DNA of 64,000 nucleotides from Candidatus Saccharimonadales bacterium (lineage in GTDB: Bacteria > Patescibacteriota > Saccharimonadia > QS-5-54-17): assembly GCA_040903985.1 (NCBI GenBank), contig JBBDUI010000002.1, positions 104,204 to 168,203 on the forward strand, in the 5' to 3' direction. Below are positions 1 through 64,000 of the stretch, one piece after another. The position numbers and the translations under genes are program-made. How positions within the stretch are numbered: position 1 is the stretch's first letter; the number at the start of each line of letters is the position of its first letter. Under the pieces are notes generated by a model, which was not told the origin of the DNA, searched no databases, and saw only the letters and a list, made by a program, of their open reading frames with translations.

Positions 1-865
1 GCTAACTGGAATTGAGGTCACGCCCGACATAGCCCGACAGCCGGTTACGGCCGTCATAATCGAGAACTCACCCAACGCACGACCCCAGTCGGCCCTAAAT
101 GCTGCCGACATCGTCTTTGAGGCCGTAACTGAAGGGGGTATCACTCGTTTCTTAGCCTTCTTCCAGCAGCAAAACCCCGGTAAGATCGGGCCAGTCCGTA
201 GTCTACGTCCGCCCTTCCTCGATTGGATCATGGGTTTCGATGCACCGTTTGCCCATGTCGGAGGTAGCGCTCAGGCATTACAGCTAGCTGCGCAGCGTGG
301 CGCTAAGAGTCTGAATCAATTCAGTAACGGCGACGCCTACTACCGTAGTAACGATCGCGTAGCCCCCCACAATATGTACACTTCTATCAGTAGTTTACGC
401 GCCCTACAGAAAAGCCGTGGTTACAAGCCGAGCTCGTTTAAGAAGATTCCCCGCAGCGATGATGCTCCGGCTGCCGAGCCGGTCGCCACCCGCATTACGG
501 TCGATTTCTCTAGTTCTCTCTATCAGGCCCAGTTTCACTACCAGGCTGAAAATAACAGTTATAGCCGTTACCTAGCCGGTAGCCCGCATATCGACCGCGA
601 GACCGGTGAGGCAATAGAGACTAAGAATGTAATCATTATCAAGATGCCTTCGCGCCAGAACGGCCAATATGTAGAAATGGACACCATCGGTAGCGGTGAC
701 GCAGTACTATTTAAAGATGGTACCTCTCGTAATATTCGCTGGCGCCAGAGCAGCTATAACGACCGCATCGAACTGCTGGATGGAGAGGGCGCCGAGATTA
801 AGCTTAACCGCGGCAAAAGCTGGTTCAGTATACTACCCAGCGGTAGAACGTTAACGGTCGAATGA
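1..865 (+). CDS. DUF3048 (YerB-like) family protein, 5' end outside the window
   Basis: The frame is open from position 2 with no stop before the listed ORF 230..865. The upstream translation (VTAVIIENSPNARPQSALNAADIVFEAVTEGGITRF) resembles the conserved DUF3048 N-domain. Confidence 0.55.
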   Translation, partial: LTGIEVTPDIARQPVTAVIIENSPNARPQSALNAADIVFEAVTEGGITRFLAFFQQQNPGKIGPVRSLRPPFLDWIMGFDAPFAHVGGSAQALQLAAQRGAKSLNQFSNGDAYYRSNDRVAPHNMYTSISSLRALQKSRGYKPSSFKKIPRSDDAPAAEPVATRITVDFSSSLYQAQFHYQAENNSYSRYLAGSPHIDRETGEAIETKNVIIIKMPSRQNGQYVEMDTIGSGDAVLFKDGTSRNIRWRQSSYNDRIELLDGEGAEIKLNRGKSWFSILPSGRTLTVE

Positions 866-2346
866 GCTGGCATCGACGACTCCTCGCTCTTATCCTACTG
901 ACCCATCTCCTACCGCTGTTACTGCTCTGGATAATCCTAGAGATGACAGAACTCACTAATCTAAGTCTAGTGCTGCTACTGCCGCTGCTCACTGCATTTC
1001 TATTCAGCTGGGCACTCTACTGCAGTCTGAGCCGACCGCTCAGCCAGCTTTCAGCCGATATCGAGAAGGTAGCAGCTGGCAATCTCTCGACTCGAGCTGG
1101 AACCCTGCCCGGAGTTTTCGGTCAGATCAGCACAGCTCTCGACACCATTACCAGTAAGCTTCAGGAGTTCGTCTCCCGTACTCAGGCTGAGACCGAAGTA
1201 ATGGCCGCTGAGGCTAACAGGTTGCGTATGATACTTAACTCGATTAGCGACGGAGTGTTCGCCCTGGATAGTGACAAACGCATTATTCTTTTCAATAAGG
1301 CGGCTAGTAACATCACTGGACTTAATATCAAGGCCGTAGCCGGTCAACCGGTTAATACTGTCCTGCCGCTCATTCGCCAGAAGCAGCTCATCTTAAGCGA
1401 GTGGTTCGACCAGTGTCAGGACACCGATATGCAGCAAACCTCCTGGGAGAACGTCACCTTCACTAACCGAGAAGGGGAGGAGCTGACTCTCGACATCGAC
1501 GCCCTCTACATCGGTGCCGATCCAAACGGTGTACGCCTACTAGTAACATTTCATAATCGTACTGAAGAACGCCGGGTGGAGGATATGAAGGTCGACTTCG
1601 TCGCGCTCGCCGCTCACGAACTGCGCACCCCGGTGACCATCATTAAAGGTTACTTAGAAATATTGGAAGAAGAGGTTGGGCCACAGCTAGCACCCGAACA
1701 CCGCGAGTTCATTCGCAAGCTCGAGGTTTCGGCTACCCAGCTATCTGGCTCGATTAACAACATCCTGCATGTCTCTCGCATCGAACACGGCGAGCTAAAC
1801 ATGAACCGAGAGACACATGAATGGAATGAAATCGTCCGCACTGTCGCCTCCGAGCTGAACCAAAAAGCCATCGCCCAAGGAAAGTCTCTGCTCCTTAATC
1901 CCCACCCGAAGGAGCTCTACGTTTCCGTCGATCAAGTCAGCATCACCGAAGTCATCACTAACCTGATCGATAACGCCATCAAATACAGCAAACGTGGACA
2001 AAAGATTACAGTTAATGTCAATCGTAGCAAAACCGGTATCACGACCGAAATAGTCGATCAAGGTGTCGGTATTCCTGCTAACGCAGTCGGTAAACTTTTC
2101 ACCAAGTTCTACCGCTCTCACCGTACGCGTACCAGCCACCGTGGCACCGGGCTCGGGCTCTACATGTCTAAATCGATCGTCGAGGCACACGGGGGGCGCA
2201 TCTGGGTCGAGTCAAAGGAAGGCGAGGGCTCTACCTTCGGCTTCGAGCTCCCGGAAGTTGCCAAAGACTCCGCTGGTAGTGATAATGGTAATATCACCCG
2301 TAGCGTTCACGGCTGGATTAAGAACCACTCATTATATAGAGGATAA
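862..2346 (+). CDS. Sensor histidine kinase (N-terminal TM helices, HAMP-like, PAS, HisKA, HATPase_c)
   Basis: H-box AHELRTPVTIIKGYLEIL. G-boxes GTGLGLYMSKSIVEAHGGRIWVESKEGEGSTF. N-terminal hydrophobic segments. ATGA overlap with the upstream gene. Confidence 0.85.
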   Translation: MSWHRRLLALILLTHLLPLLLLWIILEMTELTNLSLVLLLPLLTAFLFSWALYCSLSRPLSQLSADIEKVAAGNLSTRAGTLPGVFGQISTALDTITSKLQEFVSRTQAETEVMAAEANRLRMILNSISDGVFALDSDKRIILFNKAASNITGLNIKAVAGQPVNTVLPLIRQKQLILSEWFDQCQDTDMQQTSWENVTFTNREGEELTLDIDALYIGADPNGVRLLVTFHNRTEERRVEDMKVDFVALAAHELRTPVTIIKGYLEILEEEVGPQLAPEHREFIRKLEVSATQLSGSINNILHVSRIEHGELNMNRETHEWNEIVRTVASELNQKAIAQGKSLLLNPHPKELYVSVDQVSITEVITNLIDNAIKYSKRGQKITVNVNRSKTGITTEIVDQGVGIPANAVGKLFTKFYRSHRTRTSHRGTGLGLYMSKSIVEAHGGRIWVESKEGEGSTFGFELPEVAKDSAGSDNGNITRSVHGWIKNHSLYRG

Positions 2347-2348
2347 CT

Positions 2349-2732
2349 ATGGCAGACACCACACACAGCGTACTATTCATCGAAGACGACCCGTTCATGA
2401 TTGATATGTATACACATGTGATGGAGAAGCACGGTTACTCTGTCGAGTCGGCTACCGACGGATTAGAGGGGCTGAAGAAGGCTCAAAGCGGCAAATATGA
2501 CCTTATCCTGCTCGACATCATGATGCCGGAGATGCTGGGCATCGAGGTCTTAGAAAAACTACGCAAGGATGAAGCCGATTTAGAAAATACCAAGATTGTC
2601 GTTCTAACCAACCTCGCCCAGAGTGAAGATTCACGCCGGGCACTCGAGGCCAAAGCCGACGGCTACCTTATCAAAGCCGATGTCACCCCCAGTAAGCTAG
2701 TGGAGCTGATGGGGAAAATACTGGGGAAGTAG
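2349..2732 (+). CDS. Response regulator, receiver domain only (CheY-like)
   Basis: Acidic pocket (EDD...LILLDIMMP). Conserved T/K (VVLTNL...LIKA). 127 aa with no output domain. Starts 3 nt after the kinase stop. Confidence 0.85.
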   Translation: MADTTHSVLFIEDDPFMIDMYTHVMEKHGYSVESATDGLEGLKKAQSGKYDLILLDIMMPEMLGIEVLEKLRKDEADLENTKIVVLTNLAQSEDSRRALEAKADGYLIKADVTPSKLVELMGKILGK

Positions 2733-2899
2733 ATCGTCTATAGGACAAGCGATAGGGTAATACAGCTTATACTTGACCCTGATGCCGTATAGTAAGCCTA
2801 ACTACAACAAAAAGACTCTGAAACATTCCCTTATGTACCCTAATCTGGAAGTAAAACAACTTCAACTGTTTTAGGGGAAACTGTAAATTTAGTCTGACG

Positions 2900-2916
2900 T
2901 GGTGACCCCGGCGGGA
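2900..2916. repeat. 17-bp exact duplicate of the tRNA-Glu 3' end (tggtgaccccggcggga); direct repeat with 3072..3088
   Basis: The identical 17-mer occurs twice 172 bp apart. The first copy is followed by a degenerate T-arm-like sequence (tagcgctccgc vs ttcgaacccgc). Confidence 0.6.
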
Positions 2917-3038
2917 TAGCGCTCCGCTATTGTGTCGCTCCGTTACTCGAAGCAGGCTTCTGCGTTACTCACTCCTTACGTACCCATTTTGCTTCGCAAA
3001 ATAACGGGTTCGAATACTTCCTATCGGAAGCTACCAAT

Positions 3039-3069
3039 AAAAATACTCATCGCAAGGATGAGTATTTTT
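3039..3069. terminator. Bidirectional intrinsic terminator hairpin downstream of tRNA-Glu
   Basis: aaaaatactcatc-gcaag-gatgagtattttt. 13-bp stem with A/T runs on both sides. Confidence 0.6.
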
Positions 3070-3071
3070 AT

Positions 3072-3148
3072 TGGTGACCCCGGCGGGATTCGAACCCGCG
3101 ATCTCTTGGATGAGAACCAAGTATCCTGGACCACTAGACGACGGGGCC
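3072..3148 (-). tRNA. tRNA-Glu (anticodon CUC), CCA encoded
   Basis: Minus-strand reading GGCCCCGTCGTCTAGTGGTCCAGGATACTTGGTTCTCATCCAAGAGATCGCGGGTTCGAATCCCGCCGGGGTCACCA. Canonical cloverleaf, 3-bp D stem typical of tRNA-Glu, anticodon loop TTCTCAT. Confidence 0.9.
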
Positions 3149-3299
3149 ATATAGTATTTGTCTGTCCGAGCGCTACTTATTGTAACTAATTATCCTAACC
3201 GCCGCAAAGTGAAACAAAGAAGGGTAGGGCGCGCCCAAAATAGTGGCCTGTACCACTCGATGCTATATACTAGTTTCTAAGCATAACCATCAGGAACAT

Positions 3300-5063
3300 A
3301 TGGCCCGTATCCGTAGTAACTATCAGAAGCTCCAATTAGCACTGTTTTGCGGCAGCTGCCTGATCATCCTGCTCTACCTTGTACTGTTTTATGCCCAAGT
3401 ACTTGGTCCCGGTGAGCTACTCGGTACCTCGCCACTTAACCTAGCTATAGCTGGCCTCCACGTTGTCTATTTCATTCTGTTGCGTAGTTGGTTAAACGGG
3501 CACTCGACCCTGAGCGCTACCGTAGCTGACCTAATCTTCTTCAGTCTTAACATCCTAATCCTCGTACTGGTGACCGGTGGGTTCCAGTCGGCCTATTTCG
3601 TCTTTTGGATCTTCATCATTCTCATCTCAGCCGCTCTAGGCGCCGAAGTTATGTACGCCTACACCGGCATAACTGCCAGCTACTTCATCGTGGCCACTCT
3701 ACTGTCTAACGACTGGCTCGGCTACCTGCATCACCATGCCGCCTACCTAATAGCCAGCTGGATAGCCGGGGGCTTGGGCCTCTGGCTATGGCGTAACCAC
3801 CCGGCGGCCGAGAGTAAGGACCACCAGGTAAATCAACTGTCCGAGAAGCTCAATGTTGAACAGATTAAATCGGAGATTCTACTTAAGAGCATAGGTGATG
3901 GGGTAGTAGTCATTAGTCTGGATGGTGAGATTCAGCTCTTCAACGGGCCGGCTTGTGTTATCACCGGCTGGCCACAAGATGAAGCTATCGGCGTCAACTA
4001 CCGCAGCGTTCTCATCCTTGAAGATGAGGCTGGTAAACAGCTAACCGATGAGGATGACCCCTTCCACAAGGTTATGAGCTCTAAATCCAGTGTCCGCCGT
4101 ACCAATCTAATGTTACTTAATCGTAATCAACGCAAGATCCACCTCTCCCTGGTAGCCTCACCTATATTTAGTGGCAGCTCCCAAGTCACTGGTGCTATCG
4201 GCGTCTTCCACGACATCAGTGCCGAAAAAGCAGCCGCTCGACAACGGGACGAGTTTATCTCTACCGCCTCGCATGAGATGCGCACCCCGGTAGCTGCTAT
4301 TGAGGGCTTCCTAGCCCTAGCCATGAACGATAAGGTAGCCCAAGTGGACGATAAGGCTCGCATGTACATCGAAAAGGCCCACGCCTCGACCCAGCACCTC
4401 GGCAAACTTTTCCAGGACTTACTCTCAGTCACTAAGCTGGAAGACGGTCGCCTAGCTAACCACCCAGAGCCATTCGAGCTGGGCAAGCTGATTAAGACCG
4501 CTATCGATGAACTTAACTTCAAGGCGGAGCAGAAGAATATAGAACTCAAACTAAAATCAAGTCACGAAACCGGTAACATCAAGGCCGACAACGACGTTCT
4601 ACCGCTTTTCTACATCAACGCCGATCCCGAACGAATCCGCGAAGTCTTCATTAACCTGGTTGATAACGCCATCAAGTTCACACCGGAAGGTCAAGTCAAC
4701 ATTTCTATAGGTGGCGATGACCGTCAGATCACCGTCGGTGTGCACGACCAAGGTATAGGTATTCCCAAGGATGAGATTCCGCACCTTTTTCAGAAGTTCT
4801 ACCGTATCGACAGCTCGGCCACTCGGGAAATCGGCGGTACTGGCCTCGGTCTCTATCTCTGTCGCACCATCATCGAGCTCTACAACGGCCACATCTGGGT
4901 CGAGAGCGAGGAAGGGAAGGGCAGTGACTTTTACTTCTCCTTGCCCCGTCTTACCTACGCTCAGGCCCAAGAGATCAAGGCTAAGTTAGAAAAAGCCCGT
5001 AAAGGCGTGCCGAAACCCCAAGAGCCAGGGGAAACAGTTGCACCAAATACAACAAATACGTAG
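3300..5063 (+). CDS. Sensor histidine kinase (polytopic N-terminal membrane domain, PAS, HisKA, HATPase_c)
   Basis: H-box SHEMRTPVAAIEGFLALA. G-box GGTGLGLYLCRTIIELYNGHIWVESEEGKGSDF. At least 5 N-terminal TM helices. The ORF track starts at 3243; the ATG at 3300 (MARIRSNYQ) is preferred. Confidence 0.8.
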   Translation: MARIRSNYQKLQLALFCGSCLIILLYLVLFYAQVLGPGELLGTSPLNLAIAGLHVVYFILLRSWLNGHSTLSATVADLIFFSLNILILVLVTGGFQSAYFVFWIFIILISAALGAEVMYAYTGITASYFIVATLLSNDWLGYLHHHAAYLIASWIAGGLGLWLWRNHPAAESKDHQVNQLSEKLNVEQIKSEILLKSIGDGVVVISLDGEIQLFNGPACVITGWPQDEAIGVNYRSVLILEDEAGKQLTDEDDPFHKVMSSKSSVRRTNLMLLNRNQRKIHLSLVASPIFSGSSQVTGAIGVFHDISAEKAAARQRDEFISTASHEMRTPVAAIEGFLALAMNDKVAQVDDKARMYIEKAHASTQHLGKLFQDLLSVTKLEDGRLANHPEPFELGKLIKTAIDELNFKAEQKNIELKLKSSHETGNIKADNDVLPLFYINADPERIREVFINLVDNAIKFTPEGQVNISIGGDDRQITVGVHDQGIGIPKDEIPHLFQKFYRIDSSATREIGGTGLGLYLCRTIIELYNGHIWVESEEGKGSDFYFSLPRLTYAQAQEIKAKLEKARKGVPKPQEPGETVAPNTTNT

Positions 5064-5074
5064 AATGGGATTAA

Positions 5075-5707
5075 ATGACTAAAGTACTACTCGTCGAAGA
5101 TGACATTAACCTCCGAGAAATCTATGCGGCTCGGCTCAGCGCTGAGGGTTACGATTTAATCACTGCCTCCGACGGAGAAGAAGCCCTATCCAAAGCCGTT
5201 TCCGAAAAACCCAGTCTGATCGTCCTCGATGTCATGATGCCGAAAATCAGCGGTTTCGACGTGCTCGACATTCTGCGTTCCACGCCGGAAACGGAGACCA
5301 CTAAGGTCATCATGCTTTCCGCCTTATCCCAGCAAACTGATCGAGAGCGGGGTGAAAAGCTAGGGGCGAACAAATATCTAATTAAATCCCAGATCACGCT
5401 AGAGGATGTCGTCTCTACCGTAAAGAGCATGATCGAAGAGGGGGAGATGGACGAAGCAGCCGATGATTCACCCACCATCGTCACCACTGCTAGCGGACGG
5501 TTACCAGGTGACGATACGCCGGCTACTACTCCCACACCTGATGGGGCTACACCAGCTACTCCGGTAGATCAAGCGACCACGGATGATGTCGCCAGTAATG
5601 ATACGCCAGCCGATCCTCCCATCTCACCCCAAGCTCTAGGCTCCACCGCAGATGAGATTGCCCACATCGACTCGCAGATGCAGAAGAAGAATCCTAACCA
5701 ACAATAA
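5075..5707 (+). CDS. Response regulator, receiver domain plus disordered T/P/D-rich C-terminal tail
   Basis: KVLLVEDD...LIVLDVMMPKISGFDVLDIL...LIKS receiver motifs. The last ~80 aa are low complexity (TPATTPTPDGATPATP). Confidence 0.8.
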   Translation: MTKVLLVEDDINLREIYAARLSAEGYDLITASDGEEALSKAVSEKPSLIVLDVMMPKISGFDVLDILRSTPETETTKVIMLSALSQQTDRERGEKLGANKYLIKSQITLEDVVSTVKSMIEEGEMDEAADDSPTIVTTASGRLPGDDTPATTPTPDGATPATPVDQATTDDVASNDTPADPPISPQALGSTADEIAHIDSQMQKKNPNQQ

Positions 5708-5710
5708 CCC

Positions 5711-6373
5711 GTGCGATTAAACCGATACCTCGCCCATGCCACCGGTAGCTCTCGCCGTCAAGCCGATGAGATGATTGTGACTGGCCGCGTTAAAGTTAAT
5801 GCTACTACAGCTAGTCTCGGCCAACAGGTCGAACCTGACGATAGGGTCAGCCTAGACGACGAAGCAGTCACCCTTAGCGAGCACTTGACGATCGCGTTCC
5901 ACAAACCTGCCGGTTACGTCTGTAGTCGCCGTCAGCAGGGGAGTGATCCGACCATATACGAGCTCCTTCCGTCCCACCTACATACCCTGAAACCAATAGG
6001 TCGACTAGATAAAGACAGTCGCGGACTCCTACTACTAACTACTGACGGCCAGCTAGCGCAGGAGCTAACCCACCCCAAGCACGCTAAATCCAAAGTCTAT
6101 GAAGTGATGCTCGACCGCGAGCTAGAAGACACGGATCTGTTCCAAATCAAGATCGGTGTCGAACTCAACGATGGAGTGAGCCGACTAGAGATTGAATCGT
6201 TAGAGGGTAATGCTAAAGCTTACCGCATCACTATGCAGGAAGGGCGCAATCGCCAGATCCGCCGCACTTTCTCTAGCTTAGGTTACGCGGTGATCGACCT
6301 CTTTCGCACCGCCTTCGGCACCCACAAACTCGATGACCTATCTGAGGGCAGCTGGCGCGAACTCAAACTCTAG
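5711..6373 (+). CDS. Pseudouridine synthase, RsuA/RluB family (S4 plus catalytic domain)
   Basis: N-terminal S4-like (RLNRYLAHATGSSRRQADEMI). Catalytic motif GRLDKDSRGLLLLTTDG. GTG start. Confidence 0.8.
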   Translation: MRLNRYLAHATGSSRRQADEMIVTGRVKVNATTASLGQQVEPDDRVSLDDEAVTLSEHLTIAFHKPAGYVCSRRQQGSDPTIYELLPSHLHTLKPIGRLDKDSRGLLLLTTDGQLAQELTHPKHAKSKVYEVMLDRELEDTDLFQIKIGVELNDGVSRLEIESLEGNAKAYRITMQEGRNRQIRRTFSSLGYAVIDLFRTAFGTHKLDDLSEGSWRELKL

Positions 6374-6423
6374 CCCACACCGATCTCCATCACATCTTAC
6401 CCAGTGTCCGAGATTAGTAAACT

Positions 6424-6459
6424 GTACTTTTTTACTTACGATCGTGAGTAAAAAAGTAC
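6424..6459. terminator. Bidirectional terminator hairpin between convergent genes
   Basis: gtacttttttactta-cgatcgtga-gtaaaaaagtac. A/T-rich flanked stem. Confidence 0.55.
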
Positions 6460-6713
6460 AAAATTATTATGGCTTAAGATAGGAGCAAAGATGAAGTTTG
6501 TAACAATTTTTTTGACGATCGCAAACAAATTCATTACAAATTATTACTGAGAGAATGATTAATATTTCATAAAGAAAAACCACGGTAGGCTTTCGGTGAC
6601 GAGATCGCAGAGCGATCAAGTACTGAAAGTTACCGTGGTCGGTGGGCCGGGTTATCGTACCGGCTGGTGTCTGTCGATAGATCGACATCCGTACGGTGGA
6701 GAGTAGCTATGTC

Positions 6714-6869
6714 CTAGCGTTTGCCAGAACCGCAGCAGTCTTGGCATTTGCCAGAACGATCACAGGTAGTGCAGCCCCAGCTCGACAAGCCTCCGGCACC
6801 TCTCCTGTCGCCCTGACCACGGCAGTCCGGGCACTTCTTAGTGCCGTTGCAGCCAGTACAGCGGGCCAT
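6714..6869 (-). CDS. Small Cys-rich protein (51 aa) with DnaJ-type CxxCxGxG zinc-finger-like repeats
   Basis: Translated by hand as MARCTGCNGTKKCPDCRGQGDRRGAGGLSSWGCTTCDRSGKCQDCCGSGKR. AAGGAG Shine-Dalgarno 6 nt upstream of the ATG. Not in the ORF track because it is under 60 aa. 26 nt downstream of the preceding same-strand gene. Confidence 0.5.
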   Translation of the reverse strand: MARCTGCNGTKKCPDCRGQGDRRGAGGLSSWGCTTCDRSGKCQDCCGSGKR

Positions 6870-6895
6870 CGTGCGCTCCTTGGCTCTACGACCGC

Positions 6896-7246
6896 TCAGT
6901 GCCTAGCCGGGAATCCGATGGAGCACGAGCTCACCTGGATATAACCCCTGCGTGAACGATAGTCGAACAAGCCATTCATGTGCAGAGGAAATACTCCCTC
7001 CACGCTCTTGTCCTCGATGCGGCCGACGAACTCAAAGGCGTTAACCCTAAGGTCGTCACCATCCCAATGCCTAATGCTGTCACCATCCCAATGCCTAAGG
7101 CCAGTGATGACTGCCTCGCGATGGCAGTCGGCGACGCAGAACACCACTGTATGCGGGTTCTGCTCATCAAAGGCATACTTCAGCGCATCACACAGTCCGT
7201 CTCGAGAAGGTCCGTCCGTGAGGGGAAGTCTTTCGATGGAAGCCAT
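6896..7246 (-). CDS. Hypothetical protein (116 aa) containing a 24-bp tandem duplication
   Basis: The internal ATG at 7246 with AAGGAG SD is preferred over the track start at 7348, which would overlap the tRNA. Tandem 24-bp repeat at 7055..7102 encodes RHWDGD twice. Confidence 0.5.
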   Translation of the reverse strand: MASIERLPLTDGPSRDGLCDALKYAFDEQNPHTVVFCVADCHREAVITGLRHWDGDSIRHWDGDDLRVNAFEFVGRIEDKSVEGVFPLHMNGLFDYRSRRGYIQVSSCSIGFPARH

Positions 7247-7323
7247 ACGGCTCTCCTTGTGAAGGTGCTTCAATGATATCCCGCCGCTGGCGGGACCACC
7301 TCTCCATACGGACAGGAATTGAG

Positions 7324-7465
7324 TGGTCCTGGTGGGACTCGAACCCACGTCCTCTGCACAGATGCAGGTGAGTAGCTTGCGCTTGATAGGCTACGGCCGG
7401 CGCCGACCCTAACCTATCCTCACCAATTCAATGCACAGCGCTCTACCTGGCTGAGCTACAGAACC
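7324..7465 (-). tRNA. tRNA gene interrupted by a ~68-nt structured insertion in the anticodon loop; anticodon unresolved; CCA not encoded
   Basis: 5' half GGTTCTG-TA-GCTC-AGCCAGGTA-GAGC-G-CTGTG. 3' half TGCAG-AGGAC-GTGGG-TTCGAGT-CCCAC-CAGGACC-A. These give a 7-bp acceptor stem, canonical D and T arms, and an anticodon stem CTGTG/TGCAG. The intervening 75 nt contains nested helices GGTGAG/CTCACC and GATAGG/CCTATC. Confidence 0.55.
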
Positions 7466-7533
7466 AATATTTTATATTAAAATAATATCGTCAGGTAATG
7501 TCAATAGGTGTTATCTGTTACAATAGAGCGTAT

Positions 7534-8850
7534 ATGAGTAAAAACCTTCCCATCGTAACCATCGTGGGCCGTCCCAACGTTGGCAAATCCAGCCTATTCA
7601 ATCGCCTGCTCGGCGAACGTAAAGCTGTTGTCTCCGATACAGCCGGCACTACTCGCGACCGCGTTCAAGCCATTGTAGAGTGGGGTGGACGAGATTTTTG
7701 GTTAATTGATACAGCCGGACTAGAGGCAGCTGAGAACGAGCTAGAGGCCTCGATGCAGGCCCAGCTCGAGGTAGCCCGCTCCCAAGCTGACGTGATTCTA
7801 ATCGTGATCGACGCCAGCACTATCTTATCCGACAGTGACAACCGTATCATCAAAGACGCCTATAAAAGCGGTAAGCCGATCATCGTAGCGGCTAACAAAT
7901 CCGATCGTAAACACCCTCAGGTCGAGTTCGACAAACTTCCAGCTAAACAAGTGGTGCCGGTTTCGGCCATTCACGGTACCGGCAGCGGTGATTTGCTTGA
8001 TGCCATCATCGCCCACGTCCCCAAAGTCCGCGTAGATGCAGAGCTCCCGCCAGCTATAGCTATCGTCGGTCGGCCGAACGTAGGTAAATCCAGTCTACTC
8101 AACGTCCTAGCCGGTGAAGACCGGGCTATCGTAGCTAATGAAGGTGGCACCACCCGTGACGTTAACGATATCGACATCGTCCATGAAGGACTGCCCTGGC
8201 GACTGCTCGATACGGCCGGTATACGTAAGATTGGCAAACGCGCCCACGACATCGAACAATACTCGACCCTGCGCACGCTCCGCGCCATCAATGATAGTGA
8301 TGTCTGCGTGCTAGTAACCGACGCTAACGAGCCGGCTACCGGGCAGGACCAACGCATCGCCGGCATGATCAAAGAGGCTGGTAAGGGTATGTTAATCGCG
8401 ATTAACAAGTGGGACTTGACCGAACGCAGCGATGCCGATGTCCGTCGGCTTGAACTCGAGTACCAACGACGGTTCCAGTTCGTCTGGTGGGCACCATTAG
8501 TTATGACCTCCGCCACTACCCGGCACAACGTTTTTAAGATCATCGAGCTAGCTAGCACCATCCAAGCTAACCGTCAGCGCAAACTGACCACCAGTGAGCT
8601 TAATACCTACCTCCGCGACGCCATGAGCGCCCACCCACCGGCCGGATTGAAGAACCGCCACCCTAAACTGAAATACATCACCCAGACCGAGGTCGCCCCA
8701 CCGACCTTTACCGTCTTCGGCACCCATACGCCGTTTCTGCACTGGTCTTATAAACGGTTTCTCGAAGCTCAGCTCCGAGACCGCTATGACTTCACCGGCA
8801 CCCCAGTTCGTTTTCAATGGCGTAGTAGTAAAAAGGAAGAGGCAGTATGA
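7534..8850 (+). CDS. der: Ribosome-associated GTPase Der (EngA), two tandem GTPase domains plus KH-like
   Basis: Two G1 motifs GRPNVGKSSLFNRL and GRPNVGKSSLLNVL. DTAG and NKxD motifs twice. Confidence 0.9.
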   Translation: MSKNLPIVTIVGRPNVGKSSLFNRLLGERKAVVSDTAGTTRDRVQAIVEWGGRDFWLIDTAGLEAAENELEASMQAQLEVARSQADVILIVIDASTILSDSDNRIIKDAYKSGKPIIVAANKSDRKHPQVEFDKLPAKQVVPVSAIHGTGSGDLLDAIIAHVPKVRVDAELPPAIAIVGRPNVGKSSLLNVLAGEDRAIVANEGGTTRDVNDIDIVHEGLPWRLLDTAGIRKIGKRAHDIEQYSTLRTLRAINDSDVCVLVTDANEPATGQDQRIAGMIKEAGKGMLIAINKWDLTERSDADVRRLELEYQRRFQFVWWAPLVMTSATTRHNVFKIIELASTIQANRQRKLTTSELNTYLRDAMSAHPPAGLKNRHPKLKYITQTEVAPPTFTVFGTHTPFLHWSYKRFLEAQLRDRYDFTGTPVRFQWRSSKKEEAV

Positions 8851-9431
8851 AATTAATAGTAGGGCTCGGCAACGCCGGCAACCGTTACGCTAACACCCGG
8901 CACAACGCCGGCGTGATGGCACTGAATCACTATACTCAGAAAAAACAGGTCCGTTTTGAGCACAAAACTAAGTTCGAGGCCGAACTGGCGAAAAAGCAAG
9001 ACACCATCTTTATCAAACCACTAACCATGATGAACCGCAGCGGACTGGCCGTACGTAAAATCAGCGAGTTTTACGACATTCCGGTCGAGGACATACTTAT
9101 CATCTACGATGAGCTTGCGCTGCCATTCGGCACCATCCGCAGTCGCGGCGGAGGGCAACACGCTGGACATAACGGCATCAAATCCATCATTAATCACCTA
9201 AAGAGCGATAACTTCGCCCGTCTGCGCATCGGTATTGCAAACGAATTTACCTCCAAACAGCCCGCAGAAGAGTTCGTATTGCAGTCCTTCTCCAAGGCTG
9301 AAAATAAACTCCTACCAGAGATATTTGAGCTGAGTAACCCCATCATCGCCAGCTTCGCCGAAAGTGGCGTGCTACTGAAAGAAACTCATAAATACGAGCC
9401 GGAAGAGGACGAGCCAGACGAGCTAGTATAG
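8847..9431 (+). CDS. pth: Peptidyl-tRNA hydrolase
   Basis: MKLIVGLGNAGNRYANTRHNAGV N-terminus. Catalytic His. ATGA overlap with der. Confidence 0.9.
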   Translation: MKLIVGLGNAGNRYANTRHNAGVMALNHYTQKKQVRFEHKTKFEAELAKKQDTIFIKPLTMMNRSGLAVRKISEFYDIPVEDILIIYDELALPFGTIRSRGGGQHAGHNGIKSIINHLKSDNFARLRIGIANEFTSKQPAEEFVLQSFSKAENKLLPEIFELSNPIIASFAESGVLLKETHKYEPEEDEPDELV

Positions 9432-9452
9432 GCTAGTAGACCCCTAAAACGA

Positions 9453-9497
9453 GCAAGGCCACTCGGCTTAGGGTGGGGTATAAGCGAGTGGCCTTGC
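9453..9497 (+). terminator. Stem-loop after pth (13-bp stem, no clear U tract)
   Basis: gcaaggccactcg...cgagtggccttgc. Confidence 0.4.
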
Positions 9498-9716
9498 ACA
9501 TCCCTTCAATTCGTAAGAGTAAGTTGCGACACTAACTTCTCGTGAATTAAAGGGAAATGACAGTGCCCAGTTACGCTGGAGGGTAAATCACGCTAAAAGC
9601 ATGAAAGTAACTAGGCAATGTCGTATAGTAATAGGAGGTGCTTAAGAGTGTTAAACACTCTCACCGTTTATTTTTATCATTTATTTGTATCTTTGTCAAT
9701 ACTATTGTATTAACAA

Positions 9717-10571
9717 ATGACTATCTCAACCATCACCCGCCGTTCATCAGCCTATCCTCAGCTGTTACGCGAGATCGCCCATCCGCCCAAGCAGCTCTAC
9801 GTTTGCGGGGAACTACGTACTGATTTGCCTCTAGTCGCTATAGTCGGCACGCGTAAGCCAACCCGTTATGGACGGGAGATCACCGCTCGATTGAGTGGGG
9901 ACCTAGCTCAAACGGGTATCGGCATCGTCAGCGGCTTAGCCCTCGGTTGTGACGCCATCGCTCACCGGGCAGCCCTAGAGGCGGGCGGCTATACTATCGC
10001 CATCATGGCCTGCGGTCTGGACCGACTCTACCCAGCCACGAACCGACAACTGGGTATCCGTATTCTCCGGCAAAAGGGCGTCATAATCAGCGAATATGAT
10101 AGTGGTATGCCGCCACTCAAACAGAACTTTGCCGTCCGCAATCGTATCATCTCCGGTCTAACGCTGGGCGTAGTCATAACCGAAGCGGCCGAGCGTAGTG
10201 GCTCGCTGATTACGGCCACCTTTGCTCTGGAGCAAAATCGGGAGGTAATGGCCGTACCCGGGAACATCACTAGCCCTTTAAGTGCCGGTACGAACAATCT
10301 CATCAAGGCCGGCGCCACACCGGTAACTAGCGCTGGCGACATCCTGACGGCGCTCGATCTAGCTACTACTGCTAATCCGTCGCTGGCGCCCTCCGGCAGT
10401 AGCCCCGATGAAGCAGCCGTACTAGCGCTCCTAGCCGAGGGGGTGAGCGACGGCGATGAGCTGCTGCAGCGATTAGAATGGGAGCCAGCCCGCTTCAACC
10501 AAGTCATCACCCTACTAGAGCTATCCGGGAAGGTGCGCAGCCTCGGTGGTGGGAAGTGGATTAGTAACTAA
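9717..10571 (+). CDS. dprA: DNA processing protein DprA (Smf)
   Basis: Rossmann-like DprA core (VAIVGTRKPTRYG, GLALGCDAIAHRAAL, GNITSPLSAGTNNLIK) and C-terminal winged-helix-like extension. Confidence 0.85.
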   Translation: MTISTITRRSSAYPQLLREIAHPPKQLYVCGELRTDLPLVAIVGTRKPTRYGREITARLSGDLAQTGIGIVSGLALGCDAIAHRAALEAGGYTIAIMACGLDRLYPATNRQLGIRILRQKGVIISEYDSGMPPLKQNFAVRNRIISGLTLGVVITEAAERSGSLITATFALEQNREVMAVPGNITSPLSAGTNNLIKAGATPVTSAGDILTALDLATTANPSLAPSGSSPDEAAVLALLAEGVSDGDELLQRLEWEPARFNQVITLLELSGKVRSLGGGKWISN

Positions 10572-11080
10572 CGTGGTGGCATCTTACGTTCAACGACGTG
10601 ACGATACAGTCGGTCGGTAAAGCGTGATAAGCCACAATCGATAATCGCATCCAATCCACGCAAAGTCAGCACAGCCTTATCCCACTTACTCAAGCCTGTC
10701 TTACCATATTGATCAATCTGACCACAGATAAGCGTATGAGTCGGAAGGAGTAACTTACGCAGACTCGGCTCATCTATGCCAGCCCGTTGACTCAGCAGTC
10801 GCACTACACCTGGCTCCACAGGTACGCTAGCGTAGGCATAGGCCCGTAAGAAGGTAACACTCAGCCGTCTATAAGCGTCCGGATCCTCATAAAATACTTT
10901 ATCCAATTTGCCTGTCATGAGTAGGTCGCCTCGAAACGGTGTATCGGCCTCGGCTAGCTCATGGCCGGCCGCCACCACCCGTTCGGCATCTTCTAGAATC
11001 AAGCCGTCGGCATAAGTTATATATGCCGCTGCATGATACTTTGAGGCATCATACTCGCATTCAGTTGGACGATATTCCAT
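10568..11080 (-). CDS. Hypothetical protein (170 aa)
   Basis: ORF with ATG and codon usage like its neighbours. No recognisable motif. Overlaps the dprA stop by 4 nt, convergent. Confidence 0.45.
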   Translation of the reverse strand: MEYRPTECEYDASKYHAAAYITYADGLILEDAERVVAAGHELAEADTPFRGDLLMTGKLDKVFYEDPDAYRRLSVTFLRAYAYASVPVEPGVVRLLSQRAGIDEPSLRKLLLPTHTLICGQIDQYGKTGLSKWDKAVLTLRGLDAIIDCGLSRFTDRLYRHVVERKMPPR

Positions 11081-11145
11081 AATCCCTTAATACTTACGCA
11101 CTACTACGCAACTTTGCAAGCCTAAGCCTTATGCCCTAGAGTGCT

Positions 11146-11721
11146 ATGATTAAGGCTATGCGTTACTCCACCCCTCAGCCGGCCCGAGGTCCTGATCAGG
11201 CTCAAATCACCGATCTCTTCACCCGCACCCTCGGCGGTACTGCCGAGCCGTACTTACTACCCACCTCAGCCCGACAGTGCTTAGTCGTGCATCAGTCCGA
11301 AGAAATAGTCGGCGCGATCACACTCTCACACTACGAATCATTAGTCGCTCTCTTAGCCCAGCTGAATATCGACCCCGACGCTCAGGCCGAACTGTCGCAG
11401 CTGCTCGGCGCAGTAGAGGGCAGGGTAGGGCTGATCGACCAGGTCGCCGTAGACCCGAGTCACCAAGGCCAGGGTTTAGGCACCACTCTTATCCAGAGTG
11501 GGCTCCGCTGGCTGCAGGCCGCGGGTGTAACGCAGAGCGTGACTTTCGCCCAAGTCCACAGGGACAGTTGTCCGCTGGCTGGCGCGCTGGAAGCTAACGG
11601 CGGCCGGATGGTAGGGGAGATAGCTAACTTCTGGACGACAGCTTATCAAGCAGAGGACTGGCAGTGTCAGCATTGTGAAGCAGATTGTCACTGCCAGGCC
11701 CGCCTCTACCTCATAGACTGA
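11146..11721 (+). CDS. GNAT family N-acetyltransferase with C-terminal Cys cluster
   Basis: Motif A-like IDQVAVDPSHQGQGLGTTLIQSGLRWLQAAGV. C-terminal CQHCEADCHC. Confidence 0.65.
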   Translation: MIKAMRYSTPQPARGPDQAQITDLFTRTLGGTAEPYLLPTSARQCLVVHQSEEIVGAITLSHYESLVALLAQLNIDPDAQAELSQLLGAVEGRVGLIDQVAVDPSHQGQGLGTTLIQSGLRWLQAAGVTQSVTFAQVHRDSCPLAGALEANGGRMVGEIANFWTTAYQAEDWQCQHCEADCHCQARLYLID

Positions 11722-11750
11722 TAGTAATTTCCATTATATAATATTGTGAT

Positions 11751-12401
11751 ATGGAAGAGTTGAATCCTAACCAAGTCCCAAAGACGGCCCAGGACCACAT
11801 CAGGGCCATAGATAACGAGTTGATCCTCTACTGGGACGATATCATCGATTACCTAGATGTCCAGGAAGGCCGGATCTTCGGTACCGAAGCCCACGAGATT
11901 CTCGATGAAGCGGCGCGCCTGATTAACTACGGCGGCTTGGTCCCACCGGAGAGGGAGCCGGTAGCCGTAAACGATGCCTTCTACCGCGGCGGCCTACTGG
12001 GCTGGCGCCTAGTGGAGGAGCTCCTTGGTGGCGGCTACTCGGAACGAATCGCAGAATACCCGATCGACCTGATCGAGCCGACTGAGGGCTTTACTAGTGA
12101 GCTAGAGCGTTATCAAGCATTGGCTAGAAGCATCTGGGAGCTAGGCGGGCATGGCTATGATCGAGCGAGTGCATATCACACCTGGCTGGAAAGCCTGGAA
12201 GACCAGATCGCTCCAGAAGGAGCCGACCACCACTACTTACAGCATGGCTTCGGCTTTGTACTACAGCTAGCCTACCGACTCGAAGATCAAGCTGCCCAAC
12301 GTGAAAGTAAAGAAGACCTGGCCCGGATGCAGGGTGAGGCAGACGAGAACGTCGATTGGGACAGGGTAATAGCAGATATATATAAAAAAGAATCACGCTA
12401 A
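11751..12401 (+). CDS. Hypothetical protein (216 aa, acidic)
   Basis: Long ORF with no motif recognised. Confidence 0.5.
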   Translation: MEELNPNQVPKTAQDHIRAIDNELILYWDDIIDYLDVQEGRIFGTEAHEILDEAARLINYGGLVPPEREPVAVNDAFYRGGLLGWRLVEELLGGGYSERIAEYPIDLIEPTEGFTSELERYQALARSIWELGGHGYDRASAYHTWLESLEDQIAPEGADHHYLQHGFGFVLQLAYRLEDQAAQRESKEDLARMQGEADENVDWDRVIADIYKKESR

Positions 12402-12533
12402 GCTAAGGCCTAACGAGCTACGGCAATTTATTTAACGTACTTATGCTTGATAGTGCGAGTCTGATAGAGCAAAATAACAGCTGTTATCGCATACCCGTGA
12501 TAGCCTAGCCGACCTATTCAAGGGGTCTACGCG

Positions 12534-12914
12534 ATGCACCTTGCCATCGTCAGCCGTGCCGTGCTGGACAGTCAGCCGGCTACGGTCGCACTTAGCCAGA
12601 AGCTCGGACCGTACGGACCGGTCATCATGATTGAACCGTTCGAGGCAATCATAGCCCAGCTGGAGGGGTTCGAGAACGACTCGGAGGAGTACCGCCTGGA
12701 AGGCCGTCGTGCCTTTACCGAGGCGACCACTCACTCCGACTGCCTCGAGCAGTCCCTAGAGCGAGTCCGGCACCTCTGCCTCTCGCAAGACGAGTGGGAC
12801 CACCGTCCGACCCGGACCCTCATCGAGCGCTGTCTCGACCCGTGGTTCGAGGAGATCGGCATAGTTGATCTCTCCATCTGGATGTGGAAACCAAACGGAC
12901 AGACCTGGCACTAG
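12534..12914 (+). CDS. Hypothetical protein (126 aa), GC-rich segment
   Basis: ORF in a locally ~60% GC stretch. No motif. Confidence 0.4.
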   Translation: MHLAIVSRAVLDSQPATVALSQKLGPYGPVIMIEPFEAIIAQLEGFENDSEEYRLEGRRAFTEATTHSDCLEQSLERVRHLCLSQDEWDHRPTRTLIERCLDPWFEEIGIVDLSIWMWKPNGQTWH

Positions 12915-12981
12915 ATCGGTCCTGGCGGCGCGCTCAACTATTCTCAACTGAGAGGAGCGCGCCGCCCGTCACTTTTATCCA

Positions 12982-13290
12982 CTATTCCGTCTCTTTATGC
13001 TTTTGCTCGCGCACATGGCGCACTATGGCGCGGGCGACCACCACACTACCAGCGCTAACCATGGTTAGTAGAACTATCTTCCGGGCTGCCGTTAGACGAC
13101 TAGCGGCTACTGCTCCATCGTCCTCAAACTCTGGCAGCCCACCAATATCTTGATCAGAAGGCAGCTCGGATAATGTACTATTTATTAGATTATTAATAGG
13201 TGTGTCTCCATGAACTAACCGTGCCTCGGTATCGACGGCCTCCAGAACATCAGGGTCTTCGAGGTTATAACGGCTAATAGGGAGCTCCAT
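12982..13290 (-). CDS. Hypothetical tail-anchored membrane protein (102 aa)
   Basis: C-terminal hydrophobic helix LLTMVSAGSVVVARAIV. Weak SD. Confidence 0.35.
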   Translation of the reverse strand: MELPISRYNLEDPDVLEAVDTEARLVHGDTPINNLINSTLSELPSDQDIGGLPEFEDDGAVAASRLTAARKIVLLTMVSAGSVVVARAIVRHVREQKHKETE

Positions 13291-13371
13291 AGTGGCTCAA
13301 CTCTAGCATACTTTGTCTCAATCGGAGTTAAACCTTTGCTATAATCTAGGTCGAATATAGAAGAGGATGCT

Positions 13372-13839
13372 ATGAAAATTCAAGAATTAGATAACACTGA
13401 TACCGGCTACCGGCCCGATAAGCAGGAAATCATTGAGTGGCTCCACACTCAGACACTGGGTGTGATCGCTACCCTGGATGAGACCGGTCAACCCCAGGGA
13501 GCGACAGTAGCTTTTTCCGAGACAGAGGACTGCGAGCTGATCATAGGCACAAGTGAGACTTCACGCAAAGCCGCAAACATCGCTCGTGACGGCCGCCTCT
13601 CCTTTACTGTTACTTCACCCGAACAACGTTACACTGTCCAACTCGAAGGCATAGCTCGCAAACTCAGCGATGCAGAGTTCGAGCCTTACGCTGAGCGGCA
13701 TTACGCCAAACTCCCTGCCTCAGCCCCATTTCGTAACGTCAAAGAGCAGTGCCATATCCTCATCACTCCCACCTGGATCCGCTTCAGCGACTGTAACCCT
13801 TACCAATGGGTCCTGACGGAATACCAAGTAGAGGACTAA
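13372..13839 (+). CDS. Pyridoxamine 5'-phosphate oxidase-like FMN-binding split-barrel protein
   Basis: Length and pattern (GVIATLDETGQPQGATVAF...GRLSFTV) typical of the PNPOx-like family. AGGA SD. Confidence 0.65.
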   Translation: MKIQELDNTDTGYRPDKQEIIEWLHTQTLGVIATLDETGQPQGATVAFSETEDCELIIGTSETSRKAANIARDGRLSFTVTSPEQRYTVQLEGIARKLSDAEFEPYAERHYAKLPASAPFRNVKEQCHILITPTWIRFSDCNPYQWVLTEYQVED

Positions 13840-13985
13840 ACCGCCATTAACCAGATTATAAAAATGTGTCTTCTTAAGCTATATCACATTATTCTGCATT
13901 GACAAATGCCATAATTATGCTATTATAGACAAGAATTTTCTCTATCTAGGAGGGGGTTCGCTATTTGATAACGGAAAAATGGTCT

Positions 13986-14034
13986 GACTCACGGTGATAT
14001 AGGTACGTTAAATGCACCTATGTCACCGTGAGTC
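13986..14034. promoter_or_regulatory. 49-bp near-perfect palindrome (18-bp arms, 1 mismatch) followed by a caccgtga direct repeat, upstream of 14069 CDS
   Basis: Left arm gactcacggtgatatagg, right arm cctatgtcaccgtgagtc, 13-nt spacer, then gtcaccgtgagtcaccgtgac. Confidence 0.4.
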
Positions 14035-14068
14035 ACCGTGACTTATGGGATTGCATAAGGAGAGCACG

Positions 14069-14686
14069 ATGAACAGCATAATGATCAGCCCGGCCATCGC
14101 ACGGGCCTCTACGATCATTCGCCAGAAGGGCATCATCGTGCACTCCGTGCACGAAAGGGTCCACGCTCTCGATGACCTATTCGACGTCAGCTACGCTAAA
14201 CTGGCGAGCGACGCCATCATCTGGATCGGAGCGAAGCACCACGAGAAGGTGGTGCAACGACTCCGAGCCGCAGTGGCTGCCGACCGTCCGGATCTGCTCG
14301 TCAACCTCTTCGAGGAGGTTGCACAGCTTCAAATCACCGCTCAGCGTGAATACGACGATCTGGTGAAAGAGGCCTGGAGATTCTACGACGCGCCAGATTT
14401 CGCAAAGATCCCCGCTCAAGCGCGTGCAGCCATCTTTGACGGCTGCGAGGATCCACTCGTTGGCGAGCTGAGGAAGGTGGAGCAGCTACGCCAGGCAATT
14501 GTCGTAGCTGAAAGGACCTTCCGGTCCCTCTCCAGAATGCCGAACCGGCAATCTGAGCGATCCCGGCCCAAGTCGAGCTCCAGCAAGGTCCCAGGCGTCT
14601 GTCGCTCACACAACTGCAGCACGCCACATGCGAGCAAGAGCGAGCATGATCGTGACCTACGAACCAAGATGCGCGGTCGAAGCTAG
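14069..14686 (+). CDS. Hypothetical protein (205 aa), GC-rich, basic Ser-rich C-terminus
   Basis: ATG at 14069 with AAGGAGAG SD is preferred over the track start at 14045. Confidence 0.5.
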   Translation: MNSIMISPAIARASTIIRQKGIIVHSVHERVHALDDLFDVSYAKLASDAIIWIGAKHHEKVVQRLRAAVAADRPDLLVNLFEEVAQLQITAQREYDDLVKEAWRFYDAPDFAKIPAQARAAIFDGCEDPLVGELRKVEQLRQAIVVAERTFRSLSRMPNRQSERSRPKSSSSKVPGVCRSHNCSTPHASKSEHDRDLRTKMRGRS

Positions 14687-15043
14687 GGCAGCTAGCCCTA
14701 GCACCCGGCGGGGAAGTGGTGCAAATGAGCCGAAACGCTCAGTCCCAAGCACCCTCCCCGCCGCGCACCATGAGCCCTGACCATTTTTCCGCGCTCTTTT
14801 TTTGAATTAGAGTAGCTTTTATAGAACAGAGATATGGCTAGTAGGCAATACTGCATTGCATAGTAGCCAGTTCTCAACTAACTTAGTAACCACCGATTAA
14901 CGAAATATCTCATGCTCTGACAGTTGGTACCGAGTTACTTGCAAATATACTGGATACCGAGTCAGACCATCGTTGTGGGAAGAGGCTAACTACCGGCTAG
15001 GCAAGAAGCGTTTAGCACGCTAATGCTATAATTATAGATAAGT

Positions 15044-15700
15044 ATGAAGCGTATCAAGGAGCTAGATAAGCTTGATCGACCGCGGGAGAAACTAGCGCTC
15101 AAAGGCCCTAAAGCCCTATCGGACCTTGAGCTCTTACAGGCTCTAATTGGAAGCGGCAATAAATACACTGACGTATCTAGTATAGCCAGAGAAGTAAAGA
15201 AACTTCTACGTAAGCACGGCTCTGACATATCCTACAATCAACTAAAGCAGGTAACCGGTTTAGGAACAGCCAAGGTCACTGAGATACTCGCATCGATCGA
15301 GCTTTCAAAGCGCTATCTAGTCGATGACGATCGACCCATCATCGACTCGCCGGAAAAAGCAGCGGAGCAGTTATCTGATATTCGCGACAAGAAACAAGAG
15401 TACTTAATCGTTATGACACTAGATGGCGCAAATCGATTGATAGAGAAGCGCACTATCGCTATCGGCACTCTTACGAACAGTCTCGTCCACCCAAGGGAAG
15501 TCTTTGCCGATGCCATCACCGATCGAGCAGCTGGCATAATCGTGGCTCACAACCATCCAGGTGGCAGCCTCGAACCGAGCAAGGCAGACTTAGAAGTAAC
15601 GACTCGCTTAAAAGCATGCGGCCAGTTACTAGGAATAATAGTAATTGATCATATCGTTATCACGAACAGTAAGCATACAAGCCTAATGGTAGGATTTTAG
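15044..15700 (+). CDS. radC: RadC-like JAB/MPN domain protein
   Basis: JAMM motif HNHPGGSLEPSKADLEVT. N-terminal HhH-like region. Low GC. Confidence 0.85.
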   Translation: MKRIKELDKLDRPREKLALKGPKALSDLELLQALIGSGNKYTDVSSIAREVKKLLRKHGSDISYNQLKQVTGLGTAKVTEILASIELSKRYLVDDDRPIIDSPEKAAEQLSDIRDKKQEYLIVMTLDGANRLIEKRTIAIGTLTNSLVHPREVFADAITDRAAGIIVAHNHPGGSLEPSKADLEVTTRLKACGQLLGIIVIDHIVITNSKHTSLMVGF

Positions 15701-15809
15701 CATGAATATGCATATGTAAAGTTAACGATACAAGTTTTAATAAGTATATTCATACTAAAAGTTTAGCTATCTACTTTACATATGTGTAATTTGTAGGTAA
15801 AATGCTTGT

Positions 15810-16970
15810 ATGGCTAAGAATAATGAATATATTGCCGGTACTACTCGAAAAGCCCATGCTGACAAGGGCTATGAATACTCATATTTCCTTCCGAGCCCAG
15901 CCCCTATAACCTTTGACCCGAAAGACCCTAAGTTAGCTCGGCTTCTAGAAGAGGCGACCCACAAACTAGGTGAACTAAATGCATATGCACGGTTTGTTCC
16001 TGATATTGATTTCTTCATTCGCATGCACGAAACGAAAGAGGCCACAGCCTCAAATAAAATAGAAGGTACCCAAACTAACATAGATGAAGCACTCATGCGT
16101 GAGGAAGATATTGCCCCAGAACGTAGAAGTGACTGGCATGAGGTGCAAAACTATATACTGGCCATGAAATTCGCCATCGATAATCTAGACAAGCTGCCAA
16201 TCGTAACTAGACTCCTTAACCAAACACATAGCATACTTCTCCAAGAAGTAAGAGGCTCTAGTAAGCAGCCGGGTAAGATTCGCAGCTCACAGAACTGGAT
16301 CGGTGGCGCTACCCTTAAAGATGCACGTTTTATCCCACCGGCTAGCGAACACATCCCGGAGCTACTAACTGATTTGGAAAACTTTCTCAATACGGACGAC
16401 CTAACTCTACCACTGTTGATAAAAGCAGGGATCGCTCACTACCAGTTTGAGACTATACACCCATACCTCGATGGTAACGGTAGACTTGGTCGACTGCTCA
16501 TTATCTTGTATCTAATAGATAAGAAGCTACTGCACAGGCCCATACTATATATATCTCAGTTCTTCGAGCAACACAGAGAAGAGTACTATGATGCCCTTAG
16601 TAGGGTCAGGAGCCATAACGATCTTGAGCATTGGCTGAAGTTCTTTCTCGTAGGAGTAAGCGAGACAGCGGAGAAAGCAGTCAATACTCTACAAGCTATC
16701 ATGCAGCTTCGTCATACGAATAGCCAGGAGATCCTAAAGCTTGGTCGACGAGCGCCTAAAGCCGGTAAATTAATCGAACACCTCTATAAGGTACCTATTA
16801 TATCGGTTAATGAAGCAGCAAAAGTGGTAGGTATGACTCCACAAGCAGCTAACACTCTTGTCGCAGAGATGGAAAAGATCGGTATACTGAAAGAGATAAC
16901 TGGTTTCAGCAGAAATAGGTTATTCATCTATAGCGCATACATCGCCCTATTTGCAGATGAAAGTAGCTAA
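15810..16970 (+). CDS. fic: Fic/DOC family protein (fido domain plus C-terminal wHTH)
   Basis: Fic motif HPYLDGNGRLGRLLIILY. Low GC (~42%). Confidence 0.9.
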   Translation: MAKNNEYIAGTTRKAHADKGYEYSYFLPSPAPITFDPKDPKLARLLEEATHKLGELNAYARFVPDIDFFIRMHETKEATASNKIEGTQTNIDEALMREEDIAPERRSDWHEVQNYILAMKFAIDNLDKLPIVTRLLNQTHSILLQEVRGSSKQPGKIRSSQNWIGGATLKDARFIPPASEHIPELLTDLENFLNTDDLTLPLLIKAGIAHYQFETIHPYLDGNGRLGRLLIILYLIDKKLLHRPILYISQFFEQHREEYYDALSRVRSHNDLEHWLKFFLVGVSETAEKAVNTLQAIMQLRHTNSQEILKLGRRAPKAGKLIEHLYKVPIISVNEAAKVVGMTPQAANTLVAEMEKIGILKEITGFSRNRLFIYSAYIALFADESS

Positions 16971-16981
16971 GAAGGATTAGC

Positions 16982-17077
16982 ATGGATATTCAAGCACTAG
17001 AAAGACAACTCTGGCAAGCAGCCGATACATTACGAGGGAATATCAGCTCATCAGACTATAAATATGTCGTACGCTGA
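16982..17077 (+). pseudogene. hsdM: Remnant of type I restriction-modification methyltransferase hsdM (first 31 codons only)
   Basis: MDIQALERQLWQAADTLRGNISSSDYKYVVR then stop. This matches the conserved HsdM N-terminus (LW.AA..LRG...S.YK.VV). Starts 12 nt after the fic stop. Confidence 0.6.
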
Positions 17078-17179
17078 ATCGATATGTACTATCTCAGAAT
17101 TATATCTGGATACCCTGTATAGACACGTAGCAATCCGTCGTCCCGCTATAATCTTAACTGCTCCAGCAAAGTGAAGCCT

Positions 17180-17902
17180 CTAAAACCGCCCGATCCGGAT
17201 CGAGCGGATTATATCGAGTGCGGTCGCGTACTCATCCGTCTCGTCAAAGCTATCAAGCGGCACAGAGTGAACAGCCAGGTCATCGGCTAAATCAGGCGAG
17301 GAGTAACCGCCTCCGATAATGTAAGTGTCCTCATCGGCACCGTATTCGCCACCGAGCGACTGTCCGGGTTCGAGGACGAAATTACCAGCGATGAAGAAGT
17401 AGGCGAAATTATCACTAGAGTCCAACCCAAAAAAGGAGATACTAGTCTCCTCACGCTGGTTCTCGGTCGGCTCGGTGTAGGTCAGCGTCTCAGAAGCCCT
17501 AGCAGCGATACCACGGCCGATATATGCTCGGTCCTGCTCGCGGGCACCTTGACGCAGGTAGATCTTAAAGTGTCCGTCCACACTAGCTCCATCCACCGTC
17601 TGAAAGCTAAGGGCGGGGGAGCGAACCAGGATCGTACCGGCCTCCTCATCCTCGGCGACGGCCCAGTTATTAGGATAAGTGAACTCTAAGGCCGGTTCGC
17701 GGGAAGAATAGGTCTCTTGCTTGACCTCTACTACGTCCTCAGCCACTTCCTCGGCTGCCTGGGCGGCTGCTTCCTCAGCTTGGCGGGTTTGAGAGCGATC
17801 GTAGAAGTACCAGGAGCCGTAGGCTAGGCCTGCGAGCACACCTAGAACCAGGATCGTAAGGAGGATCTTGTTTCTAGTCGAGTGATTACTGACCTTGTAC
17901 AT
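17180..17902 (-). CDS. Hypothetical membrane-anchored (signal-anchor) acidic protein
   Basis: N-terminal TM ILLTILVLGVLAGLAYGSWYF followed by an acidic extracytoplasmic domain. Confidence 0.5.
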   Translation of the reverse strand: MYKVSNHSTRNKILLTILVLGVLAGLAYGSWYFYDRSQTRQAEEAAAQAAEEVAEDVVEVKQETYSSREPALEFTYPNNWAVAEDEEAGTILVRSPALSFQTVDGASVDGHFKIYLRQGAREQDRAYIGRGIAARASETLTYTEPTENQREETSISFFGLDSSDNFAYFFIAGNFVLEPGQSLGGEYGADEDTYIIGGGYSSPDLADDLAVHSVPLDSFDETDEYATALDIIRSIRIGRF

Positions 17903-17960
17903 GTTAGAGCTATTGTACTACATCCGCCGAGTGTGGCGCAGGCACTGCTATACTGAAGGC

Positions 17961-18515
17961 ATGAATCGAGATGAGCTAGACCGAGATGAAGCGATAGAAG
18001 GGGAGCTGGTCGGTAGTGTACCGATGCGGCGGGGTGGTCGGCCTCATGGTCCGGCTCGCTCGCCTAAGTCCCTACGCCGCTACCTAATCGGTGGAGTACT
18101 GCTGCTCTTACTACCGGCAATCCTTCTCATAGCCTTCATCTTAGGCGCCGGCTATCTCAGCGAACAGCTCCTACCACTCTTACTAGCCAGCGTGGTGCCC
18201 CTACTGATAATTACTCTAGTGCTCATCCCACTCAGCCGCCTACCGGCCTGGCGAACTCGGGCTATCCGGCTGACCTATGCCAGCTCTTTCCTCTACGGCA
18301 TCACCGCTTGGATGCTGGCCTTCATCATCACCCTGCAGCACTGGGGTGTGCTGGCCGTCATCCTCGGGCTCCTCATCCTAGGTGTGGGCGTAGTACCGAT
18401 CGGACTGCTGGCGGCTCTGTTTAATGGCGAGTGGGGAGTACTGCTCAATATCGTGGTCTTGCTAACGCTGGCCGCCGGCTTCCGCCAGTGGGCGCTTAAC
18501 CGCCGTTTGCAGTAG
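17961..18515 (+). CDS. Hypothetical polytopic membrane protein
   Basis: Four to five hydrophobic helices. The start is uncertain (track 17895; ATG at 17961 preferred). Confidence 0.45.
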   Translation: MNRDELDRDEAIEGELVGSVPMRRGGRPHGPARSPKSLRRYLIGGVLLLLLPAILLIAFILGAGYLSEQLLPLLLASVVPLLIITLVLIPLSRLPAWRTRAIRLTYASSFLYGITAWMLAFIITLQHWGVLAVILGLLILGVGVVPIGLLAALFNGEWGVLLNIVVLLTLAAGFRQWALNRRLQ

Positions 18516-18613
18516 TATAAAACGTAGATAATGCCTTTAGCGAGTGCTTAAGGTGTTGACAAAATTACATAAAAGGCTTATGTTTAGGGTATAAAGTAAT
18601 AGGAGTAAGCGCT

Positions 18614-18832
18614 ATGAACAAAGGTGTAGTAAGCACAATCGCCCTCGTCTTAGTAGTAATAGGTGGTCTTAACTGGGGCCTCGTCGGTTTCTTCGAGTAC
18701 AACCTCGTCGACGAGCTCTTCACTGAAGGCTCAGGCCTAGCTCGCACGGTATACGCATTAGTCGGTCTATCCGCACTATACGTACTTTTCACCGGTGTGT
18801 TCGCCAAGAACAGCGACAACGCCAGCGTCTAG
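18614..18832 (+). CDS. DUF378 family small membrane protein
   Basis: IALVLVVIGGLNWGLVGFF signature. AGGAG SD. Confidence 0.65.
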   Translation: MNKGVVSTIALVLVVIGGLNWGLVGFFEYNLVDELFTEGSGLARTVYALVGLSALYVLFTGVFAKNSDNASV

Positions 18833-18856
18833 TTACTTCTAGATCAGTTACATCGA

Positions 18857-18884
18857 AAAGACCCCCCAGATCGGGGGTCTTTTC
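18857..18884 (+). terminator. Rho-independent terminator
   Basis: agaccccccagatcgggggtct followed by tttcctt. Confidence 0.75.
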
Positions 18885-19024
18885 CTTATTCGGGATTAGT
18901 AAATTGAAAGATATAGAGCGGCTACTAAGACAAGGATTATAATTAAGCGTAATACGGGTTACGACAGACCGGGTCTCTGCTGTAGTATAGGGAGTAGCAG
19001 TAACTAAAAAGCGGAATTAATTAT

Positions 19025-19360
19025 ATGGATCTACTCAGCTTCGCTCTCGCCTTCGGCTCCGGCTTTATCATCGCTTGGACGCTGAAGCGACCCCTCAAAC
19101 AGCAGCGGACCATCCGTAATCCCGACACCCAGGAGAAACACTACGAAGTAGCTGCTAACCACCAGCGAACGCAGGCTAAGACGAAGCGCAAACAACAGAT
19201 CATCGACTGTATCGATATGAATGGGCAGATTAAGAGTCGTGAGGTGGAAGACATGTTTGGTGTCTCCTCGGCTACGGCCACCCGCTATTTAAGTGAGCTA
19301 GCCCGAGAGGGAAAGATCAAGAAGCAGGGCCAAGGCAGAGGCGTTCACTACACACTCTAA
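19025..19360 (+). CDS. Hypothetical protein with N-terminal TM helix and C-terminal winged-HTH (DeoR-like)
   Basis: EVEDMFGVSSATATRYLSELAREGKIKKQGQGRGVHY resembles a DeoR-type HTH. Confidence 0.5.
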   Translation: MDLLSFALAFGSGFIIAWTLKRPLKQQRTIRNPDTQEKHYEVAANHQRTQAKTKRKQQIIDCIDMNGQIKSREVEDMFGVSSATATRYLSELAREGKIKKQGQGRGVHYTL

Positions 19361-19392
19361 CCCTCAATCATGAGTGATTCGATTATAGCAAG

Positions 19393-20949
19393 CTAGAACA
19401 GTTTGCCGGCGTGACGATTAATGATATCCAGTACGGCTGGTCCGTAGTTCTCGGCCCGCTTCGGCCCGATTCCGGGTACGTTCATCAGTTGAGCTACGGT
19501 CGCAGGTCGCTCAGCCGCTAAGGCAATAAGTGTCTTATCATCAAACACGACGTAGGCTGGTACTCGCAGCGTTGCAGCTTGAGTAGTGCGCCACTCCTTA
19601 AGCACTGTAAATAGTTCGCGGTCATACTCTGCGTAATCAGACGCAAGATTGGTCCGAATGTGGGCCTGTAACTCATCGAGCTTAGCCCCTTCCATGGTGT
19701 CAAGCTGAGCGATGACCTGCTCTGTCTGGCGGCGCAGGATAGCATCGAACTCGGCGATGTCGGGACTTATCTGCAGAGCGGTGCGGTTAACGCCGCGTAA
19801 GAATAATCCGTCGAGACGACGCAGGCGCGAAAGGGCGACGTAGCCCATGCCAGGCGTAAAAGCGCGGGAGAGATCGATTTCGGCGCTATCTAAACTCATG
19901 CCCTGACTCTTATGCACCGTGATGGCCCAGGCGAGGCGGAGGGGGTACTGGCTGACTTCGGCTAGTACCCGGTCGTTATCCTCGATCTTCCAGGTATGCC
20001 GCTCGAGCGTGATGGTGCGGCTGGTAGCTAGGCGAATGACCGGCTTGCCGTCCTCGAAACCGACCACCTCAGCCCGGGAGCCGTTGACGAAGCCGAGACT
20101 GGGACTGTTGGCTACACAGAGTACTTGAGCGCCGACCTTGAGTTCGAGCACTTCCGGAGCTAAGCAGCTTTTCTGTAGCGATTCGATGAAGGTTTTACTA
20201 CCACTAGAAGTCATAGTATAGGTATGTGATTCATTCTCTAGCTGCTGCAGGCGAGCTGCGTTCAGCTTATCGACATCGAGATTGTGCGAGTAGAGACGCG
20301 TCATATCAGGGTCGTCCGTGACCTCTTCCAGCCGGGCCTGGAGTAGCTCCTGCAGAGAATCATCGACCTCCCCACGACGGATACCGCGTAGCAGCTCTAG
20401 CATGGTAGCGTCCTCGTCCTGGCGGTGCTGCTCACTGAGATAGCAAACCTTGAGATTGAGCTCGTCCCAAGCCTCAGAAGTGTGGGCAAAATCGATACTA
20501 TCGCCATAACGGGTGATAGGGGGGAGCTGGAAAAGGTCACCACAAAGAATGACCTGCAGCCCGCCGAACGGTTTATCACTATTTTTAACCTGCTTGCAGA
20601 TCTGGTTCAGGAGATCGAGCCGGGCGCCATCGAGCATGGAGATCTCATCGATGATCAGGACACGGGTACGCTTAAAACGACTCTTCAGCTGCGGCCGAGC
20701 GGCCAGGCGGTTGATCTGCTCCTCGCTCAGCTCATCGTGGATACCGATGCCACTCCAAGAGTGAATCGTCATACCGCCGATGTGAGTGGCCGCGATGCCG
20801 GTACTGGCGGTAACACCGATGCCAATGTCGTTAGCCCGGGCGTAGTCGATGAACTGGTTTAGAGTATAGGTCTTACCGGCACCGGGTTCACCGGTTAAAA
20901 ATACATTGTGACCGAGCTTCATAACGGCAAGCGCCTGGGACTGCTTCAT
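19393..20949 (-). CDS. PIF1/RecD-like SF1 DNA helicase with C-terminal HRDC domain
   Basis: Walker A GEPGAGKTY. Walker B LIIDEISML. C-terminal HRDC-like (AYVVFDDKTLIALAAERPATVAQLMNVPGIGPKRAENYGPAVLDII). Confidence 0.85.
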   Translation of the reverse strand: MKQSQALAVMKLGHNVFLTGEPGAGKTYTLNQFIDYARANDIGIGVTASTGIAATHIGGMTIHSWSGIGIHDELSEEQINRLAARPQLKSRFKRTRVLIIDEISMLDGARLDLLNQICKQVKNSDKPFGGLQVILCGDLFQLPPITRYGDSIDFAHTSEAWDELNLKVCYLSEQHRQDEDATMLELLRGIRRGEVDDSLQELLQARLEEVTDDPDMTRLYSHNLDVDKLNAARLQQLENESHTYTMTSSGSKTFIESLQKSCLAPEVLELKVGAQVLCVANSPSLGFVNGSRAEVVGFEDGKPVIRLATSRTITLERHTWKIEDNDRVLAEVSQYPLRLAWAITVHKSQGMSLDSAEIDLSRAFTPGMGYVALSRLRRLDGLFLRGVNRTALQISPDIAEFDAILRRQTEQVIAQLDTMEGAKLDELQAHIRTNLASDYAEYDRELFTVLKEWRTTQAATLRVPAYVVFDDKTLIALAAERPATVAQLMNVPGIGPKRAENYGPAVLDIINRHAGKLF

Positions 20950-21017
20950 AACTACTATGGTAGCACTCTTACATAGCGGCTATGCTTATTTATGCTCCTC
21001 TGCTATACTGACGGCAA

Positions 21018-21569
21018 ATGAAACGCATCAAACTAAATAAAAACCAGTTTCCACCTCAAGCTCTATATCTCATCGCCGCCAGCCGTATCGGCCTGGGCTG
21101 GATATTTCTCTGGAGCTTTCTAGACAAACTCTGGGGGCTTGGATTCGCTACTTGCCGCGATAGCGCTACCGATATCGTCAACCAAGGCTGTGCCTCGGCC
21201 TGGATCAACGGTGGCTCTCCAACTAGTGGCTTTTTGCAGTACGGCACCTCCGGGCCCTTGGCCGAAAACTTTGCCGCTCTGGCCGGCTCAACCTGGGCCG
21301 ACTGGCTGTTCATGATGGGACTACTTCTGATCGGTCTAGCGCTTATCCTCGGTATCGGCGTCCGGGTCGCCACCATATCGGCCAGTCTACTACTAGCCCT
21401 GATGTATCTCGCCGCTCTGCCACCACCTAACAATCCTTTCCTAGACGACCACCTAATCTACATCCTAATGCTAGCACTGATCGCCGTGACCAACGGTTCT
21501 CAGCGCTTCGGCTTTGGCCCCTGGTGGCAAAAACAGCCACTAGTAAAGCGGTACTCTATCCTACGCTGA
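21018..21569 (+). CDS. DoxX-like membrane protein
   Basis: Four hydrophobic helices. Pattern like the DoxX/TQO small-subunit family. Confidence 0.55.
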   Translation: MKRIKLNKNQFPPQALYLIAASRIGLGWIFLWSFLDKLWGLGFATCRDSATDIVNQGCASAWINGGSPTSGFLQYGTSGPLAENFAALAGSTWADWLFMMGLLLIGLALILGIGVRVATISASLLLALMYLAALPPPNNPFLDDHLIYILMLALIAVTNGSQRFGFGPWWQKQPLVKRYSILR

Positions 21570-21610
21570 GCCCGGCTGCAGGTTCCCGTCATGGTTGGTA
21601 TAATAAGAGG

Positions 21611-21856
21611 ATGAACATCGCCGATCGCTGGGTAGAAAAAGAGGGTAGGCTAGAGACGACTGTCGATACGGTCGACTTTCTGGGCGCCATCACCTTGATC
21701 CAGCAGATCGCTGACATCGCCGAGGAGCAACGCCATCACCCTAATCTGCACCTACACAACTACTCGAAACTAACTATTTCCTTAATCAGCCACGACGCCG
21801 GCCAGGTAACGGAGCGAGATCGGAAGCTAGCTGCGGCCATCGATAACATCCTCTAA
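21611..21856 (+). CDS. phhB: Pterin-4a-carbinolamine dehydratase (PCD/DCoH)
   Basis: EEQRHHPNLHLHNYSKLTISLISHDAGQVTERD core motif. AAGAGG SD. The track start at 21524 is probably too far upstream. Confidence 0.8.
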   Translation: MNIADRWVEKEGRLETTVDTVDFLGAITLIQQIADIAEEQRHHPNLHLHNYSKLTISLISHDAGQVTERDRKLAAAIDNIL

Positions 21857-21929
21857 CCTCAACTGCACTTAGACTTGTTCATAAAATATGTTTTTCAATA
21901 TGTCAAAACCTACTCTGTAAGCTACTTTC

Positions 21930-21955
21930 AAAAAGTGTCCGATCGGACACTTTTT
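21930..21955. terminator. Bidirectional terminator
   Basis: aaaaagtgtccgatcggacacttttt. Perfect palindrome with A and T runs. Confidence 0.7.
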
Positions 21956-22113
21956 GAAGATTAGGGACTAAAGCTAGTGAGGGGGGTGGTTGGTAAAAAC
22001 AGCAAAGAAAAGAGCCCTGGACGCAGGAAGTACCGACCGTGAGGTCGATAAACCGGCGAGCCAGGGCTCGGGGTGGATCGTAGCGGGGAGAAGGAGAATC
22101 TGCGGTGCGACCA

Positions 22114-22410
22114 TCAGACCGAGTCTTCGACAGCCGGTGCTTGCAGTGGTGCAGACAGGACCAGATCATCAACAGTGACGCAGATGGAAGGGGGAAGAAC
22201 CCTATTGAGCGCTTCGCATACTTCCTCTAACGCGTCTGGGTCAGCCCTCTTGAACCCGTAAGCACGAAGTGCAGTGCGCTCAGGAAGCCGCACGTACGCA
22301 CACTGTATCCTTCCGTCATGGTGGTAATGCACCAACCGCTCCGGTGAGCGACGCTGATGCGTGCTCGGCCGACTTAGTAGCTGACGGAGGAGGGCTAAGA
22401 CAGCTCTCAC
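22114..22410 (-). CDS. Hypothetical small protein (98 aa) in GC-rich segment; GTG start
   Basis: ORF only. No ATG. Overlaps the upstream ORF stop. Confidence 0.3.
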   Translation of the reverse strand: MRAVLALLRQLLSRPSTHQRRSPERLVHYHHDGRIQCAYVRLPERTALRAYGFKRADPDALEEVCEALNRVLPPSICVTVDDLVLSAPLQAPAVEDSV

Positions 22411-22736
22411 TGAACCCTCCTTGCTACACCCGGTGCACGCACAGGACCTAGATACTCGACCTTGACCCGATCGAGATCGATCATACGTCGACGACGCCTG
22501 TATGGCACAGCTGCGGCCAGCAACTTACGAGTTACTGCCTCGACAGCCGTTTCCTCCCCGCGCATAGCGCGCTCGATCAACGCTGAGGAAACGGTCAGTA
22601 CATGCAGGCTGGACCCATAGTCGGGAACGGTGACGTAGAGGTAGTAGGGCTGGAGGGGAGGGGGTGACCATGCCAACATCATGTATCCTTCGGTAGAAAT
22701 ATCTCTGAAGTATGTCACTGAACTGTTCAGGCTCAA
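22407..22736 (-). CDS. Hypothetical small protein (up to 109 aa) in GC-rich segment; non-ATG start
   Basis: ORF only. Confidence 0.3.
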   Translation of the reverse strand: MSLNSSVTYFRDISTEGYMMLAWSPPPLQPYYLYVTVPDYGSSLHVLTVSSALIERAMRGEETAVEAVTRKLLAAAVPYRRRRRMIDLDRVKVEYLGPVRAPGVARRVQ

Positions 22737-22738
22737 GT

Positions 22739-22966
22739 TTAACCTTGAGCTCTACGTCGCTGCGCCTCCCACTCGGTAGCCTCCACTTGGAGCTGGATGC
22801 CCTCAAGAGAGCGCTGTCTCCTGCGCTCCAACCACGAGTTAAAACGTGAGAGGGGCAGTATTGATGAGAGGTAGTGCATCACTAGCACTAGCAATACACC
22901 ACCGATTGCAATCCCGAGCGGAACACTCTCCGGTGAGCTGAACAGGGACAAGAATGCCTTCATCAA
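22739..22966 (-). CDS. Hypothetical small membrane protein (about 74 aa)
   Basis: One TM helix VPLGIAIGGVLLVLVMHYL. An ATG follows the TTG. Confidence 0.35.
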   Translation of the reverse strand: MMKAFLSLFSSPESVPLGIAIGGVLLVLVMHYLSSILPLSRFNSWLERRRQRSLEGIQLQVEATEWEAQRRRAQG

Positions 22967-23167
22967 ACACTCCTTGCGGGTGGGTGGGGTGACACCGACT
23001 ATCTACAACGGTGGGCAATATAGAAAGTATGCCGTAGCAAGACAGTCTATATTCTTCTGGGCCAACCGGTTCTCCTTCATTATTTAAGGTACTACGAACG
23101 CATCAATATTGACACATAAGAGTGCCGTTGTCAAACATATTACAGGGGTGGAAAATATCCGATAGGG

Positions 23168-23383
23168 CTATCTAGGCACGAAGAGACGGATACGCTTACC
23201 GGAGGTGATAGCCGACTGCCACTGGCGTAGCACGGAAGGGGGGAGGTTGAAGGTCACCTCGACTCGACCGTCCTGCAACTGGCGGGTACCGGTTGGGTAG
23301 TAGCGGCCCCGAGAACGACGCAGACGTCCCGGTGATACCTGCGGCATTAACATTACATCGTGATATTGAAGAGCGCGAGCCAT
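23168..23383 (-). CDS. Hypothetical small basic protein (71 aa)
   Basis: ATG start. Basic N-terminus. Confidence 0.35.
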   Translation of the reverse strand: MARALQYHDVMLMPQVSPGRLRRSRGRYYPTGTRQLQDGRVEVTFNLPPSVLRQWQSAITSGKRIRLFVPR

Positions 23384-23535
23384 AGGAAACCCCCTTTATT
23401 TAACTACTATTAACTTAGTCTTAGTATATACGAACAATAACCGAACATGCAAGTCTTGTTTTATAGAAAATATGTGCGGATTGACGATTAATTTGATTAA
23501 TATATTGATAACAATGACTGTTATACTGACTGGTA

Positions 23536-25056
23536 ATGATGCCGACCTACTTATCGAAATCGAACTTCATGCACTGGCTAATTCACCCGGCCTATCTCTG
23601 GCTAGAGAAGCATGAGAAGAAACGCTTACCGCCCATCACCCAGGCCGATGAATTTATGTTTAGTAAGGGCCACGACTTTGAAGCAGAAGCACGGAAGCTA
23701 TTCCCAGAAGGGAAGTTGGTTGATGCAAAACCTTGGGAGTTTGCCCAGCTCAAAGCCCAGACTGTCGCCTTAATGGAGGCTAGGGAGGAGACTATCTTTC
23801 AAGCTACTGCCTTCACTGAGCGCGGTCTACTGGTTAAAAGCGATATCTTAAAAAGACGGGGGGAGGTCTGGGACTTGTACGAGGTGAAAAGCTCGACCCG
23901 GGTCAAGGATGACCATTTAACCGATCTTGCTTTCCAAGCCGTCACTTGGGCCGAAGCCGGCATCACCATTGAAGAGGTTTACGTGCTCTACGTCGATCGG
24001 GAATATGCTCGTGGAGAGAAACTAGAGCCGGAACGACTGGTACGGCAGGAATGTGTTAGCGAGGCCGTTATGGCCCGAATCCCTGGTGTAGAGCGGCAGA
24101 TACCGGCAGCGCTGGCCACGCTAGAACGCAACAGTTGTCCCGATCTTGACCCGAGTCACGCAGGCAACTTAGGTGTCTGGCTACCACTCTACTTTCACCT
24201 CAACCCAGAGTTAGCTGCTGACCATCCCCTGCGACTAGCTCAGCTTAAACCGGAAGATCTGGCCCGACTACAGCAGCTTGGAGTCGAAAGTCTAACCGAA
24301 ATCGAACGCTATGATGGTTTCAACGCCCGTCAGCAGAGCCAGATCAAGGCCTGGCAGATGGAGTCAAGTATAAACCATTCCGAGATCGCGAACTTCCTGA
24401 ATAAGCTCGAGTTTCCGCTCTGGTTCTTAGATTACGAAACGATCTCTCACGCCGTACCGCTTTATCCCGGCACCAAGCCATACCAGGATGTACCTTTTCA
24501 GTACTCCTTGCATAAGCTCGATAGTCCGACGGCCGAGCTCAAACACTTTGAGTATCTCTCCACTAGTACCGAGTTTCCGGTACCTAAACTGCTAGAGCAG
24601 CTACAACAGGACTTAGATGGGCTAGGCAGTATATTGGTCTGGTACCAGAACTTTGAGAAAGGGATGAACGCCCGGATGGGTGAATTTTGCCCCGAGTACT
24701 CCGAGTGGCTAGCGGCCGTTAACGGCCGCATTCGCGACCTGATGATCCCGTTCTCTAGCGGCTGGTACGTCGATAAGCGTTTCGTCGGCTCGGCCTCGAT
24801 TAAGAATGTCTTGCCAGTACTAGCGCCGAAGCTGAGCTACAAGACACTAAACGTGCAGGACGGTGGTAGTGCCCAAGCCGTCTGGTATGATGCGGTCTTC
24901 AACGATCGTGGTAGCGCCAAGACCTACGACAACCTACTGCAGTACTGCGCTCTCGACACTCTGGCCATGGTCGAGATCTACAACTTCCTAATTCGTCTCA
25001 GTCGAGACGATGAGCGGCCGGCAACTGGACAGCTGGAACAGGCCCAGCTTTTCTAA
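23536..25056 (+). CDS. DUF2779 domain protein (N-terminal PD-(D/E)xK-like nuclease plus C-terminal RNase H-like exonuclease fold)
   Basis: LSKSNFMHWLIHPAYLW N-terminus. FLDYETISHAVPLYPGTKPYQDVPFQYSLH block characteristic of DUF2779. Confidence 0.7.
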   Translation: MMPTYLSKSNFMHWLIHPAYLWLEKHEKKRLPPITQADEFMFSKGHDFEAEARKLFPEGKLVDAKPWEFAQLKAQTVALMEAREETIFQATAFTERGLLVKSDILKRRGEVWDLYEVKSSTRVKDDHLTDLAFQAVTWAEAGITIEEVYVLYVDREYARGEKLEPERLVRQECVSEAVMARIPGVERQIPAALATLERNSCPDLDPSHAGNLGVWLPLYFHLNPELAADHPLRLAQLKPEDLARLQQLGVESLTEIERYDGFNARQQSQIKAWQMESSINHSEIANFLNKLEFPLWFLDYETISHAVPLYPGTKPYQDVPFQYSLHKLDSPTAELKHFEYLSTSTEFPVPKLLEQLQQDLDGLGSILVWYQNFEKGMNARMGEFCPEYSEWLAAVNGRIRDLMIPFSSGWYVDKRFVGSASIKNVLPVLAPKLSYKTLNVQDGGSAQAVWYDAVFNDRGSAKTYDNLLQYCALDTLAMVEIYNFLIRLSRDDERPATGQLEQAQLF

Positions 25057-25205
25057 CTAAGCATTTGCAATTACGTTTCGGCTGGGTTACATATATAAGA
25101 GCTCGCAACTTCAGGTTCGAGCGAGCTCGCTATCATTTTTAATATTTTATTCCCTGCCAGACTGTACCGGCTATCAATAAGTAATAGATAAGGACCTTTT
25201 ACAAT

Positions 25206-27500
25206 ATGAGCAAAAACATCGTCATCGTCGAGTCGCCAGCTAAGGCCAAAACCATCGAGAAATTCCTCGGTCCCGATTTCAGCGTCACCTCTAGCTACGG
25301 CCACATCCGCGACCTACCGAAGAAAAGCACCGGCATCGACATCGAGAACGACTTTGCTCCAACCTACGAGATTAGTCCAGATAAGAAAAAACGTGTGAGC
25401 GAACTGAAGAAACAGGTTAAAGCTGCCGAAACTGTCTGGCTCGCCACCGATGAAGATCGAGAAGGAGAGGCCATCGCCTGGCACTTATGGCAGGCACTAG
25501 ACCTAGACAAAAAAGAGGTTAAACGCATCGCCTTTCACGAGATCACTAAAACGGCAGTACAGGAAGCGATCAAGAACCCCCGCACTGTCGATCAGAACCT
25601 AGTAGATGCACAGCAAGCCCGCCGGGTACTCGACCGTCTAGTCGGCTACGAGGTCTCTCCAGTACTATGGCGTAAAGTCCGACCAGGTTTAAGCGCCGGC
25701 CGTGTCCAGTCCGTAGCCGTACGTCTAATCGTCGAACGTGAACGTGAGATCGAAAACTACACACCGGAACACAATTTTAAGATCAACGCCCACTTTAATA
25801 TCCAAACTGGGGGGGAGATCGTCGCCGAACTACCAAAAGCACTCGACACCTATGATGCGGCAAATCAGTTCATGAAAGCGGCCGTTGACGCCACCTTTAG
25901 CGTCGACGAGGTCGAAACCAAGCCTTCAACCCGTAATCCAGCAGCCCCGTTTACTACGTCTAGCCTGCAGCAAACGGCCGCCCGCAAACTCGGCTTTAGC
26001 GTGCGCCAAACTATGACCCTAGCTCAACGACTGTACGAAGCAGGACATATCACCTACATGCGTACCGATAGTGTAGCTCTGGCTAGCAGCGCTACAGCCC
26101 AGGCCGCAAAACTAATCGAGCAGACTTACGGTAAAGATTATCACCAGCCACGAACCTTCAAAGCTAAGGCCGGCGCCCAGGAAGCACACGAAGCTATCCG
26201 TCCCACTGACTTCAAACGCGAGGAAGCTGGGGGTGACGCCCAGCAGCAGAAGCTATATGCTCTGATCCGGGCTCGCACCATAGCTAGTCAGATGGCCCCG
26301 GCCCAACTAGAGAAGACAAGCATACATATTAAGAGCTCAAACCACACCGAACGTCTCATAGCTAAAGGTGAGGTGGTGCAGTTTGCCGGTTTCTTAAAGG
26401 TCTACCAAGACAGCAAGGTAGCCGACACTCTTTTACCCCGCGTCGAACCCAGCGATGTACTCGAGCTAACTACACTTGAAGCTCGTGAAACCATCAAACG
26501 CGGACCGACCCGATACAATGAGGCAGCCCTCGTCCGTACCTTAGAGGAGATGGGTATCGGCCGACCATCGACCTACGCCCCGACAATCTCAACGATCCAG
26601 ACGCGCGGTTACGTAGAGAAGGGCGATGTAGAGGGAACAGAGCAAACTATCAAGATAATCACTCTCATTGACAACAAACCGATAGAAACAGAAGAAACCG
26701 TGCTCTATGGCCGTGACACTAATAAGCTCTTGCCAACCCAAATCGCGCTGCTAGTAAACGATTTCTTAACTAAAAACTTTGCTAGCATCGTCGACTATGA
26801 CTTCACTAAGGAAGTAGAAGAAGAGTTCGACCGTATCGCTGATGGCAAAGAGCGCTGGAACGCTATGATCGCTGATTTCTATGGCCCGTTTCATAAAAGT
26901 ATCGAGGCCGCCGAAGACCTCAGTCGGGAAGAGGCGAGTGGGGCGCGTGAGGTCGGCATCGACCCGAAAACCAAGAAACCAATTATCGCCCGCATGGGTC
27001 GCTACGGTCCGATGCTACAGCTCGGTCATGCAGAAGACGAAGAGGAGAAGCCCAAGTTCGCACCCATCCCACCAGGTAGGAAGCTGCATGAGATTACTCT
27101 AGATGAGGCGCTGGAGCTGTTTGCTCTACCCCGCACGGTAGGAAAGACCGAAGACGGAGAAGAAATCACTACCAACTTCGGCCGGTTTGGCCCCTATGTC
27201 AAGGTCGGCTCGACCTACGCTGCTATCGGCGATGCCGGTGACCCATTTAGTATCGATGAGGCTACGGCTAGACGGCTAATCGCCGAGAAGCTAGAGAAGG
27301 CTCGCAAGACCGAAATCGCAACTTTCAACGGTATCCGGGTGCTTGATGGCCGTTATGGTCCATACGTAACAGACGGGAAGAAGAACGCTCGCGTACCAAA
27401 AGAGATGAAACCGGAAGAGATAACTGAGGAACAGGCTAAAGAGCTCTTAGCCAAAGCTCCGGCTCGTAAAAAGCGCCGCCGCCGTCCGGCGCGCTCCTAG
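25206..27500 (+). CDS. topA: DNA topoisomerase I (type IA)
   Basis: TOPRIM IVIVESPAKAKTIEKFLG. Active-site region YITYMRTDS. C-terminal basic tail. Confidence 0.9.
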   Translation: MSKNIVIVESPAKAKTIEKFLGPDFSVTSSYGHIRDLPKKSTGIDIENDFAPTYEISPDKKKRVSELKKQVKAAETVWLATDEDREGEAIAWHLWQALDLDKKEVKRIAFHEITKTAVQEAIKNPRTVDQNLVDAQQARRVLDRLVGYEVSPVLWRKVRPGLSAGRVQSVAVRLIVEREREIENYTPEHNFKINAHFNIQTGGEIVAELPKALDTYDAANQFMKAAVDATFSVDEVETKPSTRNPAAPFTTSSLQQTAARKLGFSVRQTMTLAQRLYEAGHITYMRTDSVALASSATAQAAKLIEQTYGKDYHQPRTFKAKAGAQEAHEAIRPTDFKREEAGGDAQQQKLYALIRARTIASQMAPAQLEKTSIHIKSSNHTERLIAKGEVVQFAGFLKVYQDSKVADTLLPRVEPSDVLELTTLEARETIKRGPTRYNEAALVRTLEEMGIGRPSTYAPTISTIQTRGYVEKGDVEGTEQTIKIITLIDNKPIETEETVLYGRDTNKLLPTQIALLVNDFLTKNFASIVDYDFTKEVEEEFDRIADGKERWNAMIADFYGPFHKSIEAAEDLSREEASGAREVGIDPKTKKPIIARMGRYGPMLQLGHAEDEEEKPKFAPIPPGRKLHEITLDEALELFALPRTVGKTEDGEEITTNFGRFGPYVKVGSTYAAIGDAGDPFSIDEATARRLIAEKLEKARKTEIATFNGIRVLDGRYGPYVTDGKKNARVPKEMKPEEITEEQAKELLAKAPARKKRRRRPARS

Positions 27501-27580
27501 TTTCTCCACAATTAGCATCAATTTTCAATTGACACTAGTTTATCGTTGTTTTATAATCATATTAACTTAAGGATCGAATC

Positions 27581-28594
27581 ATGGAGACAACCGCTACCCC
27601 TGCGCTCAACATCCAGCAAATTGCTGCCAACATCCTCGACACCATCGATAAAGAACGCGAACGAGAAATCATCACGCGACGCTTCGGCCTGCATGGTCGC
27701 AAGGAGACTCTAGAGGAGATAGGTAATCTGCTTGGCATCACCCGTGAACGCGTACGCCAGATCGAAAAACAGGCGCTCGATAAACTACAGCAGATCGAAC
27801 ACCCATATCGCGAAACCCTAGAGCAGCACTTTACTGCCGCTCTAGAAGCCCTGGGTAGAATTGCCCCCTTGCATGAAGTAAGCGCCCACTCAGGCACCGA
27901 GGATCACGCCCACGTCAACTTCTTGGCACACCTGATTCCAGAAGTAGCCGTCATCCCAGAAAACGATCATTTCTACCACAGTCTAGCTCTGAGTTCACAC
28001 CACGACGTTAAAAGCGTTAAACAGCTCCACGATGAGTTAATTAAAACCGTCAAACAACACAAACAACCGCTCAGCCTGTCTGAACTGCACCAGAGCTTCG
28101 GCCAAGACATAGAGGAGCACCACCTCCACGGTCTAGCCCGCTCCAGTAAACTGCTGGCCACCCTAGATGAGCGCTGGGGGCTAGCCAGTTGGCCTCAGGT
28201 CAACCCGAAAAGCATTCGAGATAAAATCTATATTATACTGCAGCGCGAACAGAAGCCGATGCACTTTAGCGACATTGCTGAGAACATCAAGAACTCCGAT
28301 TTTCGGCGTAAGAACGTGACCACCCAAGCCATCCATAACGAATTAATCAAGGACAAGCGTTTCGTCCTAGTCGGACGGGGAATTTATGCCTTAAACGAGT
28401 GGGGCTTCAGTAAAGGAACAGTAGCCGACGTGATCGAGAAGGTGCTGAGCGAAGAGTCACCACTACACCGAGATGAGATAATCCAGCGTGTTTTAAAACA
28501 ACGCCATGTAAAACCGACGACAATTATACTAAACTTACAAGGGAAGGAGCAATTTAAGCGAGTGGCCAAAGCCACCTACGCTTTAGCTGAATAA
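27581..28594 (+). CDS. Sigma-70 region-4-like HTH plus C-terminal HARE-HTH domain protein
   Basis: N-terminal EIITRRFGLHGRKETLEEIGNLLGITRERVRQIEKQALDKL (sigma r4). C-terminal MHFSDIAENIK...RFVLVGRGIYALNEWGF (HARE-HTH as in RNAP delta). Confidence 0.6.
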   Translation: METTATPALNIQQIAANILDTIDKEREREIITRRFGLHGRKETLEEIGNLLGITRERVRQIEKQALDKLQQIEHPYRETLEQHFTAALEALGRIAPLHEVSAHSGTEDHAHVNFLAHLIPEVAVIPENDHFYHSLALSSHHDVKSVKQLHDELIKTVKQHKQPLSLSELHQSFGQDIEEHHLHGLARSSKLLATLDERWGLASWPQVNPKSIRDKIYIILQREQKPMHFSDIAENIKNSDFRRKNVTTQAIHNELIKDKRFVLVGRGIYALNEWGFSKGTVADVIEKVLSEESPLHRDEIIQRVLKQRHVKPTTIILNLQGKEQFKRVAKATYALAE

Positions 28595-31254
28595 TGAATG
28601 TAATTTTCGAGATTATCTTTACGCTCATCCAATTCCTGGGCCGCCTACTGTTTGACTGGAATGGCTGGATTCTAGTAGTGGGCATTCTAGCTTACCTAAT
28701 CTGGCAAAACACCCGCAAACAACGCTGGGTGAGTGACTCCAGCTATGCACTGCTAATGCTGGAGGTCCCGCGGGACAACGACAAGCGCGAACTGTCAGCC
28801 GAGCAGTTATTTGCCAGCCTACACGGTATCCTGCGCCCCAAGCAGGAGCTACTGCGTGAAGGAGCGATCCAGGAGCACATCAGTTTCGAAATCGCTTCGG
28901 TTGGACAGCGAATCCGTTTTTATATCTGGACGCCACACCACTTGAAAAACTTCGTCGAAGGACAGGTATATGCTCAGTACCCTAGCGTAAATATCCTCGA
29001 GATTACCGAAGATTACGCCCGGACCGAGCAACCAGAGGACTCCTACACTCAGTCGGTCGAGCTAACGCTACAAAACAGCGACTACCTGCCAATCCGCACC
29101 TTTAATAGTTTCGAGGTCGACCCTTTAGGCGGGATTACCGCCGTACTAGCTAAGCTGGAAGAGAACGACGAGCAGGTCTGGATTCAGGTACTGGCCCGAC
29201 CATTAGAAGACAGCTGGCACCGCAAAGGTGAGGCCTTCATTAATAAGGTTAGAAATGGCCGAGCCGGTAGTAGTGATGTAGCTGGCGATTTCTTAGCCAG
29301 TTTGCAGCGACTACTACGAGATTTCTTCGTAGCCCTCTGGCGACCACCGGAAGGTGATGGAGGGGCCGGAAAAAAACCGGAGATCTCCGATCAGCAAAAG
29401 GCGATGGCTCAAGCCGCCAGCGATAAGATCTCAAAATTAGGCTACGAGGTTACTATCCGCCTACTTCACACCGGTAACGACAAAAATCTGGCCCGACTAC
29501 GTATCCAGGCTTTAGTCGGCGCCTTCAAGCAGTTTAACGACACCACCAATAGCTTCAAGGTGAAGAAGACCTACTACCAGGATGATGCGCTCTCCCGCTA
29601 TAAGGCTCGCTTGTTTATTGATAAAGGTATTATCTTAAATATCGAGGAGCTAGCCAGCCTGTACCACTTACCTCATTCTAATGTCGAGACCCCTAGCATG
29701 GTCTGGGCTAATTCCCGTACAGCCGAACCACCATCAAATCTGCCCACCACTAAGGACGTACCGGGCGATCAGCTTAGCCCCTTGGGTACTACCAATTTCC
29801 GCGGCCACAACCGCCAGTTCGGCCTCAAGCGTAACGACCGTGGCCGGCACACCTACGTGGTAGGGCAGACCGGAACCGGTAAATCCTACTCCTTATTACT
29901 ACTCGCTCTCTCCGATATCTACCATGATCATGGCTTCGCTGTCATCGACCCCCATGGCGACCTTGCTACCGATGTCCTACGCTACATACCGGAACATCGA
30001 GTAAAAGATGTAGTCTATTTTAACCCTTCAGATACCGATTTTCCCATCGCTTTTAACCCACTAGAAGTCACCGATCCTAGCCTTAAAAACCACATCTCAT
30101 CAGAGGTAGTGGGCGCACTTAAACGTATGTTTGGCTACTCCTGGGGTCCCCGGCTTGAGTACATCTTACGCTATACGATCTTAGCCCTGTTAGATTCGCC
30201 TAATTCGACCCTACTAGGTATCACCCGTATGCTGACTGAGAAAGACTTCCGAGCCGATGTTATAGCCAAGGTAAAAGACCCGGTGGTACGTAACTTTTGG
30301 GTTAACGAATTCGCCTCATGGAACGAAAAGTTCGCCTCTGAAGCCGTAGCCCCAATCCTAAACAAGGTCGGTGCCTTCACCGCTAATCCCTTGATTCGTA
30401 ACATCATCGGTCAGCCGACCAGCGCCTTTAACGTGCGAGCCATGATGGATGAAGGCAAGATATTAATCGTTAACCTCTCTCGCGGTCAGGTAGGGGAGGA
30501 CAACGCTGCCACCCTGGGGGCTTTGATGGTGACGAAGATCCAGCTGGCAGCTATGTCTCGAGCTAGCATTGCCCGCATTGAAGACCGCCGGCCCTTCCAA
30601 CTCTACGTCGACGAATTCCAGAACTTTGCCACCGACTCCTTCGCCGTGATTCTATCCGAAGCACGCAAGTACGGCCTCAACCTAACCATCGCTAATCAAT
30701 ACATCTCACAGATGCCCCAAGAGGTGCGCGACGCCGTTTTCGGTAACGTCGGTAGTATCATATCCTTCCGAGTCAGTGCTGATGATGCACCATATCTCGC
30801 CAAATACTTTGCGCCCACCTTCGAAGGGGAGGACCTGATTAAGCTTAATAACCGCCACTTCGTCATTAGTATGAGCATCGACGGAGAAAAAGTTCCGGCC
30901 TTTACCGCTCTCTCGCTCAATGTACCGGCCAGTGAGTCCGATTTTATCCCCCAGATTATCACTGAGACGCGTAATAACTTCAGTTCTTCCCGGGCCGATG
31001 TCGAGGCCCAGATCAACGCCTGGGCCGAGCCAAAGCGAGGCAGTGAAGGGGCCAGACAACCCCAAGCTCAAGCAAACGGTGGCCGTTCACCCCGTCATTC
31101 CCAGCAAAAGCCATCAGAGAAAGCTCAGCGCTCCACCAAACAGCCCCAGCACGTCCCCAAGACACAGTCCCACCGTACCACTCCGGCCACCGAACCGGCC
31201 CCGGATGGCAAGATCAACCATGGTGAGGTGATCCGGCTACGCAAACGTCCCTAA
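28594..31254 (+). CDS. Membrane-anchored HerA/FtsK/VirD4(TraG)-like P-loop NTPase (886 aa)
   Basis: Two N-terminal TM helices. Walker A VVGQTGTGKSYSL. Walker B LYVDEFQNF. Low-complexity basic C-terminus. TAATG start overlap with the upstream gene. Confidence 0.7.
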   Translation: MNVIFEIIFTLIQFLGRLLFDWNGWILVVGILAYLIWQNTRKQRWVSDSSYALLMLEVPRDNDKRELSAEQLFASLHGILRPKQELLREGAIQEHISFEIASVGQRIRFYIWTPHHLKNFVEGQVYAQYPSVNILEITEDYARTEQPEDSYTQSVELTLQNSDYLPIRTFNSFEVDPLGGITAVLAKLEENDEQVWIQVLARPLEDSWHRKGEAFINKVRNGRAGSSDVAGDFLASLQRLLRDFFVALWRPPEGDGGAGKKPEISDQQKAMAQAASDKISKLGYEVTIRLLHTGNDKNLARLRIQALVGAFKQFNDTTNSFKVKKTYYQDDALSRYKARLFIDKGIILNIEELASLYHLPHSNVETPSMVWANSRTAEPPSNLPTTKDVPGDQLSPLGTTNFRGHNRQFGLKRNDRGRHTYVVGQTGTGKSYSLLLLALSDIYHDHGFAVIDPHGDLATDVLRYIPEHRVKDVVYFNPSDTDFPIAFNPLEVTDPSLKNHISSEVVGALKRMFGYSWGPRLEYILRYTILALLDSPNSTLLGITRMLTEKDFRADVIAKVKDPVVRNFWVNEFASWNEKFASEAVAPILNKVGAFTANPLIRNIIGQPTSAFNVRAMMDEGKILIVNLSRGQVGEDNAATLGALMVTKIQLAAMSRASIARIEDRRPFQLYVDEFQNFATDSFAVILSEARKYGLNLTIANQYISQMPQEVRDAVFGNVGSIISFRVSADDAPYLAKYFAPTFEGEDLIKLNNRHFVISMSIDGEKVPAFTALSLNVPASESDFIPQIITETRNNFSSSRADVEAQINAWAEPKRGSEGARQPQAQANGGRSPRHSQQKPSEKAQRSTKQPQHVPKTQSHRTTPATEPAPDGKINHGEVIRLRKRP

Positions 31255-32090
31255 AATCAGGCTGAGTTCTAGAGAGTAGTAGTTAGGTAGCAGAGGTCTT
31301 ACATAACTAGAAAAGATAAACTTATAAGTTCTGGAACGTTAAGTTACGTCTCTACCCGGTCCTGAAGAAATCGATATTTTATAAGTGTGAGATACTATGA
31401 ATTGAGTGTATGGGTGTTTGTAATTTGTTCGGTTTCAGTAGAAATAGCTAATTTACAGGGGTCATCTGGCTGATTGGATCTAAAATGGCTATAGGGGTGG
31501 TCATCTGTTAATTATCAGGCGATTGAGACGCAGCGAAGACCCAAACAGATAATATAAACCCTAAGAGGCAGATTTGCTCGCCATAACGCATGGAAGCATA
31601 GCCAAGGTCCGAAGTGGTTAGGAAAGAGTGGAGTGGCTTGATTCGAACGGAGCATAATCCAGAAGAAAGGTCAGAGTGATCCGCCAGCCAGACGGAGAGA
31701 AGGTAAACTCGAACGTGAATGTAGTGCGTAATGCTACGTCGCACAATGTATATTTTGCGAAGCTTGAATATAGTGTCCATACACGACTCAATACACCTAG
31801 GCTCTAGGGCACTACCGACGAGAATAGGGGGCTGTTAAGCCTTTAACGCTCCTCCGGCAACTACACTGTAGTCTTTAACTCACTCCCTTAGTGGTCGCAC
31901 TGAGCTCTGAATTCAACTCGCGTAATAACCACTAGCCCCAGCCTGTAGCCTGACTACCCGCTGGGGCCTCAGGCACTGGGTAAAATGTGATGTACGTCAC
32001 AGTTTTCCACAGCTCGGAGTCAAATATACTATGACCATTTTATTTGACAACTACCCCCTTCTATCCTCTCCTACTCCCCCTCCCTTATAT

Positions 32091-32119
32091 TTGACACTAA
32101 CAATTTCTGTATTTATAAT
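32091..32119 (+). promoter_or_regulatory. Perfect-consensus sigma70-type promoter (TTGACA-17-TATAAT), oriented antisense to ftsQ
   Basis: ttgaca ctaacaatttctgtatt tataat. Exact hexamers with 17-nt spacing. Confidence 0.5.
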
Positions 32120-32191
32120 ATGTTTTTTCTGCACTTAGCCCATTAACGAAAAATATGAACAATAACCGAACAAAGGTAGGAGAGTGGGAGA

Positions 32192-32965
32192 CTAGCGCCA
32201 ATAGACCTTATACGGCAAGCGGACATCGATATACTGCCGAATGGTCTCGCCCTGTTCGGCCGCTTGAGCCTGTACGCGGGCGATATTGTCCAACTGCACC
32301 GCTATATCCTCTTGTGTGGCAAAACGAATCTGATAACCCGCCGCTAGAGTTACGTGTAGTTCGCTAGTCGTCTCGAGTACACGAAGCTCGGTCCAGTCTA
32401 GTCGGCTGTCGACAATCGCCTGGACAAAACTAATAAAGTTATCGGGTACAACCTGTCTCCCTAACTCCACCGGAAGATTAGCCGCATCCCGTACTAGCGG
32501 CAGCTCAGTTGATGCATCACGAGTGATAGCGACACCATTACGATCGAGCAAATAGACCTCTTCCCCACTCTGCCACTGTAGGCTGGGCTCATGTTCTACC
32601 GCAGTCAATTGGAGCGTACGCTGATGCCACTGTCGCTGTAACTCAAAAGCAGCGATGGAATCGCTATACTTACCAGCTAGCTCTTCCAAGGACGCTTCAC
32701 TCACCTGCCACTGAAAGTTAAATCGGCTTTCGGCTGTCACCTGCACCTCACGCTCGAGGTCAGGATCCAAATCACTGATCACCTCAATCGAAGTGATGAA
32801 GCTGTACCAGCCCACCAGCCCGAGCACTACTAAGAGCAAGACGGCGGCCGCTTGAGCCGGCCACGAGACGGAGCGTGAAGCTTTGGCCGCTGCCTTGCCC
32901 CGATGGTAGGTCGCTTGAAACTGGGGTTTGGCCTCTGGACTAGGACGGCGACGGGCGCGGGCCAT
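32192..32965 (-). CDS. ftsQ: Cell division protein FtsQ/DivIB-like (TM plus POTRA)
   Basis: Position after murG in the dcw cluster. N-terminal TM and extracytoplasmic domain. Weak sequence signature. Confidence 0.6.
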   Translation of the reverse strand: MARARRRPSPEAKPQFQATYHRGKAAAKASRSVSWPAQAAAVLLLVVLGLVGWYSFITSIEVISDLDPDLEREVQVTAESRFNFQWQVSEASLEELAGKYSDSIAAFELQRQWHQRTLQLTAVEHEPSLQWQSGEEVYLLDRNGVAITRDASTELPLVRDAANLPVELGRQVVPDNFISFVQAIVDSRLDWTELRVLETTSELHVTLAAGYQIRFATQEDIAVQLDNIARVQAQAAEQGETIRQYIDVRLPYKVYWR

Positions 32966-34059
32966 TACTCTTCACCTTCTGCCGAGTAGGGCTCTAATAC
33001 CATGGTAGCAATCCGCTCAGCCGCATCAGCGCGGGCAAAAGCTGAGATACGCTCCTGTAGTTGAGTCCGGTATCCACTGTCACTAGTCAGACGCTCCAAA
33101 GTATCAGCTAGATGCTGCGGGTCTAACTCACTCTGGGGTAGTAGTACAATAGCCCCATGTTCAGCAAGTGCTAAGGCATTCTGGTGTTGATGGTTACCGC
33201 TCAAACTAGGATGCGGTACGATCAAGCTAACCTTACGCAGAGCGGCCAGTTCCGCTAGCGTGTTAGCCCCAGCCCGAGCGATTACGACGTCAGCCAGCTG
33301 CAGAGCTGCTGCCATCTCTTCCAGTAGAAACGGATACTGGTGGTAGTGCGGTCTACTGAGTGCAGCCGTTTTATTATCCCCGGTGATATGAATGATCTCA
33401 AAACGATCAGTAATCTCAGCTAATCGAGTAACGCAGCTATTCAAACTCTCGGAGCCCAGACTACCGCCCACGGCTAAGATGACCGGTTTATCGCTAGCGA
33501 TACCGAAACTAGCCCGTGAGGGTGAGGCCGCTTCTAGCAGCTCGATGCGAATGGGATTACCTAAGTTCACGTAGCCGGGCAGCGGAAAACCACTGATTCG
33601 ATAGGGCGTCAGCCGAGATAGCAATCGGTTGGCCAGACCCGGAACCGAGTCTGACTCGTGGATTACAAAGGGAATACGTAAGCACCAGGCCGCTAAACCG
33701 ACCGGCACACCGACATAACCACCCTTGATGAAGATGCGCTCGGGCCGAAGGCGAATCAGCAAAGCCAGACTCTGTAGCAGACCGATACCGACCCGTACCA
33801 AATCACGCACGTTGAACCAAAGTGTCTTGAGATCAAGCCAACGCTGCCGCCGAGTGCGGTTATGATAACGGCGAACCTTACCGGCCTTGATCTGGTGAAG
33901 ATGAACGCCGCTTGAGGCCATCAGCTCTCGCTCCCGCCGTTCACCGAGGCCGATATAGTGAATATCTACCGTTTTAGCTTGAGATTTGAGGGCTCGGACG
34001 ACGGCTAGAATGGGTGTTATGTGCCCGCCGCTGCCCCCGCCTGCGACTACGATCCGCAT
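32965..34059 (-). CDS. murG: Undecaprenyldiphospho-muramoylpentapeptide beta-N-acetylglucosaminyltransferase MurG
   Basis: MRIVVAGGGSGGHITPILAV N-terminus. GT28 family. Confidence 0.9.
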   Translation of the reverse strand: MRIVVAGGGSGGHITPILAVVRALKSQAKTVDIHYIGLGERRERELMASSGVHLHQIKAGKVRRYHNRTRRQRWLDLKTLWFNVRDLVRVGIGLLQSLALLIRLRPERIFIKGGYVGVPVGLAAWCLRIPFVIHESDSVPGLANRLLSRLTPYRISGFPLPGYVNLGNPIRIELLEAASPSRASFGIASDKPVILAVGGSLGSESLNSCVTRLAEITDRFEIIHITGDNKTAALSRPHYHQYPFLLEEMAAALQLADVVIARAGANTLAELAALRKVSLIVPHPSLSGNHQHQNALALAEHGAIVLLPQSELDPQHLADTLERLTSDSGYRTQLQERISAFARADAAERIATMVLEPYSAEGEE

Positions 34060-35305
34060 GGGGTCTCCTTACTGTATATTTCGAAACATTTACTACGATA
34101 CCGAGAGCCGCCAGCATGAATACTAGACTACTGCCTCCATAACTGACGAACGGTAGTGGAATACCGGTTAAAGGTATAATACCAAGCATGGCCATCATAT
34201 TCACCGTTGCCTGCATTCCGAGCCAGACCGTAATACCCACTACCAGCAGTTGAGAAAACCGATCCGGAGCGTTCTCAGCCACGCGCAGCATCCGATAAAT
34301 CAGCAGACAGAAGAGGATGATTATAGTGCTGGCTCCGATAAAACCAAACATCTCACCGATAATAGCGAAGATCGAATCGTTAGCAGCCTCCGGTAAGTAA
34401 CCATAAACCTGAATACTCCGTCCCAAGCCTAAGCCGAAAAGACCACCGGAGCCGATAGCGATTAAGGCCTGATGTAAGTGATAACCGGTCTCAGCCAGAT
34501 TCTCGCTAGGACTGAAGAAGGTCCGGACTCGCTCCATCCGGTGGGGAAAAAGAACAATGTTAAGTAGCCCAAAGGCCGAACCTGCCCCGAGCAAGATAGC
34601 TAGCTGCTGCCAGCGCACCCCGCTCATAAAAAATACCGCCACCACGATACTAGAGATTACCAACATCGTACCCATATCTTTCTGGTGGATGAGCACAAAA
34701 ATCGAAACGATACCGAGCAAGATAACTACCGGCCAGAGCGTCAATTTATAGTTAGCCAACTCACTATCCTTCACCCGGGTAAACCAGCTAGCAACCAGGA
34801 CGGCAACGGTCAGCTTGATCAGTTCGGCCGGTTGAAAACTAAGCGGACCAAGACCTACCCAGCGTGTAGCGCCCTTCTCAGTGATAGCGACACCCGGAAT
34901 GAACATCAGTAGCAAAGCCACTCCGGTTCCGATTAGGAGTAACGGCAAGAGCTGAGTACGCCAGCGCGACCAGTGAATCCGACTAAAGATAAAAAAGGCT
35001 ACCAGAGCCACTCCGATATTACGTAGCTGGCCGTACATAAAGTAGTTGCGATTAACATCATCGACCAGCTTATGAGATAGAATCGGGCTAACAGCATAGA
35101 TGACAACTAGGCCCAGCAGGGTCAGAAGCAAAGTTATAAGGATTAGGCTGACGTCAGCCCGATGACGACGGCCCGCTCCAACTACCCCATCTGAACTACT
35201 GCCTCGTCTAATTAACTGGCGGGCAGAATAAGCAGGTTTCACAACTGTCCGCCGAGAACGGCTATCACCAATCCCAGCATGGCTAACATCGCTCCTAGAA
35301 TCCAA
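33974..35305 (-). CDS. ftsW: SEDS-family peptidoglycan glycosyltransferase FtsW
   Basis: ALIAIGSGGLFGLGLGRS and IFAIIGEMFGFIGA motifs. The start may be internal to the listed ORF. Confidence 0.85.
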   Translation of the reverse strand: MDSRSDVSHAGIGDSRSRRTVVKPAYSARQLIRRGSSSDGVVGAGRRHRADVSLILITLLLTLLGLVVIYAVSPILSHKLVDDVNRNYFMYGQLRNIGVALVAFFIFSRIHWSRWRTQLLPLLLIGTGVALLLMFIPGVAITEKGATRWVGLGPLSFQPAELIKLTVAVLVASWFTRVKDSELANYKLTLWPVVILLGIVSIFVLIHQKDMGTMLVISSIVVAVFFMSGVRWQQLAILLGAGSAFGLLNIVLFPHRMERVRTFFSPSENLAETGYHLHQALIAIGSGGLFGLGLGRSIQVYGYLPEAANDSIFAIIGEMFGFIGASTIIILFCLLIYRMLRVAENAPDRFSQLLVVGITVWLGMQATVNMMAMLGIIPLTGIPLPFVSYGGSSLVFMLAALGIVVNVSKYTVRRPHADRSRRRGQRRAHNTHSSRRPSPQISS

Positions 35306-36276
35306 AAACGCATCGTAACTTTAGTTTCTGGCCAGCCGATAGCCTCGAAATGGTGGTGTACCGGAGCGGAGAGGAAGATCTTTCGTTTAAAGATTTTCTT
35401 CGACATAATCTGAAGGCTACTGGAAGCGATCTCTAACACGAAGATACCGGCTATAATAGGTAGCAGCAGTACAGTGTCAGTTAAAAGCGCCACCACCGCC
35501 AGTGTAGTACCGAGAGCAAAAGAACCGACATCACCCATAAAGAAGCGAGCAGGATGGATGTTAAACCAGGTATAGGACAAGAGCGATCCGACCACGGTAG
35601 CACAGAAGATAGCGATACCGAAGTTACCCTGCACCATAGCGATAACGGTATAAACCATAAAGACTATGGCTAATAATCCACCGGCTAGCCCGTCAAGACC
35701 ATCGGTGATGTTGACCGCATTGGCGGTCGATACAATGACAAAGATGAAGAGCGGAATAATCAACCAGCCGAGCGAGATAGTATCAAAGAACGGCACTGAC
35801 AACGAAGTATAACCCAGCTTAGTGTAGGCATAAACACTTAAGACAGTGGCGATCGAGAGGATGAGACTGAATTTAATCGGTGTACGAAGCCCAGCCATAC
35901 CGGTGTTCTGGCCGCGGATGTTGATAAAATCGTCGATTAGCCCGACTCCCCCTGCCGTGATTAGAGCCGCCAGGGGTAGTAATGTCTGGGCCGTACTAAG
36001 GTTAAATAGCACCGTAATCAAGGAGATTGCTACCACCATGATCACACCGGCCATCGTCGGGATATGACGTTTGTGCTTAGCGGCGTGAAGCTTATGAAAA
36101 ACTGGTGCCTTCTCTCCAGTGGTGGCAGTGTCCCGAATTCGCTTCCAAGCTTTATACTTATAGGCTAGATGAGTATAGATAGGGGTTAGAGCCATTGAGA
36201 CCAGAAATCCGGCAAAAGCAGCCAAGGTAATCTCGAGTAATATAGGCTCTATGGAGGCGAAGTCTAAGTTTTGCAT
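35239..36276 (-). CDS. mraY: Phospho-N-acetylmuramoyl-pentapeptide transferase MraY
   Basis: NAVNITDGLDGLAGG motif. Polytopic. Confidence 0.9.
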   Translation of the reverse strand: MQNLDFASIEPILLEITLAAFAGFLVSMALTPIYTHLAYKYKAWKRIRDTATTGEKAPVFHKLHAAKHKRHIPTMAGVIMVVAISLITVLFNLSTAQTLLPLAALITAGGVGLIDDFINIRGQNTGMAGLRTPIKFSLILSIATVLSVYAYTKLGYTSLSVPFFDTISLGWLIIPLFIFVIVSTANAVNITDGLDGLAGGLLAIVFMVYTVIAMVQGNFGIAIFCATVVGSLLSYTWFNIHPARFFMGDVGSFALGTTLAVVALLTDTVLLLPIIAGIFVLEIASSSLQIMSKKIFKRKIFLSAPVHHHFEAIGWPETKVTMRFWILGAMLAMLGLVIAVLGGQL

Positions 36277-36327
36277 AATGTTGATTTTACTGCCTTACTA
36301 ATACCTGTTAATTATAACATAATTCGT

Positions 36328-38043
36328 TTATTCCGAGGGTATGCCGGCGTATTTAACCAGCCAATCGATAATGTCAGCAAAGACCGGTCCAGCCCCACCG
36401 GAACCAGCGTAGGTGACATTATGTGGATCATCGATCCGTACCATCATGATGTAACGCGGGTTATCTACCGGCGCGAACCCGATGAAAGACCCGATGTATT
36501 CACCGTCCAGATAACCACCATCTGGGCTTGGGATCTCCGAAGTACCTGTCTTCCCGCCTACCTTATGCTCAGGAATTAGTCGCGTAATCGCCCAACCACC
36601 ACCTTTCTGCACCGAATCATCCATCATCCGACGAATACTAGCCGTGGTGCTGTCGGTCACTACTGACTCCCCTACCACCTCCGGCTCAGTATCGATCACT
36701 GTACCGTCGGGCGCAATCTCATAGTCCACCAGATGAGGCCGATACATCGTACCACCGTTAATCACGGCTGCCATCGAAGTGGTCATTCTAACCATAGTAG
36801 TGGCAATTCCCTGGCCGAAGGTCATGTTGGCATAGTTAACCGCTCCCACCGACTCTGGAGTATTCATGTGCAGCTCCGGCTCACCGGGCTGTTCGATGTC
36901 GGTACGAGTCGTAAGCTGCAGATTACCGGTGAAAAAACTGTGTAGGGCCGTCTTAGCCTGGGTGTTTATCTCGCCACCGCCTAGCCGTTCCAGAATATAT
37001 ACGACCCCAGTGTTGATCGACTCGATGATGATGTCAGTCATCGATTTAGTTCGATCTCCCCCACCTTCGGTATTGCGAATCACAGCATCATCAACCTTAA
37101 CCGCCCCGGCATCATAGAAGGTCTCTTCCTCGTCGATCGCGCCACCATTGAGTCCGGCCGCCATAGTAAAAACCTTGAAGCCGGATCCGGGCTCAAACGT
37201 ACCGGTAGCAGCCACGTTAGAAAAGCGACTGTAATCTTCAACTTCGCTGTACTTATTCGGGTCGAAACTCGGATAGTTGGCCATAGCCACTACCTCACCG
37301 CTATTCGGATCCATGATGACAGCGTGAGCCGAGCGAGCGCTTGTCGCCTTAACGTGCTCAGCTAGCACACTCTCCACCTTGGCCTGAACATTACGATCGA
37401 TGGTTAAGTAAATGTCACTACCGTGCTGCGGTGCACGCTGAATATTATCACTAGTAGCGATTGGTACCCCGTTGGAATCGGTTTCAATATCAAACAATCC
37501 TGGCGTTCCGCTGAGTGAGGAGTCAAGGTACTCTTCGATACCATACTGACCCTCGCCGTCAGTATTGACAAAGCCCATCACCTGAGAGGCAAGACTACCC
37601 TCAGGATAAACCCTACGGTAGTTATCACTTAGGCCGATACCTGATATTTCTAGCTCCTCGATAGCCTGAGCGGCTTCAAGGGTGATTTCCCGCTCCAATC
37701 GCACGTAGCCATCAGCTGCCGTCAACTGCTCTGAGTAATCACGGCCTAAAGCTGCTTCCAGCCCGCTCACTACATCATCGAGATCAAATATATAACGGGT
37801 GTCGGCATAAAGCGTCTTAAGATTACGATTCATCGCCAATGGTACCGGCTCACCGCGGTCATAAGCATAAATTCGACCGCGCTGAGGGGCAATCTCGAAC
37901 TTCCGACTGTGTGACTGGCTAGCTAGAACACTAAAGTAGTCGTGCCGCACTAGCTGCAGATAACCTAAGCGCAGCAGCACTACTCCGGCGAGCGCTAAAA
38001 AAATAAGACCAATAACTTGTAGGCGTGACTGATTATCTATCAT
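36328..38043 (-). CDS. ftsI: Penicillin-binding protein FtsI (class B transpeptidase)
   Basis: SxxK (GSGFKV), SxN and KTGT (GGKTGTSE) motifs. N-terminal TM. Confidence 0.9.
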   Translation of the reverse strand: MIDNQSRLQVIGLIFLALAGVVLLRLGYLQLVRHDYFSVLASQSHSRKFEIAPQRGRIYAYDRGEPVPLAMNRNLKTLYADTRYIFDLDDVVSGLEAALGRDYSEQLTAADGYVRLEREITLEAAQAIEELEISGIGLSDNYRRVYPEGSLASQVMGFVNTDGEGQYGIEEYLDSSLSGTPGLFDIETDSNGVPIATSDNIQRAPQHGSDIYLTIDRNVQAKVESVLAEHVKATSARSAHAVIMDPNSGEVVAMANYPSFDPNKYSEVEDYSRFSNVAATGTFEPGSGFKVFTMAAGLNGGAIDEEETFYDAGAVKVDDAVIRNTEGGGDRTKSMTDIIIESINTGVVYILERLGGGEINTQAKTALHSFFTGNLQLTTRTDIEQPGEPELHMNTPESVGAVNYANMTFGQGIATTMVRMTTSMAAVINGGTMYRPHLVDYEIAPDGTVIDTEPEVVGESVVTDSTTASIRRMMDDSVQKGGGWAITRLIPEHKVGGKTGTSEIPSPDGGYLDGEYIGSFIGFAPVDNPRYIMMVRIDDPHNVTYAGSGGAGPVFADIIDWLVKYAGIPSE

Positions 38044-38383
38044 AGGAGACGTTGGCTTCCGGGACTAACCCGGCGGTAGCACTAGCACTTTCGATCCGAG
38101 CAACCGACTGCAGACGAGCCGCCTCTACCTGCAACTCCTGCTGCTCCTCTATCAACGTAGCCTGCTGCTGGCTTAACTCATTGATTTCATACCCGTAGAC
38201 GCTGGTTTTAGTGATTTGCGTCAAGTACAGCAGTGCTAGAACCCCGATAATAATAGCTAAGAATAAGGTCGATGTCACGGGTCCGAGGTGCTGCGAGGCA
38301 CGATAGCCGCCGAGCTGAGAGTTGCGACCTACTCGCCGTTGGCGGGAGGCTCTAGACTGGACTAATGCCTGTTGATAATACAT
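38033..38383 (-). CDS. ftsL: Cell division protein FtsL-like (TM plus coiled coil)
   Basis: Position between rsmH and ftsI. Single TM plus leucine-zipper-like segment. Confidence 0.6.
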   Translation of the reverse strand: MYYQQALVQSRASRQRRVGRNSQLGGYRASQHLGPVTSTLFLAIIIGVLALLYLTQITKTSVYGYEINELSQQQATLIEEQQELQVEAARLQSVARIESASATAGLVPEANVSYDR

Positions 38384-38575
38384 ATGTTTGTTTTCCTGTT
38401 TTGTTTCCTGCTAGAGCAAGGATTAGTTTGGTTTTTATTTTTATCGTTTTAGGTTATGTCACCTAGCTGCGGAAGTAGAGTTCCACAGCTAGGCGTTCAG
38501 GCCTACGCCCGAACTAAGCTTAGAACTTTGACTTCGACTTTTTGTGCTCGTAGGCTGTTGCCGAGAGCTTTTACT

Positions 38576-39511
38576 TTAATGGCCATTTCTTACCTCCTGT
38601 TTGTTTTTTGCTCCCGTTCGCCGGGGCGAATCGAGAGTGTGACCGTTTGTATTTTTAATCGCGACTCGTAGCTTAGCACTGCGAGCTCGCGGGTTGGAAA
38701 CATCTTCATTTTTCCCCTGTACCACCTTCTTATTGACCGGTGTCAGGGTCTGGCTCTCCCGGATAAAGTTCTTGACCAGTCGATCCTCTAGGCTATGAAA
38801 GCTGATGATACCGATCCGGCCACCGGGGGCAAGGAGTGATTCGATTCGTGGTAGGGCGCGAGCAAGCTGTCCCAATTCGTCGTTAACGGCGATACGCAAA
38901 GCCTGAAAGGTACGGGTCGCCGGATGAATCCGAGACTTGCCCCGATAGGCTCTTGCAACTATTTGAGCTAGCTGCTTAGTATCGCTTAATGGACGAGCTT
39001 GGACGATAGCACGAGCGATAGGCCGGGACTGACGTTCTTCACCGAACTGATAAATCAGATCGGCTAGATCCCGCTCCGTGAAGTGGTTGACGATCTGCTC
39101 GGCCGTAAAATCGGCCGTAGAGTCCATCCGCATATCCAACGGTGCGCTTACTTTAAAGCTAAAGCCACGATTCGAATTGTCAAGCTGCGGTGATGACACG
39201 CCTAGATCCGCCAAAATCACATCATACGGACCTGAGAGTTGAGCTAACGCTCCAGCGTAATCATCTTTGATGATACGGGCGCGCGAACCGAACGCCTGCT
39301 CTAATTGAGCTATGGCCTGCGGATCACGATCGACTAAAGTCATCTCCCCTGTCGAGCCAATAGCAGACGCGATAGCGCTAGCATGACCCCCGTAACCGGC
39401 CGTTATATCGAGATAACGTTCTCCCGGTCTTGGTACGAGAAGATCCAGCACTGCTTGAAGCAGGACCGGTTCGTGAAAATTAGATTGGTGGTTTTGGTTT
39501 TTGTTTTGCAT
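38576..39511 (-). CDS. rsmH: 16S rRNA (cytosine1402-N4)-methyltransferase RsmH (MraW)
   Basis: FHEPVLLQAVLDLL and DITAGYGGHASAI motifs. Confidence 0.9.
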   Translation of the reverse strand: MQNKNQNHQSNFHEPVLLQAVLDLLVPRPGERYLDITAGYGGHASAIASAIGSTGEMTLVDRDPQAIAQLEQAFGSRARIIKDDYAGALAQLSGPYDVILADLGVSSPQLDNSNRGFSFKVSAPLDMRMDSTADFTAEQIVNHFTERDLADLIYQFGEERQSRPIARAIVQARPLSDTKQLAQIVARAYRGKSRIHPATRTFQALRIAVNDELGQLARALPRIESLLAPGGRIGIISFHSLEDRLVKNFIRESQTLTPVNKKVVQGKNEDVSNPRARSAKLRVAIKNTNGHTLDSPRRTGAKNKQEVRNGH

Positions 39512-39822
39512 GTCAAGATCACCTAAGTAGCAGTCAGCTTTTTATGTTTGTGGTGTTTTTGTTTTAGTTGAACCCCGTCCGAGCCCGAAGGCTACTGGAG
39601 GGTTGCTATATCCCGCCGAAGCGGGAGTTGTGGTAAGGAATTAGAATAATTCCTTAAAAAAGAGAGACGTGTGAGGTGGAGTTGTTGTTTTGGAGATTTG
39701 AGGTGCGAGGGTTTTTTATCAGGTGTTATACCCTAAAACCACCCGCTGACTGCCACATAGCTGATCTCGAGCTTGTTTTTGTTTTTGTTTTTTAAAGGTG
39801 CCAATCAGAGTTTGATTACTAC

Positions 39823-40185
39823 TTAAGGGGCGCTTACTCGCCAGTATTTACCGATCCGGACGGCTACAACTGTCTTAGTGATGCCGGCGTAATCGAGCAA
39901 GCTTTGATCTATGGTGATACGGCCTTGCTTCTGGTCAAGGCTAGCCGACTGCTTTCCGGTTCGAAACCGAACATTCAAGTCTGCTATACGCTCATCCAGA
40001 ATGTCACCAGCTAATGCCGGTTCCATATCCGCTTCCCATACATTCGAACTATAAAGGTGCAAGTAGTTGCCAAATCCTCGGGTGATGACTACACCGCCAC
40101 CAGCGAACTCTGCCCTGACATCGGTCGGTATGGTTAACCGATTCTTGTCATCCAGCTTGCGTTCGAAGTAGTCGAGTCGTGTCAT
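39823..40185 (-). CDS. mraZ: Transcriptional regulator MraZ
   Basis: Duplicated DxxxR-like motifs (DDKNRLTIP and DQKQGRITI). Confidence 0.85.
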   Translation of the reverse strand: MTRLDYFERKLDDKNRLTIPTDVRAEFAGGGVVITRGFGNYLHLYSSNVWEADMEPALAGDILDERIADLNVRFRTGKQSASLDQKQGRITIDQSLLDYAGITKTVVAVRIGKYWRVSAP

Positions 40186-40449
40186 ATTATTAATTCCCTT
40201 GGATTGCTTGGTGGGGCTTACCCACTGCTACCCACTACAACTAATATATAACGATTCAATACCCACGTCTAGGTAATATAGGGCGAATTTTTACCGAACA
40301 TAAGCCTAAATAGCCCAGGTTAAGCCATATAGCGCCTTGGCACCAGAAAGACCCGCTATATATGAGGACCCTTGGAGCGCTCTAGGTAGGAGCTGCCTCC
40401 ACCTAGACGACATATCGACATCGATAGCAGCTTAGTGTCGCGTAAACGG

Positions 40450-41025
40450 CTAAGAACGACCCTTACCACCGCGGGTTTGCCGGCGCATCTGTTGACCGTA
40501 CTGTACTCGTTTCCGAATATCGTTCATATAAGTGACGTGCTTGCTGTCAAACTCTTCCATCCGGTCGAACAGTGAAGAGTATTTATCCTTGTTCGGGATG
40601 ACGATCTGCTTCAGTTTCTTCGCACTGACTAAGTGCCGGATCAGCCCGGCGAAGTCACCATCACCGGTTATAATGACCGCTTGGTCGTAGTTGTTAATAT
40701 CGATCATGACCTGCAGCACCATCTCGGCGTCGACATTACCTTTGATCTCACTATCACCGTGGCGAATTAAGGGTTTAAATACCAAGATAAAGCCGGCCTC
40801 TTGCAGGGCATTATACAGCGGCTGCTGCTCCTCCATGAAGCCGACAAACATATAAGCGCGCGTGACGTCGAAATCGCTCTCCAGTAGATCACGAAACTTC
40901 TTATAATCGAGCTTCCAGCCTAGGGATTGCACACCCATATTGAGGTTCTGACCGTCAATGAAGGCGTAGTTATTGGCTTTAGTGTTATTTTTGTTATCTG
41001 GTTGGTTGGACTGGGGTTGGGTCAT
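40450..41025 (-). CDS. NYN-domain (LabA/DUF88-like) protein
   Basis: AFIDGQNL and ITGDGDF motifs. Confidence 0.7.
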   Translation of the reverse strand: MTQPQSNQPDNKNNTKANNYAFIDGQNLNMGVQSLGWKLDYKKFRDLLESDFDVTRAYMFVGFMEEQQPLYNALQEAGFILVFKPLIRHGDSEIKGNVDAEMVLQVMIDINNYDQAVIITGDGDFAGLIRHLVSAKKLKQIVIPNKDKYSSLFDRMEEFDSKHVTYMNDIRKRVQYGQQMRRQTRGGKGRS

Positions 41026-41065
41026 AAGAAATCCTTAAGTTTTAAAATTATATAAATTGATCTAG

Positions 41066-42496
41066 CTAGGGAGTTAGCTCAGCAACTAGATCCGAGATCG
41101 AGATCCGACGCTGTTCCATTGTATCTCGGTCCCGAACCGTCACGGTGTCATCCTCCAGGGTATCAAAGTCGACCGTAACACACTGTGGAGTACCGATCTC
41201 ATCCTGCTTGCGGTAGCGCTTGCCGATGTTACCACCATCATCCCACATCACGGCACCAAACTCTTGCCGCAATTGCCGATAGACACTCCGAGCCTTCTCT
41301 ACCAGTTCCTGCTTGTTTTTAAGCAACGGGAAAACGGCAATCTTAACCGGAGCTAGGTGCTTCGGTAGCTTAAGTACCGTACGTTGCTCGCCGTTAACCT
41401 CCTCTTCAGTATAGGCACTGGTTAGTATAGCCATCAGCATCCGCTCCATCCCAAAGCTTGGCTCTATCACATGAGGAATAAGCTTTTCATTGGTGCCTTT
41501 CACGGTATACTCCATGCCCTTACCGCTCACCCGCTGGATGTTCCCTAGATCGAAATCAGTCCTATAAGCTAGACCTAGTAGTTCATCCCGGCGGTGCGGG
41601 AAGTCAAACTCGAAGTCGATAGTACGTTTCGAATAGTGTGCCCGGTCGTCTTCTGGCACTTCTAGCTCATGGACTGCACTCGGATCTAGTCCTAAATTAG
41701 TCAAAAAGGCATGGATATCGCTGCGCCACTGCTCAAACGCCTCTTCCCAGGCATCGGGATGCACAAAGTACTCGACCTCCATCTGCTCAAACTCTCGAGA
41801 GCGGAAAACGAAGTCTCGCGGGCTGATCTCATTGCGAAAGGCCTTGCCGATCTGAGCGATACCGAACGGCAGATCAGGATAAAAGCTGTCGACAACATTC
41901 TTATAATTAGTGAAGATACCTTGGGCCGTTTCAGGACGGAGGTAGGTAACCGAATTCTTGTTATAAAGTAGAGCACTATCTACATCTGATAACTCGGGTG
42001 TTTTGACGGGTAATTCATCTCCGTTCTTATCTCTAAAGATGAGATCTGCTTCGAGTGTATTATACTCCTCTGCCTCTACTGAGGCCGATAAAGGACCTAT
42101 AGTAGTTTTAAACATCATATTAAATTGACGAGTACCACCAAAAGTGCCGTTCTCACCGCAACTAGGGCACACGTCCCCTTCCAAATGATCGGCCCGAAAT
42201 CGACCTTTACAGTTACTGCACTCCACTAGTGGATCGGTAAATGTCTCGACATGCCCGCTCGCCTGCCAGACTCTCTGGTTCATCAGAATCGCCGCATCAA
42301 CACCGTACATATCATCCCGATCATCGACGAAAGTCTTCCACCACAGGTTTTGGATATTACGTTTTAAGGCCACACCCAAGGGCCCGTAATCCCAAGTTCC
42401 GGCTAGACCACCGTAGACCTCACTTCCCTGATAGACGAAACCCCGTCGTTTAGCTAGGCTAACGATCGCTTCTAGTTTTACTTCTTTGTTACTCAT
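41066..42496 (-). CDS. glyQS: Glycine--tRNA ligase, dimeric (eukaryote/archaeal-type alpha2 GlyRS)
   Basis: RGFVYQGSEVYGGLAGTWDYGPLG N-terminal motif. Zn-binding CxxC...CxxC insertion. Confidence 0.9.
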   Translation of the reverse strand: MSNKEVKLEAIVSLAKRRGFVYQGSEVYGGLAGTWDYGPLGVALKRNIQNLWWKTFVDDRDDMYGVDAAILMNQRVWQASGHVETFTDPLVECSNCKGRFRADHLEGDVCPSCGENGTFGGTRQFNMMFKTTIGPLSASVEAEEYNTLEADLIFRDKNGDELPVKTPELSDVDSALLYNKNSVTYLRPETAQGIFTNYKNVVDSFYPDLPFGIAQIGKAFRNEISPRDFVFRSREFEQMEVEYFVHPDAWEEAFEQWRSDIHAFLTNLGLDPSAVHELEVPEDDRAHYSKRTIDFEFDFPHRRDELLGLAYRTDFDLGNIQRVSGKGMEYTVKGTNEKLIPHVIEPSFGMERMLMAILTSAYTEEEVNGEQRTVLKLPKHLAPVKIAVFPLLKNKQELVEKARSVYRQLRQEFGAVMWDDGGNIGKRYRKQDEIGTPQCVTVDFDTLEDDTVTVRDRDTMEQRRISISDLVAELTP

Positions 42497-42530
42497 TAGC
42501 TGCTAGTATAACCAATTATAGGGGTAATCA

Positions 42531-43247
42531 TCAAATTTCAGCCGAATTAAAGCGAATTCCGAACTGCTGTCGAATAAACTGGTCTAAGACCGGTAAGGTA
42601 GCCATCGCTAGCACCTCTGCACCCTGAATCCGGGCCAAATCACCCAGTGGGCGCATCAGACTCAACCGCCACAGCTTGATAGCATCTTGGGTTAAGGGTG
42701 CCGCCAGAGGGTTATCGGCCGCACTCAGTACACCCTGCTCAATATCAAGTCCCAGACTTTCCGGCAGCGGTTCCGGCCGACTTAAATCAGGTGCCTGACC
42801 CAGCGCATCTAATAACTGCAGCTTAAAGCCCAGCTCACAGATGCTGACCGGGAGTTGAGATAATTGAGCAATCGCTGAGCCTAATACGGCATATACCGCC
42901 TCCGTACCTTCCGTGTCACTCAGCCGATCAACCATCTCTAAAAACAAAAAACCCCGGCGTAGACGTTCGTAGTCTTCCGCTATCGAGTAAGCTGCCAGCG
43001 TGCGGGCCGAGGTAACGATATCGAGACTCTTACCTGGGATTAGCATCAGCTCGATCTCATGAAATAGCTCTAAGTGACTGGCTAGCTTAGCGGTCCGGCG
43101 GCGAATGCCCTTAGCGATTGCCGACACCTTACGCTCCGGGGTTAAAATCGTGTAGATGCGATCGGCCTCTCCGTAATCATGTCGTCGTAAGATTATACCG
43201 GTCGCCTTATAAGTGCTCACGCCTGGTCCGGCCTCATGCAAACGCAC
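42531..43247 (-). CDS. recO: DNA repair protein RecO
   Basis: N-terminal OB fold (GIILRRHDYGEADRIYTILTPE). Size and layout typical. Confidence 0.8.
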   Translation of the reverse strand: MRLHEAGPGVSTYKATGIILRRHDYGEADRIYTILTPERKVSAIAKGIRRRTAKLASHLELFHEIELMLIPGKSLDIVTSARTLAAYSIAEDYERLRRGFLFLEMVDRLSDTEGTEAVYAVLGSAIAQLSQLPVSICELGFKLQLLDALGQAPDLSRPEPLPESLGLDIEQGVLSAADNPLAAPLTQDAIKLWRLSLMRPLGDLARIQGAEVLAMATLPVLDQFIRQQFGIRFNSAEI

Positions 43248-43602
43248 CGACGGCGGCTGCCAGATCCTGCGGGGTAGTCTCCATCTTGATTAGGTATTGA
43301 GCTACACCCAAATCCTGCAGACTGCGCGGTGTCACTTCGAGGTCATCCGGTGTCATATTGCTAAGCACGATGACCGGAATGTGGCGCCAATCGCGATAAC
43401 TCCGCAGCTCCTGTAGGACCGCGATACCGTTACTCCCGGGCAACAACATATCGAGCACGATAATATCGAACTCGTAATCGTCGAGTACATCCAGCGCTTC
43501 TTGGGCCGTGCGCGCGTGGGTAACATCGTTCTCCTCTAGTAGCAGCTGGGTGGCATACATTGTGCCGACATCGATATCGTCTTCTACAAACAGTACGCGC
43601 AT
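43234..43602 (-). CDS. Response regulator, receiver domain only
   Basis: MRVLFVEDD...IIVLDMLLP...LIK motifs. 122 aa. Confidence 0.8.
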   Translation of the reverse strand: MRVLFVEDDIDVGTMYATQLLLEENDVTHARTAQEALDVLDDYEFDIIVLDMLLPGSNGIAVLQELRSYRDWRHIPVIVLSNMTPDDLEVTPRSLQDLGVAQYLIKMETTPQDLAAAVGAFA

Positions 43603-43614
43603 CAGGGCTACTCC

Positions 43615-44328
43615 TTATTCAAATAAACTAAGCTGATTACTAATCGGCAGGCAAATGGTCAACTGTGATCCTTGAGAAAGTGAAGAGACCTGAAGACTAC
43701 CGCCATAAAATTCTACAATGGATTTAGCGATATATAAACTTAAACCAGATGAGTCACTGTGAGCCCGGATCGGCTGACGACGTTTGCCAAACGACTCTAG
43801 GATGGATTTCGCTTCTTTGCTTGAGATGCCAGCTCCATGATCACGTAACTGGATAACGGCCTCCTTATTCCGACGTTTAGTCTTTATCTCAATGGCGCTA
43901 CCACTGGGAGCATATCTAATTGCCGCACTGACTAGGTGCATCAATAACTGATAGATACTGATCGGATCGGCCAGGACTGGCGGCAGGCGTTTAGGCCGGT
44001 ATTTAATTACGATCTCTCGTTCAGCGGCCTTCTCTGCCATCGCCCCAATAGCGGCTTGAAGCTCGGTCTGCAGTTGGACCGGCTGCAGACGCTGCGTATG
44101 AGGCAGGTTTTCTACATGAAGTAAGCTGTCGATTATAAAACCTAATCGCTCGGAGGCGCTGGAGATATGGCGAATCTGTTCTCGCTGCTTGAAATTAAGC
44201 TCACCAAAGGTCTCTGACTCCAGCATCGCACTCATTCCGTGAATCAATGTCAGCGGTGTTTTCAGCTCATGTACGGTAGCTGCAATTAGTCCTAACTCCG
44301 TCTGGTGTGTGCTCGGTTTACTCCCCAT
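43615..44328 (-). CDS. Cytoplasmic histidine kinase (HisKA plus HATPase_c, no TM)
   Basis: VHELKTPLTLIHGMSAML H-box. GLSLYIAKSIVEFYGGSL G-box. Confidence 0.8.
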   Translation of the reverse strand: MGSKPSTHQTELGLIAATVHELKTPLTLIHGMSAMLESETFGELNFKQREQIRHISSASERLGFIIDSLLHVENLPHTQRLQPVQLQTELQAAIGAMAEKAAEREIVIKYRPKRLPPVLADPISIYQLLMHLVSAAIRYAPSGSAIEIKTKRRNKEAVIQLRDHGAGISSKEAKSILESFGKRRQPIRAHSDSSGLSLYIAKSIVEFYGGSLQVSSLSQGSQLTICLPISNQLSLFE

Positions 44329-44361
44329 TACCCTACATTTTACTCCCCATTACCCTACATT
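44318..44361. repeat. Perfect 22-bp tandem duplication (ttactccccattaccctacatt x2) spanning the kinase start codon
   Basis: Seen directly. The first copy contains the ATG (as cat at 44326..44328). Confidence 0.7.
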
Positions 44362-44404
44362 GTAGTCCTGCGCCCTCTTAGCTGCAATCAAGTCTACCTT
44401 GGGG

Positions 44405-45091
44405 CTAACGACTGATCTGGGCGCGATCTAACATATCATTGAACTCGGCCACGTAGTTGCCACCCTCGGTCCAGAGTAGAATCGTCTTGTCCCGATACGG
44501 TAGAACTACGGCAGTGCCAGTCTGCTCGCCGCTGATTTGCCCGCTCAGTCTGACCCCATCGATATCAGCTACCGTAACGGCCCGTGAGCTCAGTTCACCT
44601 TGTTCGATACTACTCTGGTAATCCTCTACCACCTCGGAATAGAGCTCGTCTCGGAGCTGCAGGCGGAAGGCGTAAGGCGCGTCCACATTACGCTGAAGCC
44701 GAACGATTTGCGGATGAATATAGAGATCGATCTGCTCACGAGCCGCTGTACTGTCTTCAACATAAACACTCCAGTTCTTGGGAAAATCAATACTGATGCC
44801 ACCGTAGATATCGGGAGCGGTATAGGTACGATACGGTGAACGTCGTTCGATCTCAAACTCAGCTTCGGCTAGCTCTTGCTGGTCGGCCCGGGCAGTCTCT
44901 ACCGCCGCCTTAACCTGATCATCGACCGTCGTTCGTTCCAGATAATACTTATATAAAGCCCAGGTCGAGAGGACTAGCAAGGTCACACTCATAAAAGCCA
45001 GAGTCCAGATCACAACATTGGTAGTATTGCCTTTTTGGTTTAGTAACATGATCTCATCATAGCGCATGCGCTTACTCAAGCGCAATTTCAA
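44405..45091 (-). CDS. Hypothetical membrane-anchored protein
   Basis: N-terminal TM VVIWTLAFMSVTLLVLSTWAL. Confidence 0.5.
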   Translation of the reverse strand: MKLRLSKRMRYDEIMLLNQKGNTTNVVIWTLAFMSVTLLVLSTWALYKYYLERTTVDDQVKAAVETARADQQELAEAEFEIERRSPYRTYTAPDIYGGISIDFPKNWSVYVEDSTAAREQIDLYIHPQIVRLQRNVDAPYAFRLQLRDELYSEVVEDYQSSIEQGELSSRAVTVADIDGVRLSGQISGEQTGTAVVLPYRDKTILLWTEGGNYVAEFNDMLDRAQISR

Positions 45092-45093
45092 AT

Positions 45094-45570
45094 CTAGAAT
45101 TTATATAGATAAAGTCCCTTATCCTCTGCTACCGCCGCCTGAAGCGGCAGAGTAAAGATATAGCTCACTACTTTGTTTCCAGGTACAAGCTCACGCACAA
45201 GCTTACGCTCCAGTTTAGCCATAAAGTGGTCGATTAGAAATACATAAACTCCATCACACGGTGGCAAGGGCCGCAGCCAATAATCGCCTAAAACTACCTT
45301 GACTCGCTGGTGGTAAGGTCGCGTTCGCACGTAAGCCACCAACCAAAGTAGCGGATTAATCTCATACCCCACGGTCTGCAGCTCTGCGCGAGCGGCCGCT
45401 AGAAGCAACTCCCCGCTACCACAACCTAAATCGACCAGAGTCTGGCCCGGTTTTAAATCGAGTAGCTCCAACGCCCGTTTTGCATCCCGGCTGCGAGTCG
45501 GTAGCCAGGGTGCACCCCGAAGAATCGAAAGAGTAAAGGCAGCTACAACGAAGCCTAAGAACCAACCCAC
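45094..45570 (-). CDS. Small class I SAM-dependent methyltransferase
   Basis: Motif I VDLGCGSGELLLAAA. N-terminal TM. Confidence 0.6.
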   Translation of the reverse strand: MGWFLGFVVAAFTLSILRGAPWLPTRSRDAKRALELLDLKPGQTLVDLGCGSGELLLAAARAELQTVGYEINPLLWLVAYVRTRPYHQRVKVVLGDYWLRPLPPCDGVYVFLIDHFMAKLERKLVRELVPGNKVVSYIFTLPLQAAVAEDKGLYLYKF

Positions 45571-45572
45571 TA

Positions 45573-45827
45573 TTAAGCTAACGTTGAGGTTTCGGTCGCG
45601 GTGTCGCTCTCGGTCGATTCTGTTGTGACCGCCTCGAACTTACGCTTAATCTCGATCACTCTATTCTCTACTTGATCAAGCTGTTTTTTTAATTCAGCCG
45701 CTAAGGCCAAACCGGTTTCAAACCGTTCTAACGCCTGATCGAAATCGACTTCGCTCGACTCGAACCATTCCACGATCGCTTCTAATTCGTCTAGCTTCTG
45801 TTTAAAATTTTTAGGTGTTTTCGACAT
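45573..45827 (-). CDS. xseB: Exodeoxyribonuclease VII small subunit
   Basis: FEQALERLEEIV-like helical protein (FKQKLDELEAIVEWFESSEVDFDQALERFETG). Confidence 0.85.
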   Translation of the reverse strand: MSKTPKNFKQKLDELEAIVEWFESSEVDFDQALERFETGLALAAELKKQLDQVENRVIEIKRKFEAVTTESTESDTATETSTLA

Positions 45828-47127
45828 GTTTTACCTCTGTATTTATCCGACCTTGATGTAATTGTATCACGAGAGAATCACCGACGCTGACTTGACCAAT
45901 AGAAGTAATCAGATCGGTGTCGTGGCGCACTAATGCATATCCCCGCTTCAGCGCCGCTCGCGGGTCGAAACTCTGCAAGGTACGCAGTAGTGCCAATCGC
46001 AGCTGACGTTGCTGCTCTAACTGACGTTGGTAGTTAGCACTCAGCTCCGAGCTATAACGCAAGGTCTCCTCTCGTTTAGTACGTATACTCGCCTGATAGT
46101 TGTCGACTGCTCGACCCATGCGACTAAATACCTGCTCCACTTTCGCCTGTGGCAAAGTGGCCATCTGCTCCAGCCCCTTTAGGGCGCGCTGCAACTGGTG
46201 GGCAGTCTGCCCCAGCAACAACTGCTGATGCTGCTCCAGCTGTTGCTGGGCACGCTTAATCTGGGCTCGTACTTCCTCTCGGTCCGGCACTACTAGCCTT
46301 GCTGCATCGGTCGGGGTGGCTGCCCTAACGTCAGCCGCTAAATCAGCTAGCGAAGTATCAACCTCGTGTCCAACACCGACTACAATTGGCGTCCGGCTAC
46401 CAGCCACAGCTCGAGCCACCGACTCAGTATTAAAAGCAGCCAAGTCCTCTAAGCTACCACCACCCCGAGTTAAGACGAGAGTATCAACCGGTTCAGGTAG
46501 TTGATTGAAGTGATCGATAGCGGCCACAATCTGAGCCGGAGCGGCGGCACCCTGGACCTGAACATGCAGGGCCGTAACTTCCACCCCAACCCAACGATCA
46601 CGGAGGATGGTCAAAAAGTCCTGATAAGCGGCCGATTCTAGAGAGCTAATCAGGCCGATCGAGTTCGGATACACCGGCAACTCACGCTTTCGTTCGGCCG
46701 CAAACAGACCCTCGCTCTCTAGCTTCTGTCGCAGCAATTCAAAAGCTCGCTTGATGGCACCGGCGCCGGCCAACTCAAGACTGACAACGCTGATGCTCAG
46801 TCTACCCTTTTGCGTCACCTTAGGATTGGCGATAACCCGCACTTGCATGCCATCTTCTAGCGGCGTATCCATACGGCCCACCGGCAACATACAGTTGATG
46901 ATCGCAGTGTCATCTTTAAGATCGAAAAAAGCTAACCGTCCATTCCACACCTTAAAACCAGCTATCTCCCCTTCGATCTGTACTGACGGAAAGGTAAACT
47001 CGAGCGTCTCATTGAGAATCTCGACAAACTGGCTAACACTAAGCGTGTGCTGCATCGGTCGCCTGTTTAATGTAACGGTTATAAAAATAGAATCCAGCTG
47101 GGATGAGGAGAGCCTTAGTAGTAACAC
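45811..47127 (-). CDS. xseA: Exodeoxyribonuclease VII large subunit
   Basis: N-terminal OB fold (LSVSQFVEILNETLEFTFPSVQIEGEIAGFKV). The likely true start is the internal ATG near 47055 (MQHTLS). Hand re-translation here disagrees with the ORF track by one base (ctgg|gg junction at 47100/47101); the track coordinates are used. Confidence 0.8.
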   Translation of the reverse strand: MLLLRLSSSQLDSIFITVTLNRRPMQHTLSVSQFVEILNETLEFTFPSVQIEGEIAGFKVWNGRLAFFDLKDDTAIINCMLPVGRMDTPLEDGMQVRVIANPKVTQKGRLSISVVSLELAGAGAIKRAFELLRQKLESEGLFAAERKRELPVYPNSIGLISSLESAAYQDFLTILRDRWVGVEVTALHVQVQGAAAPAQIVAAIDHFNQLPEPVDTLVLTRGGGSLEDLAAFNTESVARAVAGSRTPIVVGVGHEVDTSLADLAADVRAATPTDAARLVVPDREEVRAQIKRAQQQLEQHQQLLLGQTAHQLQRALKGLEQMATLPQAKVEQVFSRMGRAVDNYQASIRTKREETLRYSSELSANYQRQLEQQRQLRLALLRTLQSFDPRAALKRGYALVRHDTDLITSIGQVSVGDSLVIQLHQGRINTEVKHVENT

Positions 47128-48064
47128 GGTAGAGTAAGGTGGCGGAGACGCTGATAGCTAGGGGCACACCGACCAGACTCAACACCGACACCATAGTCAA
47201 CTCATAAACACCGACATCACCCGGAATGATCGAGATTATGCCAGCTATATTAGCTACAGCGTAAGCGACGATGACGATACCCGGATTTAAGGTAAAGCCG
47301 AGAGCGATGAAGACAAGGTAGAACATCGTAACCTCACAGAGGTTACCTACCAGTGCCCACCAAAACGGTTGTCGCAGGTAGGCACGGCTCTGAACTACCT
47401 GATGTACACCGGCGTGGAACTCTTCTAATAAGCGGGCTATACGAGCAGTACCAATCAAATCTCGACCACGTCGGAATCGGCGAGCTAGTAGATCGATCAC
47501 TCGCTGCAAAAAGTGCGCCAGCCAGTCGAGACCACGGCGATCATAAATCACGTAACCGGCTGCCAGGCTAAACACTACTACTACCGAGATAATCAACACC
47601 ACGATTCGAATAGCGATACGGGCGATATCATGCCCAAAATAGAGTGCCCCTAGAGCTAACAGCAGCAAAAATATAAAGGTGATATAAATAGCGGCATAAT
47701 GAGCGATTTGGATGAAGGTAGTCTGACCAGCCGTAATTTTGTTTCGCTTCAGTGAGGCGGCCATGAGTGAAATACCCGAAGCACCGGCCGATGGCAAAAT
47801 AATGTTAGTAAAAGCCACCCCAAGTGATAAACCGTACAGCCGACCAACTTGCGGAGATGGGATGTCTATCACTTCCAGGGCCTTCTTATAAAACATAGCC
47901 CGGGAGAGAAAACTTACCATCTGGATCGGGATAATTAGTAGTAAGTATTGCCACTTTACTGACTTGATTAAGTGACCTGCCTGCTCCAGATCGCCCCAAA
48001 AGACATAAAGAAAGATGGTCAGCCCGGCTAGTCCGATTAAAGTTAAAATCTGTCTGGCTGACAT
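47039..48064 (-). CDS. UPF0104/lysylphosphatidylglycerol-synthase-TM-like (flippase-like) membrane protein
   Basis: 8 TM helices. Pattern typical of the family. Confidence 0.55.
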   Translation of the reverse strand: MSARQILTLIGLAGLTIFLYVFWGDLEQAGHLIKSVKWQYLLLIIPIQMVSFLSRAMFYKKALEVIDIPSPQVGRLYGLSLGVAFTNIILPSAGASGISLMAASLKRNKITAGQTTFIQIAHYAAIYITFIFLLLLALGALYFGHDIARIAIRIVVLIISVVVVFSLAAGYVIYDRRGLDWLAHFLQRVIDLLARRFRRGRDLIGTARIARLLEEFHAGVHQVVQSRAYLRQPFWWALVGNLCEVTMFYLVFIALGFTLNPGIVIVAYAVANIAGIISIIPGDVGVYELTMVSVLSLVGVPLAISVSATLLYRVTTKALLIPAGFYFYNRYIKQATDAAHA

Positions 48065-48211
48065 ATCTGGCGCTTCTCCTTCAGTAAGTAATCCACTGGC
48101 TCGCCCGTCTATTATATATGGTTCAAACTGGAAATGTTAACCATGCCCAGATTAGATCGTGGTTAAGGCCTAGGCCGCAGCCCCTTACCGGTCTGAGTCT
48201 AGCCCTGTACA

Positions 48212-49348
48212 ATGCATACTATGTTTATCGCCATTACCGGATCCAATCCTGAACTATCCCTAGCCGAGCTGGAGCGCATCTACACCCGCGTCACCCCCCA
48301 GAATAATGCTAGCGTTTGTTTCGACGGCGAGATCTGGCCCCACCTAGGCGGCACCAGTAAAATCGGTGAGATCATTACAACCCTAGACACTGTCGATCTA
48401 AGTAAGGTTATGTCCTACCTTGAGGCCGAACTACCCGATACTTTAGGCTTAAATACAACTAAATTCGATATCGGCCTCAGCTTTTATGGTAAGAGGGTAC
48501 GCAACTACCGCAGTCTCGTCTTCACCCTCAAGAAACAGTGGCGCCAGCGCGGACTTAAACCACGCTTCATCCTGGGTAAACAACAAGATCTCTCCAGTGC
48601 TCAGGTGATCCATAACCGCCTGACGGCAGCAGACAGTCACGAAATCATCATCAGCGCCGGCGCCGAGACGACAATCATTGCCCGTACCGTTTGGGTACAA
48701 GACATCGAACGCTACACCCTCCGTGATATGGAGCGACCTCGACGCGACCTAGAGGTCGGTATGCTACCGCCCAAACTAGCCCAAATCATGATCAACCTAG
48801 CCGGTGGCCACTACGTCTACGACTCCTTCTGCGGCAGTGGTGTCGTATTGCAGGAGGCCCTGCTAATGGGCAAACGAGCCGGTGGCTCTGACCTCGCATC
48901 AGTCATGGTAGAAAATGCTCGAGTGAACCTAGACTGGCTCAGTGATCGCTTCAATACGCCAGCACCAGAAGTGCTGAGTGTAGCCGATGCCCGTACCCTG
49001 ACCCTACCCGAGGGCGTAGATACTATCGTGACCGAAGGCTACCTCGGGCCGGGACAACACGGTTCTGCTACTCGTGAAGACCTAGTAGAACTAGCGGAGA
49101 GCTCTAGTCAACTAATGACAGTCACACTTAAAAACCTACAGCCGCAGCTGCCCTCAGGAGCAACCCTCTGTATCGCCCTTCCAGCCTGGGCCTACCGGAA
49201 TGAAGTTATTCTGCCACCTCTTATTGACACTGTGGAAAAGCTTGGCTATAATCGAATACGTTTGAACAGTGTATCCACGAATCAACTGCTCTACCTAAGA
49301 GACAGTCAGTACGTCGGACGCCAACTAATACTTCTGGAGAAGAAATGA
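48212..49348 (+). CDS. Putative RNA (m2G/m6A-type) methyltransferase with N-terminal THUMP-like region
   Basis: DSFCGSGVVLQEA (DxFxGxG) motif. C-terminal NPPY-like region not clearly seen. Confidence 0.55.
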   Translation: MHTMFIAITGSNPELSLAELERIYTRVTPQNNASVCFDGEIWPHLGGTSKIGEIITTLDTVDLSKVMSYLEAELPDTLGLNTTKFDIGLSFYGKRVRNYRSLVFTLKKQWRQRGLKPRFILGKQQDLSSAQVIHNRLTAADSHEIIISAGAETTIIARTVWVQDIERYTLRDMERPRRDLEVGMLPPKLAQIMINLAGGHYVYDSFCGSGVVLQEALLMGKRAGGSDLASVMVENARVNLDWLSDRFNTPAPEVLSVADARTLTLPEGVDTIVTEGYLGPGQHGSATREDLVELAESSSQLMTVTLKNLQPQLPSGATLCIALPAWAYRNEVILPPLIDTVEKLGYNRIRLNSVSTNQLLYLRDSQYVGRQLILLEKK

Positions 49349-49617
49349 GTAAGACTAAAGCAGGCGGTAGCGCTAAGAACCTCCATGATTCCCCCGGCCA
49401 AAGGCTAGGAGTTAAGCTATTTGCCGGGCAAACTGTTAAGGCCGGCGGCATTATCGTTCGTCAGCGTGGCATGAGCAAGATCGCCGGTGAAGGTACACGA
49501 CACGGCCGTGACTTTACCATTTACGCCATCCGTGATGGCAAAGTAGAGTTCGACAAAACGCGTATTAAGCGTTTCAGTGGACACCGCGTCCCACGTACCG
49601 TCGTTAAGGTCGTCTAA
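49345..49617 (+). CDS. rpmA: 50S ribosomal protein L27
   Basis: KAGGSAKN...GQRLGVKLFAGQTVKAGGIIVRQRG signature. ATGA overlap with upstream gene. Confidence 0.9.
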   Translation: MSKTKAGGSAKNLHDSPGQRLGVKLFAGQTVKAGGIIVRQRGMSKIAGEGTRHGRDFTIYAIRDGKVEFDKTRIKRFSGHRVPRTVVKVV

Positions 49618-49641
49618 ACAGCCACCCCTTATCACAATTAA

Positions 49642-49676
49642 AACAGCCCGTGTTCGAGACATGGGCTGTTTTAATG
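49642..49676 (+). terminator. Rho-independent terminator after rpmA
   Basis: cagcccgtg-ttcgaga-catgggctg followed by ttttaatg. Confidence 0.75.
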
Positions 49677-49683
49677 TCTTATC

Positions 49684-50112
49684 CTAGTTGATACCGAGAT
49701 GGTGCTTGATACGGGTAATGACGTCGGCTATGACTACTTGGGACTTAACCAAGTAGTCATCGGCACCTAACTCAACTGCTCTTTCTTTATCTGTATCCTG
49801 GCTTAGAGCAGTCAACATCACGATCTTAATCCCACTAGTTTCCGGTGTATTGTGCAATATATCGAGTACATCGAAACCGCTGATTTTTGGCATCATAACA
49901 TCGAGTAATATCAGGTCTGGCCGGTACTTAACCGCATCACTTAAGGCCGACTCACCGTTATCACAGTGGTATACATCAAAACCTTCGGCCTCAAGCCGCG
50001 CCTTATAAACATTAGCCAAGCCGGCGTCATCTTCAACCAGTAATATTTTTTTCTTCGGTGTTTCGTTCATTAGTATAATCCTAGCGCTTAATCCAGTGTT
50101 TGTACACCCCAC
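49684..50112 (-). CDS. Orphan response regulator, receiver domain only (paralog of 5075..5707)
   Basis: ILLVEDD...LILLDVMMPKISGFDVLDIL...LVKS. Shares the VMMPKISGFDVLDIL block with the other RR. Confidence 0.8.
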   Translation of the reverse strand: MGCTNTGLSARIILMNETPKKKILLVEDDAGLANVYKARLEAEGFDVYHCDNGESALSDAVKYRPDLILLDVMMPKISGFDVLDILHNTPETSGIKIVMLTALSQDTDKERAVELGADDYLVKSQVVIADVITRIKHHLGIN

Positions 50113-50201
50113 TCACCCCAGCCCACCCTAAGTCAGTTGCGATCGATATTTATCTAATTGCAATAGATTGTGGTCCCCGCCGGCCAGAGGGGAAAAAGTA
50201 G

Positions 50202-51869
50202 CTAGCGCTGGTCAGCTACGCTACGAGCGGCTTGAATAAGACCTCTAAACAGCGGATTTGGTGCCTCGGGCCGGGAAGAAAACTCAGGATGGAACTGGCT
50301 GGCGATAAAGAAGGGGTGCTCGGCTAGCTCGATCAGCTCAACAAGTTTACCGTCCGGCGAGGTCCCAGAAAACACCATACCGGCTGCCTCTAACTCCACC
50401 TTATAAGCGTTATTGAACTCGTAGCGATGACGATGACGCTCAGCTATAGTCAATCGGCCATACAACTTATGGGCCAGACTACCTTTCCCAAGCACACACT
50501 CCCAGTTACCCAGCCGCATTGTGCCGCCCTTATCCACCACTTCTTTCTGCTCATTCATTAGGCTGATTACTGGATCGGGGGTGTCACTATCGAACTCGAT
50601 CGAGTTAGCGTCTGTCTTGCCCTGCAGGCGCGCTAGTGCAATTACCGCCACCTGCATACCGAGACAGAGACCTAGGTAGGGTGTGCCCCGCTCGATAGCC
50701 CAAGTAGCGGCCTTAATCTTACCCTCTACCCCACGACTGCCGAAGCCACCCGGCACTATTATGCCGTCTAAGGCTTCAAAACGGCCTGGCGGCAATTCGA
50801 CTTCTAGTTCTTCGGAATCGATCCAGTCAATATCGACCCGCCGCTCTTCAGCCCAGCCCGCTGCCTTTAGCGCCTCGAACACACTCATATAGGTATCCTC
50901 GTGATCCATGTACTTCGCTACCACCCCGATGCGCACTTGGGGCAAACTCTTATCCATAGCGCGCTCTACCAGCTGGTGCCAGTTGCCTAAGTTCTCTTTC
51001 TTAGTTTTTAACTGTAGCCGATCGATGATAAAATCGGCCGTATCGCCCATCCGGAGTGGTACTTCGTACACACTCTCAACGGTCGGCACGACGCAAATAC
51101 CGCCTGCCTCTACGTCTGAATATAGGCTGAGCTTGTCCAGTACTGACTGAGTAGACTCCCGTTCGGAACGAGCTACCAGTACGTCGGGATTAATACCATA
51201 ACCCCGTAACGTCCGAACTGCATTCTGGGCTGGCTTCGTCTTCACCTCTTTACTAGCTTCGATAAATGGTAAGTAGACCACGTGTAGGTAGAGCACATTT
51301 TCAGCCCCTACCCGCTGCTTAAACTCTCGAATAGCCTCGAGAAAACTCTGACCCTCGTAGTCACCCACCGTACCACCGATCTCTACGAAGTGTACGTCAT
51401 ATCCTGCACCGGCAGCGGCTATAGCATCCTGAATGGCGTTAGTCACATGAGGGATAATCTGGACTGTCTTACCTAGGTACTTACCGGCTCGTTCATCGGC
51501 GATGACCTGGCTGAGAATCTTTCCGCTCATCAGCGAGCTAGACTGAGTCAGCTCCTGGTTCAAAAAACGCTCATAGTGACCGAGATCGAGATCGGCCTCC
51601 GCTCCATCTACAGTGACGAATACCTCGCCATGTTCAGCCGGATTCAAAGTACCGGCATCGGTGTTAAGATAGGGGTCACACTTCTGAATGTTTACTTTTA
51701 GGCCCCGACTTTTGAGAATCTTAGCCAGACTAGCCGCGGTGATACCCTTGCCCACGCCAGAAAGCACACCACCAGTTACAAAGATATATTTAGTCGTCTG
51801 TTTCAATTCCCTACTTCCCTCAAATATACCTCCTATACTATCATGTTGGCTGCCGGCTAGCGCAAGCAC
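50202..51869 (-). CDS. pyrG: CTP synthase
   Basis: KYIFVTGGVLSGVGKGI N-terminus. C-terminal GATase with the GLCLGMQ catalytic Cys. Confidence 0.9.
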   Translation of the reverse strand: MLALAGSQHDSIGGIFEGSRELKQTTKYIFVTGGVLSGVGKGITAASLAKILKSRGLKVNIQKCDPYLNTDAGTLNPAEHGEVFVTVDGAEADLDLGHYERFLNQELTQSSSLMSGKILSQVIADERAGKYLGKTVQIIPHVTNAIQDAIAAAGAGYDVHFVEIGGTVGDYEGQSFLEAIREFKQRVGAENVLYLHVVYLPFIEASKEVKTKPAQNAVRTLRGYGINPDVLVARSERESTQSVLDKLSLYSDVEAGGICVVPTVESVYEVPLRMGDTADFIIDRLQLKTKKENLGNWHQLVERAMDKSLPQVRIGVVAKYMDHEDTYMSVFEALKAAGWAEERRVDIDWIDSEELEVELPPGRFEALDGIIVPGGFGSRGVEGKIKAATWAIERGTPYLGLCLGMQVAVIALARLQGKTDANSIEFDSDTPDPVISLMNEQKEVVDKGGTMRLGNWECVLGKGSLAHKLYGRLTIAERHRHRYEFNNAYKVELEAAGMVFSGTSPDGKLVELIELAEHPFFIASQFHPEFSSRPEAPNPLFRGLIQAARSVADQR

Positions 51870-51943
51870 CTGAGCCTACTGTATACTCGATATAAGTCGC
51901 TTAAAATTCCCTCTAAGCCCGAAACTCGACAGCTCGCCCTGGT

Positions 51944-53158
51944 TTAACTCTCTAATAAAATCTCGAGTGCCCGGTCCAATTGCGGATCGTTCTCAGCCTC
52001 GAAGTCCTCGCTCGTCAGCTCTACTTCCTCATCCGGAGTGATGCCTTCTTTATTGATGTTTTCTCCTTCCGGTGTGTACCAATTGGCAATCGTCACGCGC
52101 AAGATGTCCCCGCCGCCGATTTGTAGTAACTGCTGAACGCTTCCTTTACCGAATGTCTGCTCCCCGATAACGGTCGCAACTCCCTGATCCTGCAGGGCAC
52201 CGGCGATAATCTCACTAGCACTAGCCGAACCACCGTTAACCAGCACTACTGTCGGCATGCCGATCAGCACTCCGCCGCTCTGAGCTCGTTCGGTGGCTAT
52301 CACCTTTTCCCCGCGGCGCTCCTCTACCACTACTGTACCTGCAGTGAGAAACTCACTCGTAATCGCTACCGCGACATCGAGATAGCCTCCAGGGTTATTA
52401 CGCACATCAAGGATAATACTTTCAGCCCCAGCCGCCTTCATCTTATGGGCTGCTTCACGAAACCGATCGGCAGAATCTTCACCGAAACGGACTAGTTCGA
52501 TATATGCGACATCACCCTCTAGCAGCTCACTCTCCACGCTGGGTATCTCGATCACGGCTCGAGTAAGTGTGATCTCTTCGAGTGATTGACCACTGCGAGC
52601 TATGGTCAAGACGACCTCTGTTCCCTCCTCACCCCTAATCTTCACTACTGCGTCATGGACGCTCATGCGAGTCGTATCTTCGCCGTCAATACCAACTATC
52701 ATATCACCGGCCCTCAAGCCCGCTTGAGCAGCCGGAGTACCGTCGAGGGGCGCTATCACCACCAACTGCTCTTGGCGTATACCAATCTCGGCACCGATAC
52801 CGCTGAATTCACCCTGCAGACTCTGTTCCAACTCATTCGCCGCTGCCTGGTTCAGGTATTCGCTAAAAGGATCGCCGCTGGCAGCCACTAATCCGGACTT
52901 CATGCCTTCAATCAGCTCGGTCTCACTTAACTCACCGGCATAGTTTTTCCGTAATAAATCGTAAACCCGCTCTACCGAATCGTAATTTAAGTCTTCCGGT
53001 AACTGTTGGTTCTCAGTCTCTAGATCAGTGAAACTCTGGCTCAACTGATCGAAGTTAGCACCGAAACCGAAGCCAAGCAGACCGACCAGAGCGGCGATCG
53101 TCAGTACCGAGCCAAGGCCAAAACGCGAATTATTAACTGCAGGTATAGGGTTTTCCAC
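51944..53158 (-). CDS. ctpA: Carboxyl-terminal processing protease (S41) with PDZ domain
   Basis: PDZ (GDMIVGIDGE). Catalytic region GGSASASEIIAGALQD. N-terminal TM. Confidence 0.85.
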   Translation of the reverse strand: MENPIPAVNNSRFGLGSVLTIAALVGLLGFGFGANFDQLSQSFTDLETENQQLPEDLNYDSVERVYDLLRKNYAGELSETELIEGMKSGLVAASGDPFSEYLNQAAANELEQSLQGEFSGIGAEIGIRQEQLVVIAPLDGTPAAQAGLRAGDMIVGIDGEDTTRMSVHDAVVKIRGEEGTEVVLTIARSGQSLEEITLTRAVIEIPSVESELLEGDVAYIELVRFGEDSADRFREAAHKMKAAGAESIILDVRNNPGGYLDVAVAITSEFLTAGTVVVEERRGEKVIATERAQSGGVLIGMPTVVLVNGGSASASEIIAGALQDQGVATVIGEQTFGKGSVQQLLQIGGGDILRVTIANWYTPEGENINKEGITPDEEVELTSEDFEAENDPQLDRALEILLES

Positions 53159-53183
53159 TAGGGATTATTGTAGCATAACCGAC

Positions 53184-54380
53184 TTAGTCGTGGATGAAGG
53201 ACCAGTCGTTTGAGTTATTGTAGATGTTGTAGTCGGCAAAATAACCGTTAAAGTCGGCGTTATACTCACTAACCCGGAAACTAGCACCGCCCCCGTACAC
53301 CTCTTCTACGATAGCGACATGGCCGTAATTACCGGAGTTAAGAACCGCTACTGCCCCAGGGGCAGGTGTGTTGTTGACGGTGTAGCCATCCCGCTGCGCG
53401 TAGCGACCTTGAACGTAGAATGACTGACCAGTTTCTGGATCGGTAAAAGTACCACTATTAGTCCAAAATCGAGCATGTGCGATGCCCTGGAAACCCCAGT
53501 TGGGCAGCGGACGGCCGATAGCATACCGCTCCCAAGCCGCATAAGAGGTACACTGTCGACTATAATAACCCCAGTTATCGACTCGGGAGTTCATCGGTAC
53601 TGGTGGCGCCCATTCAACCGGGTAGCCACCGTTCCCGACCGTTCCCGGAGTGATATTACCAGAGTTACCGGCCCGAGCTGCCGCGATAATGGCCGCCTGC
53701 TGAGCCTCAGCCTCTCCCAGACGCTGGCGCTGTTTGGCTACTAACTCTTGATAACGCGACTCTTCACCACGCGTCTGCTCAATCAAACGGCGCTGCTCAG
53801 CCTGACGATTAGCTAGTTGTCGCCGCTGTCCGTCTAGCTCACCGGACTTAAACTGCAGCTCGACTTCTTTCTCCTCCAAAGCCTGCTTAATCAGCACCGA
53901 CTCACGCGCTGCCTCGTTCAGGCTTTGCTTAACCTTGTCAAGATACTCCTGACGGTTAATGAAATCTGTGAAGTTTTCACTAGAAAAAAGCATCTCAAGC
54001 GTAGAGGGGTTACCCTGCTTGTATAACACCTTGATATTGGCTTGAATTAACTCTTTAGTCCGCTGCAGCTCGGACTCTTTCTGCTTGATATCGCTCTTAG
54101 TCTGTTTTATCTCTCGCTCAGTCCTGTTGATTTCGGCTTCGAGCTGGGCAGCCTCGGCGTTAAGTACCTCTAGCTTGTTCTGTAGGGTATCTTCCCGGTC
54201 ACGGAGTTGTCCGATTCTAGCTTCGGACTGATTAATCTCCCGGCTCAACCGGTTAATCTCCGATTGAATCTCGTTCATCGTCTGCGCTTCGGATACACGC
54301 GGCGAGAAACCAACCCACAGCACTAGAATTGCTAGGGCGAAAACGATGTTCTTGAGAGATATTCTTTTTAGGTTTGACAT
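53184..54380 (-). CDS. PcsB-like peptidoglycan hydrolase: signal peptide, long coiled coil, C-terminal CHAP domain
   Basis: Heptad-rich N-terminal half. CHAP Cys (YYSRQCTSYAAW) and His (GNYGHVAIVEEV). Confidence 0.75.
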   Translation of the reverse strand: MSNLKRISLKNIVFALAILVLWVGFSPRVSEAQTMNEIQSEINRLSREINQSEARIGQLRDREDTLQNKLEVLNAEAAQLEAEINRTEREIKQTKSDIKQKESELQRTKELIQANIKVLYKQGNPSTLEMLFSSENFTDFINRQEYLDKVKQSLNEAARESVLIKQALEEKEVELQFKSGELDGQRRQLANRQAEQRRLIEQTRGEESRYQELVAKQRQRLGEAEAQQAAIIAAARAGNSGNITPGTVGNGGYPVEWAPPVPMNSRVDNWGYYSRQCTSYAAWERYAIGRPLPNWGFQGIAHARFWTNSGTFTDPETGQSFYVQGRYAQRDGYTVNNTPAPGAVAVLNSGNYGHVAIVEEVYGGGASFRVSEYNADFNGYFADYNIYNNSNDWSFIHD

Positions 54381-54457
54381 GTTTGTGTTTAGGTTAGTAC
54401 TACTACTTAAAACACTACTTCAAAATAGTATAATTGTCAAGCTGCTTATGTTTGCGA

Positions 54458-55648
54458 CTAAAAGTAGATGTAAGTCAGCCCGGAAGCCGGAATATCACGT
54501 ACCGAGTACTTACCGGGCAGAAAGTTGTACTCGCTGATCCGAATCATGCCGTTGCCCAAGATCTTCTCCACATACATCGAGTGGCCGTACACTCCGATGT
54601 TAGCAATCGCGACTGCTCCTTCACGTGGCGCACTACCGCTAGGGATACCGTGGCGCGCCGCCGTAGAAGGCCACTGGTTGGCATGGCCAGCACCAGCAAA
54701 ATGAGGCACGTAGCGACCAGTACTAGACACCTTCCAGGCCGTATAGCTAACGCACTCTCGGAAGTAGAGCCCCCACGGATCGACACAGTTACTGCTCCAG
54801 CAAGGATAGGGACCACTAGACCAGGGATAGTTACCACCCCCACTAGATACAAACTGGCCACTGCTCTGTGCAGCGGCAGCGGCAGCGGCATAAGCCGCTC
54901 GTTGCTGCTCCTCTAGGCGCTCTTTCTCCTGCTCCTGTGAGCGCACTAAGTTCTGGTAACGCTTCTCCTCGCCCCGGGTCTCATTTACTAAGCTCTGCTG
55001 TGTCTCCCTCTTAACATCTAGTTGCTCTTTCTGGCCGCTCAACCGGTTAGACTTAACCGTTAAATCGGCCTCTCTGACTTCTAGCTCTCCCTTCAGCCGC
55101 ACTGTCTCAGCGGCGGCTTCGTTCAGGCTGTCCTTCACACTATCTAGATACTCCTGACGGCTGACAAAATCAGAAAAGTTCTCGCTGGAGAACAGAAGCT
55201 CTAAGGTGGAGGGATCTCCCTGCTTATAAAGCTGCTTCACATTCTGCTGGATAAGCTCCTTAGCCCGAGCTAGATCTGCTTCCATCTGTTTGATCTCGGT
55301 TTGAGTCTGACTAATCTCATCAGCAGTTAGATCGATTTGGTCTTGAGTCTGGCGGATTTCAGCTTGGAGTATGGCTAGCTTATTCTCCAGGGTGTCGGCC
55401 CGGCTTCGTAGCTCATTGGCGGCGCGTTTCGAGCGCTCGATTTCGGCATTTTTAGCTTCGATCTGGCGTTGCAGTTCCCCGGCGCTCTGACTGAGCACTG
55501 GCTGGGGCAGTACGCCCAGCAACAGCACGATGACGCTTAGGCCAAGAACCAGTTTTTTATAAATTACAGTTTTCTTACCATCATAATTACGCTTCAACAT
55601 ATGTAGATATACCCCAGCTATTACATAGACCCTTGTGATGTGTGTCAC
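54458..55648 (-). CDS. PcsB-like peptidoglycan hydrolase paralog (coiled coil plus CHAP)
   Basis: Same architecture. CHAP Cys (YFRECVSYTAWK) and His (GVYGHSMYVEKI). Confidence 0.75.
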   Translation of the reverse strand: MTHITRVYVIAGVYLHMLKRNYDGKKTVIYKKLVLGLSVIVLLLGVLPQPVLSQSAGELQRQIEAKNAEIERSKRAANELRSRADTLENKLAILQAEIRQTQDQIDLTADEISQTQTEIKQMEADLARAKELIQQNVKQLYKQGDPSTLELLFSSENFSDFVSRQEYLDSVKDSLNEAAAETVRLKGELEVREADLTVKSNRLSGQKEQLDVKRETQQSLVNETRGEEKRYQNLVRSQEQEKERLEEQQRAAYAAAAAAAQSSGQFVSSGGGNYPWSSGPYPCWSSNCVDPWGLYFRECVSYTAWKVSSTGRYVPHFAGAGHANQWPSTAARHGIPSGSAPREGAVAIANIGVYGHSMYVEKILGNGMIRISEYNFLPGKYSVRDIPASGLTYIYF

Positions 55649-55801
55649 AACACAAGCCTAGGCATACTAGCACGGCTAGTTGAGCCACTCAACCCGATAA
55701 GTCTGGCTTGAAAACAGCAAGAAGAGTTAGATCTTATCTGTAAAATTTTCGACACTTAAATCACTCTTAACCCCGAAACGTAACTTAAGTAACTTGTGAG
55801 T

Positions 55802-56728
55802 TCAGAGGTTCAGATAGCGTATCATCGCCATCATACTGGAGATGACCCCTAGCAAGATACCGGCACAAATCGTAACGAAAACGACTAGTGGCCACATTCC
55901 GGTGAAGAATGACAAGGTAGAGTCGAAGTTGACGAAATCGACCAAGCGCGGGGCTCCTTTGAGCAGGGCTGTATAGAGTACACCTAAGCTGATCGCGGCC
56001 GCGATGATACCGTCTAGCATCGACTCAAATAGAAACGGACCACGAATGAAACCGTTAGTCGCCCCCACTAGGCGCATGATACCAATCTCTTCCGAACGGG
56101 CAAAAATGGCCATGCGGATGGTGTTAAAGATAATTAAGATCGAGATACTGGCAAAGAGCAGGCTGGCCACCACACCGAAGCTGATTAAAAACTGGCGGGT
56201 GTCAGCGATACGTGCAATAGTACGGCGACGGTCCTCACCTAATGAAGTGTCTTCGATAATCGGCACGAACCGTTCATCCTGAGAAAGTAAGATAATCTCA
56301 TCTATCTCATTAAGATCGTAAACTTGGATTTCTAGACTGGTCGGAAGAGGATTCTCCGTCTCTGTCACTGCCTCTAGAATATCGGTGTTATCAGCGTTAT
56401 CCGCTTGGTAGCGCTCTAACGCCTCGGCCTTAGAAACGTAGTGCGTATCGGCTACGTTAGCGAGACTCTCTAGCTCAGTCTGGAGCTGCTGCACCGTCTC
56501 TAGTGGCGCACTATCATCAAAAAATAGAGCGATGTCGATCGACTCCGTCACCTGATCTAACGTATCGCCTAACGCCATATTAAAAACGACAGCTCCCAGC
56601 ATAATGGTTAATGTAATCACCATCACGGCTGTCGCCGCTACGCTCAACCACGCATTACGGAAGAAGTTGCGCGTACCGGCCAGTACAATGCGCCACAGGA
56701 CTAGTAGGCGGCGGATCCAGACCGTCAT
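55802..56728 (-). CDS. ftsX: Cell division permease FtsX
   Basis: 4 TM with large periplasmic loop. Follows ftsE with a 4-nt overlap. Confidence 0.85.
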   Translation of the reverse strand: MTVWIRRLLVLWRIVLAGTRNFFRNAWLSVAATAVMVITLTIMLGAVVFNMALGDTLDQVTESIDIALFFDDSAPLETVQQLQTELESLANVADTHYVSKAEALERYQADNADNTDILEAVTETENPLPTSLEIQVYDLNEIDEIILLSQDERFVPIIEDTSLGEDRRRTIARIADTRQFLISFGVVASLLFASISILIIFNTIRMAIFARSEEIGIMRLVGATNGFIRGPFLFESMLDGIIAAAISLGVLYTALLKGAPRLVDFVNFDSTLSFFTGMWPLVVFVTICAGILLGVISSMMAMIRYLNL

Positions 56729-57402
56729 ACGTCGTAACTCCCTTGCTCTTCGTCCTTGATCACTCGACCGTTACGCAGAGTCACTACCCGACGCTGCAGA
56801 GCATTAACGATGTCACGGTTGTGAGTGGTCAAGATTACCGTTGTCCCGTAGCGATTAATCTTCAGTAGTAGCTCGATAATATCCCAGGAGTGTTTGGGGT
56901 CCAAATTACCGGTCGGCTCGTCAGCGATTAGAATCTTCGGCTGTCGCACTACGGCCCGAGCGATGGCTACGCGTTGACGTTCACCGCCAGATAGTTCAGA
57001 GGGGAAGCTACGCTCCTTCCCTTCCAAACCGACCAACTGCAGCACTTTAGGTACGGTGTGCTGGATGACGCTTGTCCGTGTACCGGTAATCTCTAGGGCA
57101 AAAGCGACGTTCTCATAAATGTTGCGGTTCGGCAGCAGCTTAAAGTCCTGAAAAACCACGCCGATCTTGCGACGAAGCTGCGGTACGTCTTTCTTCGTCA
57201 AGTTGTCATAGTCGATACCGCCGATGATGATCTTACCGGAGGTCGGAATCTCTTCCCGGATCATCAACTTAATCAAGGTAGATTTACCGGCCCCGCTCTG
57301 CCCCACCACGGTCACAAACTCTTTAGGGTGGATATGCAAATTGACTCGGGCTAGGGCGGTATTACCGCCATAGGATTTGGAAAGTCTGTCTAATAGAATC
57401 AC
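56725..57402 (-). CDS. ftsE: Cell division ATP-binding protein FtsE
   Basis: Walker A GQSGAGKSTL. ABC signature LSGGERQRVAIARA. Walker B ILIADEP. Confidence 0.9.
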   Translation of the reverse strand: MILLDRLSKSYGGNTALARVNLHIHPKEFVTVVGQSGAGKSTLIKLMIREEIPTSGKIIIGGIDYDNLTKKDVPQLRRKIGVVFQDFKLLPNRNIYENVAFALEITGTRTSVIQHTVPKVLQLVGLEGKERSFPSELSGGERQRVAIARAVVRQPKILIADEPTGNLDPKHSWDIIELLLKINRYGTTVILTTHNRDIVNALQRRVVTLRNGRVIKDEEQGSYDV

Positions 57403-57444
57403 GTAGCTATTTTAGCATAAGGCCAGTATAGATGAACGTCGTCG

Positions 57445-58536
57445 TTAACTCTTAGCGCCGATAGAATAGATCAGATAAGCGTCGATAAAGTCGTCTAAAT
57501 CGCCATCTAGCACTCGGTTCACCTCGGTCGTTTCAGCCCCCGTCCGGGTATCCTTCACTAAGGTATAGGGATGTAACACATAGTTACGGATCTGCTGTCC
57601 CCATTGTTCAGTATGAACCGGACCCTTCAGCTTCTTCAGATCATCGGCATGTTGTTCCTGCTGCAGGTGCGCCAGCCGCGAGCGTAAAATCTTCAGCGCC
57701 GTCTCCTTATTCTGCAACTGCGAGCGTTCGTTCTGGATCGCTACCACCACCCCAGTGGGAATGTGAGTGATACGCACGGCCGAGTCGGTAGTATTAACCG
57801 ACTGACCGCCCTTGCCTCCTGAACGATAGAGATCGATACGCAGATCACTCTCTTCAATCACGATGTCTTTCGGCTCGTCAATCTCGGGCGTCACCTCAAC
57901 TAGAGCAAAGCTAGTCTGGCGCAGATTATCGGAGTTGAACGGACTCAGGCGCACCAGACGATGCACACCGTGCTCGCTCTTCAGCCGGCCGTAAGCATAC
58001 GGGCCGGCCAGTTTAATAATCACATTCTTAATCCCGGCCTCTTCCCCGGCCGTCTCGCTCACCACTTCAGCCGTTAGATCGCTGCGCTCGCCGTAGCGCA
58101 AATACATTCGCTCCAACATCTGTGCCCAGTCCTGGGCATCGGTACCACCAGTACCGGCGTGAATATGCAAAATAGCGTCATTAGTATCGTATACACCGGA
58201 TAGTTTTACTTGAAACTCTTGCTTCTCAAACTGGTGTTTCAGCTCGGCAAACTTTTGCTCTAGATCCGTTAATAGGCTGTGATCTTCTAGCTGCGCCAGC
58301 TCCAAAGTAGCCCTAGTCTCCCCTAAGAGTTCCTGCCAGGCATCTACCTGCTTCTGTAGCTGAGATTGACGCTTAGCGATTACGGCAGCCTCGCCTGGAT
58401 CATCCCAGAAATCAGACGTTGCCATCGCCTGGGCTAGCTCATCTGCCTGCTGGGCTTTACTAGCGATCTCAAGCTGCCTCATAGCAGTCTCGATCCGCTC
58501 AATTAGTTCTTCGATAGCTTTAATTAACTCGTGCAT
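57445..58536 (-). CDS. prfB: Peptide chain release factor 2 (single uninterrupted ORF)
   Basis: GGQ motif YRSGGKGGQSVNTTDSAVRITHIPTG. SPF-region DAWQELLGE. Confidence 0.9.
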   Translation of the reverse strand: MHELIKAIEELIERIETAMRQLEIASKAQQADELAQAMATSDFWDDPGEAAVIAKRQSQLQKQVDAWQELLGETRATLELAQLEDHSLLTDLEQKFAELKHQFEKQEFQVKLSGVYDTNDAILHIHAGTGGTDAQDWAQMLERMYLRYGERSDLTAEVVSETAGEEAGIKNVIIKLAGPYAYGRLKSEHGVHRLVRLSPFNSDNLRQTSFALVEVTPEIDEPKDIVIEESDLRIDLYRSGGKGGQSVNTTDSAVRITHIPTGVVVAIQNERSQLQNKETALKILRSRLAHLQQEQHADDLKKLKGPVHTEQWGQQIRNYVLHPYTLVKDTRTGAETTEVNRVLDGDLDDFIDAYLIYSIGAKS

Positions 58537-58647
58537 ACTACTAAGGATACAGGCTAGCTAAGATTCGGCATAGGTACCACCCATTTCCACAACGCAAAAC
58601 AGGCACCCCAATGGGGTGCCTGTAAGCTAGAGCTAACTTAAGAGAGA

Positions 58648-59910
58648 TTAGTTCTCTAGTAGGCTAGCTAGCAGCTTGCGCCGTGAGCCGAACCAGTTAC
58701 GGATACCGACACCGAGAGCGCCACTACCGAAGATTCCTCCGAGTAGTCCACCGATACCGGTTTGCGGCAGTTGGGCTGGTAGCTCTTCGTCACCCTTCTC
58801 ACAGTCGATTTTGACATCGGTGTGAGCTGTGTTGTAGAACTCGTTCATGCCTTCGGGTCGTACGACACCAACATTCTTCAGAGTGTAAGTGCCACACTTC
58901 TCAAATACGTTAACCGGGTCCACTTTAACGCGGAAGGTCACGTACCCAGCTGCACCGGGAGCATAATCGCCCACCATGATGCCGCCTTGCCAGACATTGT
59001 TACTGCCGGCTGCCACACCATCCGGGTAGTTACCATTCATGATGGTTGTACTTCCCGGGATGTAGGACAGGTAGTCGGGTAGGTTATCTCCCACCGTAAC
59101 GTCTTCTAGGGTTACGTTACCCTTGTTCTCGAACCGTATCCGATACTCAAGGATGTCTTCCGGACGAGCCTGATTCTTCAACTTCCAGCTAGTCTCGCCT
59201 CGGGTTACGTTACGCACATACTTGTTTACCTTGATAGCTTCCGCTTTTACGCGGGCTAAGATAGTAACGGTCGACTGGTAAGCGAAACATGGACGATACT
59301 CATCCTCGATCACTATCCCACCGTTAACGATCGCGTCTCCGGCTGCACCTAAGTTCTCACTCACGTAGCAGCTATTAGGAGCCTCTTCGTCTTCAGTCTG
59401 ACAGCTAGTATTACCATCAGCTGCGCCCTTGTTGTGGCGCCACTGTACACCACCATCAGTGCTACTCGAGCCTTCGCCGTAGGCAATGTACTCTAAGTAG
59501 GCGTTATCTAAACTGAGGTTTACACCTGCAGTAGTTGTGACGGTATCGGCATTATCAGCACCAACCGTAGCGGTTATAGTCTGATTTTTGCCCCGTGTGC
59601 TAGGCACGTCAATTGCAACTTTGAGATTCTCCGCATCTTTGCCAGAATCAAACTCTTCCATATTGTGATACCAGACCTGAATCTGTACCACATCGTCTAC
59701 CATCGCACTTACGTTATCTTGGTAGCCGCTGCTTGTGTTAAGGTTCATGACCTTAACATCGGCTTCTAACCGTACTTCGTTATCCTGTGCCATTACGCCA
59801 CCGTCGCTTACGATCGGGGCTGCCATCGCTGAAAGCGATAGAACAAAGATAGCAGCTACTGCTACCACTTGCTTGGGCACATAGGTTAGGTAATTCAATA
59901 TATTACGCAT
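58648..59910 (-). CDS. LPXTG-anchored cell-surface protein
   Basis: N-terminal signal peptide. C-terminal LPQTG followed by hydrophobic stretch and RNWFGSRRK. Confidence 0.7.
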   Translation of the reverse strand: MRNILNYLTYVPKQVVAVAAIFVLSLSAMAAPIVSDGGVMAQDNEVRLEADVKVMNLNTSSGYQDNVSAMVDDVVQIQVWYHNMEEFDSGKDAENLKVAIDVPSTRGKNQTITATVGADNADTVTTTAGVNLSLDNAYLEYIAYGEGSSSTDGGVQWRHNKGAADGNTSCQTEDEEAPNSCYVSENLGAAGDAIVNGGIVIEDEYRPCFAYQSTVTILARVKAEAIKVNKYVRNVTRGETSWKLKNQARPEDILEYRIRFENKGNVTLEDVTVGDNLPDYLSYIPGSTTIMNGNYPDGVAAGSNNVWQGGIMVGDYAPGAAGYVTFRVKVDPVNVFEKCGTYTLKNVGVVRPEGMNEFYNTAHTDVKIDCEKGDEELPAQLPQTGIGGLLGGIFGSGALGVGIRNWFGSRRKLLASLLEN

Positions 59911-60301
59911 ATGTCTCTCCTCTTCTTATTCCTCATCAATTTATTAAACTATATTTATCAGTAATCGTCAATAGTAATCTAGTTGTAACTGGGTTTTATG
60001 AATGTTAAGGTGCGCTTTATCTTATGACCGCCGACAAACTACATACATATCCACGTTAGGTGTTACAGGTACAGGATTGAGATTCGGATGGAATTCGATC
60101 GACGGGGTTAGCCATCAATCTACTCATCAAACGAAATCTACCAATCCTGGTACCTTAGTGTTCGAACACTACCTCATCGCTTACGCGATAAGGTTCTTAC
60201 AACTATCAACGACTCATCTCGGCCACCCCACCTAGGATACGGGGCCCTCGAGGGAGACGAGCGTCGATAGCTACTGTCTCCCGCCGAAGCGGGACGAAGA
60301 C

Positions 60302-61879
60302 TCAGACGTTGGGATAGTCCGTGTCCTCGTCAGGGTCACCCCGTGGATCACGCCCATTGTTCTGAGCGGGAGTGTCGGAATCCCCGTCACTCGTCCCCTT
60401 GTCGGGATTCGTGGTGTGGGAAGTCCCATCATCTTCCGAGTTGTCGTCCGCCGCATCGCTGGGTTCGTCAGTACCGCCACCAGGGGCTTTACCGCCGTCC
60501 TTCGAATTGGGAACTTCAACGTCGTCCTTGGTCGGATCGAGTTCGTGACATATGCCGGAATCGATGCACTTGCGTGCCTCGTCCTGGTTCTTGTGCGTCT
60601 CCTCGGCGTCGCCACGGTCGTGCCCGAGTGTAGGATCGACCTCGTCGTCGCGTTCATCCTGCTCTTCCGGACCGGAATCTTCCTCAGCACAGAACTCACC
60701 GTCGAAAACCGGCTTGCCCGCCTCATCGAAGCACTTGAGCTCCGGTTGCTCGGGCTGTTGCGGCTTGTCGGGTTGATCCGGCTGGTCCGGCTGCTGCGGC
60801 TTGTCCGGCTGATCCGGCTGCTTAGGCTGCTCCGGCTTGTCCGGTTGCGGGACGATTTTCTCGGCCCGAGCGTTGCCACAGTCGGCCCGAATGTTGCCGG
60901 ACTCGACGACCTCACCTTGGGTGTTGGTGTACACCCAGAGCAGATCGCCAGCCTGAACCTTGCGAGGCGTAGTGATGAACACCGCTGAACCGTCCTTGTA
61001 ACGGTAGTAGGTGTTCGCCTCATACTGCGCCGGCACAGTGACCTGTGTCAGCAGGTAACCTTCGCCGCGCAGTGCCCGCTGGTAGTCCGCCTCCGAGAGT
61101 GAATCCCGGAGTGCGGCCCGAGCGGCACTGGCTTCTGGACTGTCCGAGTTGAGAAACTCGACCAGCTCCGCGTGGGTGCTGATCGGCTTCTCGCTGAACG
61201 AGGTATCTCCTCGCTCAGTCGGATCGTCGATGAAGTCGCCACAGCGGAAGTCCTCGGTGGCGAAGCGCTGCTCCTCGAACCACGTAGCTACAGCAGTCGG
61301 GCACTCGACCGACTCCGAAGAGCCGATGGCACTCGTCTGCGTAGCCGGTGGTGAAGCATCCTGCTCCTCCGCCTGCTCCGCCAGCTGGGCTGCCAGCTCA
61401 TCGTTCTGCTCGCGCAGAGCGGCCAGCTCGGCCTCGCTCTCGGCATTGGCGCTACTCAGCTCGTTGAGCTGAGCGCTCAGTCGATCGATCCGGTCCTGGA
61501 GTTCGTCCGGAACCGAGACCTCGGTCGACTCGACACTGGCCAGGTCTTCCTGATCGACTTCGCCGGCGAGGATGTTCTCCATCTCCTGCTGCAGGTCGCT
61601 GATGTGCACGAACTGAATCGTGTTCATCGCAACCAGACCGAAGATCACCAGACCAGCCACAAGTGGCGGCCAGCTGATCTTTCGGGTCGTAGTGGTCAGC
61701 CGCACGGTGCCGTTCTCCAGCCGCTGCCGGCTAGCAGAACGAACGCGAGTGGCCCGGTCAGCCAGCGAAGCCTTGATCGGCTTGCTCGTCGGCGCTGACA
61801 TCGCGGAGTTCGCCAACCGCCCGTTCTGAACGAGCAGGGCGAAGACTGCGATTATCAACACCACAGTAATGGTGTCCAA
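60302..61879 (-). CDS. Hypothetical membrane-anchored protein with coiled coil and P-Q-D-K-rich tandem repeats, acidic C-terminus
   Basis: TM LVAGLVIFGLVAM. Repeats QPDQPDKPQQPDQPDQPDKPQQPEQPE encoded by tandem 9/18-bp DNA repeats near 60760..60850. ~62% GC. Confidence 0.5.
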   Translation of the reverse strand: MDTITVVLIIAVFALLVQNGRLANSAMSAPTSKPIKASLADRATRVRSASRQRLENGTVRLTTTTRKISWPPLVAGLVIFGLVAMNTIQFVHISDLQQEMENILAGEVDQEDLASVESTEVSVPDELQDRIDRLSAQLNELSSANAESEAELAALREQNDELAAQLAEQAEEQDASPPATQTSAIGSSESVECPTAVATWFEEQRFATEDFRCGDFIDDPTERGDTSFSEKPISTHAELVEFLNSDSPEASAARAALRDSLSEADYQRALRGEGYLLTQVTVPAQYEANTYYRYKDGSAVFITTPRKVQAGDLLWVYTNTQGEVVESGNIRADCGNARAEKIVPQPDKPEQPKQPDQPDKPQQPDQPDQPDKPQQPEQPELKCFDEAGKPVFDGEFCAEEDSGPEEQDERDDEVDPTLGHDRGDAEETHKNQDEARKCIDSGICHELDPTKDDVEVPNSKDGGKAPGGGTDEPSDAADDNSEDDGTSHTTNPDKGTSDGDSDTPAQNNGRDPRGDPDEDTDYPNV

Positions 61880-62068
61880 CGTACCTCACCTCCTTAAAGG
61901 TGATAGGTTGACCGGCACGGTTGTGCCGATGAGTTATCTGCACTCCCCCGTATGTAGGAAGCAGCCTAAGCCGCGAGTACAGCGGCCCACGCCGCTTCCT
62001 ACACAGAAAAAGTACGGATTAAGTTATATAGTCTAAATGTTCAAACACTAACTGCTCTTGCTAGTAGC

Positions 62069-62109
62069 AAAAGCAGGCGCCTAGATATAATATCCAGACG
62101 CCTGCTTTT
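62069..62109. terminator. Bidirectional terminator
   Basis: aaaagcaggcg...cgcctgctttt. Confidence 0.7.
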
Positions 62110-62365
62110 GTGATTCTACCGCATCTTGAGCAGTTCATGTCTATGTATGTAGTTTGTCAAAGCGCTCTAACACCAACATGGGTTCCACCTCACACTGGCT
62201 AGATACTTATAACCTTAACACTTTTACTACTTACTGTCAACTATTTCCCGACTAAATCTACCCCTTGTCAAATAGCTTATGATTAGCACTACTAAGCGCT
62301 TATTCTAAACATAAGCATAATAATCCCGTGAACGAGTCCGCTCCTATGCCCGGTAGGGGCTACAT

Positions 62366-64000
62366 TTACGCTCCGGTAGCGCGCGCTAGCTGCTCATTAG
62401 TCACTACCACCCGTTCGCCCACCTCCAGCCAGCGCTCTCCCAGCTGGTTCTGTAAGGCGTCGACCTCTCCCATAGTGGGGGCTCGGCCCAAATAGTCCTG
62501 CAGTGAGTGCTCGGCCGCCCGCCATAAGCTGTCGGTCTGATCCCCGGGCATAGCGGTAATCTCATAACCATCTGCAGTCTTTGCTATATAGCCTTCTGGC
62601 AGACTCTCACCAAACGAATCATTAACTTCCGACTCCGCCTCAGCTTCCTGTTCTAACTGCTCGGTTAGCTCGGCTTCACGTTCTCGTTCCTGCTGCAATT
62701 CAGCCTCTAACTCCTCGGCTCGCTCGGCCTCTTCGGCGATATCAGACTCTAGCTGGTCAAGCTGCTGTGTGACTTCAGGGTTACCAGATCCGGGAACGGG
62801 CGTAGTCTCTGTCGTGTCCGGATCGTTACCACTGACAAAATCTTTCAGTTCATCGTAGTTCTCTATCGCCCAACCGATACCGAAACCGACGGCCGCACCA
62901 CCTACTGCACCGGCTAAGGCGCGGCGCTTGCGACGAGTTACCTCACTAGCCTGATCCGTGGCAGCCTCGTACTCACTAATAGAGCGGCGCTGCAGATCAA
63001 CACTCTGGGTGCTGGCGACGGTAGTCAGATCCTCATCCTCGATCTTCTGCAATTTTCCTCCGTCACGCTTCTGATACTCCGCCAGGGTCTGGTAGCTACG
63101 CTCATAATCAGTGTGATTGGACTGCAGTAGGGTGGCTAGCTCATAGTGGTCAGCCTGCTTCTGGTACTGTTCATAACTTACCGGCTGCTCGGTCGTCTCG
63201 GAGTAAGCCGTATAGCTAGCTTGGCGGTCTGGACTGGTGCCACCAGTTTGTTCTTGACTTCGACGCTTAGCCTCCCGTGTAAAGTAACCCTTGCCAAGTC
63301 GGCTACCAAATAAGCCACCGGCTGCTGCCAAGCCACCGGCTGCACCCAAGACGGCACTACCGGCCGCAATAGCACCAATACCTAGAACCACCTTAGTGAC
63401 TTTATTCTGTCGCGCGTACCACTCGGTAACTTTCTTACCGGTAGAGTTTTCTTTCGTTAGATAATAGTTAGCTTCCTCGCCCATCAAGGCGCCGCTCTCC
63501 CTCGCCATAAAAATAGCTGCTAAAGCTCGACGCTGCGGCAGACTGGCCTCAGAGTCAGCTAGTACTTCGGCTAAATAGGCCCGCGTTGCAATCTGATAGG
63601 CTTCACGCGCCTCTTCCAGTTGGGCTTCTTCTGAACTGCGGCGAAAGCCCAGCTTACCGCGACGGACACTAACCTGGGCTTCCGCTAGAGAAGCTCGCGC
63701 CGTAATTAAAGCAGCCAGCGACTCGCCAGTCTCTACTTCGACTTCTTTATAACTACCATCGGCCCCATACTCACGACGAGTAGCAAATAGTGACACGTGC
63801 TCATCAAAGTACTTGCGTCCCCACTGTTCGTGCTTGCTCTCCTCGTATTTGGGTGGATCAGGCTGAGTATTATTGCGCCGCGGATCTCCGGCAGCGCGTT
63901 GGCGGTTGTGAGTCTGGCGGCTCTTATCTCCGCGCCGATTATACTTACCTGACTTATCAGCTGGCTCGTCCTCAACTCCTGTGTTATTGGCCCGATCTGC
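62366..64000 (-). CDS. Hypothetical protein with Gly/Ala-rich hydrophobic segments and acidic coiled-coil C-terminus; 5' end outside the window
   Basis: The listed ORF starts at a GTG at 63796. The same frame stays open upstream to the window edge on the minus strand (…PDPPKYEESKHEQWGRKYFDEH-VSLFATRREY). Confidence 0.5.
   Translation of the reverse strand, partial: ADRANNTGVEDEPADKSGKYNRRGDKSRQTHNRQRAAGDPRRNNTQPDPPKYEESKHEQWGRKYFDEHVSLFATRREYGADGSYKEVEVETGESLAALITARASLAEAQVSVRRGKLGFRRSSEEAQLEEAREAYQIATRAYLAEVLADSEASLPQRRALAAIFMARESGALMGEEANYYLTKENSTGKKVTEWYARQNKVTKVVLGIGAIAAGSAVLGAAGGLAAAGGLFGSRLGKGYFTREAKRRSQEQTGGTSPDRQASYTAYSETTEQPVSYEQYQKQADHYELATLLQSNHTDYERSYQTLAEYQKRDGGKLQKIEDEDLTTVASTQSVDLQRRSISEYEAATDQASEVTRRKRRALAGAVGGAAVGFGIGWAIENYDELKDFVSGNDPDTTETTPVPGSGNPEVTQQLDQLESDIAEEAERAEELEAELQQEREREAELTEQLEQEAEAESEVNDSFGESLPEGYIAKTADGYEITAMPGDQTDSLWRAAEHSLQDYLGRAPTMGEVDALQNQLGERWLEVGERVVVTNEQLARATGA

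Follow-up and report, generated by a model that had tools for sequence, protein, structure and literature searches.

How a reading frame of 51 codons, nine of them for cysteine, is to be understood when it stands behind an uncharacterized gene that is itself preceded by a tRNA-like RNA is the question raised by one locus in the 64,000-nucleotide stretch of Candidatus Saccharimonadales DNA analyzed here, referred to below as the window. The preliminary description of this DNA placed a cysteine-rich frame of 51 amino acids with an AAGGAG Shine-Dalgarno sequence 26 nt downstream of a frame of 116 amino acids that carries such a sequence as well. All of these elements are found in the sequence, as is the interrupted tRNA that was said to adjoin them, here a tRNA-like gene into which 79 nt are inserted. 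The features are listed below in the order in which they would be transcribed, with coordinates in the window; the two frames are called ORF1 and ORF2.

7476..7504, minus strand: promoter-like TTGACA-N17-TTTAAT upstream of the tRNA-like gene, a putative element read from the sequence.
7324..7465, minus strand: tRNA-like gene, 48 bits against the Rfam tRNA model.
7247..7323, minus strand: structured 5' leader of ORF1, 77 nt with four hairpins, from fold and covariation.
6896..7246, minus strand: ORF1, 116 amino acids, of an uncharacterized family, preceded by AAGGAG.
7046..7093, minus strand: 24-bp tandem duplication within ORF1, in frame, its copies identical at 21 of 24 bases.
6870..6895, minus strand: 26-nt spacer between ORF1 and ORF2 with the ORF2 ribosome-binding site AAGGAG, read from the sequence.
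6714..6869, minus strand: ORF2, 51 amino acids with nine cysteines, ATG to TAG, coordinates including the stop codon.
6571..6713, minus strand: conserved structured 3' untranslated region, 143 nt, from alignment and consensus fold of six loci.

This cassette, which runs on the minus strand from the promoter-like element through the tRNA-like gene, leader, ORF1, spacer, and ORF2 to the structured tail, lies in a region flanked by genes for a histidine kinase and a response regulator and by rluB, der, and pth. The cassette is placed between der and rluB in three relatives, L002 (SLRF01000047, a soda-lake Candidatus Saccharibacteria metagenome assembly), L207 (CAZSYB01), and L213. Der of the window is 72% identical to that of L002, and its identity to Der of about 80 other Saccharibacteria is 44–59%. 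An element of the form TTGACA-N17-(C/T)(A/T)TAAT is also present in L002 and L207. A consensus promoter scan did not call the element at 7476..7504 because its second hexamer has no A at position 2, and the promoter is therefore treated as putative. A match to mir-126 at 6419–6464 proved to be the terminator hairpin of rluB.

Whether ORF2 is a gene at all must be settled before its role can be discussed. Its product, MARCTGCNGTKKCPDCRGQGDRRGAGGLSSWGCTTCDRSGKCQDCCGSGKR, has 51 residues of which nine (18%) are cysteine; the AAGGAG stands 6 nt before the ATG. The composition is basic, with 10 lysine or arginine residues to 4 aspartate or glutamate residues in the window copy and a net charge of +6 to +9 among the four orthologues, and the four CxxC(xGxG) motifs form two tandem pairs. 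In the window and in L002, L207, and L213 the frame has exactly 51 codons, with no indels and a common stop position. It is preceded by a ribosome-binding site in all four genomes and begins with ATG in three of them and with TTG in L002. Eight cysteines are invariant over the four proteins (C4/C7, C13/C16, C33/C36, and C42/C45); the ninth cysteine of the window copy, which forms part of a CC pair, is not kept in the other three. The window protein is 56–66% identical to its orthologues (67% to L002 in the substitution analysis), a level comparable to the 62% found for rluB.

The substitutions themselves are of the coding type. Between the window and L002, pN is 0.305 and pS 0.663 (dN/dS of about 0.24), and dN is close to that of rluB (0.39 and 0.36, respectively), with a higher value of 0.71 for ORF1. 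Whichever two of the four ORF2 sequences are compared, in six pairs altogether, it is the third codon position that differs most often (for L002 with L207, the counts at the three positions are 4, 3, and 14), and synonymous sites are near saturation among the four genomes. Failure of the reading frame to be conserved in related genomes had been named beforehand as the observation that would speak against the gene; what was found instead are 51 codons in every one of the four genomes, with third-position changes dominating.

A chance open frame in the G+C-rich 3' untranslated RNA of ORF1 would fit two further observations, that gene finders do not call ORF2 and that its antisense frame is open too. 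The antisense frame, however, is much less conserved, and a chance frame is hard to reconcile with a length, start, stop, and eight cysteines that have been kept in genomes near synonymous saturation, with the coding-type substitution pattern, or with the conserved ribosome-binding site. A degenerate DNA pattern for eight cysteines and four glycines in the ORF2 spacing gives one match in the window and none in 100 shuffled sequences, so that the cysteine scaffold, with zero matches expected by chance, is not a product of chance. The probability that ORF2 is such a frame is consequently put at next to nothing. ORF2 is a genuine, conserved small gene under purifying selection as a protein. That it had been described as unannotated is borne out by its absence from the gene calls on the source Logan contig. 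A collection of 15 billion proteins likewise lacks its exact sequence and contains one of ten exact sequences of the family, and the L207 genome as deposited has, in place of the gene, a called frame of 83 amino acids that overlaps it and is spurious.

Placing this protein among known families is less direct. No model of Pfam, NCBIfam, PHROGs, or PADLOC matches the window ORF2 significantly. A word-indexed protein search with it returned no match, as did tblastn against phages and plasmids, and a metagenome scan with general peptide patterns found no relative. Relatives were recovered from metagenomes with a scaffold pattern, C-x2-C-x5-C-x2-C-x-G-x-G-x12-C-x2-C-x5-C-x2-C-x-G-x-G, that fixes only eight cysteines and four glycines; more than 120 loci with the ORF2 spacing are among the matches listed. 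Some of the proteins stand alone, four of them (L093, L133, L143, and L165) with exactly 51 amino acids and an MxxC start and a few slightly longer; a BLASTP comparison of the window ORF2 with the L133 protein gives an ungapped alignment of 45% identity (E = 3e-11). These stand-alone relatives have no conserved neighbors; their contigs are short and their contexts differ. The same module also occurs as a domain, often C-terminal, of proteins of 150–650 amino acids, many of which have a signal peptide-like N terminus and several of which come from contigs labeled human gut metagenome. Viral contigs contribute two versions of 55 amino acids and one of 76 amino acids with a signal peptide.

The small size and high cysteine content of ORF2 are also what would be expected if it were the precursor form of a ribosomally synthesized peptide, modified or secreted, of which bacteriocins are an example, and relatives of the module do occur behind signal peptides, on phage contig L082 and in the large metagenome proteins. 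ORF2 itself has no signal peptide and no division into leader and core, its conservation being uniform along the 51 residues. The neighbors (rluB, der, the tRNA-like gene, and ORF1) are without any Pfam modifying-enzyme, transporter, or immunity domain, and large proteins carry the identical module as one of their ordinary domains. Because no modifying enzymes lie nearby and the module occurs inside large proteins, a precursor role is regarded as very improbable.

The resemblance to the DnaJ cysteine-rich domain, which the preliminary description had read from the cysteine motifs, is recovered when the family is taken as a whole. A profile built from eleven small members (profile A5) matches the E. 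coli domain (1EXK) with E = 3.3e-6 and aligns all four motifs, residues 3–50 of the query corresponding to 13–75 of the chain, with insertions in DnaJ between knuckles 1 and 2 and between knuckles 3 and 4. Part of this signal arises by construction, since the pattern used to gather the aligned sequences prescribes the cysteine and glycine columns. Weaker matches of the same profile are to anti-TRAP, the zinc finger of the Q antiterminator, and UvrA. A profile from the window and L002 proteins only (A2) gave no DnaJ match in the PDB. The relatives score 10.8–24.8 bits against the Pfam DnaJ_CXXCXGXG model, below its gathering threshold of 32.7; the window ORF2 has no match to this model (PF00684) at E ≤ 10. 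The relatives also have matches below threshold to the Pfam models BSD2_CRD and Anti-TRAP, and the NCBIfam RtpA and DnaJ models match them weakly. A single-sequence, metal-free AF2 model of ORF2 is poor (pLDDT of 52). From these comparisons we assign ORF2 to the DnaJ-type CxxCxGxG zinc-finger superfamily, as a divergent and compact representative that is no DnaJ and lies outside every curated family.

The DnaJ cysteine-rich domain binds two zinc ions, with its motifs paired 1 with 4 and 2 with 3. ORF2 shares with that domain (PF00684, 1EXK) the four CxxCxGxG-type knuckles and eight cysteines, and by this likeness its eight conserved cysteines would be expected to form a two-zinc finger. The spacing is different: knuckles 1 and 2, and likewise 3 and 4, are one residue apart in ORF2 as compared with about 6–10 in DnaJ, and the one-residue spacers may favor pairing of 1 with 2 and 3 with 4 instead. 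At the glycine positions, motifs 1 and 3 of the window protein depart from the DnaJ consensus (CxxCxGxK and CxxCxRSG). Moreover, ORF2 consists of the finger only; it has no J domain (HPD), G/F region, or C-terminal client-binding domains, and without a J domain and a client-binding domain it cannot be a DnaJ co-chaperone.

Small zinc-finger proteins that bind partners in their own right offer a further comparison. Anti-TRAP has two knuckles, binds one zinc, and oligomerizes. This Bacillus protein (RtpA; 3LCZ, 2BX9; NF058604) is, at 53 amino acids, of nearly the same size as ORF2, has DnaJ-type CxxCxGxG knuckles, and acts purely by protein binding; it differs in having a single four-cysteine zinc site in its approximately 53 residues where ORF2 has eight cysteines in four knuckles. 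Weak RtpA matches are found for 8 of 11 members of the ORF2 family (best E = 5e-5), the window ORF2 has no match to the NCBIfam RtpA model (NF058604/PF15777), and nothing among the genes identified around ORF2 points to TRAP or to trp regulation. The proteins BSD2 and ZnJ2 (BSD2_CRD, PF25436) resemble ORF2 in being small, stand-alone, and essentially the four-motif domain, and differ in being from eukaryotic plastids, longer, and with the wider, DnaJ-like spacing; the BSD2_CRD model gives a weak match in one ORF2 relative only (E = 0.012). A further model is DUF7895 (PF25433), positions 3–24 of which are matched twice in ORF2 relatives, by their tandem CxxCxGxGxCxxCxGxG unit. Its gathering threshold of 27 bits is reached neither by the window ORF2 (10.2 bits) nor by the L002 orthologue (18 bits); one distant relative, L097, passes it with 29.2 bits.

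That such domains can function alone is documented: proteins with four CXXCXGXG motifs and no J domain bind zinc and hold client proteins, and BSD2 and ZnJ2 do so with the nascent RbcL chain as their specific client (PMC5818400). By analogy with BSD2/ZnJ2 and anti-TRAP, ORF2 would work through direct, zinc-dependent binding of a partner. For DnaJ cysteine-rich domains a thiol-oxidoreductase activity has also been reported (PMC5818400), and together with the high proportion of cysteine in ORF2 and the ninth cysteine in the CC pair of the window copy this would suit a thiol-rich metal buffer or redox-active peptide, similar to metallothioneins or to the DnaJ oxidoreductase, that has no specific partner. 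We consider that alternative improbable. The strict CxxCxGxG geometry and the conserved glycines speak for zinc knuckles of a structural kind and against metallothionein clusters, the ninth cysteine is missing from the L002, L207, and L213 proteins, and no metal-homeostasis genes are found near ORF2.

If ORF2 does act by binding, the cassette itself offers candidate partners, ORF1 among them. The ORF1 family was collected with HMMER in full and then with a profile, which together give 65 matches, proteins of about 100–130 amino acids that are all named "hypothetical protein" and have no Pfam domain; they share the motif GPSRExLxDxLKYAxD ... HEDGSGxSF ... R.G, the first part of which is also written GPSRExLFDALKYAxD. 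ORF1 itself gave nothing significant against Pfam, NCBIfam, PHROGs, or PADLOC, and a word-indexed protein search with it returned only itself, on Logan contigs of run SRR27977661. The in-frame 24-bp tandem duplication (RHWDGD twice) that had been noted in this gene is present, with copies at 7046–7069 and 7070–7093 and the product LRHWDGDS/IRHWDGDD. It doubles the best-conserved loop motif of the family, (L/I)RHWDGD. Variation in copy number, which had been suggested for this repeat, was not seen: among 58 family members (alignment A6) the duplication is found only in the window sequence. TRF did not report it at its thresholds. Because an AF2 model of ORF1 puts the duplication in a coil between the strands at 41–52 and 70–77, it is probably tolerated.

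A structured 5' leader accompanies every ORF1-family gene. Its first hairpin, P0, is CCUGUCC-GUAU-GGAGAGG in the window (7316..7299) and follows the consensus CCnnnYY-G(U/G)AU-RGnnnGG, then UGG, in the leaders of the family; the motif occurs 12 times in the 1.63 Mb searched, in all cases 48–75 nt upstream of an ORF1-family gene. In the hairpins P1 and P2 that come after P0, the stem sequences vary between loci and complementarity is kept. An automatic consensus fold of nine leaders displays covariation and recovers P1 in part and P2 not at all; both appear when the window leader is folded as a single sequence (z = -2.8). The last hairpin, GGAGAGCC-GUAU-GGCUUCC, holds the ribosome-binding site and the AUG, the latter placed in the G(U/G)AU loop, an arrangement backed by the consensus fold. 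The leader had also been considered as an upstream frame (M-E-R/G-W). The position of that frame relative to ORF1 varies between loci and it stops after three codons in L208; what rules the reading out is the AUA of L214 at this place, which comes with a compensatory base change.

At the other end, the 3' element follows the final ORF, in cassettes with ORF2 as in those without it. It comprises CUCUCCACC-GUAC-GGA, a hairpin at 6667..6646 whose loop GGUACGAUAACC, also given as GGUACGAnAAcC, is conserved, and a terminator, the stem of which (6638..6580) leads into a U-tract (6579..6571). The leader has TCCGTATGGA and the 3' element CCGTACGGA, and it was considered whether the two pair over a long range or are terminal inverted repeats. 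This is not supported: both are near-palindromes that form local hairpins, and the changes in L205 and L214, read by eye, are not compensatory.

The tRNA-like gene departs from an ordinary tRNA at one place. The acceptor, D, and T arms have been kept whole, with scores of 46–52 bits against the Rfam tRNA model (RF00005) in three genomes, and in place of the anticodon arm there is a long, irregular hairpin whose GGCGCC apex is conserved; the inserts are 79 nt in the window and 53–79 nt across genomes. Genes of the same architecture are found in L002 and L207, and the acceptor stem has compensatory changes between genomes. ARAGORN at default settings misses the gene, and in its intron mode the identities are inconsistent, with Ser(tga) in one genome and Gly(tcc) in another; no consistent anticodon can be placed on the RNA. 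Group I introns in the tRNAs of Patescibacteria are 184–894 bp long (PMC13011429), far longer than inserts of 53–79 nt, and there is no Rfam intron or ribozyme match at E ≤ 1. The tRNAs found in the compared loci are almost only tRNA-Glu.

The distribution of these parts over ten independent ORF1 loci bears on how they may be related. ORF2 is present in four of the ten, which are the related ones (the window, L002, L207, and L213), and is lacking in L205, L206, L208, L209/L210, L211/L212, and L214. Conservation of the gene pair in relatives, proposed at the outset as a check, thus held within one clade and failed in the six other ORF1 cassettes. In L205 and L214 the 3' element follows directly after ORF1, so that ORF2 with its ribosome-binding site (about 180 nt) amounts to a clean insertion or deletion. 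Conversely, the approximately 120 ORF2-like loci among the matches listed include none with an ORF1 homologue or a tRNA. The link between ORF1 and ORF2 is therefore weak; with the pairing confined to one clade and ORF2-like loci without ORF1, the adjacency may reflect common descent rather than common function. The tRNA-like gene travels with ORF2, within this single clade: both are present in the window, L002, and L207 and both are lacking in L205 and L214, the upstream region of L213 being cut off.

This co-occurrence, together with the strongly basic character of the four ORF2 orthologues, opens the alternative that ORF2 is a nucleic acid-binding zinc finger on the RNA of its own cassette that controls processing or translation of the ORF1 message. 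Its targets would be the hairpins with G(U/G)AU loops, in the leader and at the start codon, or else the elongated arm of the tRNA-like RNA. Conserved hairpins abound in the cassette, and one of them sequesters the ribosome-binding site and AUG. Small zinc-finger regulators are known as well: the Q antiterminator finger was matched weakly, and the Brz-type proteins of archaea are very small, basic, and encoded beside the gene they regulate (Brz, Halobacterium; PMC2253796). The Brz type, however, has CPxCG knuckles and usually one zinc, is archaeal, and is likened to ORF2 by description, not by a sequence match; ORF2 has matched no RNA-binding family. The leader hairpins are present in every ORF1 cassette, also in those lacking ORF2, and hence do not need it, and the co-occurrence with the tRNA-like gene within one clade could be inheritance alone. 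Binding to cassette RNA is the main rival of the reading preferred below and is on balance judged unlikely. A more specific proposal, in which ORF2 and the tRNA-like RNA form one functional module added to an older ORF1 cassette and the finger binds the GGCGCC-tipped arm or the G(U/G)AU hairpins so as to couple RNA processing to ORF1 translation, is, taken as a whole, decidedly doubtful.

The reading preferred here, to which we would give about an even chance, is that ORF2 is a compact two-zinc finger of the DnaJ cysteine-rich type that acts by binding a partner, the likeliest partner being ORF1. ORF2 and ORF1 would be co-transcribed as a single unit from the promoter to the terminator. The protein encoded by ORF1 is the foremost candidate because ORF2, with its own ribosome-binding site, stands 26 nt behind ORF1 and before the 3' element in the same unit; ORF2 might stabilize, hold, or inhibit it. 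Of the roles suggested in the preliminary description, a zinc-finger or chaperone-like binding factor is the one that fits best; a metal-binding peptide is improbable, and the precursor peptide is more improbable still.

As a type of protein, ORF2 represents a well-known zinc-binding module in a compact variant, and it belongs to a family of 51-residue double zinc fingers that gene callers have systematically missed. Its hosts, the Saccharibacteria, have very small genomes, and the unit in which it is found is unusually built, combining a tRNA-like RNA, a leader, ORF1, the finger, and a structured 3' end. Should the finger be the dedicated partner of ORF1 or of the cassette RNAs, it would provide a handle on an otherwise opaque, lineage-specific system; and should ORF2 and the tRNA-like RNA indeed form a module, they would represent a previously undescribed protein-RNA regulatory unit in the reduced genomes of Saccharibacteria.

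The ORF1-ORF2 cassette, in which ORF1 (116 aa) precedes the 51-aa Cys-rich ORF2, is accompanied by several RNA-level features that recur at related Saccharibacteria loci. These features, together with a terminator beside the cassette and a viral gene sharing the ORF2 motif, are the following.

Window 7324-7465, minus strand: tRNA-like gene whose acceptor, D and T arms are all intact
L002 3839-3964, minus strand: counterpart of the tRNA-like gene
L207 245-370, plus strand: counterpart of the tRNA-like gene
Window 7247-7323, minus strand: conserved structured 5' leader of ORF1, also found 5' of the ORF1 homologues in L002 and L205-L214
Window 6571-6713, minus strand: conserved 3' untranslated region, also in L002, L205, L207, L213 and L214
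Window 6419-6464: perfect 17-bp A+T-rich hairpin 3' of rluB
L082-L084 (viral contigs) 4905-5135, plus strand: gene for a 76-aa signal-peptide protein that contains four CxxCxGxG motifs

In all three copies of the tRNA-like gene, the anticodon loop is replaced by an irregular hairpin of 53-79 nt with a conserved GGCGCC apex, and no consistent anticodon can be assigned. A group I intron is ruled out by the shortness of this insert, and the gene matches none of the Rfam ribozymes. Because it is situated after a putative promoter and before the ORF1 leader, the tRNA-like RNA is probably co-transcribed and then excised.

The ORF1-family leader, which has no counterpart in Rfam, is composed of a first hairpin (P0; consensus CCnnnYY-GKAU-RGnnnGG), two more hairpins, and one in which the ribosome-binding site and AUG are sequestered. 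In P0, the 3' strand resembles a decoy ribosome-binding site. This arrangement suggests that ORF1 is under translational control via alternative pairing of its ribosome-binding site. As for the protein, the N-terminal helix region of ORF1 is matched five times (NPSKDNIANALKKYFKD) in P0004, a repetitive lipoprotein-like protein of 501 aa, a resemblance probably due to chance or low complexity.

At L207, the true ORF2 (821-976) is overlapped by a spurious 83-aa frame at 843-1094 (+) in the deposited annotation of GCA_964610455.1. CxxCxGxG modules also occur elsewhere. The 76-aa viral gene lies within an A+T-rich stretch whose flanks appear, by eye, much more G+C-rich, and it adjoins a second small signal-peptide gene; the pair looks like a moron. 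Among the matches listed from a metagenome scan for the Cys/Gly pattern (L085-L204), many large proteins have a signal-peptide-like N-terminus and a tandem CxxCxGxG module near the C-terminus (for example, L103, L115, L140, L150 and L171), often followed by a Ser-rich linker and an additional CxxC...HYH...C motif; some of their contigs are labeled human gut metagenome.

The 3' untranslated region, which is retained both with and without ORF2, contains a CC-GUAC/GUAA-GG hairpin, a second one whose loop (GGUACGAnAAcC) is invariant, and a terminator with a long stem. The hairpin at 6419-6464 is the rluB-side terminator, its match to "mir-126" on both strands being false.

Among roughly 80 Saccharibacteria (L002-L081), the rluB-der intergenic distance is anywhere between 19 and 3168 nt. 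In CAYQCN01, rluB and der have nothing inserted between them (L004); the ORF1 cassette of this genome adjoins pyruvate kinase instead (L205). The rluB-der interval looks like an insertion hot spot for genes.

Follow-up and report, generated by a model that had tools for sequence, protein, structure and literature searches.

What is the role of a bacterial gene whose two ends fold as the halves of a tRNA but which carries a long structured arm where the anticodon loop should be? The gene in question spans 142 nt from the 5' end of the acceptor stem to the discriminator A73 and lies on the minus strand (7324 to 7465) of the window, by which we mean the whole 64-kb stretch of DNA that was analyzed. 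Its limits are given by Rfam, by ARAGORN run with its intron option (-i), by the minimum free energy (MFE) fold, and by an ortholog in a related genome (L122). The initial annotation had described canonical tRNA halves on the minus strand, consisting of an acceptor stem GGTTCTG/CAGGACC, a D arm GCTC/GAGC, a T arm GTGGG-TTCGAGT-CCCAC and A73, and each of these elements is present exactly as described. The Rfam tRNA model (RF00005) matches the gene from end to end with 48.1 bits against a gathering score of 29 (E = 3.3e-7 in the 64-kb window), and the halves thus pass the covariance-model check that had been proposed for them. Since the alignment skips 79 nt at 11 model positions, the gene holds 68 extra nucleotides, the same number that had been estimated for the insertion in the anticodon loop. 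The sequence observation is correct and is no product of chance. The parts of the RNA are as follows.

7459 to 7465, minus strand: 5' strand of the acceptor stem, GGUUCUG, which pairs with CAGGACC (7325 to 7331) over 7 bp
7440 to 7456, minus strand: D arm, GCUC-AGCCAGGUA-GAGC, with G18, G19, A14 and G15 present
7434 to 7438, minus strand: 5' strand of the anticodon-stem equivalent, CUGUG, which pairs with UGCAG (7354 to 7358) and could be extended by a C-G and an A-U pair
7359 to 7433, minus strand: structured arm of about 75 nt in place of the anticodon loop, on which the MFE and centroid folds agree
7419 to 7424 with 7367 to 7372, minus strand: helix P1 of the arm, GGUGAG/CUCACC, from the fold
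7385 to 7418, minus strand: long hairpin P2 of the arm, 9 bp plus 5 bp, with a GC-rich tip at 7395 to 7408 and the loop GCGC, from the fold
7374 to 7383, minus strand: mini-hairpin P3 of the arm, AGC-GCAA-GCU, with a GNRA loop, from the fold
7332 to 7348, minus strand: T arm, GUGGG-UUCGAGU-CCCAC, from the sequence and Rfam

The 142-nt RNA is predicted to fold with -66 kcal/mol (z = -4.2), and none of 200 dinucleotide shuffles was equally stable. The nested helices noted earlier in the insertion, GGUGAG/CUCACC, GAUAGGUUA/UAGCCUAUC and the GC-rich tip, are all found in this fold, to which the P3 mini-hairpin, previously omitted, has to be added. As P3 is a third small hairpin in the insert, the arm would form a three-way junction. 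The 'top half' of the tRNA is complete: the acceptor stem has its 7 bp, the D and T arms are both present, and no elbow or tertiary nucleotide is missing. Equivalents of G15-C48, U8-A14, G18G19 and T54-A58 can be read from the sequence. The gene does not encode CCA, as A73 is followed by CUC in the window and by CUG in L122. Within the lineage, three tRNA-Glu genes (in the window, L123 and L124), which represent one isoacceptor, do encode CCA and end in ...TCACCA.

The gene is surrounded by der/EngA, pth, dprA, a gene for an RluB-like pseudouridine synthase, and two-component systems, and the Der protein of the window is 100% identical to a protein from a Candidatus Saccharimonadales MAG. Because of these neighbors and this match, the host is, on the evidence of its genes, a bacterium (Candidatus Saccharimonadales, CPR) and not an archaeon. 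An archaeal origin had been considered for an AT-rich upstream stretch that resembled a TATA box, and it was overruled by the same bacterial neighbors and Der match. The gene order in relatives is HK, RR, rluB-like, der, pth, dprA. In those with Der proteins that are 59-71% identical to that of the window (L123 to L126 and L134 to L136), the rluB-like gene is followed after 20-180 nt by der, with no tRNA-like gene between them; the window and L121/L122 (Der 72%) have an extra ~1 kb at this place, and in L127 the cassette likewise adjoins der. Given its absence from relatives at 59-71% Der identity, the cassette is accessory and patchily distributed: it is an insertion of about 1.1 kb between the rluB-like gene and der in a Candidatus Saccharimonadales subclade. 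It begins with a single sigma-70 promoter, followed by the tRNA-like RNA, a conserved leader hairpin and then ORF1 (116 aa) and ORF2 (51 aa). Its features outside the tRNA-like RNA are as follows.

7476 to 7504, minus strand: sigma-70-type promoter read from the sequence, TTGACA (7499 to 7504), 17-nt spacer, TTTAAT (7476 to 7481)
7296 to 7320, minus strand: leader hairpin AAUU-CCUGUCC-GUAU-GGAGAGG-UGG, 3 nt past the tRNA-like 3' end
7280 to 7294, minus strand: second hairpin CCCGCC-AGC-GGCGGG, with no U tract and not called as a terminator
6896 to 7246, minus strand: ORF1, 116 aa, with the RBS AAGGAG at 7253 to 7258 and the signature DGPSR..L.DALKYA
6714 to 6869, minus strand: ORF2, 51 aa, with four CxxC motifs and, from its sequence, a DnaJ-type CxxCxGxG-like zinc finger
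6645 to 6666, minus strand: conserved 3'-UTR hairpin GCCGG-UACGAUAAC-CCGGC

The promoter of the window ends 10 nt before the 5' end of the tRNA-like RNA. The promoter scan rejects it for the sole reason that its second -10 base is T, and the orthologous promoters in L122 and L127 (TTGACA-17-CATAAT, 11/12) are called. No intrinsic terminator was called before ORF1 in the window, L122 or L127, the hairpins at the equivalent place included. These predicted signals establish that one promoter serves the tRNA-like RNA together with both ORFs, with no terminator before ORF1. The leader hairpin is kept with compensatory changes (CCCUUCC/GGAGGGG in L122 and CCUCUCU/AGAGAGG in L127), and in L129, which has an ORF1 homologue and no tRNA-like gene, the predicted transcription start, or mRNA 5' end, falls at the CCUAAUUC leader motif. 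A search of metagenomes with the leader-hairpin pattern gave 0 matches, and one with the pattern of the tRNA halves gave 3, none of them of the window type. In phage DNA, likeness to the tRNA-like gene was limited to the T arm and involved a tRNA-Lys.

The products of the two ORFs offer few clues. The ORF1 family consists of only 5 proteins, with no members in viral contigs and no phage matches, and its predicted fold, a beta-barrel, gives no hint of function. ORF2 is 65-67% identical in L121/L122, has no database homologue, and yields weak Pfam hints. In L121 and L127, the ORFs are followed by a hairpin similar to that of the 3'-UTR, CCAGCYGG-UACGAYAA-. Pairing of the arm with the start region of ORF1 was also considered, and since the only matches were of 6 nt and fell at places that differ between the two species, they were treated as chance.

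On the opposite strand, the longest der ORF starts at 7498, with its ATG inside a TTGACAT block, and the database Der of 438 aa corresponds to a start at 7534. An extended -10 element, TGTTACAAT, lies on the plus strand about 9 nt before the ATG at 7534, so that der may have almost no leader and a promoter that overlaps the divergent promoter of the cassette. The TTGACAT block is also found upstream of der in L135, where it is kept together with the CTAACAGATTA block and where there is no cassette, a caveat to its reading as part of the cassette promoter. At the other end, between the ends of the rluB-like gene and the cassette (6430 to 6480), the AT-rich sequences GTACTTTTTTAC...GTAAGTAAAAAAGTAC form an inverted repeat that resembles a bidirectional terminator. 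The G+C content of the window is 0.56 between 60001 and 64000 versus 0.49-0.54 elsewhere, and no rRNA or other Rfam family was called in that segment.

Whether the tRNA-like RNA is maintained can be judged from its ortholog in L122 (3810 to 3935, minus strand), to which the Rfam tRNA model assigns 51.8 bits with 62 nt skipped. The acceptor, D, anticodon-stem-equivalent, P1, tip and T helices were compared, the equivalence of the P1 and tip helices being assumed from position. All 32 stem pairs are canonical in both RNAs (non-canonical cells, 0/64); 19 are identical, 4 have changed on one side, and 9 have changed on both sides. Of these 9, four belong to P1, three to the acceptor stem, and one each to the tip and the anticodon-stem equivalent. 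The L122 acceptor stem reads GGUGACG/CGUCACU, with 3 of its 7 pairs changed on both sides and pairing kept. The D stem is identical and the D loop differs at 2 positions, the anticodon-stem equivalent is CUGUC/GGCAG, and the T arm is GUGGG-UUCGAAU-CCCAU. The L122 arm, at about 60 nt, has another sequence but the same plan and the same GGCGCCG tip. At tertiary and loop positions, those of the D, T and variable loops included, 20 of 25 nucleotides are identical. The two species share only 72% Der identity, and neither the interior of the arm nor the flanks can be aligned between them. The L122 RNA is not significantly more stable than its shuffles (z = -1.6). Covariation between the two intact examples known (window and L122, n = 2) demonstrates purifying selection on all helices of the tRNA-like RNA in these lineages. 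Moreover, the gene is not decaying, because its stems have been kept by 9 double-sided changes at 72% Der identity. The earlier suggestion of an inactivated tRNA is therefore apt with regard to decoding, which is almost certainly lost, but not with regard to decay, of which there is no sign in these two lineages.

Two related cassettes have lost parts of the element. In L127, the tRNA-like part is cut to about 60 nt and has no T arm, and in L121, whose Der and ORF1 proteins are the same as those of L122, its 3' half has been replaced. Given the truncation in L127 and the replacement in L121, the tRNA-like RNA is dispensable for the ORFs of the cassette. A comparison of L121:3770-3860 with L122:3700-3830 shows that in L121 about 85 nt with three other hairpins stand in place of the T arm, the leader hairpins and the acceptor strand of the 3' half, which reflects either a strain-level replacement or an assembly chimera.

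A further question is whether the insertion is removed from the transcript. Like intron-containing tRNAs, the gene has mutually pairing halves around an insertion in the anticodon region and is missed by default finders, including default ARAGORN in the window. With ARAGORN -i, the window gene is modeled with the loop AUUGAAU, the anticodon UGA and an intron of 66 nt at 37/38, the stem being effectively 6 bp long, whereas the L122 gene is modeled with the anticodon UCC, an intron at 31/32 and a pyrimidine (U37) at position 37. A genuine spliced tRNA is expected to keep its anticodon and splice site, and as the forced models differ between the window and L122, the intron reading is unsupported. 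Thus, the intron-model check proposed in the initial annotation did return a model, but one that its ortholog contradicts, and the proposed comparison of orthologous loci went against an intron as well, since the insert of L122 is different and neither the anticodon nor the forced intron site is common to the two. When every single excision was enumerated for the window (5-bp stem, 4- or 5-nt variable loops), none gave U33 together with R37. The earlier statement that no simple splice yields U33 does not hold if the stem is shifted by one base, as in the ARAGORN -i model.

Known types of intron do not account for the insert. Group I tRNA introns, which had been doubted because the insert is too short, are several-fold longer, with an expected length of a few hundred nucleotides and a P3-P9 catalytic core that is conserved; the insert measures 66-79 nt, and Rfam detects no group I core in it. 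The covariance search of the insert that had been suggested found no group I, ribozyme or other Rfam family at E<=10 with permissive filters, and hammerhead, twister and other ribozyme motifs, sought by eye and with Rfam at E<=10, were not found. Archaeal introns of the BHB type have a bulge-helix-bulge at their junctions, and the doubt cast on such splicing was justified: a scripted scan of the window and L122 found no BHB motif that excises the insert, its matches involving the T arm or the interior of the insert, and in five archaeal loci from our genome survey that served as controls (L008, L030, L045, L050 and L111) the same procedure recovered the canonical motif at 37/38. Excision of a group I or BHB intron restores a canonical loop, with the same anticodon in orthologs, which is not so for the window and L122. 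With no Rfam or group I match, no BHB motif, and no anticodon or forced intron site in common with L122, the small spliced or processed intron that had been proposed finds no support. Most likely, the insertion is no intron and stays in the RNA permanently, and the tRNA-like RNA is almost certainly unable to decode. A 7-nt direct repeat, CTGTGCA, flanks the insert and was considered as a target-site duplication; it is not a transposon scar, because removal of one copy along with the insert leaves no anticodon arm.

We also scanned one genome per species for a tRNA D arm, 65-95 nt, and a T loop. The scan returned archaeal intron-bearing tRNAs and many bacterial loci. About 37 bacterial loci with a D arm, a long insert and a T arm have rsr within 8 kb, and about 20 bacterial loci have a perfectly pairing acceptor stem around an insert of 41-57 nt. 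One group, designated family A, consists of 17 loci from Myxococcota, Gemmatimonadota, Nostoc, Armatimonadota and others, whose anticodon arm becomes perfect once the insert is excised at 28/29 or 29/30.

L005, L006, L014, L032, L036, L038, L041, L044, L067, L070, L074, L078, L090, L101, L103, L114 and L131: family A, with a 51-57-nt insert at 28/29, often in tRNA arrays

The anticodons of family A vary even among Nostoc orthologs (GTT, TTT, GTA). A protein with TROVE and vWA_Ro60 domains (Rsr/Ro60) is encoded next to 15 of the 17 loci, and the insert carries GCCGAAGG, which fits the published Ro60-binding motif GNCGAAN0-1G, and has two helices that covary. The Rfam YrlA model gives family A 31-36 bits, below its threshold, with each match extending across two adjacent units. 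Taken together, the rsr adjacency, the Ro60-binding motif and the YrlA matches identify family A, at the level of predicted features, as the known YrlA class in another circular frame, and its members look like YrlA Y RNAs in a tandem, non-permuted form. YrlA has been described as a circularly permuted tRNA mimic that possibly arose from a dimeric tRNA (Chen et al. 2014, PMC4201824; Wang et al. 2018, bioRxiv 10.1101/312249).

The window RNA resembles YrlA in being a non-decoding mimic with a D arm, a T arm, an acceptor-type stem and tRNA tertiary contacts, and also in that the position of the anticodon stem runs on into a long helical module. In YrlA this module binds protein; a partner for the module of the window RNA is suggested by analogy. 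YrlA is permuted, ends in the Ro60-binding helix and has an acceptor stem closed by a loop, whereas the window RNA has an open 7-bp acceptor stem and a capped arm; and YrlA contains GNCGAAN0-1G and adjoins rsr, whereas the window RNA has neither the motif nor rsr within 64 kb. A tblastn search of the window with four Rsr proteins found nothing below E = 0.16, and we found no report in the literature of Ro60 in Saccharibacteria. The motif has no match in the window RNA or L122, where one-mismatch strings occur at non-equivalent positions. The YrlA model (RF02553), whose gathering score is 69, gives the window RNA 12.8 bits and aligns to its T arm alone, and a covariance model of the Rsr-linked family A inserts gives the window arm 0.8 bits (E 4.9, filters off) and no match in L122. 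Membership of the window RNA in YrlA is unsupported, the tRNA-like module being the sole feature that it shares with the class among those tested. By analogy, it may still work like a Y RNA, combining a tRNA-shaped handle with a protein-binding arm.

Other known systems are similar in part. In tmRNA, too, the two termini pair as an acceptor stem next to a T arm, and the place of the anticodon arm is taken by a large insertion. However, tmRNA is about 350 nt in length, has no D stem, and has G3-U70, a tag frame and pseudoknots, whereas in the window RNA positions 3-70 are U-A and there is no tag ORF. ARAGORN -m found no tmRNA in the window, L121, L122 or L127, and the Rfam tmRNA_permuted model gave the window RNA 14 bits versus a gathering score of 47. 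In the metY-rimP-nusA-infB operon of Escherichia coli, a normal decoding tRNA is co-transcribed with protein genes, and mascRNA and the t-elements of plant mitochondria are tRNA-like processing elements of eukaryotic or organellar origin. What the window cassette shares with these is that an mRNA is headed by an element of tRNA shape, which tRNA-processing enzymes would split from the message. To our knowledge, there is no bacterial example of an anticodon-less tRNA shape with an extended arm.

The balance of probability tips toward a lineage-specific, tRNA-derived mimic that does not decode and from which the insert is not removed. According to this model, transcription would start 0-4 nt before the acceptor stem, and RNase P (if needed) together with an RNase Z-type cut after A73 would free a stable RNA about 142 nt long. 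Owing to the RNase Z-type cut, the ORF1-ORF2 mRNA would then begin at the AAUUCC hairpin. Once free, the tRNA-like RNA would engage tRNA-binding proteins through its elbow and acceptor stem, and the long arm, by analogy with YrlA, would be a platform for a partner protein, which could be ORF1, ORF2 or an unlinked protein. A bolder version, which we put forward tentatively as one that may well prove wrong, is that the RNA represents a new class of mimic, non-permuted and anticodon-less, whose arm recruits the beta-barrel ORF1 and the zinc-finger ORF2, or another partner, into a small RNP. Such an RNP might plug into the tRNA-handling machinery of a genome-reduced CPR bacterium that gives no sign of Ro60 in the 64-kb window. 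Alternatively, the element may be only a cis-acting module for processing or stability, in which RNase P/Z cleavage sets the 5' end of the ORF1-ORF2 mRNA in the manner of 'tRNA punctuation' or t-elements, the arm drifts freely since an anticodon arm is unneeded for processing, and the released RNA has no function. The promoter held in common with ORF1 and ORF2 and the lack of a terminator between them fit such a module, as do the distance of 3 nt from the tRNA 3' end to the conserved leader, where the primary 5' end is predicted to lie in L129, the fast divergence of the arm sequence beside a conserved top half, and the dispensability of the element in L127 and L121. Free drift, however, does not predict that the arm would remain a long paired helix with compensatory changes and keep its GGCGCCG tip, and L129 and L127 are predicted to express the same ORF with no need of a tRNA-like element. 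For these reasons, a module of this sort is an unlikely explanation in our estimation.

It is rather more improbable that the gene is the relic of a tRNA that was disabled when the insertion destroyed its anticodon loop and has decayed slowly since then. Such a history would explain why there is no readable anticodon and no encoded CCA, and why the element is patchily present and truncated or disrupted in L127 and L121. It is at odds with the 32 canonical pairs and 9 double-sided changes and with elbow nucleotides that are kept at 72% Der identity, a distance at which neutral DNA is expected to be unalignable, as is seen for the interior of the insert and the flanks, and with a promoter that is strong and conserved. 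A tether of the Y-RNA type, with an arm that binds a Ro60/Rsr protein encoded elsewhere in the genome, would have its ends in the acceptor stem and its Ro60-binding helix capped by a loop, so that the overall shape would be that of YrlA turned inside out. The ~37 bacterial loci with rsr within 8 kb lend this idea some appeal, and the window arm has GCCGUAG, one mismatch from GNCGAAN0-1G, beside its GC-rich hairpin. Yet the motif itself is unmatched and the near-match in L122 lies at another position, no Rsr/TROVE homologue occurs in the 64-kb window, and the scores with RF02553 (12.8 bits versus 69) and with the insert model (0.8 bits, none in L122) are low, which makes a tether of this type highly doubtful. 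Hardly credible, finally, is the idea that the gene yields a tRNA that decodes, after the loss of a short bacterial intron of a new kind either through self-cleavage or through a novel pathway with an endonuclease and a ligase. ARAGORN -i does place a 66-nt intron at the canonical position 37/38 of a tRNA(UGA), and Patescibacteria are unusually rich in tRNA introns, although those reported are of group I (PMC13011429). The model nevertheless demands a 6-bp anticodon stem and combines UGA, which is a serine anticodon, with A73 and a class I body; for L122, the result is UCC with U37 and another intron site; and neither a BHB motif nor a match to a ribozyme or group I intron was found, nor is CCA encoded, unlike in the tRNA-Glu genes.

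A non-decoding mimic would join tmRNA, YrlA and viral tRNA-like structures as cases in which the tRNA shape is reused to reach tRNA-binding enzymes. If the conserved, anticodon-less shape holds in this Saccharibacterium, it would be a new architecture, having an open acceptor end, a capped long arm and no Ro60 nearby, and its link to two mini-proteins provides an experimental handle. Default gene finders miss such genes, and finders that allow for introns wrongly report them as tRNA-Ser or tRNA-Gly with an intron. These mis-calls can corrupt tRNA inventories of CPR genomes as well as claims of bacterial tRNA introns in them.

Further loci with unusual tRNA-like genes were encountered. Three of them in Lachnospiraceae/Blautia (L016:1954-2068, plus strand; L075:7065-7177, plus strand; and L096:862-977, minus strand) have a different insert of 41-42 nt at 28/29, AAAAA..GGTCTTTG.CAAAGACC..CAGCAAT. 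Excision restores the anticodon GAT in L016 and TTG in L096, and none was found for L075. No rsr was found near these three loci. The L096 gene lies downstream of Septu-like PtuA/PtuB genes and a GNAT gene; a link to Septu was dropped, as neither of the other two loci of this type has these genes. In two CPR genomes, one of Azambacteria (L081:1299-1430, minus strand) and one of Saccharibacteria (L073:701-831, plus strand), the 3' half of a normal tRNA, consisting of the T arm and acceptor strand, is repeated no more than about 50 nt after the tRNA itself, which is the pattern of an element integrated into a tRNA gene.

Follow-up and report, generated by a model that had tools for sequence, protein, structure and literature searches.

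A block of about 2.3 kb (~14806–17072) in the stretch of DNA analysed here (the window, 64 kb from a metagenome-assembled genome of Candidatus Saccharimonadales) is very probably (we put the probability at about 0.85) the 5' remnant of a composite defence operon of low GC content that was acquired horizontally and also occurs in other Saccharibacteria, with the order radC, SoFic-type fic, type I restriction–modification (R-M). The type I R-M part of the proposed ancestral operon comprises hsdM, nested accessory defence genes, hsdS and hsdR. The original prediction of a RadC–Fic–truncated hsdM remnant, made from the letters of the window, proved essentially right, and its three open reading frames were found on the plus strand where it had placed them (Table 1).

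Table 1. Features of the block and its right flank (window coordinates)
Feature	Positions	Strand	Description
Left border, AT-rich	14806–15043		radC promoter-like TATAAT at 15026–15031; no coding potential
radC	15044–15700	+	218 aa, full-length RadC/YicR type; N-terminal HhH-type domain and JAB domain
radC–fic intergenic region	15701–15809	+	Promoter-like site and operator-like repeats
fic	15810–16970	+	386 aa, predicted SoFic-type class II Fic AMP-transferase
hsdM stub	16982–17077	+	31 codons (MDIQALERQLWQAADTLRGNISSSDYKYVVR, then stop); ATG, Shine–Dalgarno-like GAAGGA, 30 HsdM codons, then Arg and TGA
Right segment, 107 nt	17073–17179		Reaches from the breakpoint to the stop codon of the convergent host gene
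Convergent host gene	17180–17902	−	Next gene beyond the right segment

Composition and borders of the block

The GC content of 14806–17072 is 43.5%, compared with a mean of 51.4% (s.d. 2.1) in segments of equal size, and nowhere in the 64 kb does a stretch of this size have a lower value, which bears out the low-GC block originally described. GC3 is 0.43–0.48 in the genes of the block versus 0.62–0.70 in the genes that flank it. Across hosts the island genes have 40–46% GC and the host flanks range from 45 to 56%, and the gene upstream of radC is a different one in every locus compared. The block is considered to be of foreign origin because of this composition and the differing flanks in other hosts.

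At the left border the drop in GC follows a T-run (14797–14803), and on composition only 14806–15043 belongs to the island; this segment showed no similarity to the sequence upstream of radC in the related loci L003, L099 and L105. The border segments 14790–15043 and 17073–17179 matched no other sequence of the window, none of about 100 loci and no island protein. No terminator-like site was found at the block, no convincing flanking direct repeats or att-like sites around it, no integrase, recombinase or transposase among the neighbouring genes, no adjacent tRNA and, with Rfam, no RNA family inside or beside it. The neighbourhood consists of housekeeping genes, so that the 'decayed defence island' of the original prediction is retained as an operon remnant, of one composite operon rather than of a multi-system island. 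A dprA gene (DNA uptake) lies close to the block.

Intact relatives

The three closest relatives of the window Fic (78–82% identity) are encoded on other Saccharibacteria contigs, in which radC and fic are followed by a full-length hsdM (484–498 aa); two of the three also have hsdS further on, and Shedu-like or PARIS-like genes are nested inside these two. The intact arrangement that a synteny comparison was expected to reveal is present in four loci, with the orders radC-fic-hsdM(498 aa)-...-hsdS-Shedu in L003, radC-fic-hsdM-AriAB-like-hsdS-... in L100, radC-fic-hsdM in L099 and radC-hsdM-fic-...-hsdS in L105. The genes nested among hsdM, hsdS and hsdR in the intact relatives are fic, Shedu (SduA), AriAB/PARIS-like ATPases, NYN and others. 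The embedding of Fic in type I R-M loci, assumed at the outset, was found in six of eight distinct close contexts and in about one in five of the more distant loci with enough flank.

Type I R-M operons with nested accessory defence have a classical example in EcoprrI, inside which the PrrC anticodon nuclease is encoded and senses R-M inhibition. The intact relatives of the window island are of this kind. The window differs in retaining only 30 hsdM codons; the HsdM catalytic domain, HsdS and HsdR are absent from the 64 kb.

No close relative of the window genome was found: when contigs were scanned for the right-flank protein (240 aa), a single distant locus came up, L014, with 38% identity and without shared synteny, and an exact-match look-up of both flank proteins (205 and 240 aa) returned only the window genome, in the same arrangement.

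The hsdM stub and the breakpoint

The DNA of the window matches that of L003 contiguously (69%) from 15113 to 17072, the match ending at L003 position 8733, in hsdM codon 30. The breakpoint is placed at about 17072/17073. Of the 31 codons first attributed to HsdM, the first 30 derive from it, and codon 31 (Arg) and the TGA are contributed by the new junction; the spacer from the fic stop to the stub ATG is 11 nt, one less than first counted. With L003 HsdM as the query, tblastn gave E = 1.8e-10 at the exact position of the stub, and 22 of 30 residues are identical to L003 HsdM and 23 of 30 to L105 HsdM, a significant match, as had been anticipated. Profile matches were obtained with Pfam HsdM_N (3.2e-05; 25.0 bits, cutoff 24.5) and the PADLOC type I methyltransferase models (E from 2e-4 to 7e-3).

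No continuation of hsdM was found after the stop in any frame and no N6_Mtase sequence follows, in keeping with the expectation that no intact hsdM would be present. Past the stop, an in-frame IDMYYLRIISGY weakly resembles LGLIFLKYISDA after a two-codon shift (tblastn to 17107); counted base by base, the DNA in this part is about 36% identical, close to the chance level, and the extension is regarded as unproven. Elsewhere in the 64-kb window tblastn gave no significant match to HsdM, HsdS or HsdR (five HsdS and two HsdR queries). Of the claim that R-M had been replaced by a minus-strand gene, the absence of R-M from the 64 kb holds; the minus-strand gene, however, is no replacement of the R-M genes but, by composition, host-like flank. 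Only residues 1–30 of HsdM are kept, and therefore no R-M function can remain from the window stub, which we infer to be a pseudogene fragment without methyltransferase function. The sequence is identical in the NCBI contig of the metagenome-assembled genome and in an independent Logan assembly, in which the 31-aa open reading frame is also called. Public pipelines skip the stub or label it a hypothetical protein.

RadC

The RadC metal motif HNHPGGSLEPSKAD is intact, with the HxH(x7)S(x2)D pattern present. The protein matches the Pfam profiles RadC (7e-39) and UPF0758_N (4.8e-16), lies above both NCBIfam cutoffs (TIGR00608, 201.6 bits, cutoff 133.85; NF000642, 199.8 bits, cutoff 180) and is 71% identical to L003 RadC. 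Earlier work inferred that RadC/YicR has a DNA-related role and is linked to anti-restriction modules carried by mobile elements (PMC3239186). The window RadC is like this family in its full length, its UPF0758/HhH and JAB domains and its intact motif; it differs in its setting, in that radC opens a mobile R-M/SoFic island at five Saccharibacteria loci. No description of radC heading such islands was found in the literature. The product would be a JAB protein associated with DNA, moving together with the island.

A general radC–fic pair was considered and rejected, 80 metagenome loci with a Fic of 39–54% identity having no RadC gene less than 10 kb away from it. Only the close Saccharibacteria clade shows the pairing.

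Fic

The catalytic loop of Fic, HPYLDGNGRLGR at residues 217–228, conforms to HxFx(D/E)GN(G/K)RxxR save for Tyr in the place of Phe (HPYLDGNGR), a position occupied by Tyr or Phe across the clade, and the protein keeps all clade-invariant residues. The inhibitory helix for which a check had been proposed is represented by SNKIEG at residues 81–86, an (S/T)xxxE(G/N) motif that aligns with SSEIEN of SoFic. Motif and catalytic loop are on one polypeptide, the motif being the more N-terminal of the two, and the protein is therefore assigned to the self-inhibited class II Fic proteins. The L003 island resembles the class I VbhT/VbhA toxin–antitoxin system in that a peptide of the VbhA family, containing an SVKIEG motif, is encoded directly upstream of radC; unlike that system, the window has no VbhA homologue and the inhibitory helix of its Fic is in cis.

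Pfam matches were to Fic_N (5.6e-23), Fic (4.6e-17), HTH_13 (7.4e-06; 26.3 bits, cutoff 26.1) and HTH_24. The PADLOC SoFic profile was matched with E = 4.6e-115 (383 bits, positions 5–359 of 361) and SoFic in the PDB with E = 8e-38; the NCBIfam equivalog NF046030 gave 181 bits (cutoff 550). A predicted model of moderate confidence (pTM 0.74; pLDDT 73, low at residues 79–107 and 146–171) gave TM scores of 0.62–0.67 over about 370 columns against the SoFic structures 3zcn and 3eqx, and its C-terminal part separately matches MarR/ArsR-type regulators. By the PADLOC match, the 'solitary toxin or AMPylator' of the original prediction can be sharpened to a putative SoFic-type single-gene defence.

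SoFic has been described as a standalone defence gene (bioRxiv 10.1101/2022.05.11.491447), and E. coli EcSofic as toxic in a dimer-dependent manner (PMC12249575); SoFic AMPylates switch I of EF-Tu and binds its own promoter less than 100 bp from the start codon (bioRxiv 10.64898/2026.07.09.737422). The window Fic is like SoFic (S. oneidensis SO_4266, E. coli EcSofic), a class II AMP-transferase whose C-terminus carries a winged helix, in domain order and fold, in its near full-length PADLOC match, in its catalytic loop and N-terminal SxxxE(G/N) inhibitory motif, and in a repeat-rich promoter of its own, which would be consistent with the reported promoter binding. It differs in the Tyr of its loop, in its low identity (~26%) to the SoFic structures from S. 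oneidensis and in its setting, the fic genes of the Saccharibacteria clade usually lying within type I R-M operons, whereas the E. coli copy examined lies in an ICE-like element. The E. coli Sofic loci, reached via a Salmonella plasmid homologue, carry a second Fic gene after Sofic.

For fic, dN was 0.138 between the window and L003, 0.146 between the window and L100 and 0.155 between L003 and L100, so that the window branch is not longer; dS was saturated in every pair and the comparison rests on dN and relative branch lengths. For radC the window branch is likewise no longer than between the copies in intact islands. With motifs intact and protein change no faster than in the intact-island copies, RadC and Fic both look functional, and the SoFic-type Fic probably still works alone. 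It would then act on its own as a SoFic-type effector in defence or stress: once Glu85 of the N-terminal helix no longer inhibits the enzyme, a Fic dimer would AMPylate EF-Tu and arrest translation, as reported for SoFic. The EF-Tu target and the anti-phage activity, like toxicity, are known only from the S. oneidensis and E. coli proteins; for the window Fic the target and the anti-phage activity are ones that we infer, because its NF046030 score lies below the cutoff and its identity to the S. oneidensis protein is low.

The predicted fic promoter

The radC–fic intergenic region contains a perfect 12-nt inverted repeat (15711–15722 and 15773–15784) and a promoter-like site at 15775–15803 (TTTACA-17-TAAAAT), with 7 nt from the end of the −10 element to the fic ATG. 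A TTTAC[AT]T site is situated 35 nt upstream of the fic ATG in eight of nine loci (32 nt in L007), regardless of the upstream gene, and further such sites occur 56, 75 and 96 nt upstream; in total there are 18 sites, and shuffled sequences would lead one to expect 1.4. The predicted fic promoter and its operator-like repeats are conserved across the nine loci. fic would be transcribed from this promoter of its own, the mRNA probably being leaderless or near-leaderless, and Fic probably represses its own gene, its winged-helix domain being predicted to bind the phased inverted repeats.

Origin of the remnant and alternative explanations

The remnant may have arisen by deletion in place or by acquisition of an already truncated fragment. 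In the latter case the incoming DNA would have ended inside hsdM and been integrated by illegitimate or homology-facilitated recombination, and the full R-M system would never have been present. The GC3 of radC and fic (0.43–0.48) shows no drift towards the host values of 0.62–0.70, hence a recent arrival; the stub is without internal damage, with a dN to L003 of 0.155, like that of functional genes; no remnant of a distal island gene lies beyond the break; and the nearby dprA makes transformation plausible. However, 30 codons are too short to record decay, so that their good state says little, and no positive sign was seen of an incoming fragment that ended at the breakpoint. Decay in place is, moreover, a known route, since R-M genes beside Fic have undergone internal deletion elsewhere: in L054, for example, HsdM 10–104 is joined to an HsdR tail. 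Truncated acquisition is considered unlikely.

A more elaborate reading regards radC and the SoFic-type fic as a dedicated two-gene module heading the type I R-M islands of Saccharibacteria, in which SoFic would serve as a back-up on inhibition or loss of R-M and an HsdM N-terminal or VbhA-like peptide would tune SoFic in trans, in the manner of AS1, a 47-residue product of a small downstream open reading frame by which the toxicity of EcSofic is neutralized (PMC12249575). If this were true, the window would represent the natural 'R-M-less' state, with the stub kept as a restraint on SoFic; we regard it as highly doubtful.

Retention of the 31-codon frame as a functional micro-protein, a SoFic modulator or antitoxin comparable with AS1, is very improbable. 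An ATG with a good Shine–Dalgarno-like GAAGGA is kept 11 nt past fic, a small downstream frame does neutralize EcSofic and the L003 island encodes a separate VbhA-like SVKIEG peptide, but start and ribosome-binding context are simply a legacy of hsdM. The stub has no (S/T)xxxE(G/N) motif, the E. coli Sofic locus examined contains neither R-M genes nor an HsdM-like small open reading frame, and a fic gene followed by an hsdM stub was not met a second time among about 100 loci. The analogy with AS1 was rejected as being without sequence support.

A chimeric join at 17072/17073 in the assembly, with an intact hsdM in the real genome, could be suspected because the genome is metagenome-assembled and contigs with relatives of Fic often end just past fic (L010–L013), which shows that in some samples this region assembles poorly. 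Fic and both flank proteins, however, occur in the same arrangement on four contigs (which may share overlapping read sets), among them the NCBI contig of 739 kb and a Logan contig from an independent assembly, 100% identical over 16 kb, and both flanks run on into ordinary syntenic housekeeping genes; an artefact is thus scarcely credible. A chance resemblance of the 31-aa frame to HsdM, suggested by a Pfam cutoff that is barely cleared and a weak NCBIfam hsdM match (E = 0.009), is refuted by the DNA alignment, unbroken from fic into the stub, by the tblastn match and the identities to two HsdM N-termini, and the stub occupies the position of the hsdM start in the most closely related island (L003).

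Implications

Taken alone, the locus read as an operon remnant is a routine case of ordinary defence-locus decay that is well documented here. For annotation, the appropriate label of the 31-aa open reading frame is hsdM pseudogene fragment, and that of the Fic protein is SoFic-type. The phased TTTACAT/ATGTAAA repeats provide a concrete candidate site for the promoter binding recently reported for SoFic-type proteins. Saccharibacteria have tiny genomes and few known defences; in these organisms SoFic usually lies inside radC-headed type I R-M operons with nested Shedu- or PARIS-like genes, and it can outlast the R-M genes.

The block and its neighbourhood

The three open reading frames of the original prediction (radC, fic and a 31-codon ORF, here called the hsdM stub) were recovered with exact coordinates; the gap between fic and the stub, put at 12 nt, measured 11 nt. 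The low-GC block was likewise found: with 43.5% GC, 14806–17072 is the minimum among equal-sized windows of the 64 kb (mean 51.4%, s.d. 2.1), and GC3 is 0.43–0.48 in the block versus 0.62–0.70 for the genes on both sides. RadC is full-length, and the stub is also matched by the PADLOC type I methyltransferase models.

Features of the window and of loci carrying Fic relatives (percentages, identity to the window Fic)
Locus	Feature	Position	Detail
Window	tRNA	7324–7465 (−)	Rfam RF00005, 48.1 bits
Window	Gene upstream of block	14045–14686 (+)	DMP19-like DNA-mimic family (Pfam), weak, sub-threshold: E 0.026, 15.6 bits, cutoff 25
Window	radC	15044–15700	RadC 7e-39, UPF0758_N 4.8e-16 (Pfam); TIGR00608, NF000642 over cutoff (NCBIfam)
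Window	fic upstream region	15701–15809	
Window	12-nt inverted repeat	15711–15722 / 15773–15784	Perfect
Window	fic	15810–16970	Fic_N–Fic–HTH protein (Pfam/NCBIfam)
Window	hsdM stub, 31 codons	16982–17077 (+)	HsdM_N E 3.2e-05, 25.0 bits, cutoff 24.5
L003	Island		82%; VbhA-like peptide, RadC, Fic, HsdM (498 aa), three small genes, Hypoth_Ymh protein, HsdS, Shedu SduA
L003	VbhA-family peptide, 64 aa	6472–6666	Upstream of radC
L003	fic upstream region	7353–7472	
L003	Shedu SduA	12972–14237	1.1e-73
L100	fic upstream region	703–822	82%; RadC, Fic, HsdM (484 aa), 604-aa AriAB/PARIS-like ATPase, HsdS, 763-aa ORF cut by contig end
L100	AriAB/PARIS-like ATPase–Toprim fusion	3433–5247	PADLOC 8.6e-57
L099	fic upstream region	2332–2451	78%; RadC, Fic, HsdM (485 aa)
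L105	fic upstream region	5188–5307	74%; RadC, HsdM, Fic, four small genes, HsdS
L004–L006, L102–L104	fic upstream region	3665–3784 (L004); 9881–10000 (L102)	74%; Fic between hsdM and hsdS, hsdR downstream
L102	AAA_15/AAA_21 ATPase and zeta toxin	13212–14645 and 18395–19069	
L007–L009, L010–L013	fic upstream region	9881–10000 (L007); 9881–10000 (L010)	Fic without R-M genes; L010–L013 contigs stop just after fic
L054	HsdM–HsdR near-junction	1–484	Beside SoFic-like gene
L108 / L109	E. coli Sofic	6884–9184 / 2884–5185	E. coli chromosomes; ICE-like element with MobH relaxase, ArdC and degraded integrase beside tRNA-Leu; second, different Fic-family gene directly after

The neighbours of the block are housekeeping genes, among them der, pth, dprA, an acetyltransferase, a PNPOx-like gene, a PIF1-type helicase and topA; the block is therefore a single insertion, and the proposed decayed defence island stands as a decayed R-M remnant and not as a multi-system island. 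The host-GC gene directly upstream, the product of which has a very basic tail rich in Ser, Arg and Lys, is probably unrelated to the island.

Elsewhere in the window, a tRNA whose acceptor, D and T arms are normal carries a hairpin-forming insertion of roughly 66–68 nt in the anticodon-loop region. It was missed by default ARAGORN and was reported as tRNA-Ser(tga) with a 66-nt intron when introns were allowed, an identity made doubtful by the short variable arm. The size of the insertion falls short of a group I intron.

Breakpoints and loss of the R-M genes

Window positions 15113–17072 were aligned by blastn to 6784–8733 of L003, a Saccharibacteria contig, in a single uninterrupted alignment (69% identity) spanning radC, the intergenic region, fic and the start of hsdM and stopping at hsdM codon 30, after ...DYKYVV. 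Beyond this codon the window reads CGC TGA (Arg, stop), versus LGLIFLKYISD... in L003. The stub is identical to HsdM at 22/30 (L003) and 23/30 (L105) residues (tblastn E 1.8e-10), which bears out its assignment as an HsdM N-terminus, one codon shorter than the 31 first counted. HsdM is continued in no frame downstream and thirteen HsdM, HsdS and HsdR queries matched nothing further in the 64 kb, so the remainder of the system is absent from the window as predicted. The stub is incapable of methylation. The 107 nt from the break to the stop codon of the convergent 240-aa gene gave no match.

At the left border, the relatives become similar from the radC promoter and start onwards, around 15030–15067, and the genes preceding radC are unrelated in every locus. 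No integrase, flanking direct repeats or adjacent tRNA was found at the block.

Intact islands in related Saccharibacteria

All of the nearest Fic relatives belong to Saccharibacteria, and comparison of synteny yielded radC and fic together with full-length hsdM in L003, L100 and L099, and with hsdM in L105. Type I R-M operons occur in six of the eight distinct close Fic contexts, with radC at the head in four. Among 80 more distant loci (39–54% identity) R-M genes lie near Fic in about a sixth (by our own count, about one fifth of those flanked by 3 kb or more on each side) and RadC in none. Island genes have 40–46% GC in every host and the host flanks 45 to 56%; this steady composition within differing flanks points to horizontal spread of the radC–fic–R-M block among Saccharibacteria.

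The intact R-M operons of L100, L003 and L102 also hold or adjoin further defence genes (see table). The VbhA-family peptide of L003 has its own SVKIEG inhibitory motif; the only Fic of that island is class II and already self-inhibited. The peptide, which may be an extra trans-acting inhibitor, is absent from the window.

State and type of the surviving genes

RadC is a DNA-associated JAB protein with its metal site kept (HPRE and HNHPGGSLEPSKAD); relatives have been connected with anti-restriction modules carried by mobile elements (PMC3239186). Fic retains all residues invariant across a 30-sequence alignment of its clade, including HP[YF]LDGNGRxGR and a T-A-S-x-x-I-E-G segment, the latter answering the suggested check for an inhibitory motif. 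As dS was saturated and dN/dS not computable, dN and branch lengths were used. For fic, dN was 0.138 (window–L003), 0.146 (window–L100) and 0.155 (L003–L100); the window branch was not long, and radC gave the same pattern. This comparison showed no sign of relaxed constraint on either gene, which also fits a recent truncation.

The PADLOC SoFic model was matched over nearly the whole length of Fic (E 4.6e-115). The best solved relatives are SoFic of S. oneidensis and EcSofic of E. coli, and an AlphaFold model (pTM 0.74) superposed full-length on SoFic with a TM score of 0.62–0.67; its C-terminal domain is similar to winged helices of the MarR/ArsR type as well. SoFic, with its Fic domain, has been reported as a single-gene defence (bioRxiv 10.1101/2022.05.11.491447). 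EcSofic is toxic on expression, requires dimerization and is neutralized by AS1, a 47-residue protein encoded downstream (PMC12249575). In S. oneidensis, SoFic AMPylates EF-Tu at switch I, inhibiting translation, and also removes the modification (bioRxiv 10.64898/2026.07.09.737422). By homology, the most likely role of the window Fic is that of an AMP-transferase, self-inhibited and self-repressed, which, when activated, would shut down translation independently of R-M genes. In E. coli, many long repeats, both direct and inverted, fill the Sofic promoter region, and the gene is frameshifted in strain S10.

The fic promoter

Nine loci, in which the upstream gene differs (radC, hsdM, NYN, Y-family polymerase or MMPL gene), were compared over the 120 nt preceding the fic ATG. 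TTTAC[AT]T, overlapping a −35-like TTTACA, lies 35 nt upstream of the ATG in eight loci and 32 nt in the ninth. About 7 nt separate the end of a −10-like box from the ATG, a spacing suggestive of a leaderless or near-leaderless mRNA. The TTTAC[AT]T motif recurs in alternating orientation at 56, 75 and 96 nt upstream, with intervals of about two helical turns, giving 18 sites versus 1.4 expected from shuffles; none occurs upstream of radC. The inverted repeat of the window consists of the distal and the proximal copy. According to a 2026 preprint (bioRxiv 10.64898/2026.07.09.737422), the SoFic dimer binds to the promoter of its own gene, no further than 100 bp from the start codon. The phased repeats are a candidate operator, which the window Fic may bind by analogy, and fic is probably an autonomous, self-regulated unit.

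Origin of the stub

Acquisition of an already truncated fragment is the less likely origin, although the unameliorated GC and undamaged stub fit it as well as they fit deletion in place. R-M operons next to Fic have undergone internal deletion elsewhere: in L054 no more than about 30 nt separate HsdM residues 10–104 from the final 56 residues of HsdR, which implies that most of the operon has been lost from within. No support was found for a functional, AS1-like role of the stub. Its ATG and ribosome-binding site (GAAGGA) are not evidence of function because they are inherited from hsdM; the E. coli Sofic loci examined sit in an ICE-like element without R-M genes or an HsdM-like small ORF, and no second hsdM stub after fic turned up among about 100 loci. 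Misassembly of the junction is unlikely as independent assemblies agree: the window is 100% identical to JBBDOY010000002.1 (739 kb; Candidatus Saccharimonadales MAG GCA_040876815.1) and does not differ from a Logan contig assembled independently from SRR27977662, where the gene caller also reports the 31-aa ORF, and Fic and both flank proteins keep the same arrangement on all four contigs on record that carry them. Chance resemblance to HsdM is excluded by the residue identities and the unbroken DNA alignment from fic into hsdM.

All components belong to known families and decay of R-M loci is commonplace. Mildly new are the recurring radC–SoFic–type I R-M layout in Saccharibacteria, with Shedu- or PARIS-like genes nested, the conserved phased repeats at the fic promoter and the evidence of a SoFic outliving its R-M genes.

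Follow-up and report, generated by a model that had tools for sequence, protein, structure and literature searches.

The stretch of DNA analyzed here (64,000 nt; hereafter, the window) contains a dcw cluster in the order mraZ-rsmH-ftsL-ftsI-mraY-ftsW-murG-ftsQ, the last gene of which, ftsQ, lies at 32192..32965 on the minus strand (Pfam FtsQ_DivIB_C; stop codon at 32192-32194). A non-coding gap separates ftsQ from a string of plus-strand genes (23536..31254) that, based on Pfam, code for a DUF2779 protein (RecB/Cas4-like; 23536-25056), a topoisomerase, a sigma-r4/HARE-HTH protein, and a VirD4-like ATPase. At the other end of this string, a divergent spacer of 152 nt separates the DUF2779 gene from a minus-strand ORF (23168..23383) for a basic protein of 71 aa, which is the first gene of a small-protein operon.

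A putative promoter faces the 3' end of the dcw cluster

The plus strand of the gap carries a -35 hexamer TTGACA (32091..32096; referred to as TTGACA(2)) within the sequence ATTTGACA and, after a spacer of 17 nt, a -10 hexamer TATAAT (32114..32119), followed by the conserved sequence ATGTTTTTT (32120..32128), which comprises the discriminator and the region where transcription is expected to start. Both hexamers match the sigma-70 consensus exactly, and because ftsQ is on the minus strand and last in its cluster, the site converges on ftsQ at the 3' end of the dcw cluster, all as the preliminary description of this DNA had it. That description had also called such a site rare. The 12/12 match is the sole one in 31200-40500, and perfect TTGACA-16..18-TATAAT sites occur three times in the window (27529, 32091, and 49224) compared with 0.012 expected from Markov-1 simulations, i.e. 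far above chance. The other two precede the sigma-r4/HARE-HTH gene at 27581, for which the site at 27529 is internal to the gene string, and rpmA at 49345, which has a clean terminator at its 3' end; the start codons of these genes lie 24 and 92 nt after the respective promoter. Because the other two perfect sites drive real genes, perfect promoters in this DNA appear to be genuine and strong.

We compared the window with seven further lineages collected via MurG homologues of roughly 50-60% identity. A non-coding gap of 0.7-0.9 kb follows ftsQ in all eight lineages, and the -35 hexamer TTGACA, within ATTTGACA, is invariant in eight of eight. The consensus -10 element is found in the window only: six of the seven relatives have A/T-rich but imperfect versions (TTAAAT, TCTAAT, GTATAT, GTAAAT, or TCTTAT), and the element is missing from lineage L012. 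The sequence ATGTTTTTT is present in six of the eight lineages, and L011 carries ATATTTTTT. Because the relatives have imperfect -10 elements, the perfection of the hexamers, on which the preliminary description had placed weight, is incidental. A tRNA-like gene in the window is preceded by TTGACA-17-TTTAAT, suggesting that non-consensus -10 variants are usable. Altogether, the invariant -35 hexamer, the fixed distance between promoter and downstream box (see below), and the real genes behind the other perfect promoters support that the site at 32091 is a putative, strong sigma-70-type promoter. Its transcription start is predicted to lie near 32126.

A direct-repeat box is conserved at orthologous positions

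The promoter is followed at approximately +31 to +46 by the 16-mer GAACAATAACCGAACA (GAAC-N7-GAACA; 32157..32172, plus strand), at the position originally reported for it. This 16-mer had been described as repeated exactly at 23433-23448 upstream of the DUF2779 gene and as a possible shared regulatory box. The identical second copy does exist and is intergenic, 89 nt before the DUF2779 start in the divergent promoter region between this gene and the 71-aa ORF, but its position is 23432..23447 (plus strand), i.e. one base off. Both copies read GAAC-AATAACC-GAAC and therefore consist of two half-sites in direct repeat with a separation of 7 nt. The exact identity of the two copies is not in itself beyond chance: simulated 64-kb windows (Markov-1) contain a mean of 1.56 repeated 16-mers with at least one in 65 of 100, and GAAC-N7-GAAC occurs three times in the window with 1.84 expected. 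What does give the box its significance is that it is kept at orthologous positions.

In all eight lineages, the elements on the plus strand of the gap follow the order ATTTGACAAC, a CT-rich block, ATTTGACA, 17-18 nt, the -10 element, ATGTTTTTT, ~30 nt, the box, a purine-rich block, and the ftsQ stop codon. The ftsQ-side box is kept in eight of eight lineages, with AAAC as its first half-site in L012 and L223. The sequence of the ~30 nt between ATGTTTTTT and the box is not conserved; measured between their first bases, the -35 hexamer and the box are 66, 67, 69, 68, 67, 68, 68, and 69 nt apart in the eight lineages. Because this distance is fixed across unconserved sequence, we suggest that the promoter and the box act together. 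The purine-rich block AAGGTAGGAGAGTGGGAGA (32173..32191, plus strand), which separates the box from the ftsQ stop codon, is present in all lineages and is Shine-Dalgarno-like. Upstream of the promoter, the conserved ATTTGACAAC motif (with TTGACA(1) at 32045-32050) and a CT-rich block of ~41 nt together span 32045..32090 on the plus strand; they are kept in all seven lineages that reach this far, the L010 contig ending inside the CT-rich block. The spacing between TTGACA(1) and TTGACA(2) is 47-50 nt, and multiples of three are not kept.

The far end of the gap has a degenerate copy of the box in inverted orientation (…GAAACCGAACAA on the minus strand; 31425..31442; 11.6 bits). This inverted copy is strong in L003 and L007 (20.9 bits), L011 (24.5 bits), and L012 (26.0 bits), and the far-end copy of L223 matches the box pattern. 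In L012, a gene for a PIN-domain protein takes the place of the VirD4-like gene beyond the gap, from which we conclude that the gap travels with ftsQ; the distal box of this lineage is located 63 nt upstream of the PIN-domain gene, in forward orientation.

At the DUF2779 locus, TATATAC-GAAC-N7-GAACA forms a conserved island in four lineages, that of the window and L003, L005, and L006, amid surroundings that have diverged, and the 7-nt spacers of the boxes read AATAACC, ACAATAC, and GTAAACC. The sequence TAGTATATA (23422..23430), which includes the TATATAC that is invariant in the alignment, is -10-like on both strands. On the plus strand, it would constitute a -10 element 1-4 nt before the box on the DUF2779 side and, on the minus strand, it would complete a promoter of the 71-aa ORF of the form TTGCAT-16 nt-TATATA in which the box is the 16-nt spacer. 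From this layout, we infer a promoter role on both strands, and the genes from DUF2779 to the VirD4-like ATPase are putatively under control of the box. No box was found around the DUF2779 gene of L013, a relative at 46% identity, indicating that the box is restricted to a clade.

A third candidate site lies upstream of mraZ, at the opposite end of the dcw cluster. This variant box, GAATTTTTACCGAACA (40285..40300, plus strand; TGTTCGGTAAAAATTC on the mraZ strand), reached 12.6 bits in a weight-matrix scan and is not significant alone. An identical 17-mer is found upstream of mraZ in the window, L011, and L007, followed by TATATT or TATAAG and GTGGGTA repeats of the MraZ type. MraZ-binding repeats are TGGG-type direct repeats with a period of ~10 nt located upstream of mraZ. 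The box resembles them in being a direct repeat with a period of about one helical turn within a dcw regulatory region; in contrast, the GTGGGTA repeats, of which there are three, are located downstream of the GAAC box, which is another site. Because the threefold GTGGGTA stands apart from the variant box, MraZ has sites of its own, and no TGGG repeats of the MraZ type were found at 32157 or 23432. We therefore rejected MraZ as the protein binding the box.

Across 166 kb of DNA from the clade, we counted 17 matches to [GA]AAC-N7-GAACA with 2.1 expected (~8-fold), and 15 of the 17 fall on orthologous sites. The extended consensus is GAAC-nnWAAC-CGAACA, in which the right half is much better conserved. 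In up to eight lineages, the box thus leaves a phylogenetic footprint at no fewer than two orthologous loci, and it recurs at a recA promoter elsewhere in Saccharibacteria (see below), which strongly supports the earlier idea of a shared regulatory box. It is seen in both orientations, within promoter spacers as well as just past -10 elements, with half-sites 11 bp apart and spacer letters that vary. Because of these two orientations, the positions in non-transcribed spacers, the 11-bp distance between half-sites, and the variable spacer, the box is best understood as a protein-binding DNA site and not as an RNA element; judged by its sequence, it is an operator, i.e. a DNA site for a dimeric regulator.

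We considered whether the two copies lack a function and are chance matches in AT-rich spacers or att repeats marking where the 8.7-kb DUF2779-VirD4 segment had inserted. Most windows of 64 kb are expected to contain an exact 16-mer repeat, the two copies are direct repeats flanking conjugation-type genes, and among the matches listed in a scan of a genome collection (see below) the same 16-mer is found within mobile elements of Capsulimonadaceae and Bryobacterales. Against this, the two sites, whose spacers vary, have retained their orthologous positions in lineages with protein identities of ~50-67%, box matches are in excess over chance and concentrated on orthologous sites, and the L012 gap has stayed with ftsQ without a neighboring VirD4 gene. 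Moreover, the DUF2779-VirD4 segment has no integrase and is syntenic, together with both boxes, in relatives; GCA_050486185.1 has the same order of small ORF (minus strand), DUF2779, topoisomerase, sigma-r4/HARE-HTH, VirD4-like, gap, ftsQ (minus strand), and murG (minus strand), and because this gene order is common to both genomes, the 16-mers are not the ends of a recent insertion. Conservation thus refutes chance and att sites, and we give next to no credence to an absence of function.

The box resembles direct-repeat LexA operators

Scanning a genome collection for the exact 16-mer identified at least 120 loci, mostly single chance matches, and the matches listed include two metagenome-assembled genomes of Saccharibacteria, L132 and L043. 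In L132, the arrangement TTGACA-tgttcgtagagtgttcgg-TATAGT-atttaa-GAACAATAACCGAACA-aggagggtaac-ATG directly precedes recA (Pfam RecA, E = 4.5e-140), which is followed by recX. This recA promoter contains two boxes, one (as GTTC-N7-GTTC) in the spacer and the other 6 nt past the -10 element. L143 has a similar promoter, and its RecA is 82% identical to that of L132. In L043, the box precedes a gene for a PemK/MazF toxin. Among 80 recA loci related to that of L132, the direct-repeat box is present at three, and a general rule in Saccharibacteria that the box precedes recA was consequently not supported; the classical GAAC-N4-GTTC is present at 11 of the 80, with a density of 0.47 per kb upstream compared with 0.016 per kb in the background.

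In Caulobacter and other Alphaproteobacteria, experiments have defined the direct-repeat LexA box as GTTC-N7-GTTC, which is equivalent to GAAC-N7-GAAC. SOS regulons characteristically hold recA, toxins, and nucleases, and normally a division inhibitor. Across several lineages, the neighbors of the box form a small set of genes for repair, recombination, toxins, and division: recA-recX, a MazF-type toxin, a PIN toxin, the DUF2779 nuclease, a topoisomerase, and mraZ/dcw. The LexA of Patescibacteria, moreover, has been credited with a direct-repeat motif (Sanchez-Osuna et al. 2017). Based on the identity to the direct-repeat LexA box, the association with recA-recX and toxin genes, and the motif cited for Patescibacteria, we read the box as an SOS-type operator. 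By contrast, the copy in Bryobacterales belongs to an integrase-associated element and says nothing about LexA.

In comparison with the direct-repeat LexA boxes of Alphaproteobacteria (Caulobacter and Rhodobacter) and also of Acidobacterium, the half-site GAAC/GTTC, the 7-nt spacer, and the direct-repeat geometry are the same, as are the location on or near promoters, the two copies at recA-recX, and the occurrence before toxin genes and genes of nuclease and topoisomerase type. The box differs in its consensus, GAAC-nnWAAC-CGAACA, in its more conserved right half, and in its host, a Saccharibacterium. It also differs in that the ftsQ-side site is located ~30 nt past the start of a promoter without a gene behind it, and in that lexA was not seen at these loci: a gene for LexA or an S24 peptidase was not found in the window (Pfam; ~48 ORFs), nor was lexA found in the clade loci by tblastn. 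Neither recA nor lexA was seen in the 64-kb window, which covers less than 10% of its 739-kb contig.

The most likely protein to bind the box is LexA or a functional equivalent that would recognize the direct repeat in the way alphaproteobacterial LexA does. Several points count against an SOS reading. Besides the negative search for lexA and the low number of related recA loci with a direct-repeat box, the link to recA comes from a lineage of Saccharibacteria different from that of the window. Also, LexA operators normally overlap the promoter, and a position at +31 would be unusual for one of them.

The box could instead be the operator of some other, clade-specific regulator that links division genes and DNA-processing genes and has recA as one member of its regulon. 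Candidates for such a regulator would be the 71-aa protein, acting on the box-bearing promoter of its own gene, a response regulator of the OmpR type with direct repeats 11 bp apart as its target, and a cell-cycle regulator. Several observations fit: the box and the gene for the 71-aa protein share a narrow distribution and both are missing from L013, the dcw operon has a box on either side, the window encodes several response regulators, most Saccharibacteria-like recA loci are without a box, and, as stated, lexA was not seen in the window or the clade loci. On the other hand, GAAC-N7-GAAC equals a LexA box defined by experiment, a double box at recA-recX and boxes ahead of genes for toxins are what an SOS system typically shows, and the 71-aa protein (68-93% identity in four lineages) is without a recognizable DNA-binding domain. 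Specifically, it has no sequence match in Pfam, NCBIfam, or the PDB, and its AlphaFold model has a pLDDT of 57 and was not used; it was therefore rejected as a recognizable DNA-binding fold. We regard a clade-specific regulator as a serious, though less likely, alternative to LexA.

Transcription from the promoter would be antisense to ftsQ

The predicted start near 32126 is located 66 nt from the ftsQ stop codon, so that a transcript from the promoter at 32091 would become antisense to ftsQ 66 nt past its start. Behind the promoter, we found no conserved ORF, and the short ORFs that are present differ in frame and length among the lineages; the frame of a 38-aa ORF (32031-32147) is not kept in the relatives. 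A hidden protein gene in the gap was likewise rejected because six-frame comparison gave only short matches in several frames. Within the window, two tRNAs are the only Rfam matches to reach the gathering score and, within 31200-32250, nothing scored better than E = 1.5, which is noise; with no match to an Rfam covariance model, a known RNA family was discarded. On the plus strand, no terminator-like site was found after the promoter before 36055. As neither an ORF nor an Rfam family nor a terminator close by was found on the plus strand, the geometry fits an antisense regulator of the division operon, as the preliminary description had proposed, and we regard such regulation as plausible from the arrangement of the elements.

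We weighed two other uses of this promoter region. The first is that the promoter makes a trans-acting small RNA or blocks read-through from the dcw genes, in which case the box and the purine-rich block would be RNA elements and ftsQ would not be the target. The promoter is conserved and appears strong, no ORF lies behind it, and no intrinsic terminator was found 3' of ftsQ on the minus strand, as might suit either function. Nevertheless, the presence of the box in both orientations and in non-transcribed spacers argues for recognition as DNA, no terminator bounds a short RNA, and no stable or conserved fold was found for the predicted 5' region of the antisense RNA (z = +0.8). Pairing of the CT-rich with the AG-rich block into a hairpin was rejected, being no better than in shuffled sequences (z = -1.2 and -1.0). 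We consider an RNA function of this kind very improbable.

The second is that a weak promoter on the minus strand, consisting of a T-rich -35 element, the box as spacer, and TATTTT, fires in the direction of ftsQ and drives a non-coding RNA into the gap and that the TTGACA motifs serve otherwise. Placement of the box in a promoter spacer recurs at the first box of recA, at the gene for the 71-aa protein, and at the toxin gene of L043; in most lineages, the minus strand has a -10-like TAnnnT after the box; and the gap contains conserved islands, with a central part that folds better than shuffled sequences on both strands (z = -2.65 and -2.22). However, a TTG-type -35 element is not conserved on that strand, the -35 hexamer of the plus strand does not vary and keeps its distance to the box, the L012 distal box in forward orientation precedes a real gene, and Rfam gave no match. 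Because the order of promoter, box, and purine-rich block mirrors that at L132 recA and because the L012 distal box precedes the PIN gene, we favor the plus-strand promoter and regard transcription of the gap from the minus strand as improbable. An invertible promoter flanked by inverted repeats was also rejected, since such repeats share composition alone and the promoter has the same orientation in eight of eight lineages.

A hypothetical model for the promoter-operator module

Our working hypothesis is that the promoter and the SOS-type (LexA-like) operator belong to one cis-regulatory module, conserved where the dcw cluster ends on its 3' side, that gates antisense transcription into ftsQ; with the sequence as our guide, we would put the chances of its being right at about even. 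In this module, a strong sigma-70-type promoter would point against ftsQ, with the operator of two half-sites at approximately +31 to +46. An SOS-type repressor bound to the box would block the promoter or act as a road-block to its transcript; upon DNA damage, the repressor would be lost and antisense transcription would proceed into ftsQ and the upstream dcw genes, in turn lowering expression of division genes. Counting against this model, the -10 element has the consensus in the window only and is missing from L012, and a repressing box at the mraZ promoter would raise dcw transcription after damage, unlike a simple arrest of division. The identity of the repressor, the sign of the regulation, the antisense transcript, and the effect on division are each what we infer from this arrangement.

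Rather doubtful, in our view, is the more specific proposal that, in these ultra-small and genome-reduced Saccharibacteria, the module constitutes a checkpoint in which a repressor-gated antisense promoter into ftsQ-murG-ftsW replaces a protein of the SulA/YneA/SidA type, while the mraZ operator controls the other end of the operon. As in the case of SulA, YneA, SidA, SosA, and ChiZ, the module would tie a DNA-damage operator to a block of division, and here the operator is physically linked to division genes. However, those effectors are small proteins whose targets are FtsZ or late divisome proteins, whereas no ORF lies behind the promoter facing ftsQ and the effector that we propose is antisense transcription or an RNA. 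A classical division inhibitor could be held by the box-controlled operon for the 71-aa protein and small membrane proteins.

In E. coli, StfZ, an antisense RNA at the ftsA-ftsZ junction, and the sRNA DicF act on dcw genes. The module as proposed would be similar in that an RNA against the mRNA of a division gene lowers division, but StfZ and DicF target ftsZ, while the promoter described here lies at the 3' end of the operon and faces ftsQ. We know of no LexA control of StfZ or DicF and of no conservation of either outside enterobacteria.

To our knowledge, next to nothing is known of how Saccharibacteria and other CPR bacteria regulate transcription. Our analysis provides a defined operator, GAAC-N7-GAACA, together with an initial draft of the regulon and the architecture of the promoters involved. 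The probable SOS-type operator, a direct repeat at an ftsQ-facing promoter in a small clade of Saccharimonadales, may link DNA damage to division. If the SOS reading is true, recognition of the direct-repeat LexA type extends to another phylum and a coupling of damage to division that is based on RNA or transcription is suggested in organisms without known inhibitor proteins. Should the binding protein be other than LexA, the module points to a new regulator, specific to the clade, by which division is tied to genes for DNA processing and to type-IV-secretion-like genes.

Additional features of the gap and a possible weak box

The gap has further conserved features. A palindrome of the CRP/FNR type, TGTGA-N6-TCACA, is located at 31986-32001 beside the DnaA-box-like sequence TTTTCCACA; an origin of replication was rejected because the cumulative GC skew is monotonic through the region. 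The sequence ACGTCGCACAATGTATATTTTGCGAC at 31742-31768 is invariant, and a second ATTTGACA is among the conserved features, along with the CT-rich and purine-rich blocks. The strongest hairpin of the central gap falls outside the conserved columns, and a further RNA gene may be present within the gap. Outside the regions described above, a possible weak box, GAACGATAGTCGAACA (6954..6969, plus strand), matches at 13 of 16 positions and scores 15.7 bits compared with a null maximum of 15.9; it lies 85 nt upstream of a minus-strand gene for a mini-protein of 51 aa with a CxxCxGxG motif.

The box sequence in probable mobile elements of other bacteria

In the scan of the genome collection for the exact 16-mer of the box (GAAC-N7-GAACA, a putative SOS-like operator), at least 10 identical copies of a repeat element containing AACCGAACAATAACCGAACA were found in Capsulimonadaceae OZ252240.1 (among the matches listed, loci L025, L029, L070, L072, L073, L092, L093, L115, L125, and L126). 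Within this element, AACCGAACAATAACCGAACA lies ~55 nt from the point at which the flanks diverge (…aaaaaacTTGACActatc), and the repeat resembles a mobile element that is present in multiple copies and carries tandem 11-bp repeats in a subterminal position. Among the matches listed, many Bryobacterales genomes also carry the 16-mer, here within a common conserved stretch of ~100 nt (L044, L054, L057, L078, L082, L087, L088, L089, L108, and others). In L057, the 16-mer directly adjoins the tyrosine-recombinase gene of an integrated element and hence probably belongs to an att region.

Small-protein genes near the boxes

Behind the conserved basic 71-aa protein gene, an operon of small unknown proteins (22114-23383, minus strand) includes some with a single transmembrane helix. 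This operon is kept in the related lineage L005, and the GC content climbs to 57% in 22001-23000. Should the box prove to be an SOS operator, the small proteins would be candidates for classical small-protein division inhibitors. A second small-protein gene, encoding a 51-aa mini-protein with four DnaJ-type CxxCxGxG zinc-finger motifs (6714-6869, minus strand), has a possible weak box at 6954, 85 nt upstream; the neighbouring ORF contains a 24-nt tandem duplication (7055/7079).

Further conserved elements in the division gene region

The non-coding gap after ftsQ contains a CRP/FNR-type palindrome, TGTGATGTACGTCACA, directly followed by a DnaA-box-like sequence, TTTTCCACA (31986-32011), and most of the ftsQ gaps keep both. 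One related genome, L013, has a gene for a cNMP-binding regulator of the Crp type at 6365-6982. Also in the gap lies a near-invariant 26-nt element, ACGTCGCACAATGTATATTTTGCGAC, with the stem GTCGCA/TGCGAC (31742-31768), which was found in all gaps long enough to reach this position. Upstream of mraZ, three MraZ-type direct repeats (GACGTGGGTA … GTGGGTAgcaGTGGGTA; 40205-40265, minus strand) are kept in L007 and L011; in this clade they are probably the sites through which MraZ regulates its own gene.

Perfect promoters and a sigma factor-like protein

Two further perfect TTGACA-17-TATAAT promoters are present on the plus strand of the window. The one at 27529-27557 is predicted to drive the gene for a 337-aa protein (27581-28594, plus strand) that combines an N-terminal sigma-70 region 4 with a HARE-HTH (RNA polymerase delta-like) domain and for which the top NCBIfam similarity is to MzaA, which serves as sigma factor in the MZA anti-phage system; the place of this gene between a topoisomerase and a VirD4-like ATPase is conserved. 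The other (49224-49252), located inside a methyltransferase-like gene at its 3' end, is predicted to drive rpmA (L27), which terminates in a clean hairpin terminator (~49634-49665).

tRNA-related features and a perfect palindrome

A tRNA-like gene at 7324-7465 (minus strand) matches the Rfam tRNA family with 48 bits and carries a ~79-nt insertion in its anticodon arm; ARAGORN made no call for it. Immediately upstream, it has a putative TTGACA-17-TTTAAT promoter of its own. The 3' end of tRNA-Glu (GGTGACCCCGGCGGGAT) is duplicated as a 17-18-nt copy (2900-2917 and 3072-3089), ~170 nt from the tRNA, and a 19-nt inverted repeat (3033/3060) lies between the two; together, copy and inverted repeat may have been left as a scar by an element that integrated here. 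Finally, a perfect palindrome of ~30 bp (TTCAAAAAGTGTCCGATCGGACACTTTTTGAA; 21927-21958), a candidate terminator or operator, sits downstream of the pterin-4a-carbinolamine dehydratase gene.
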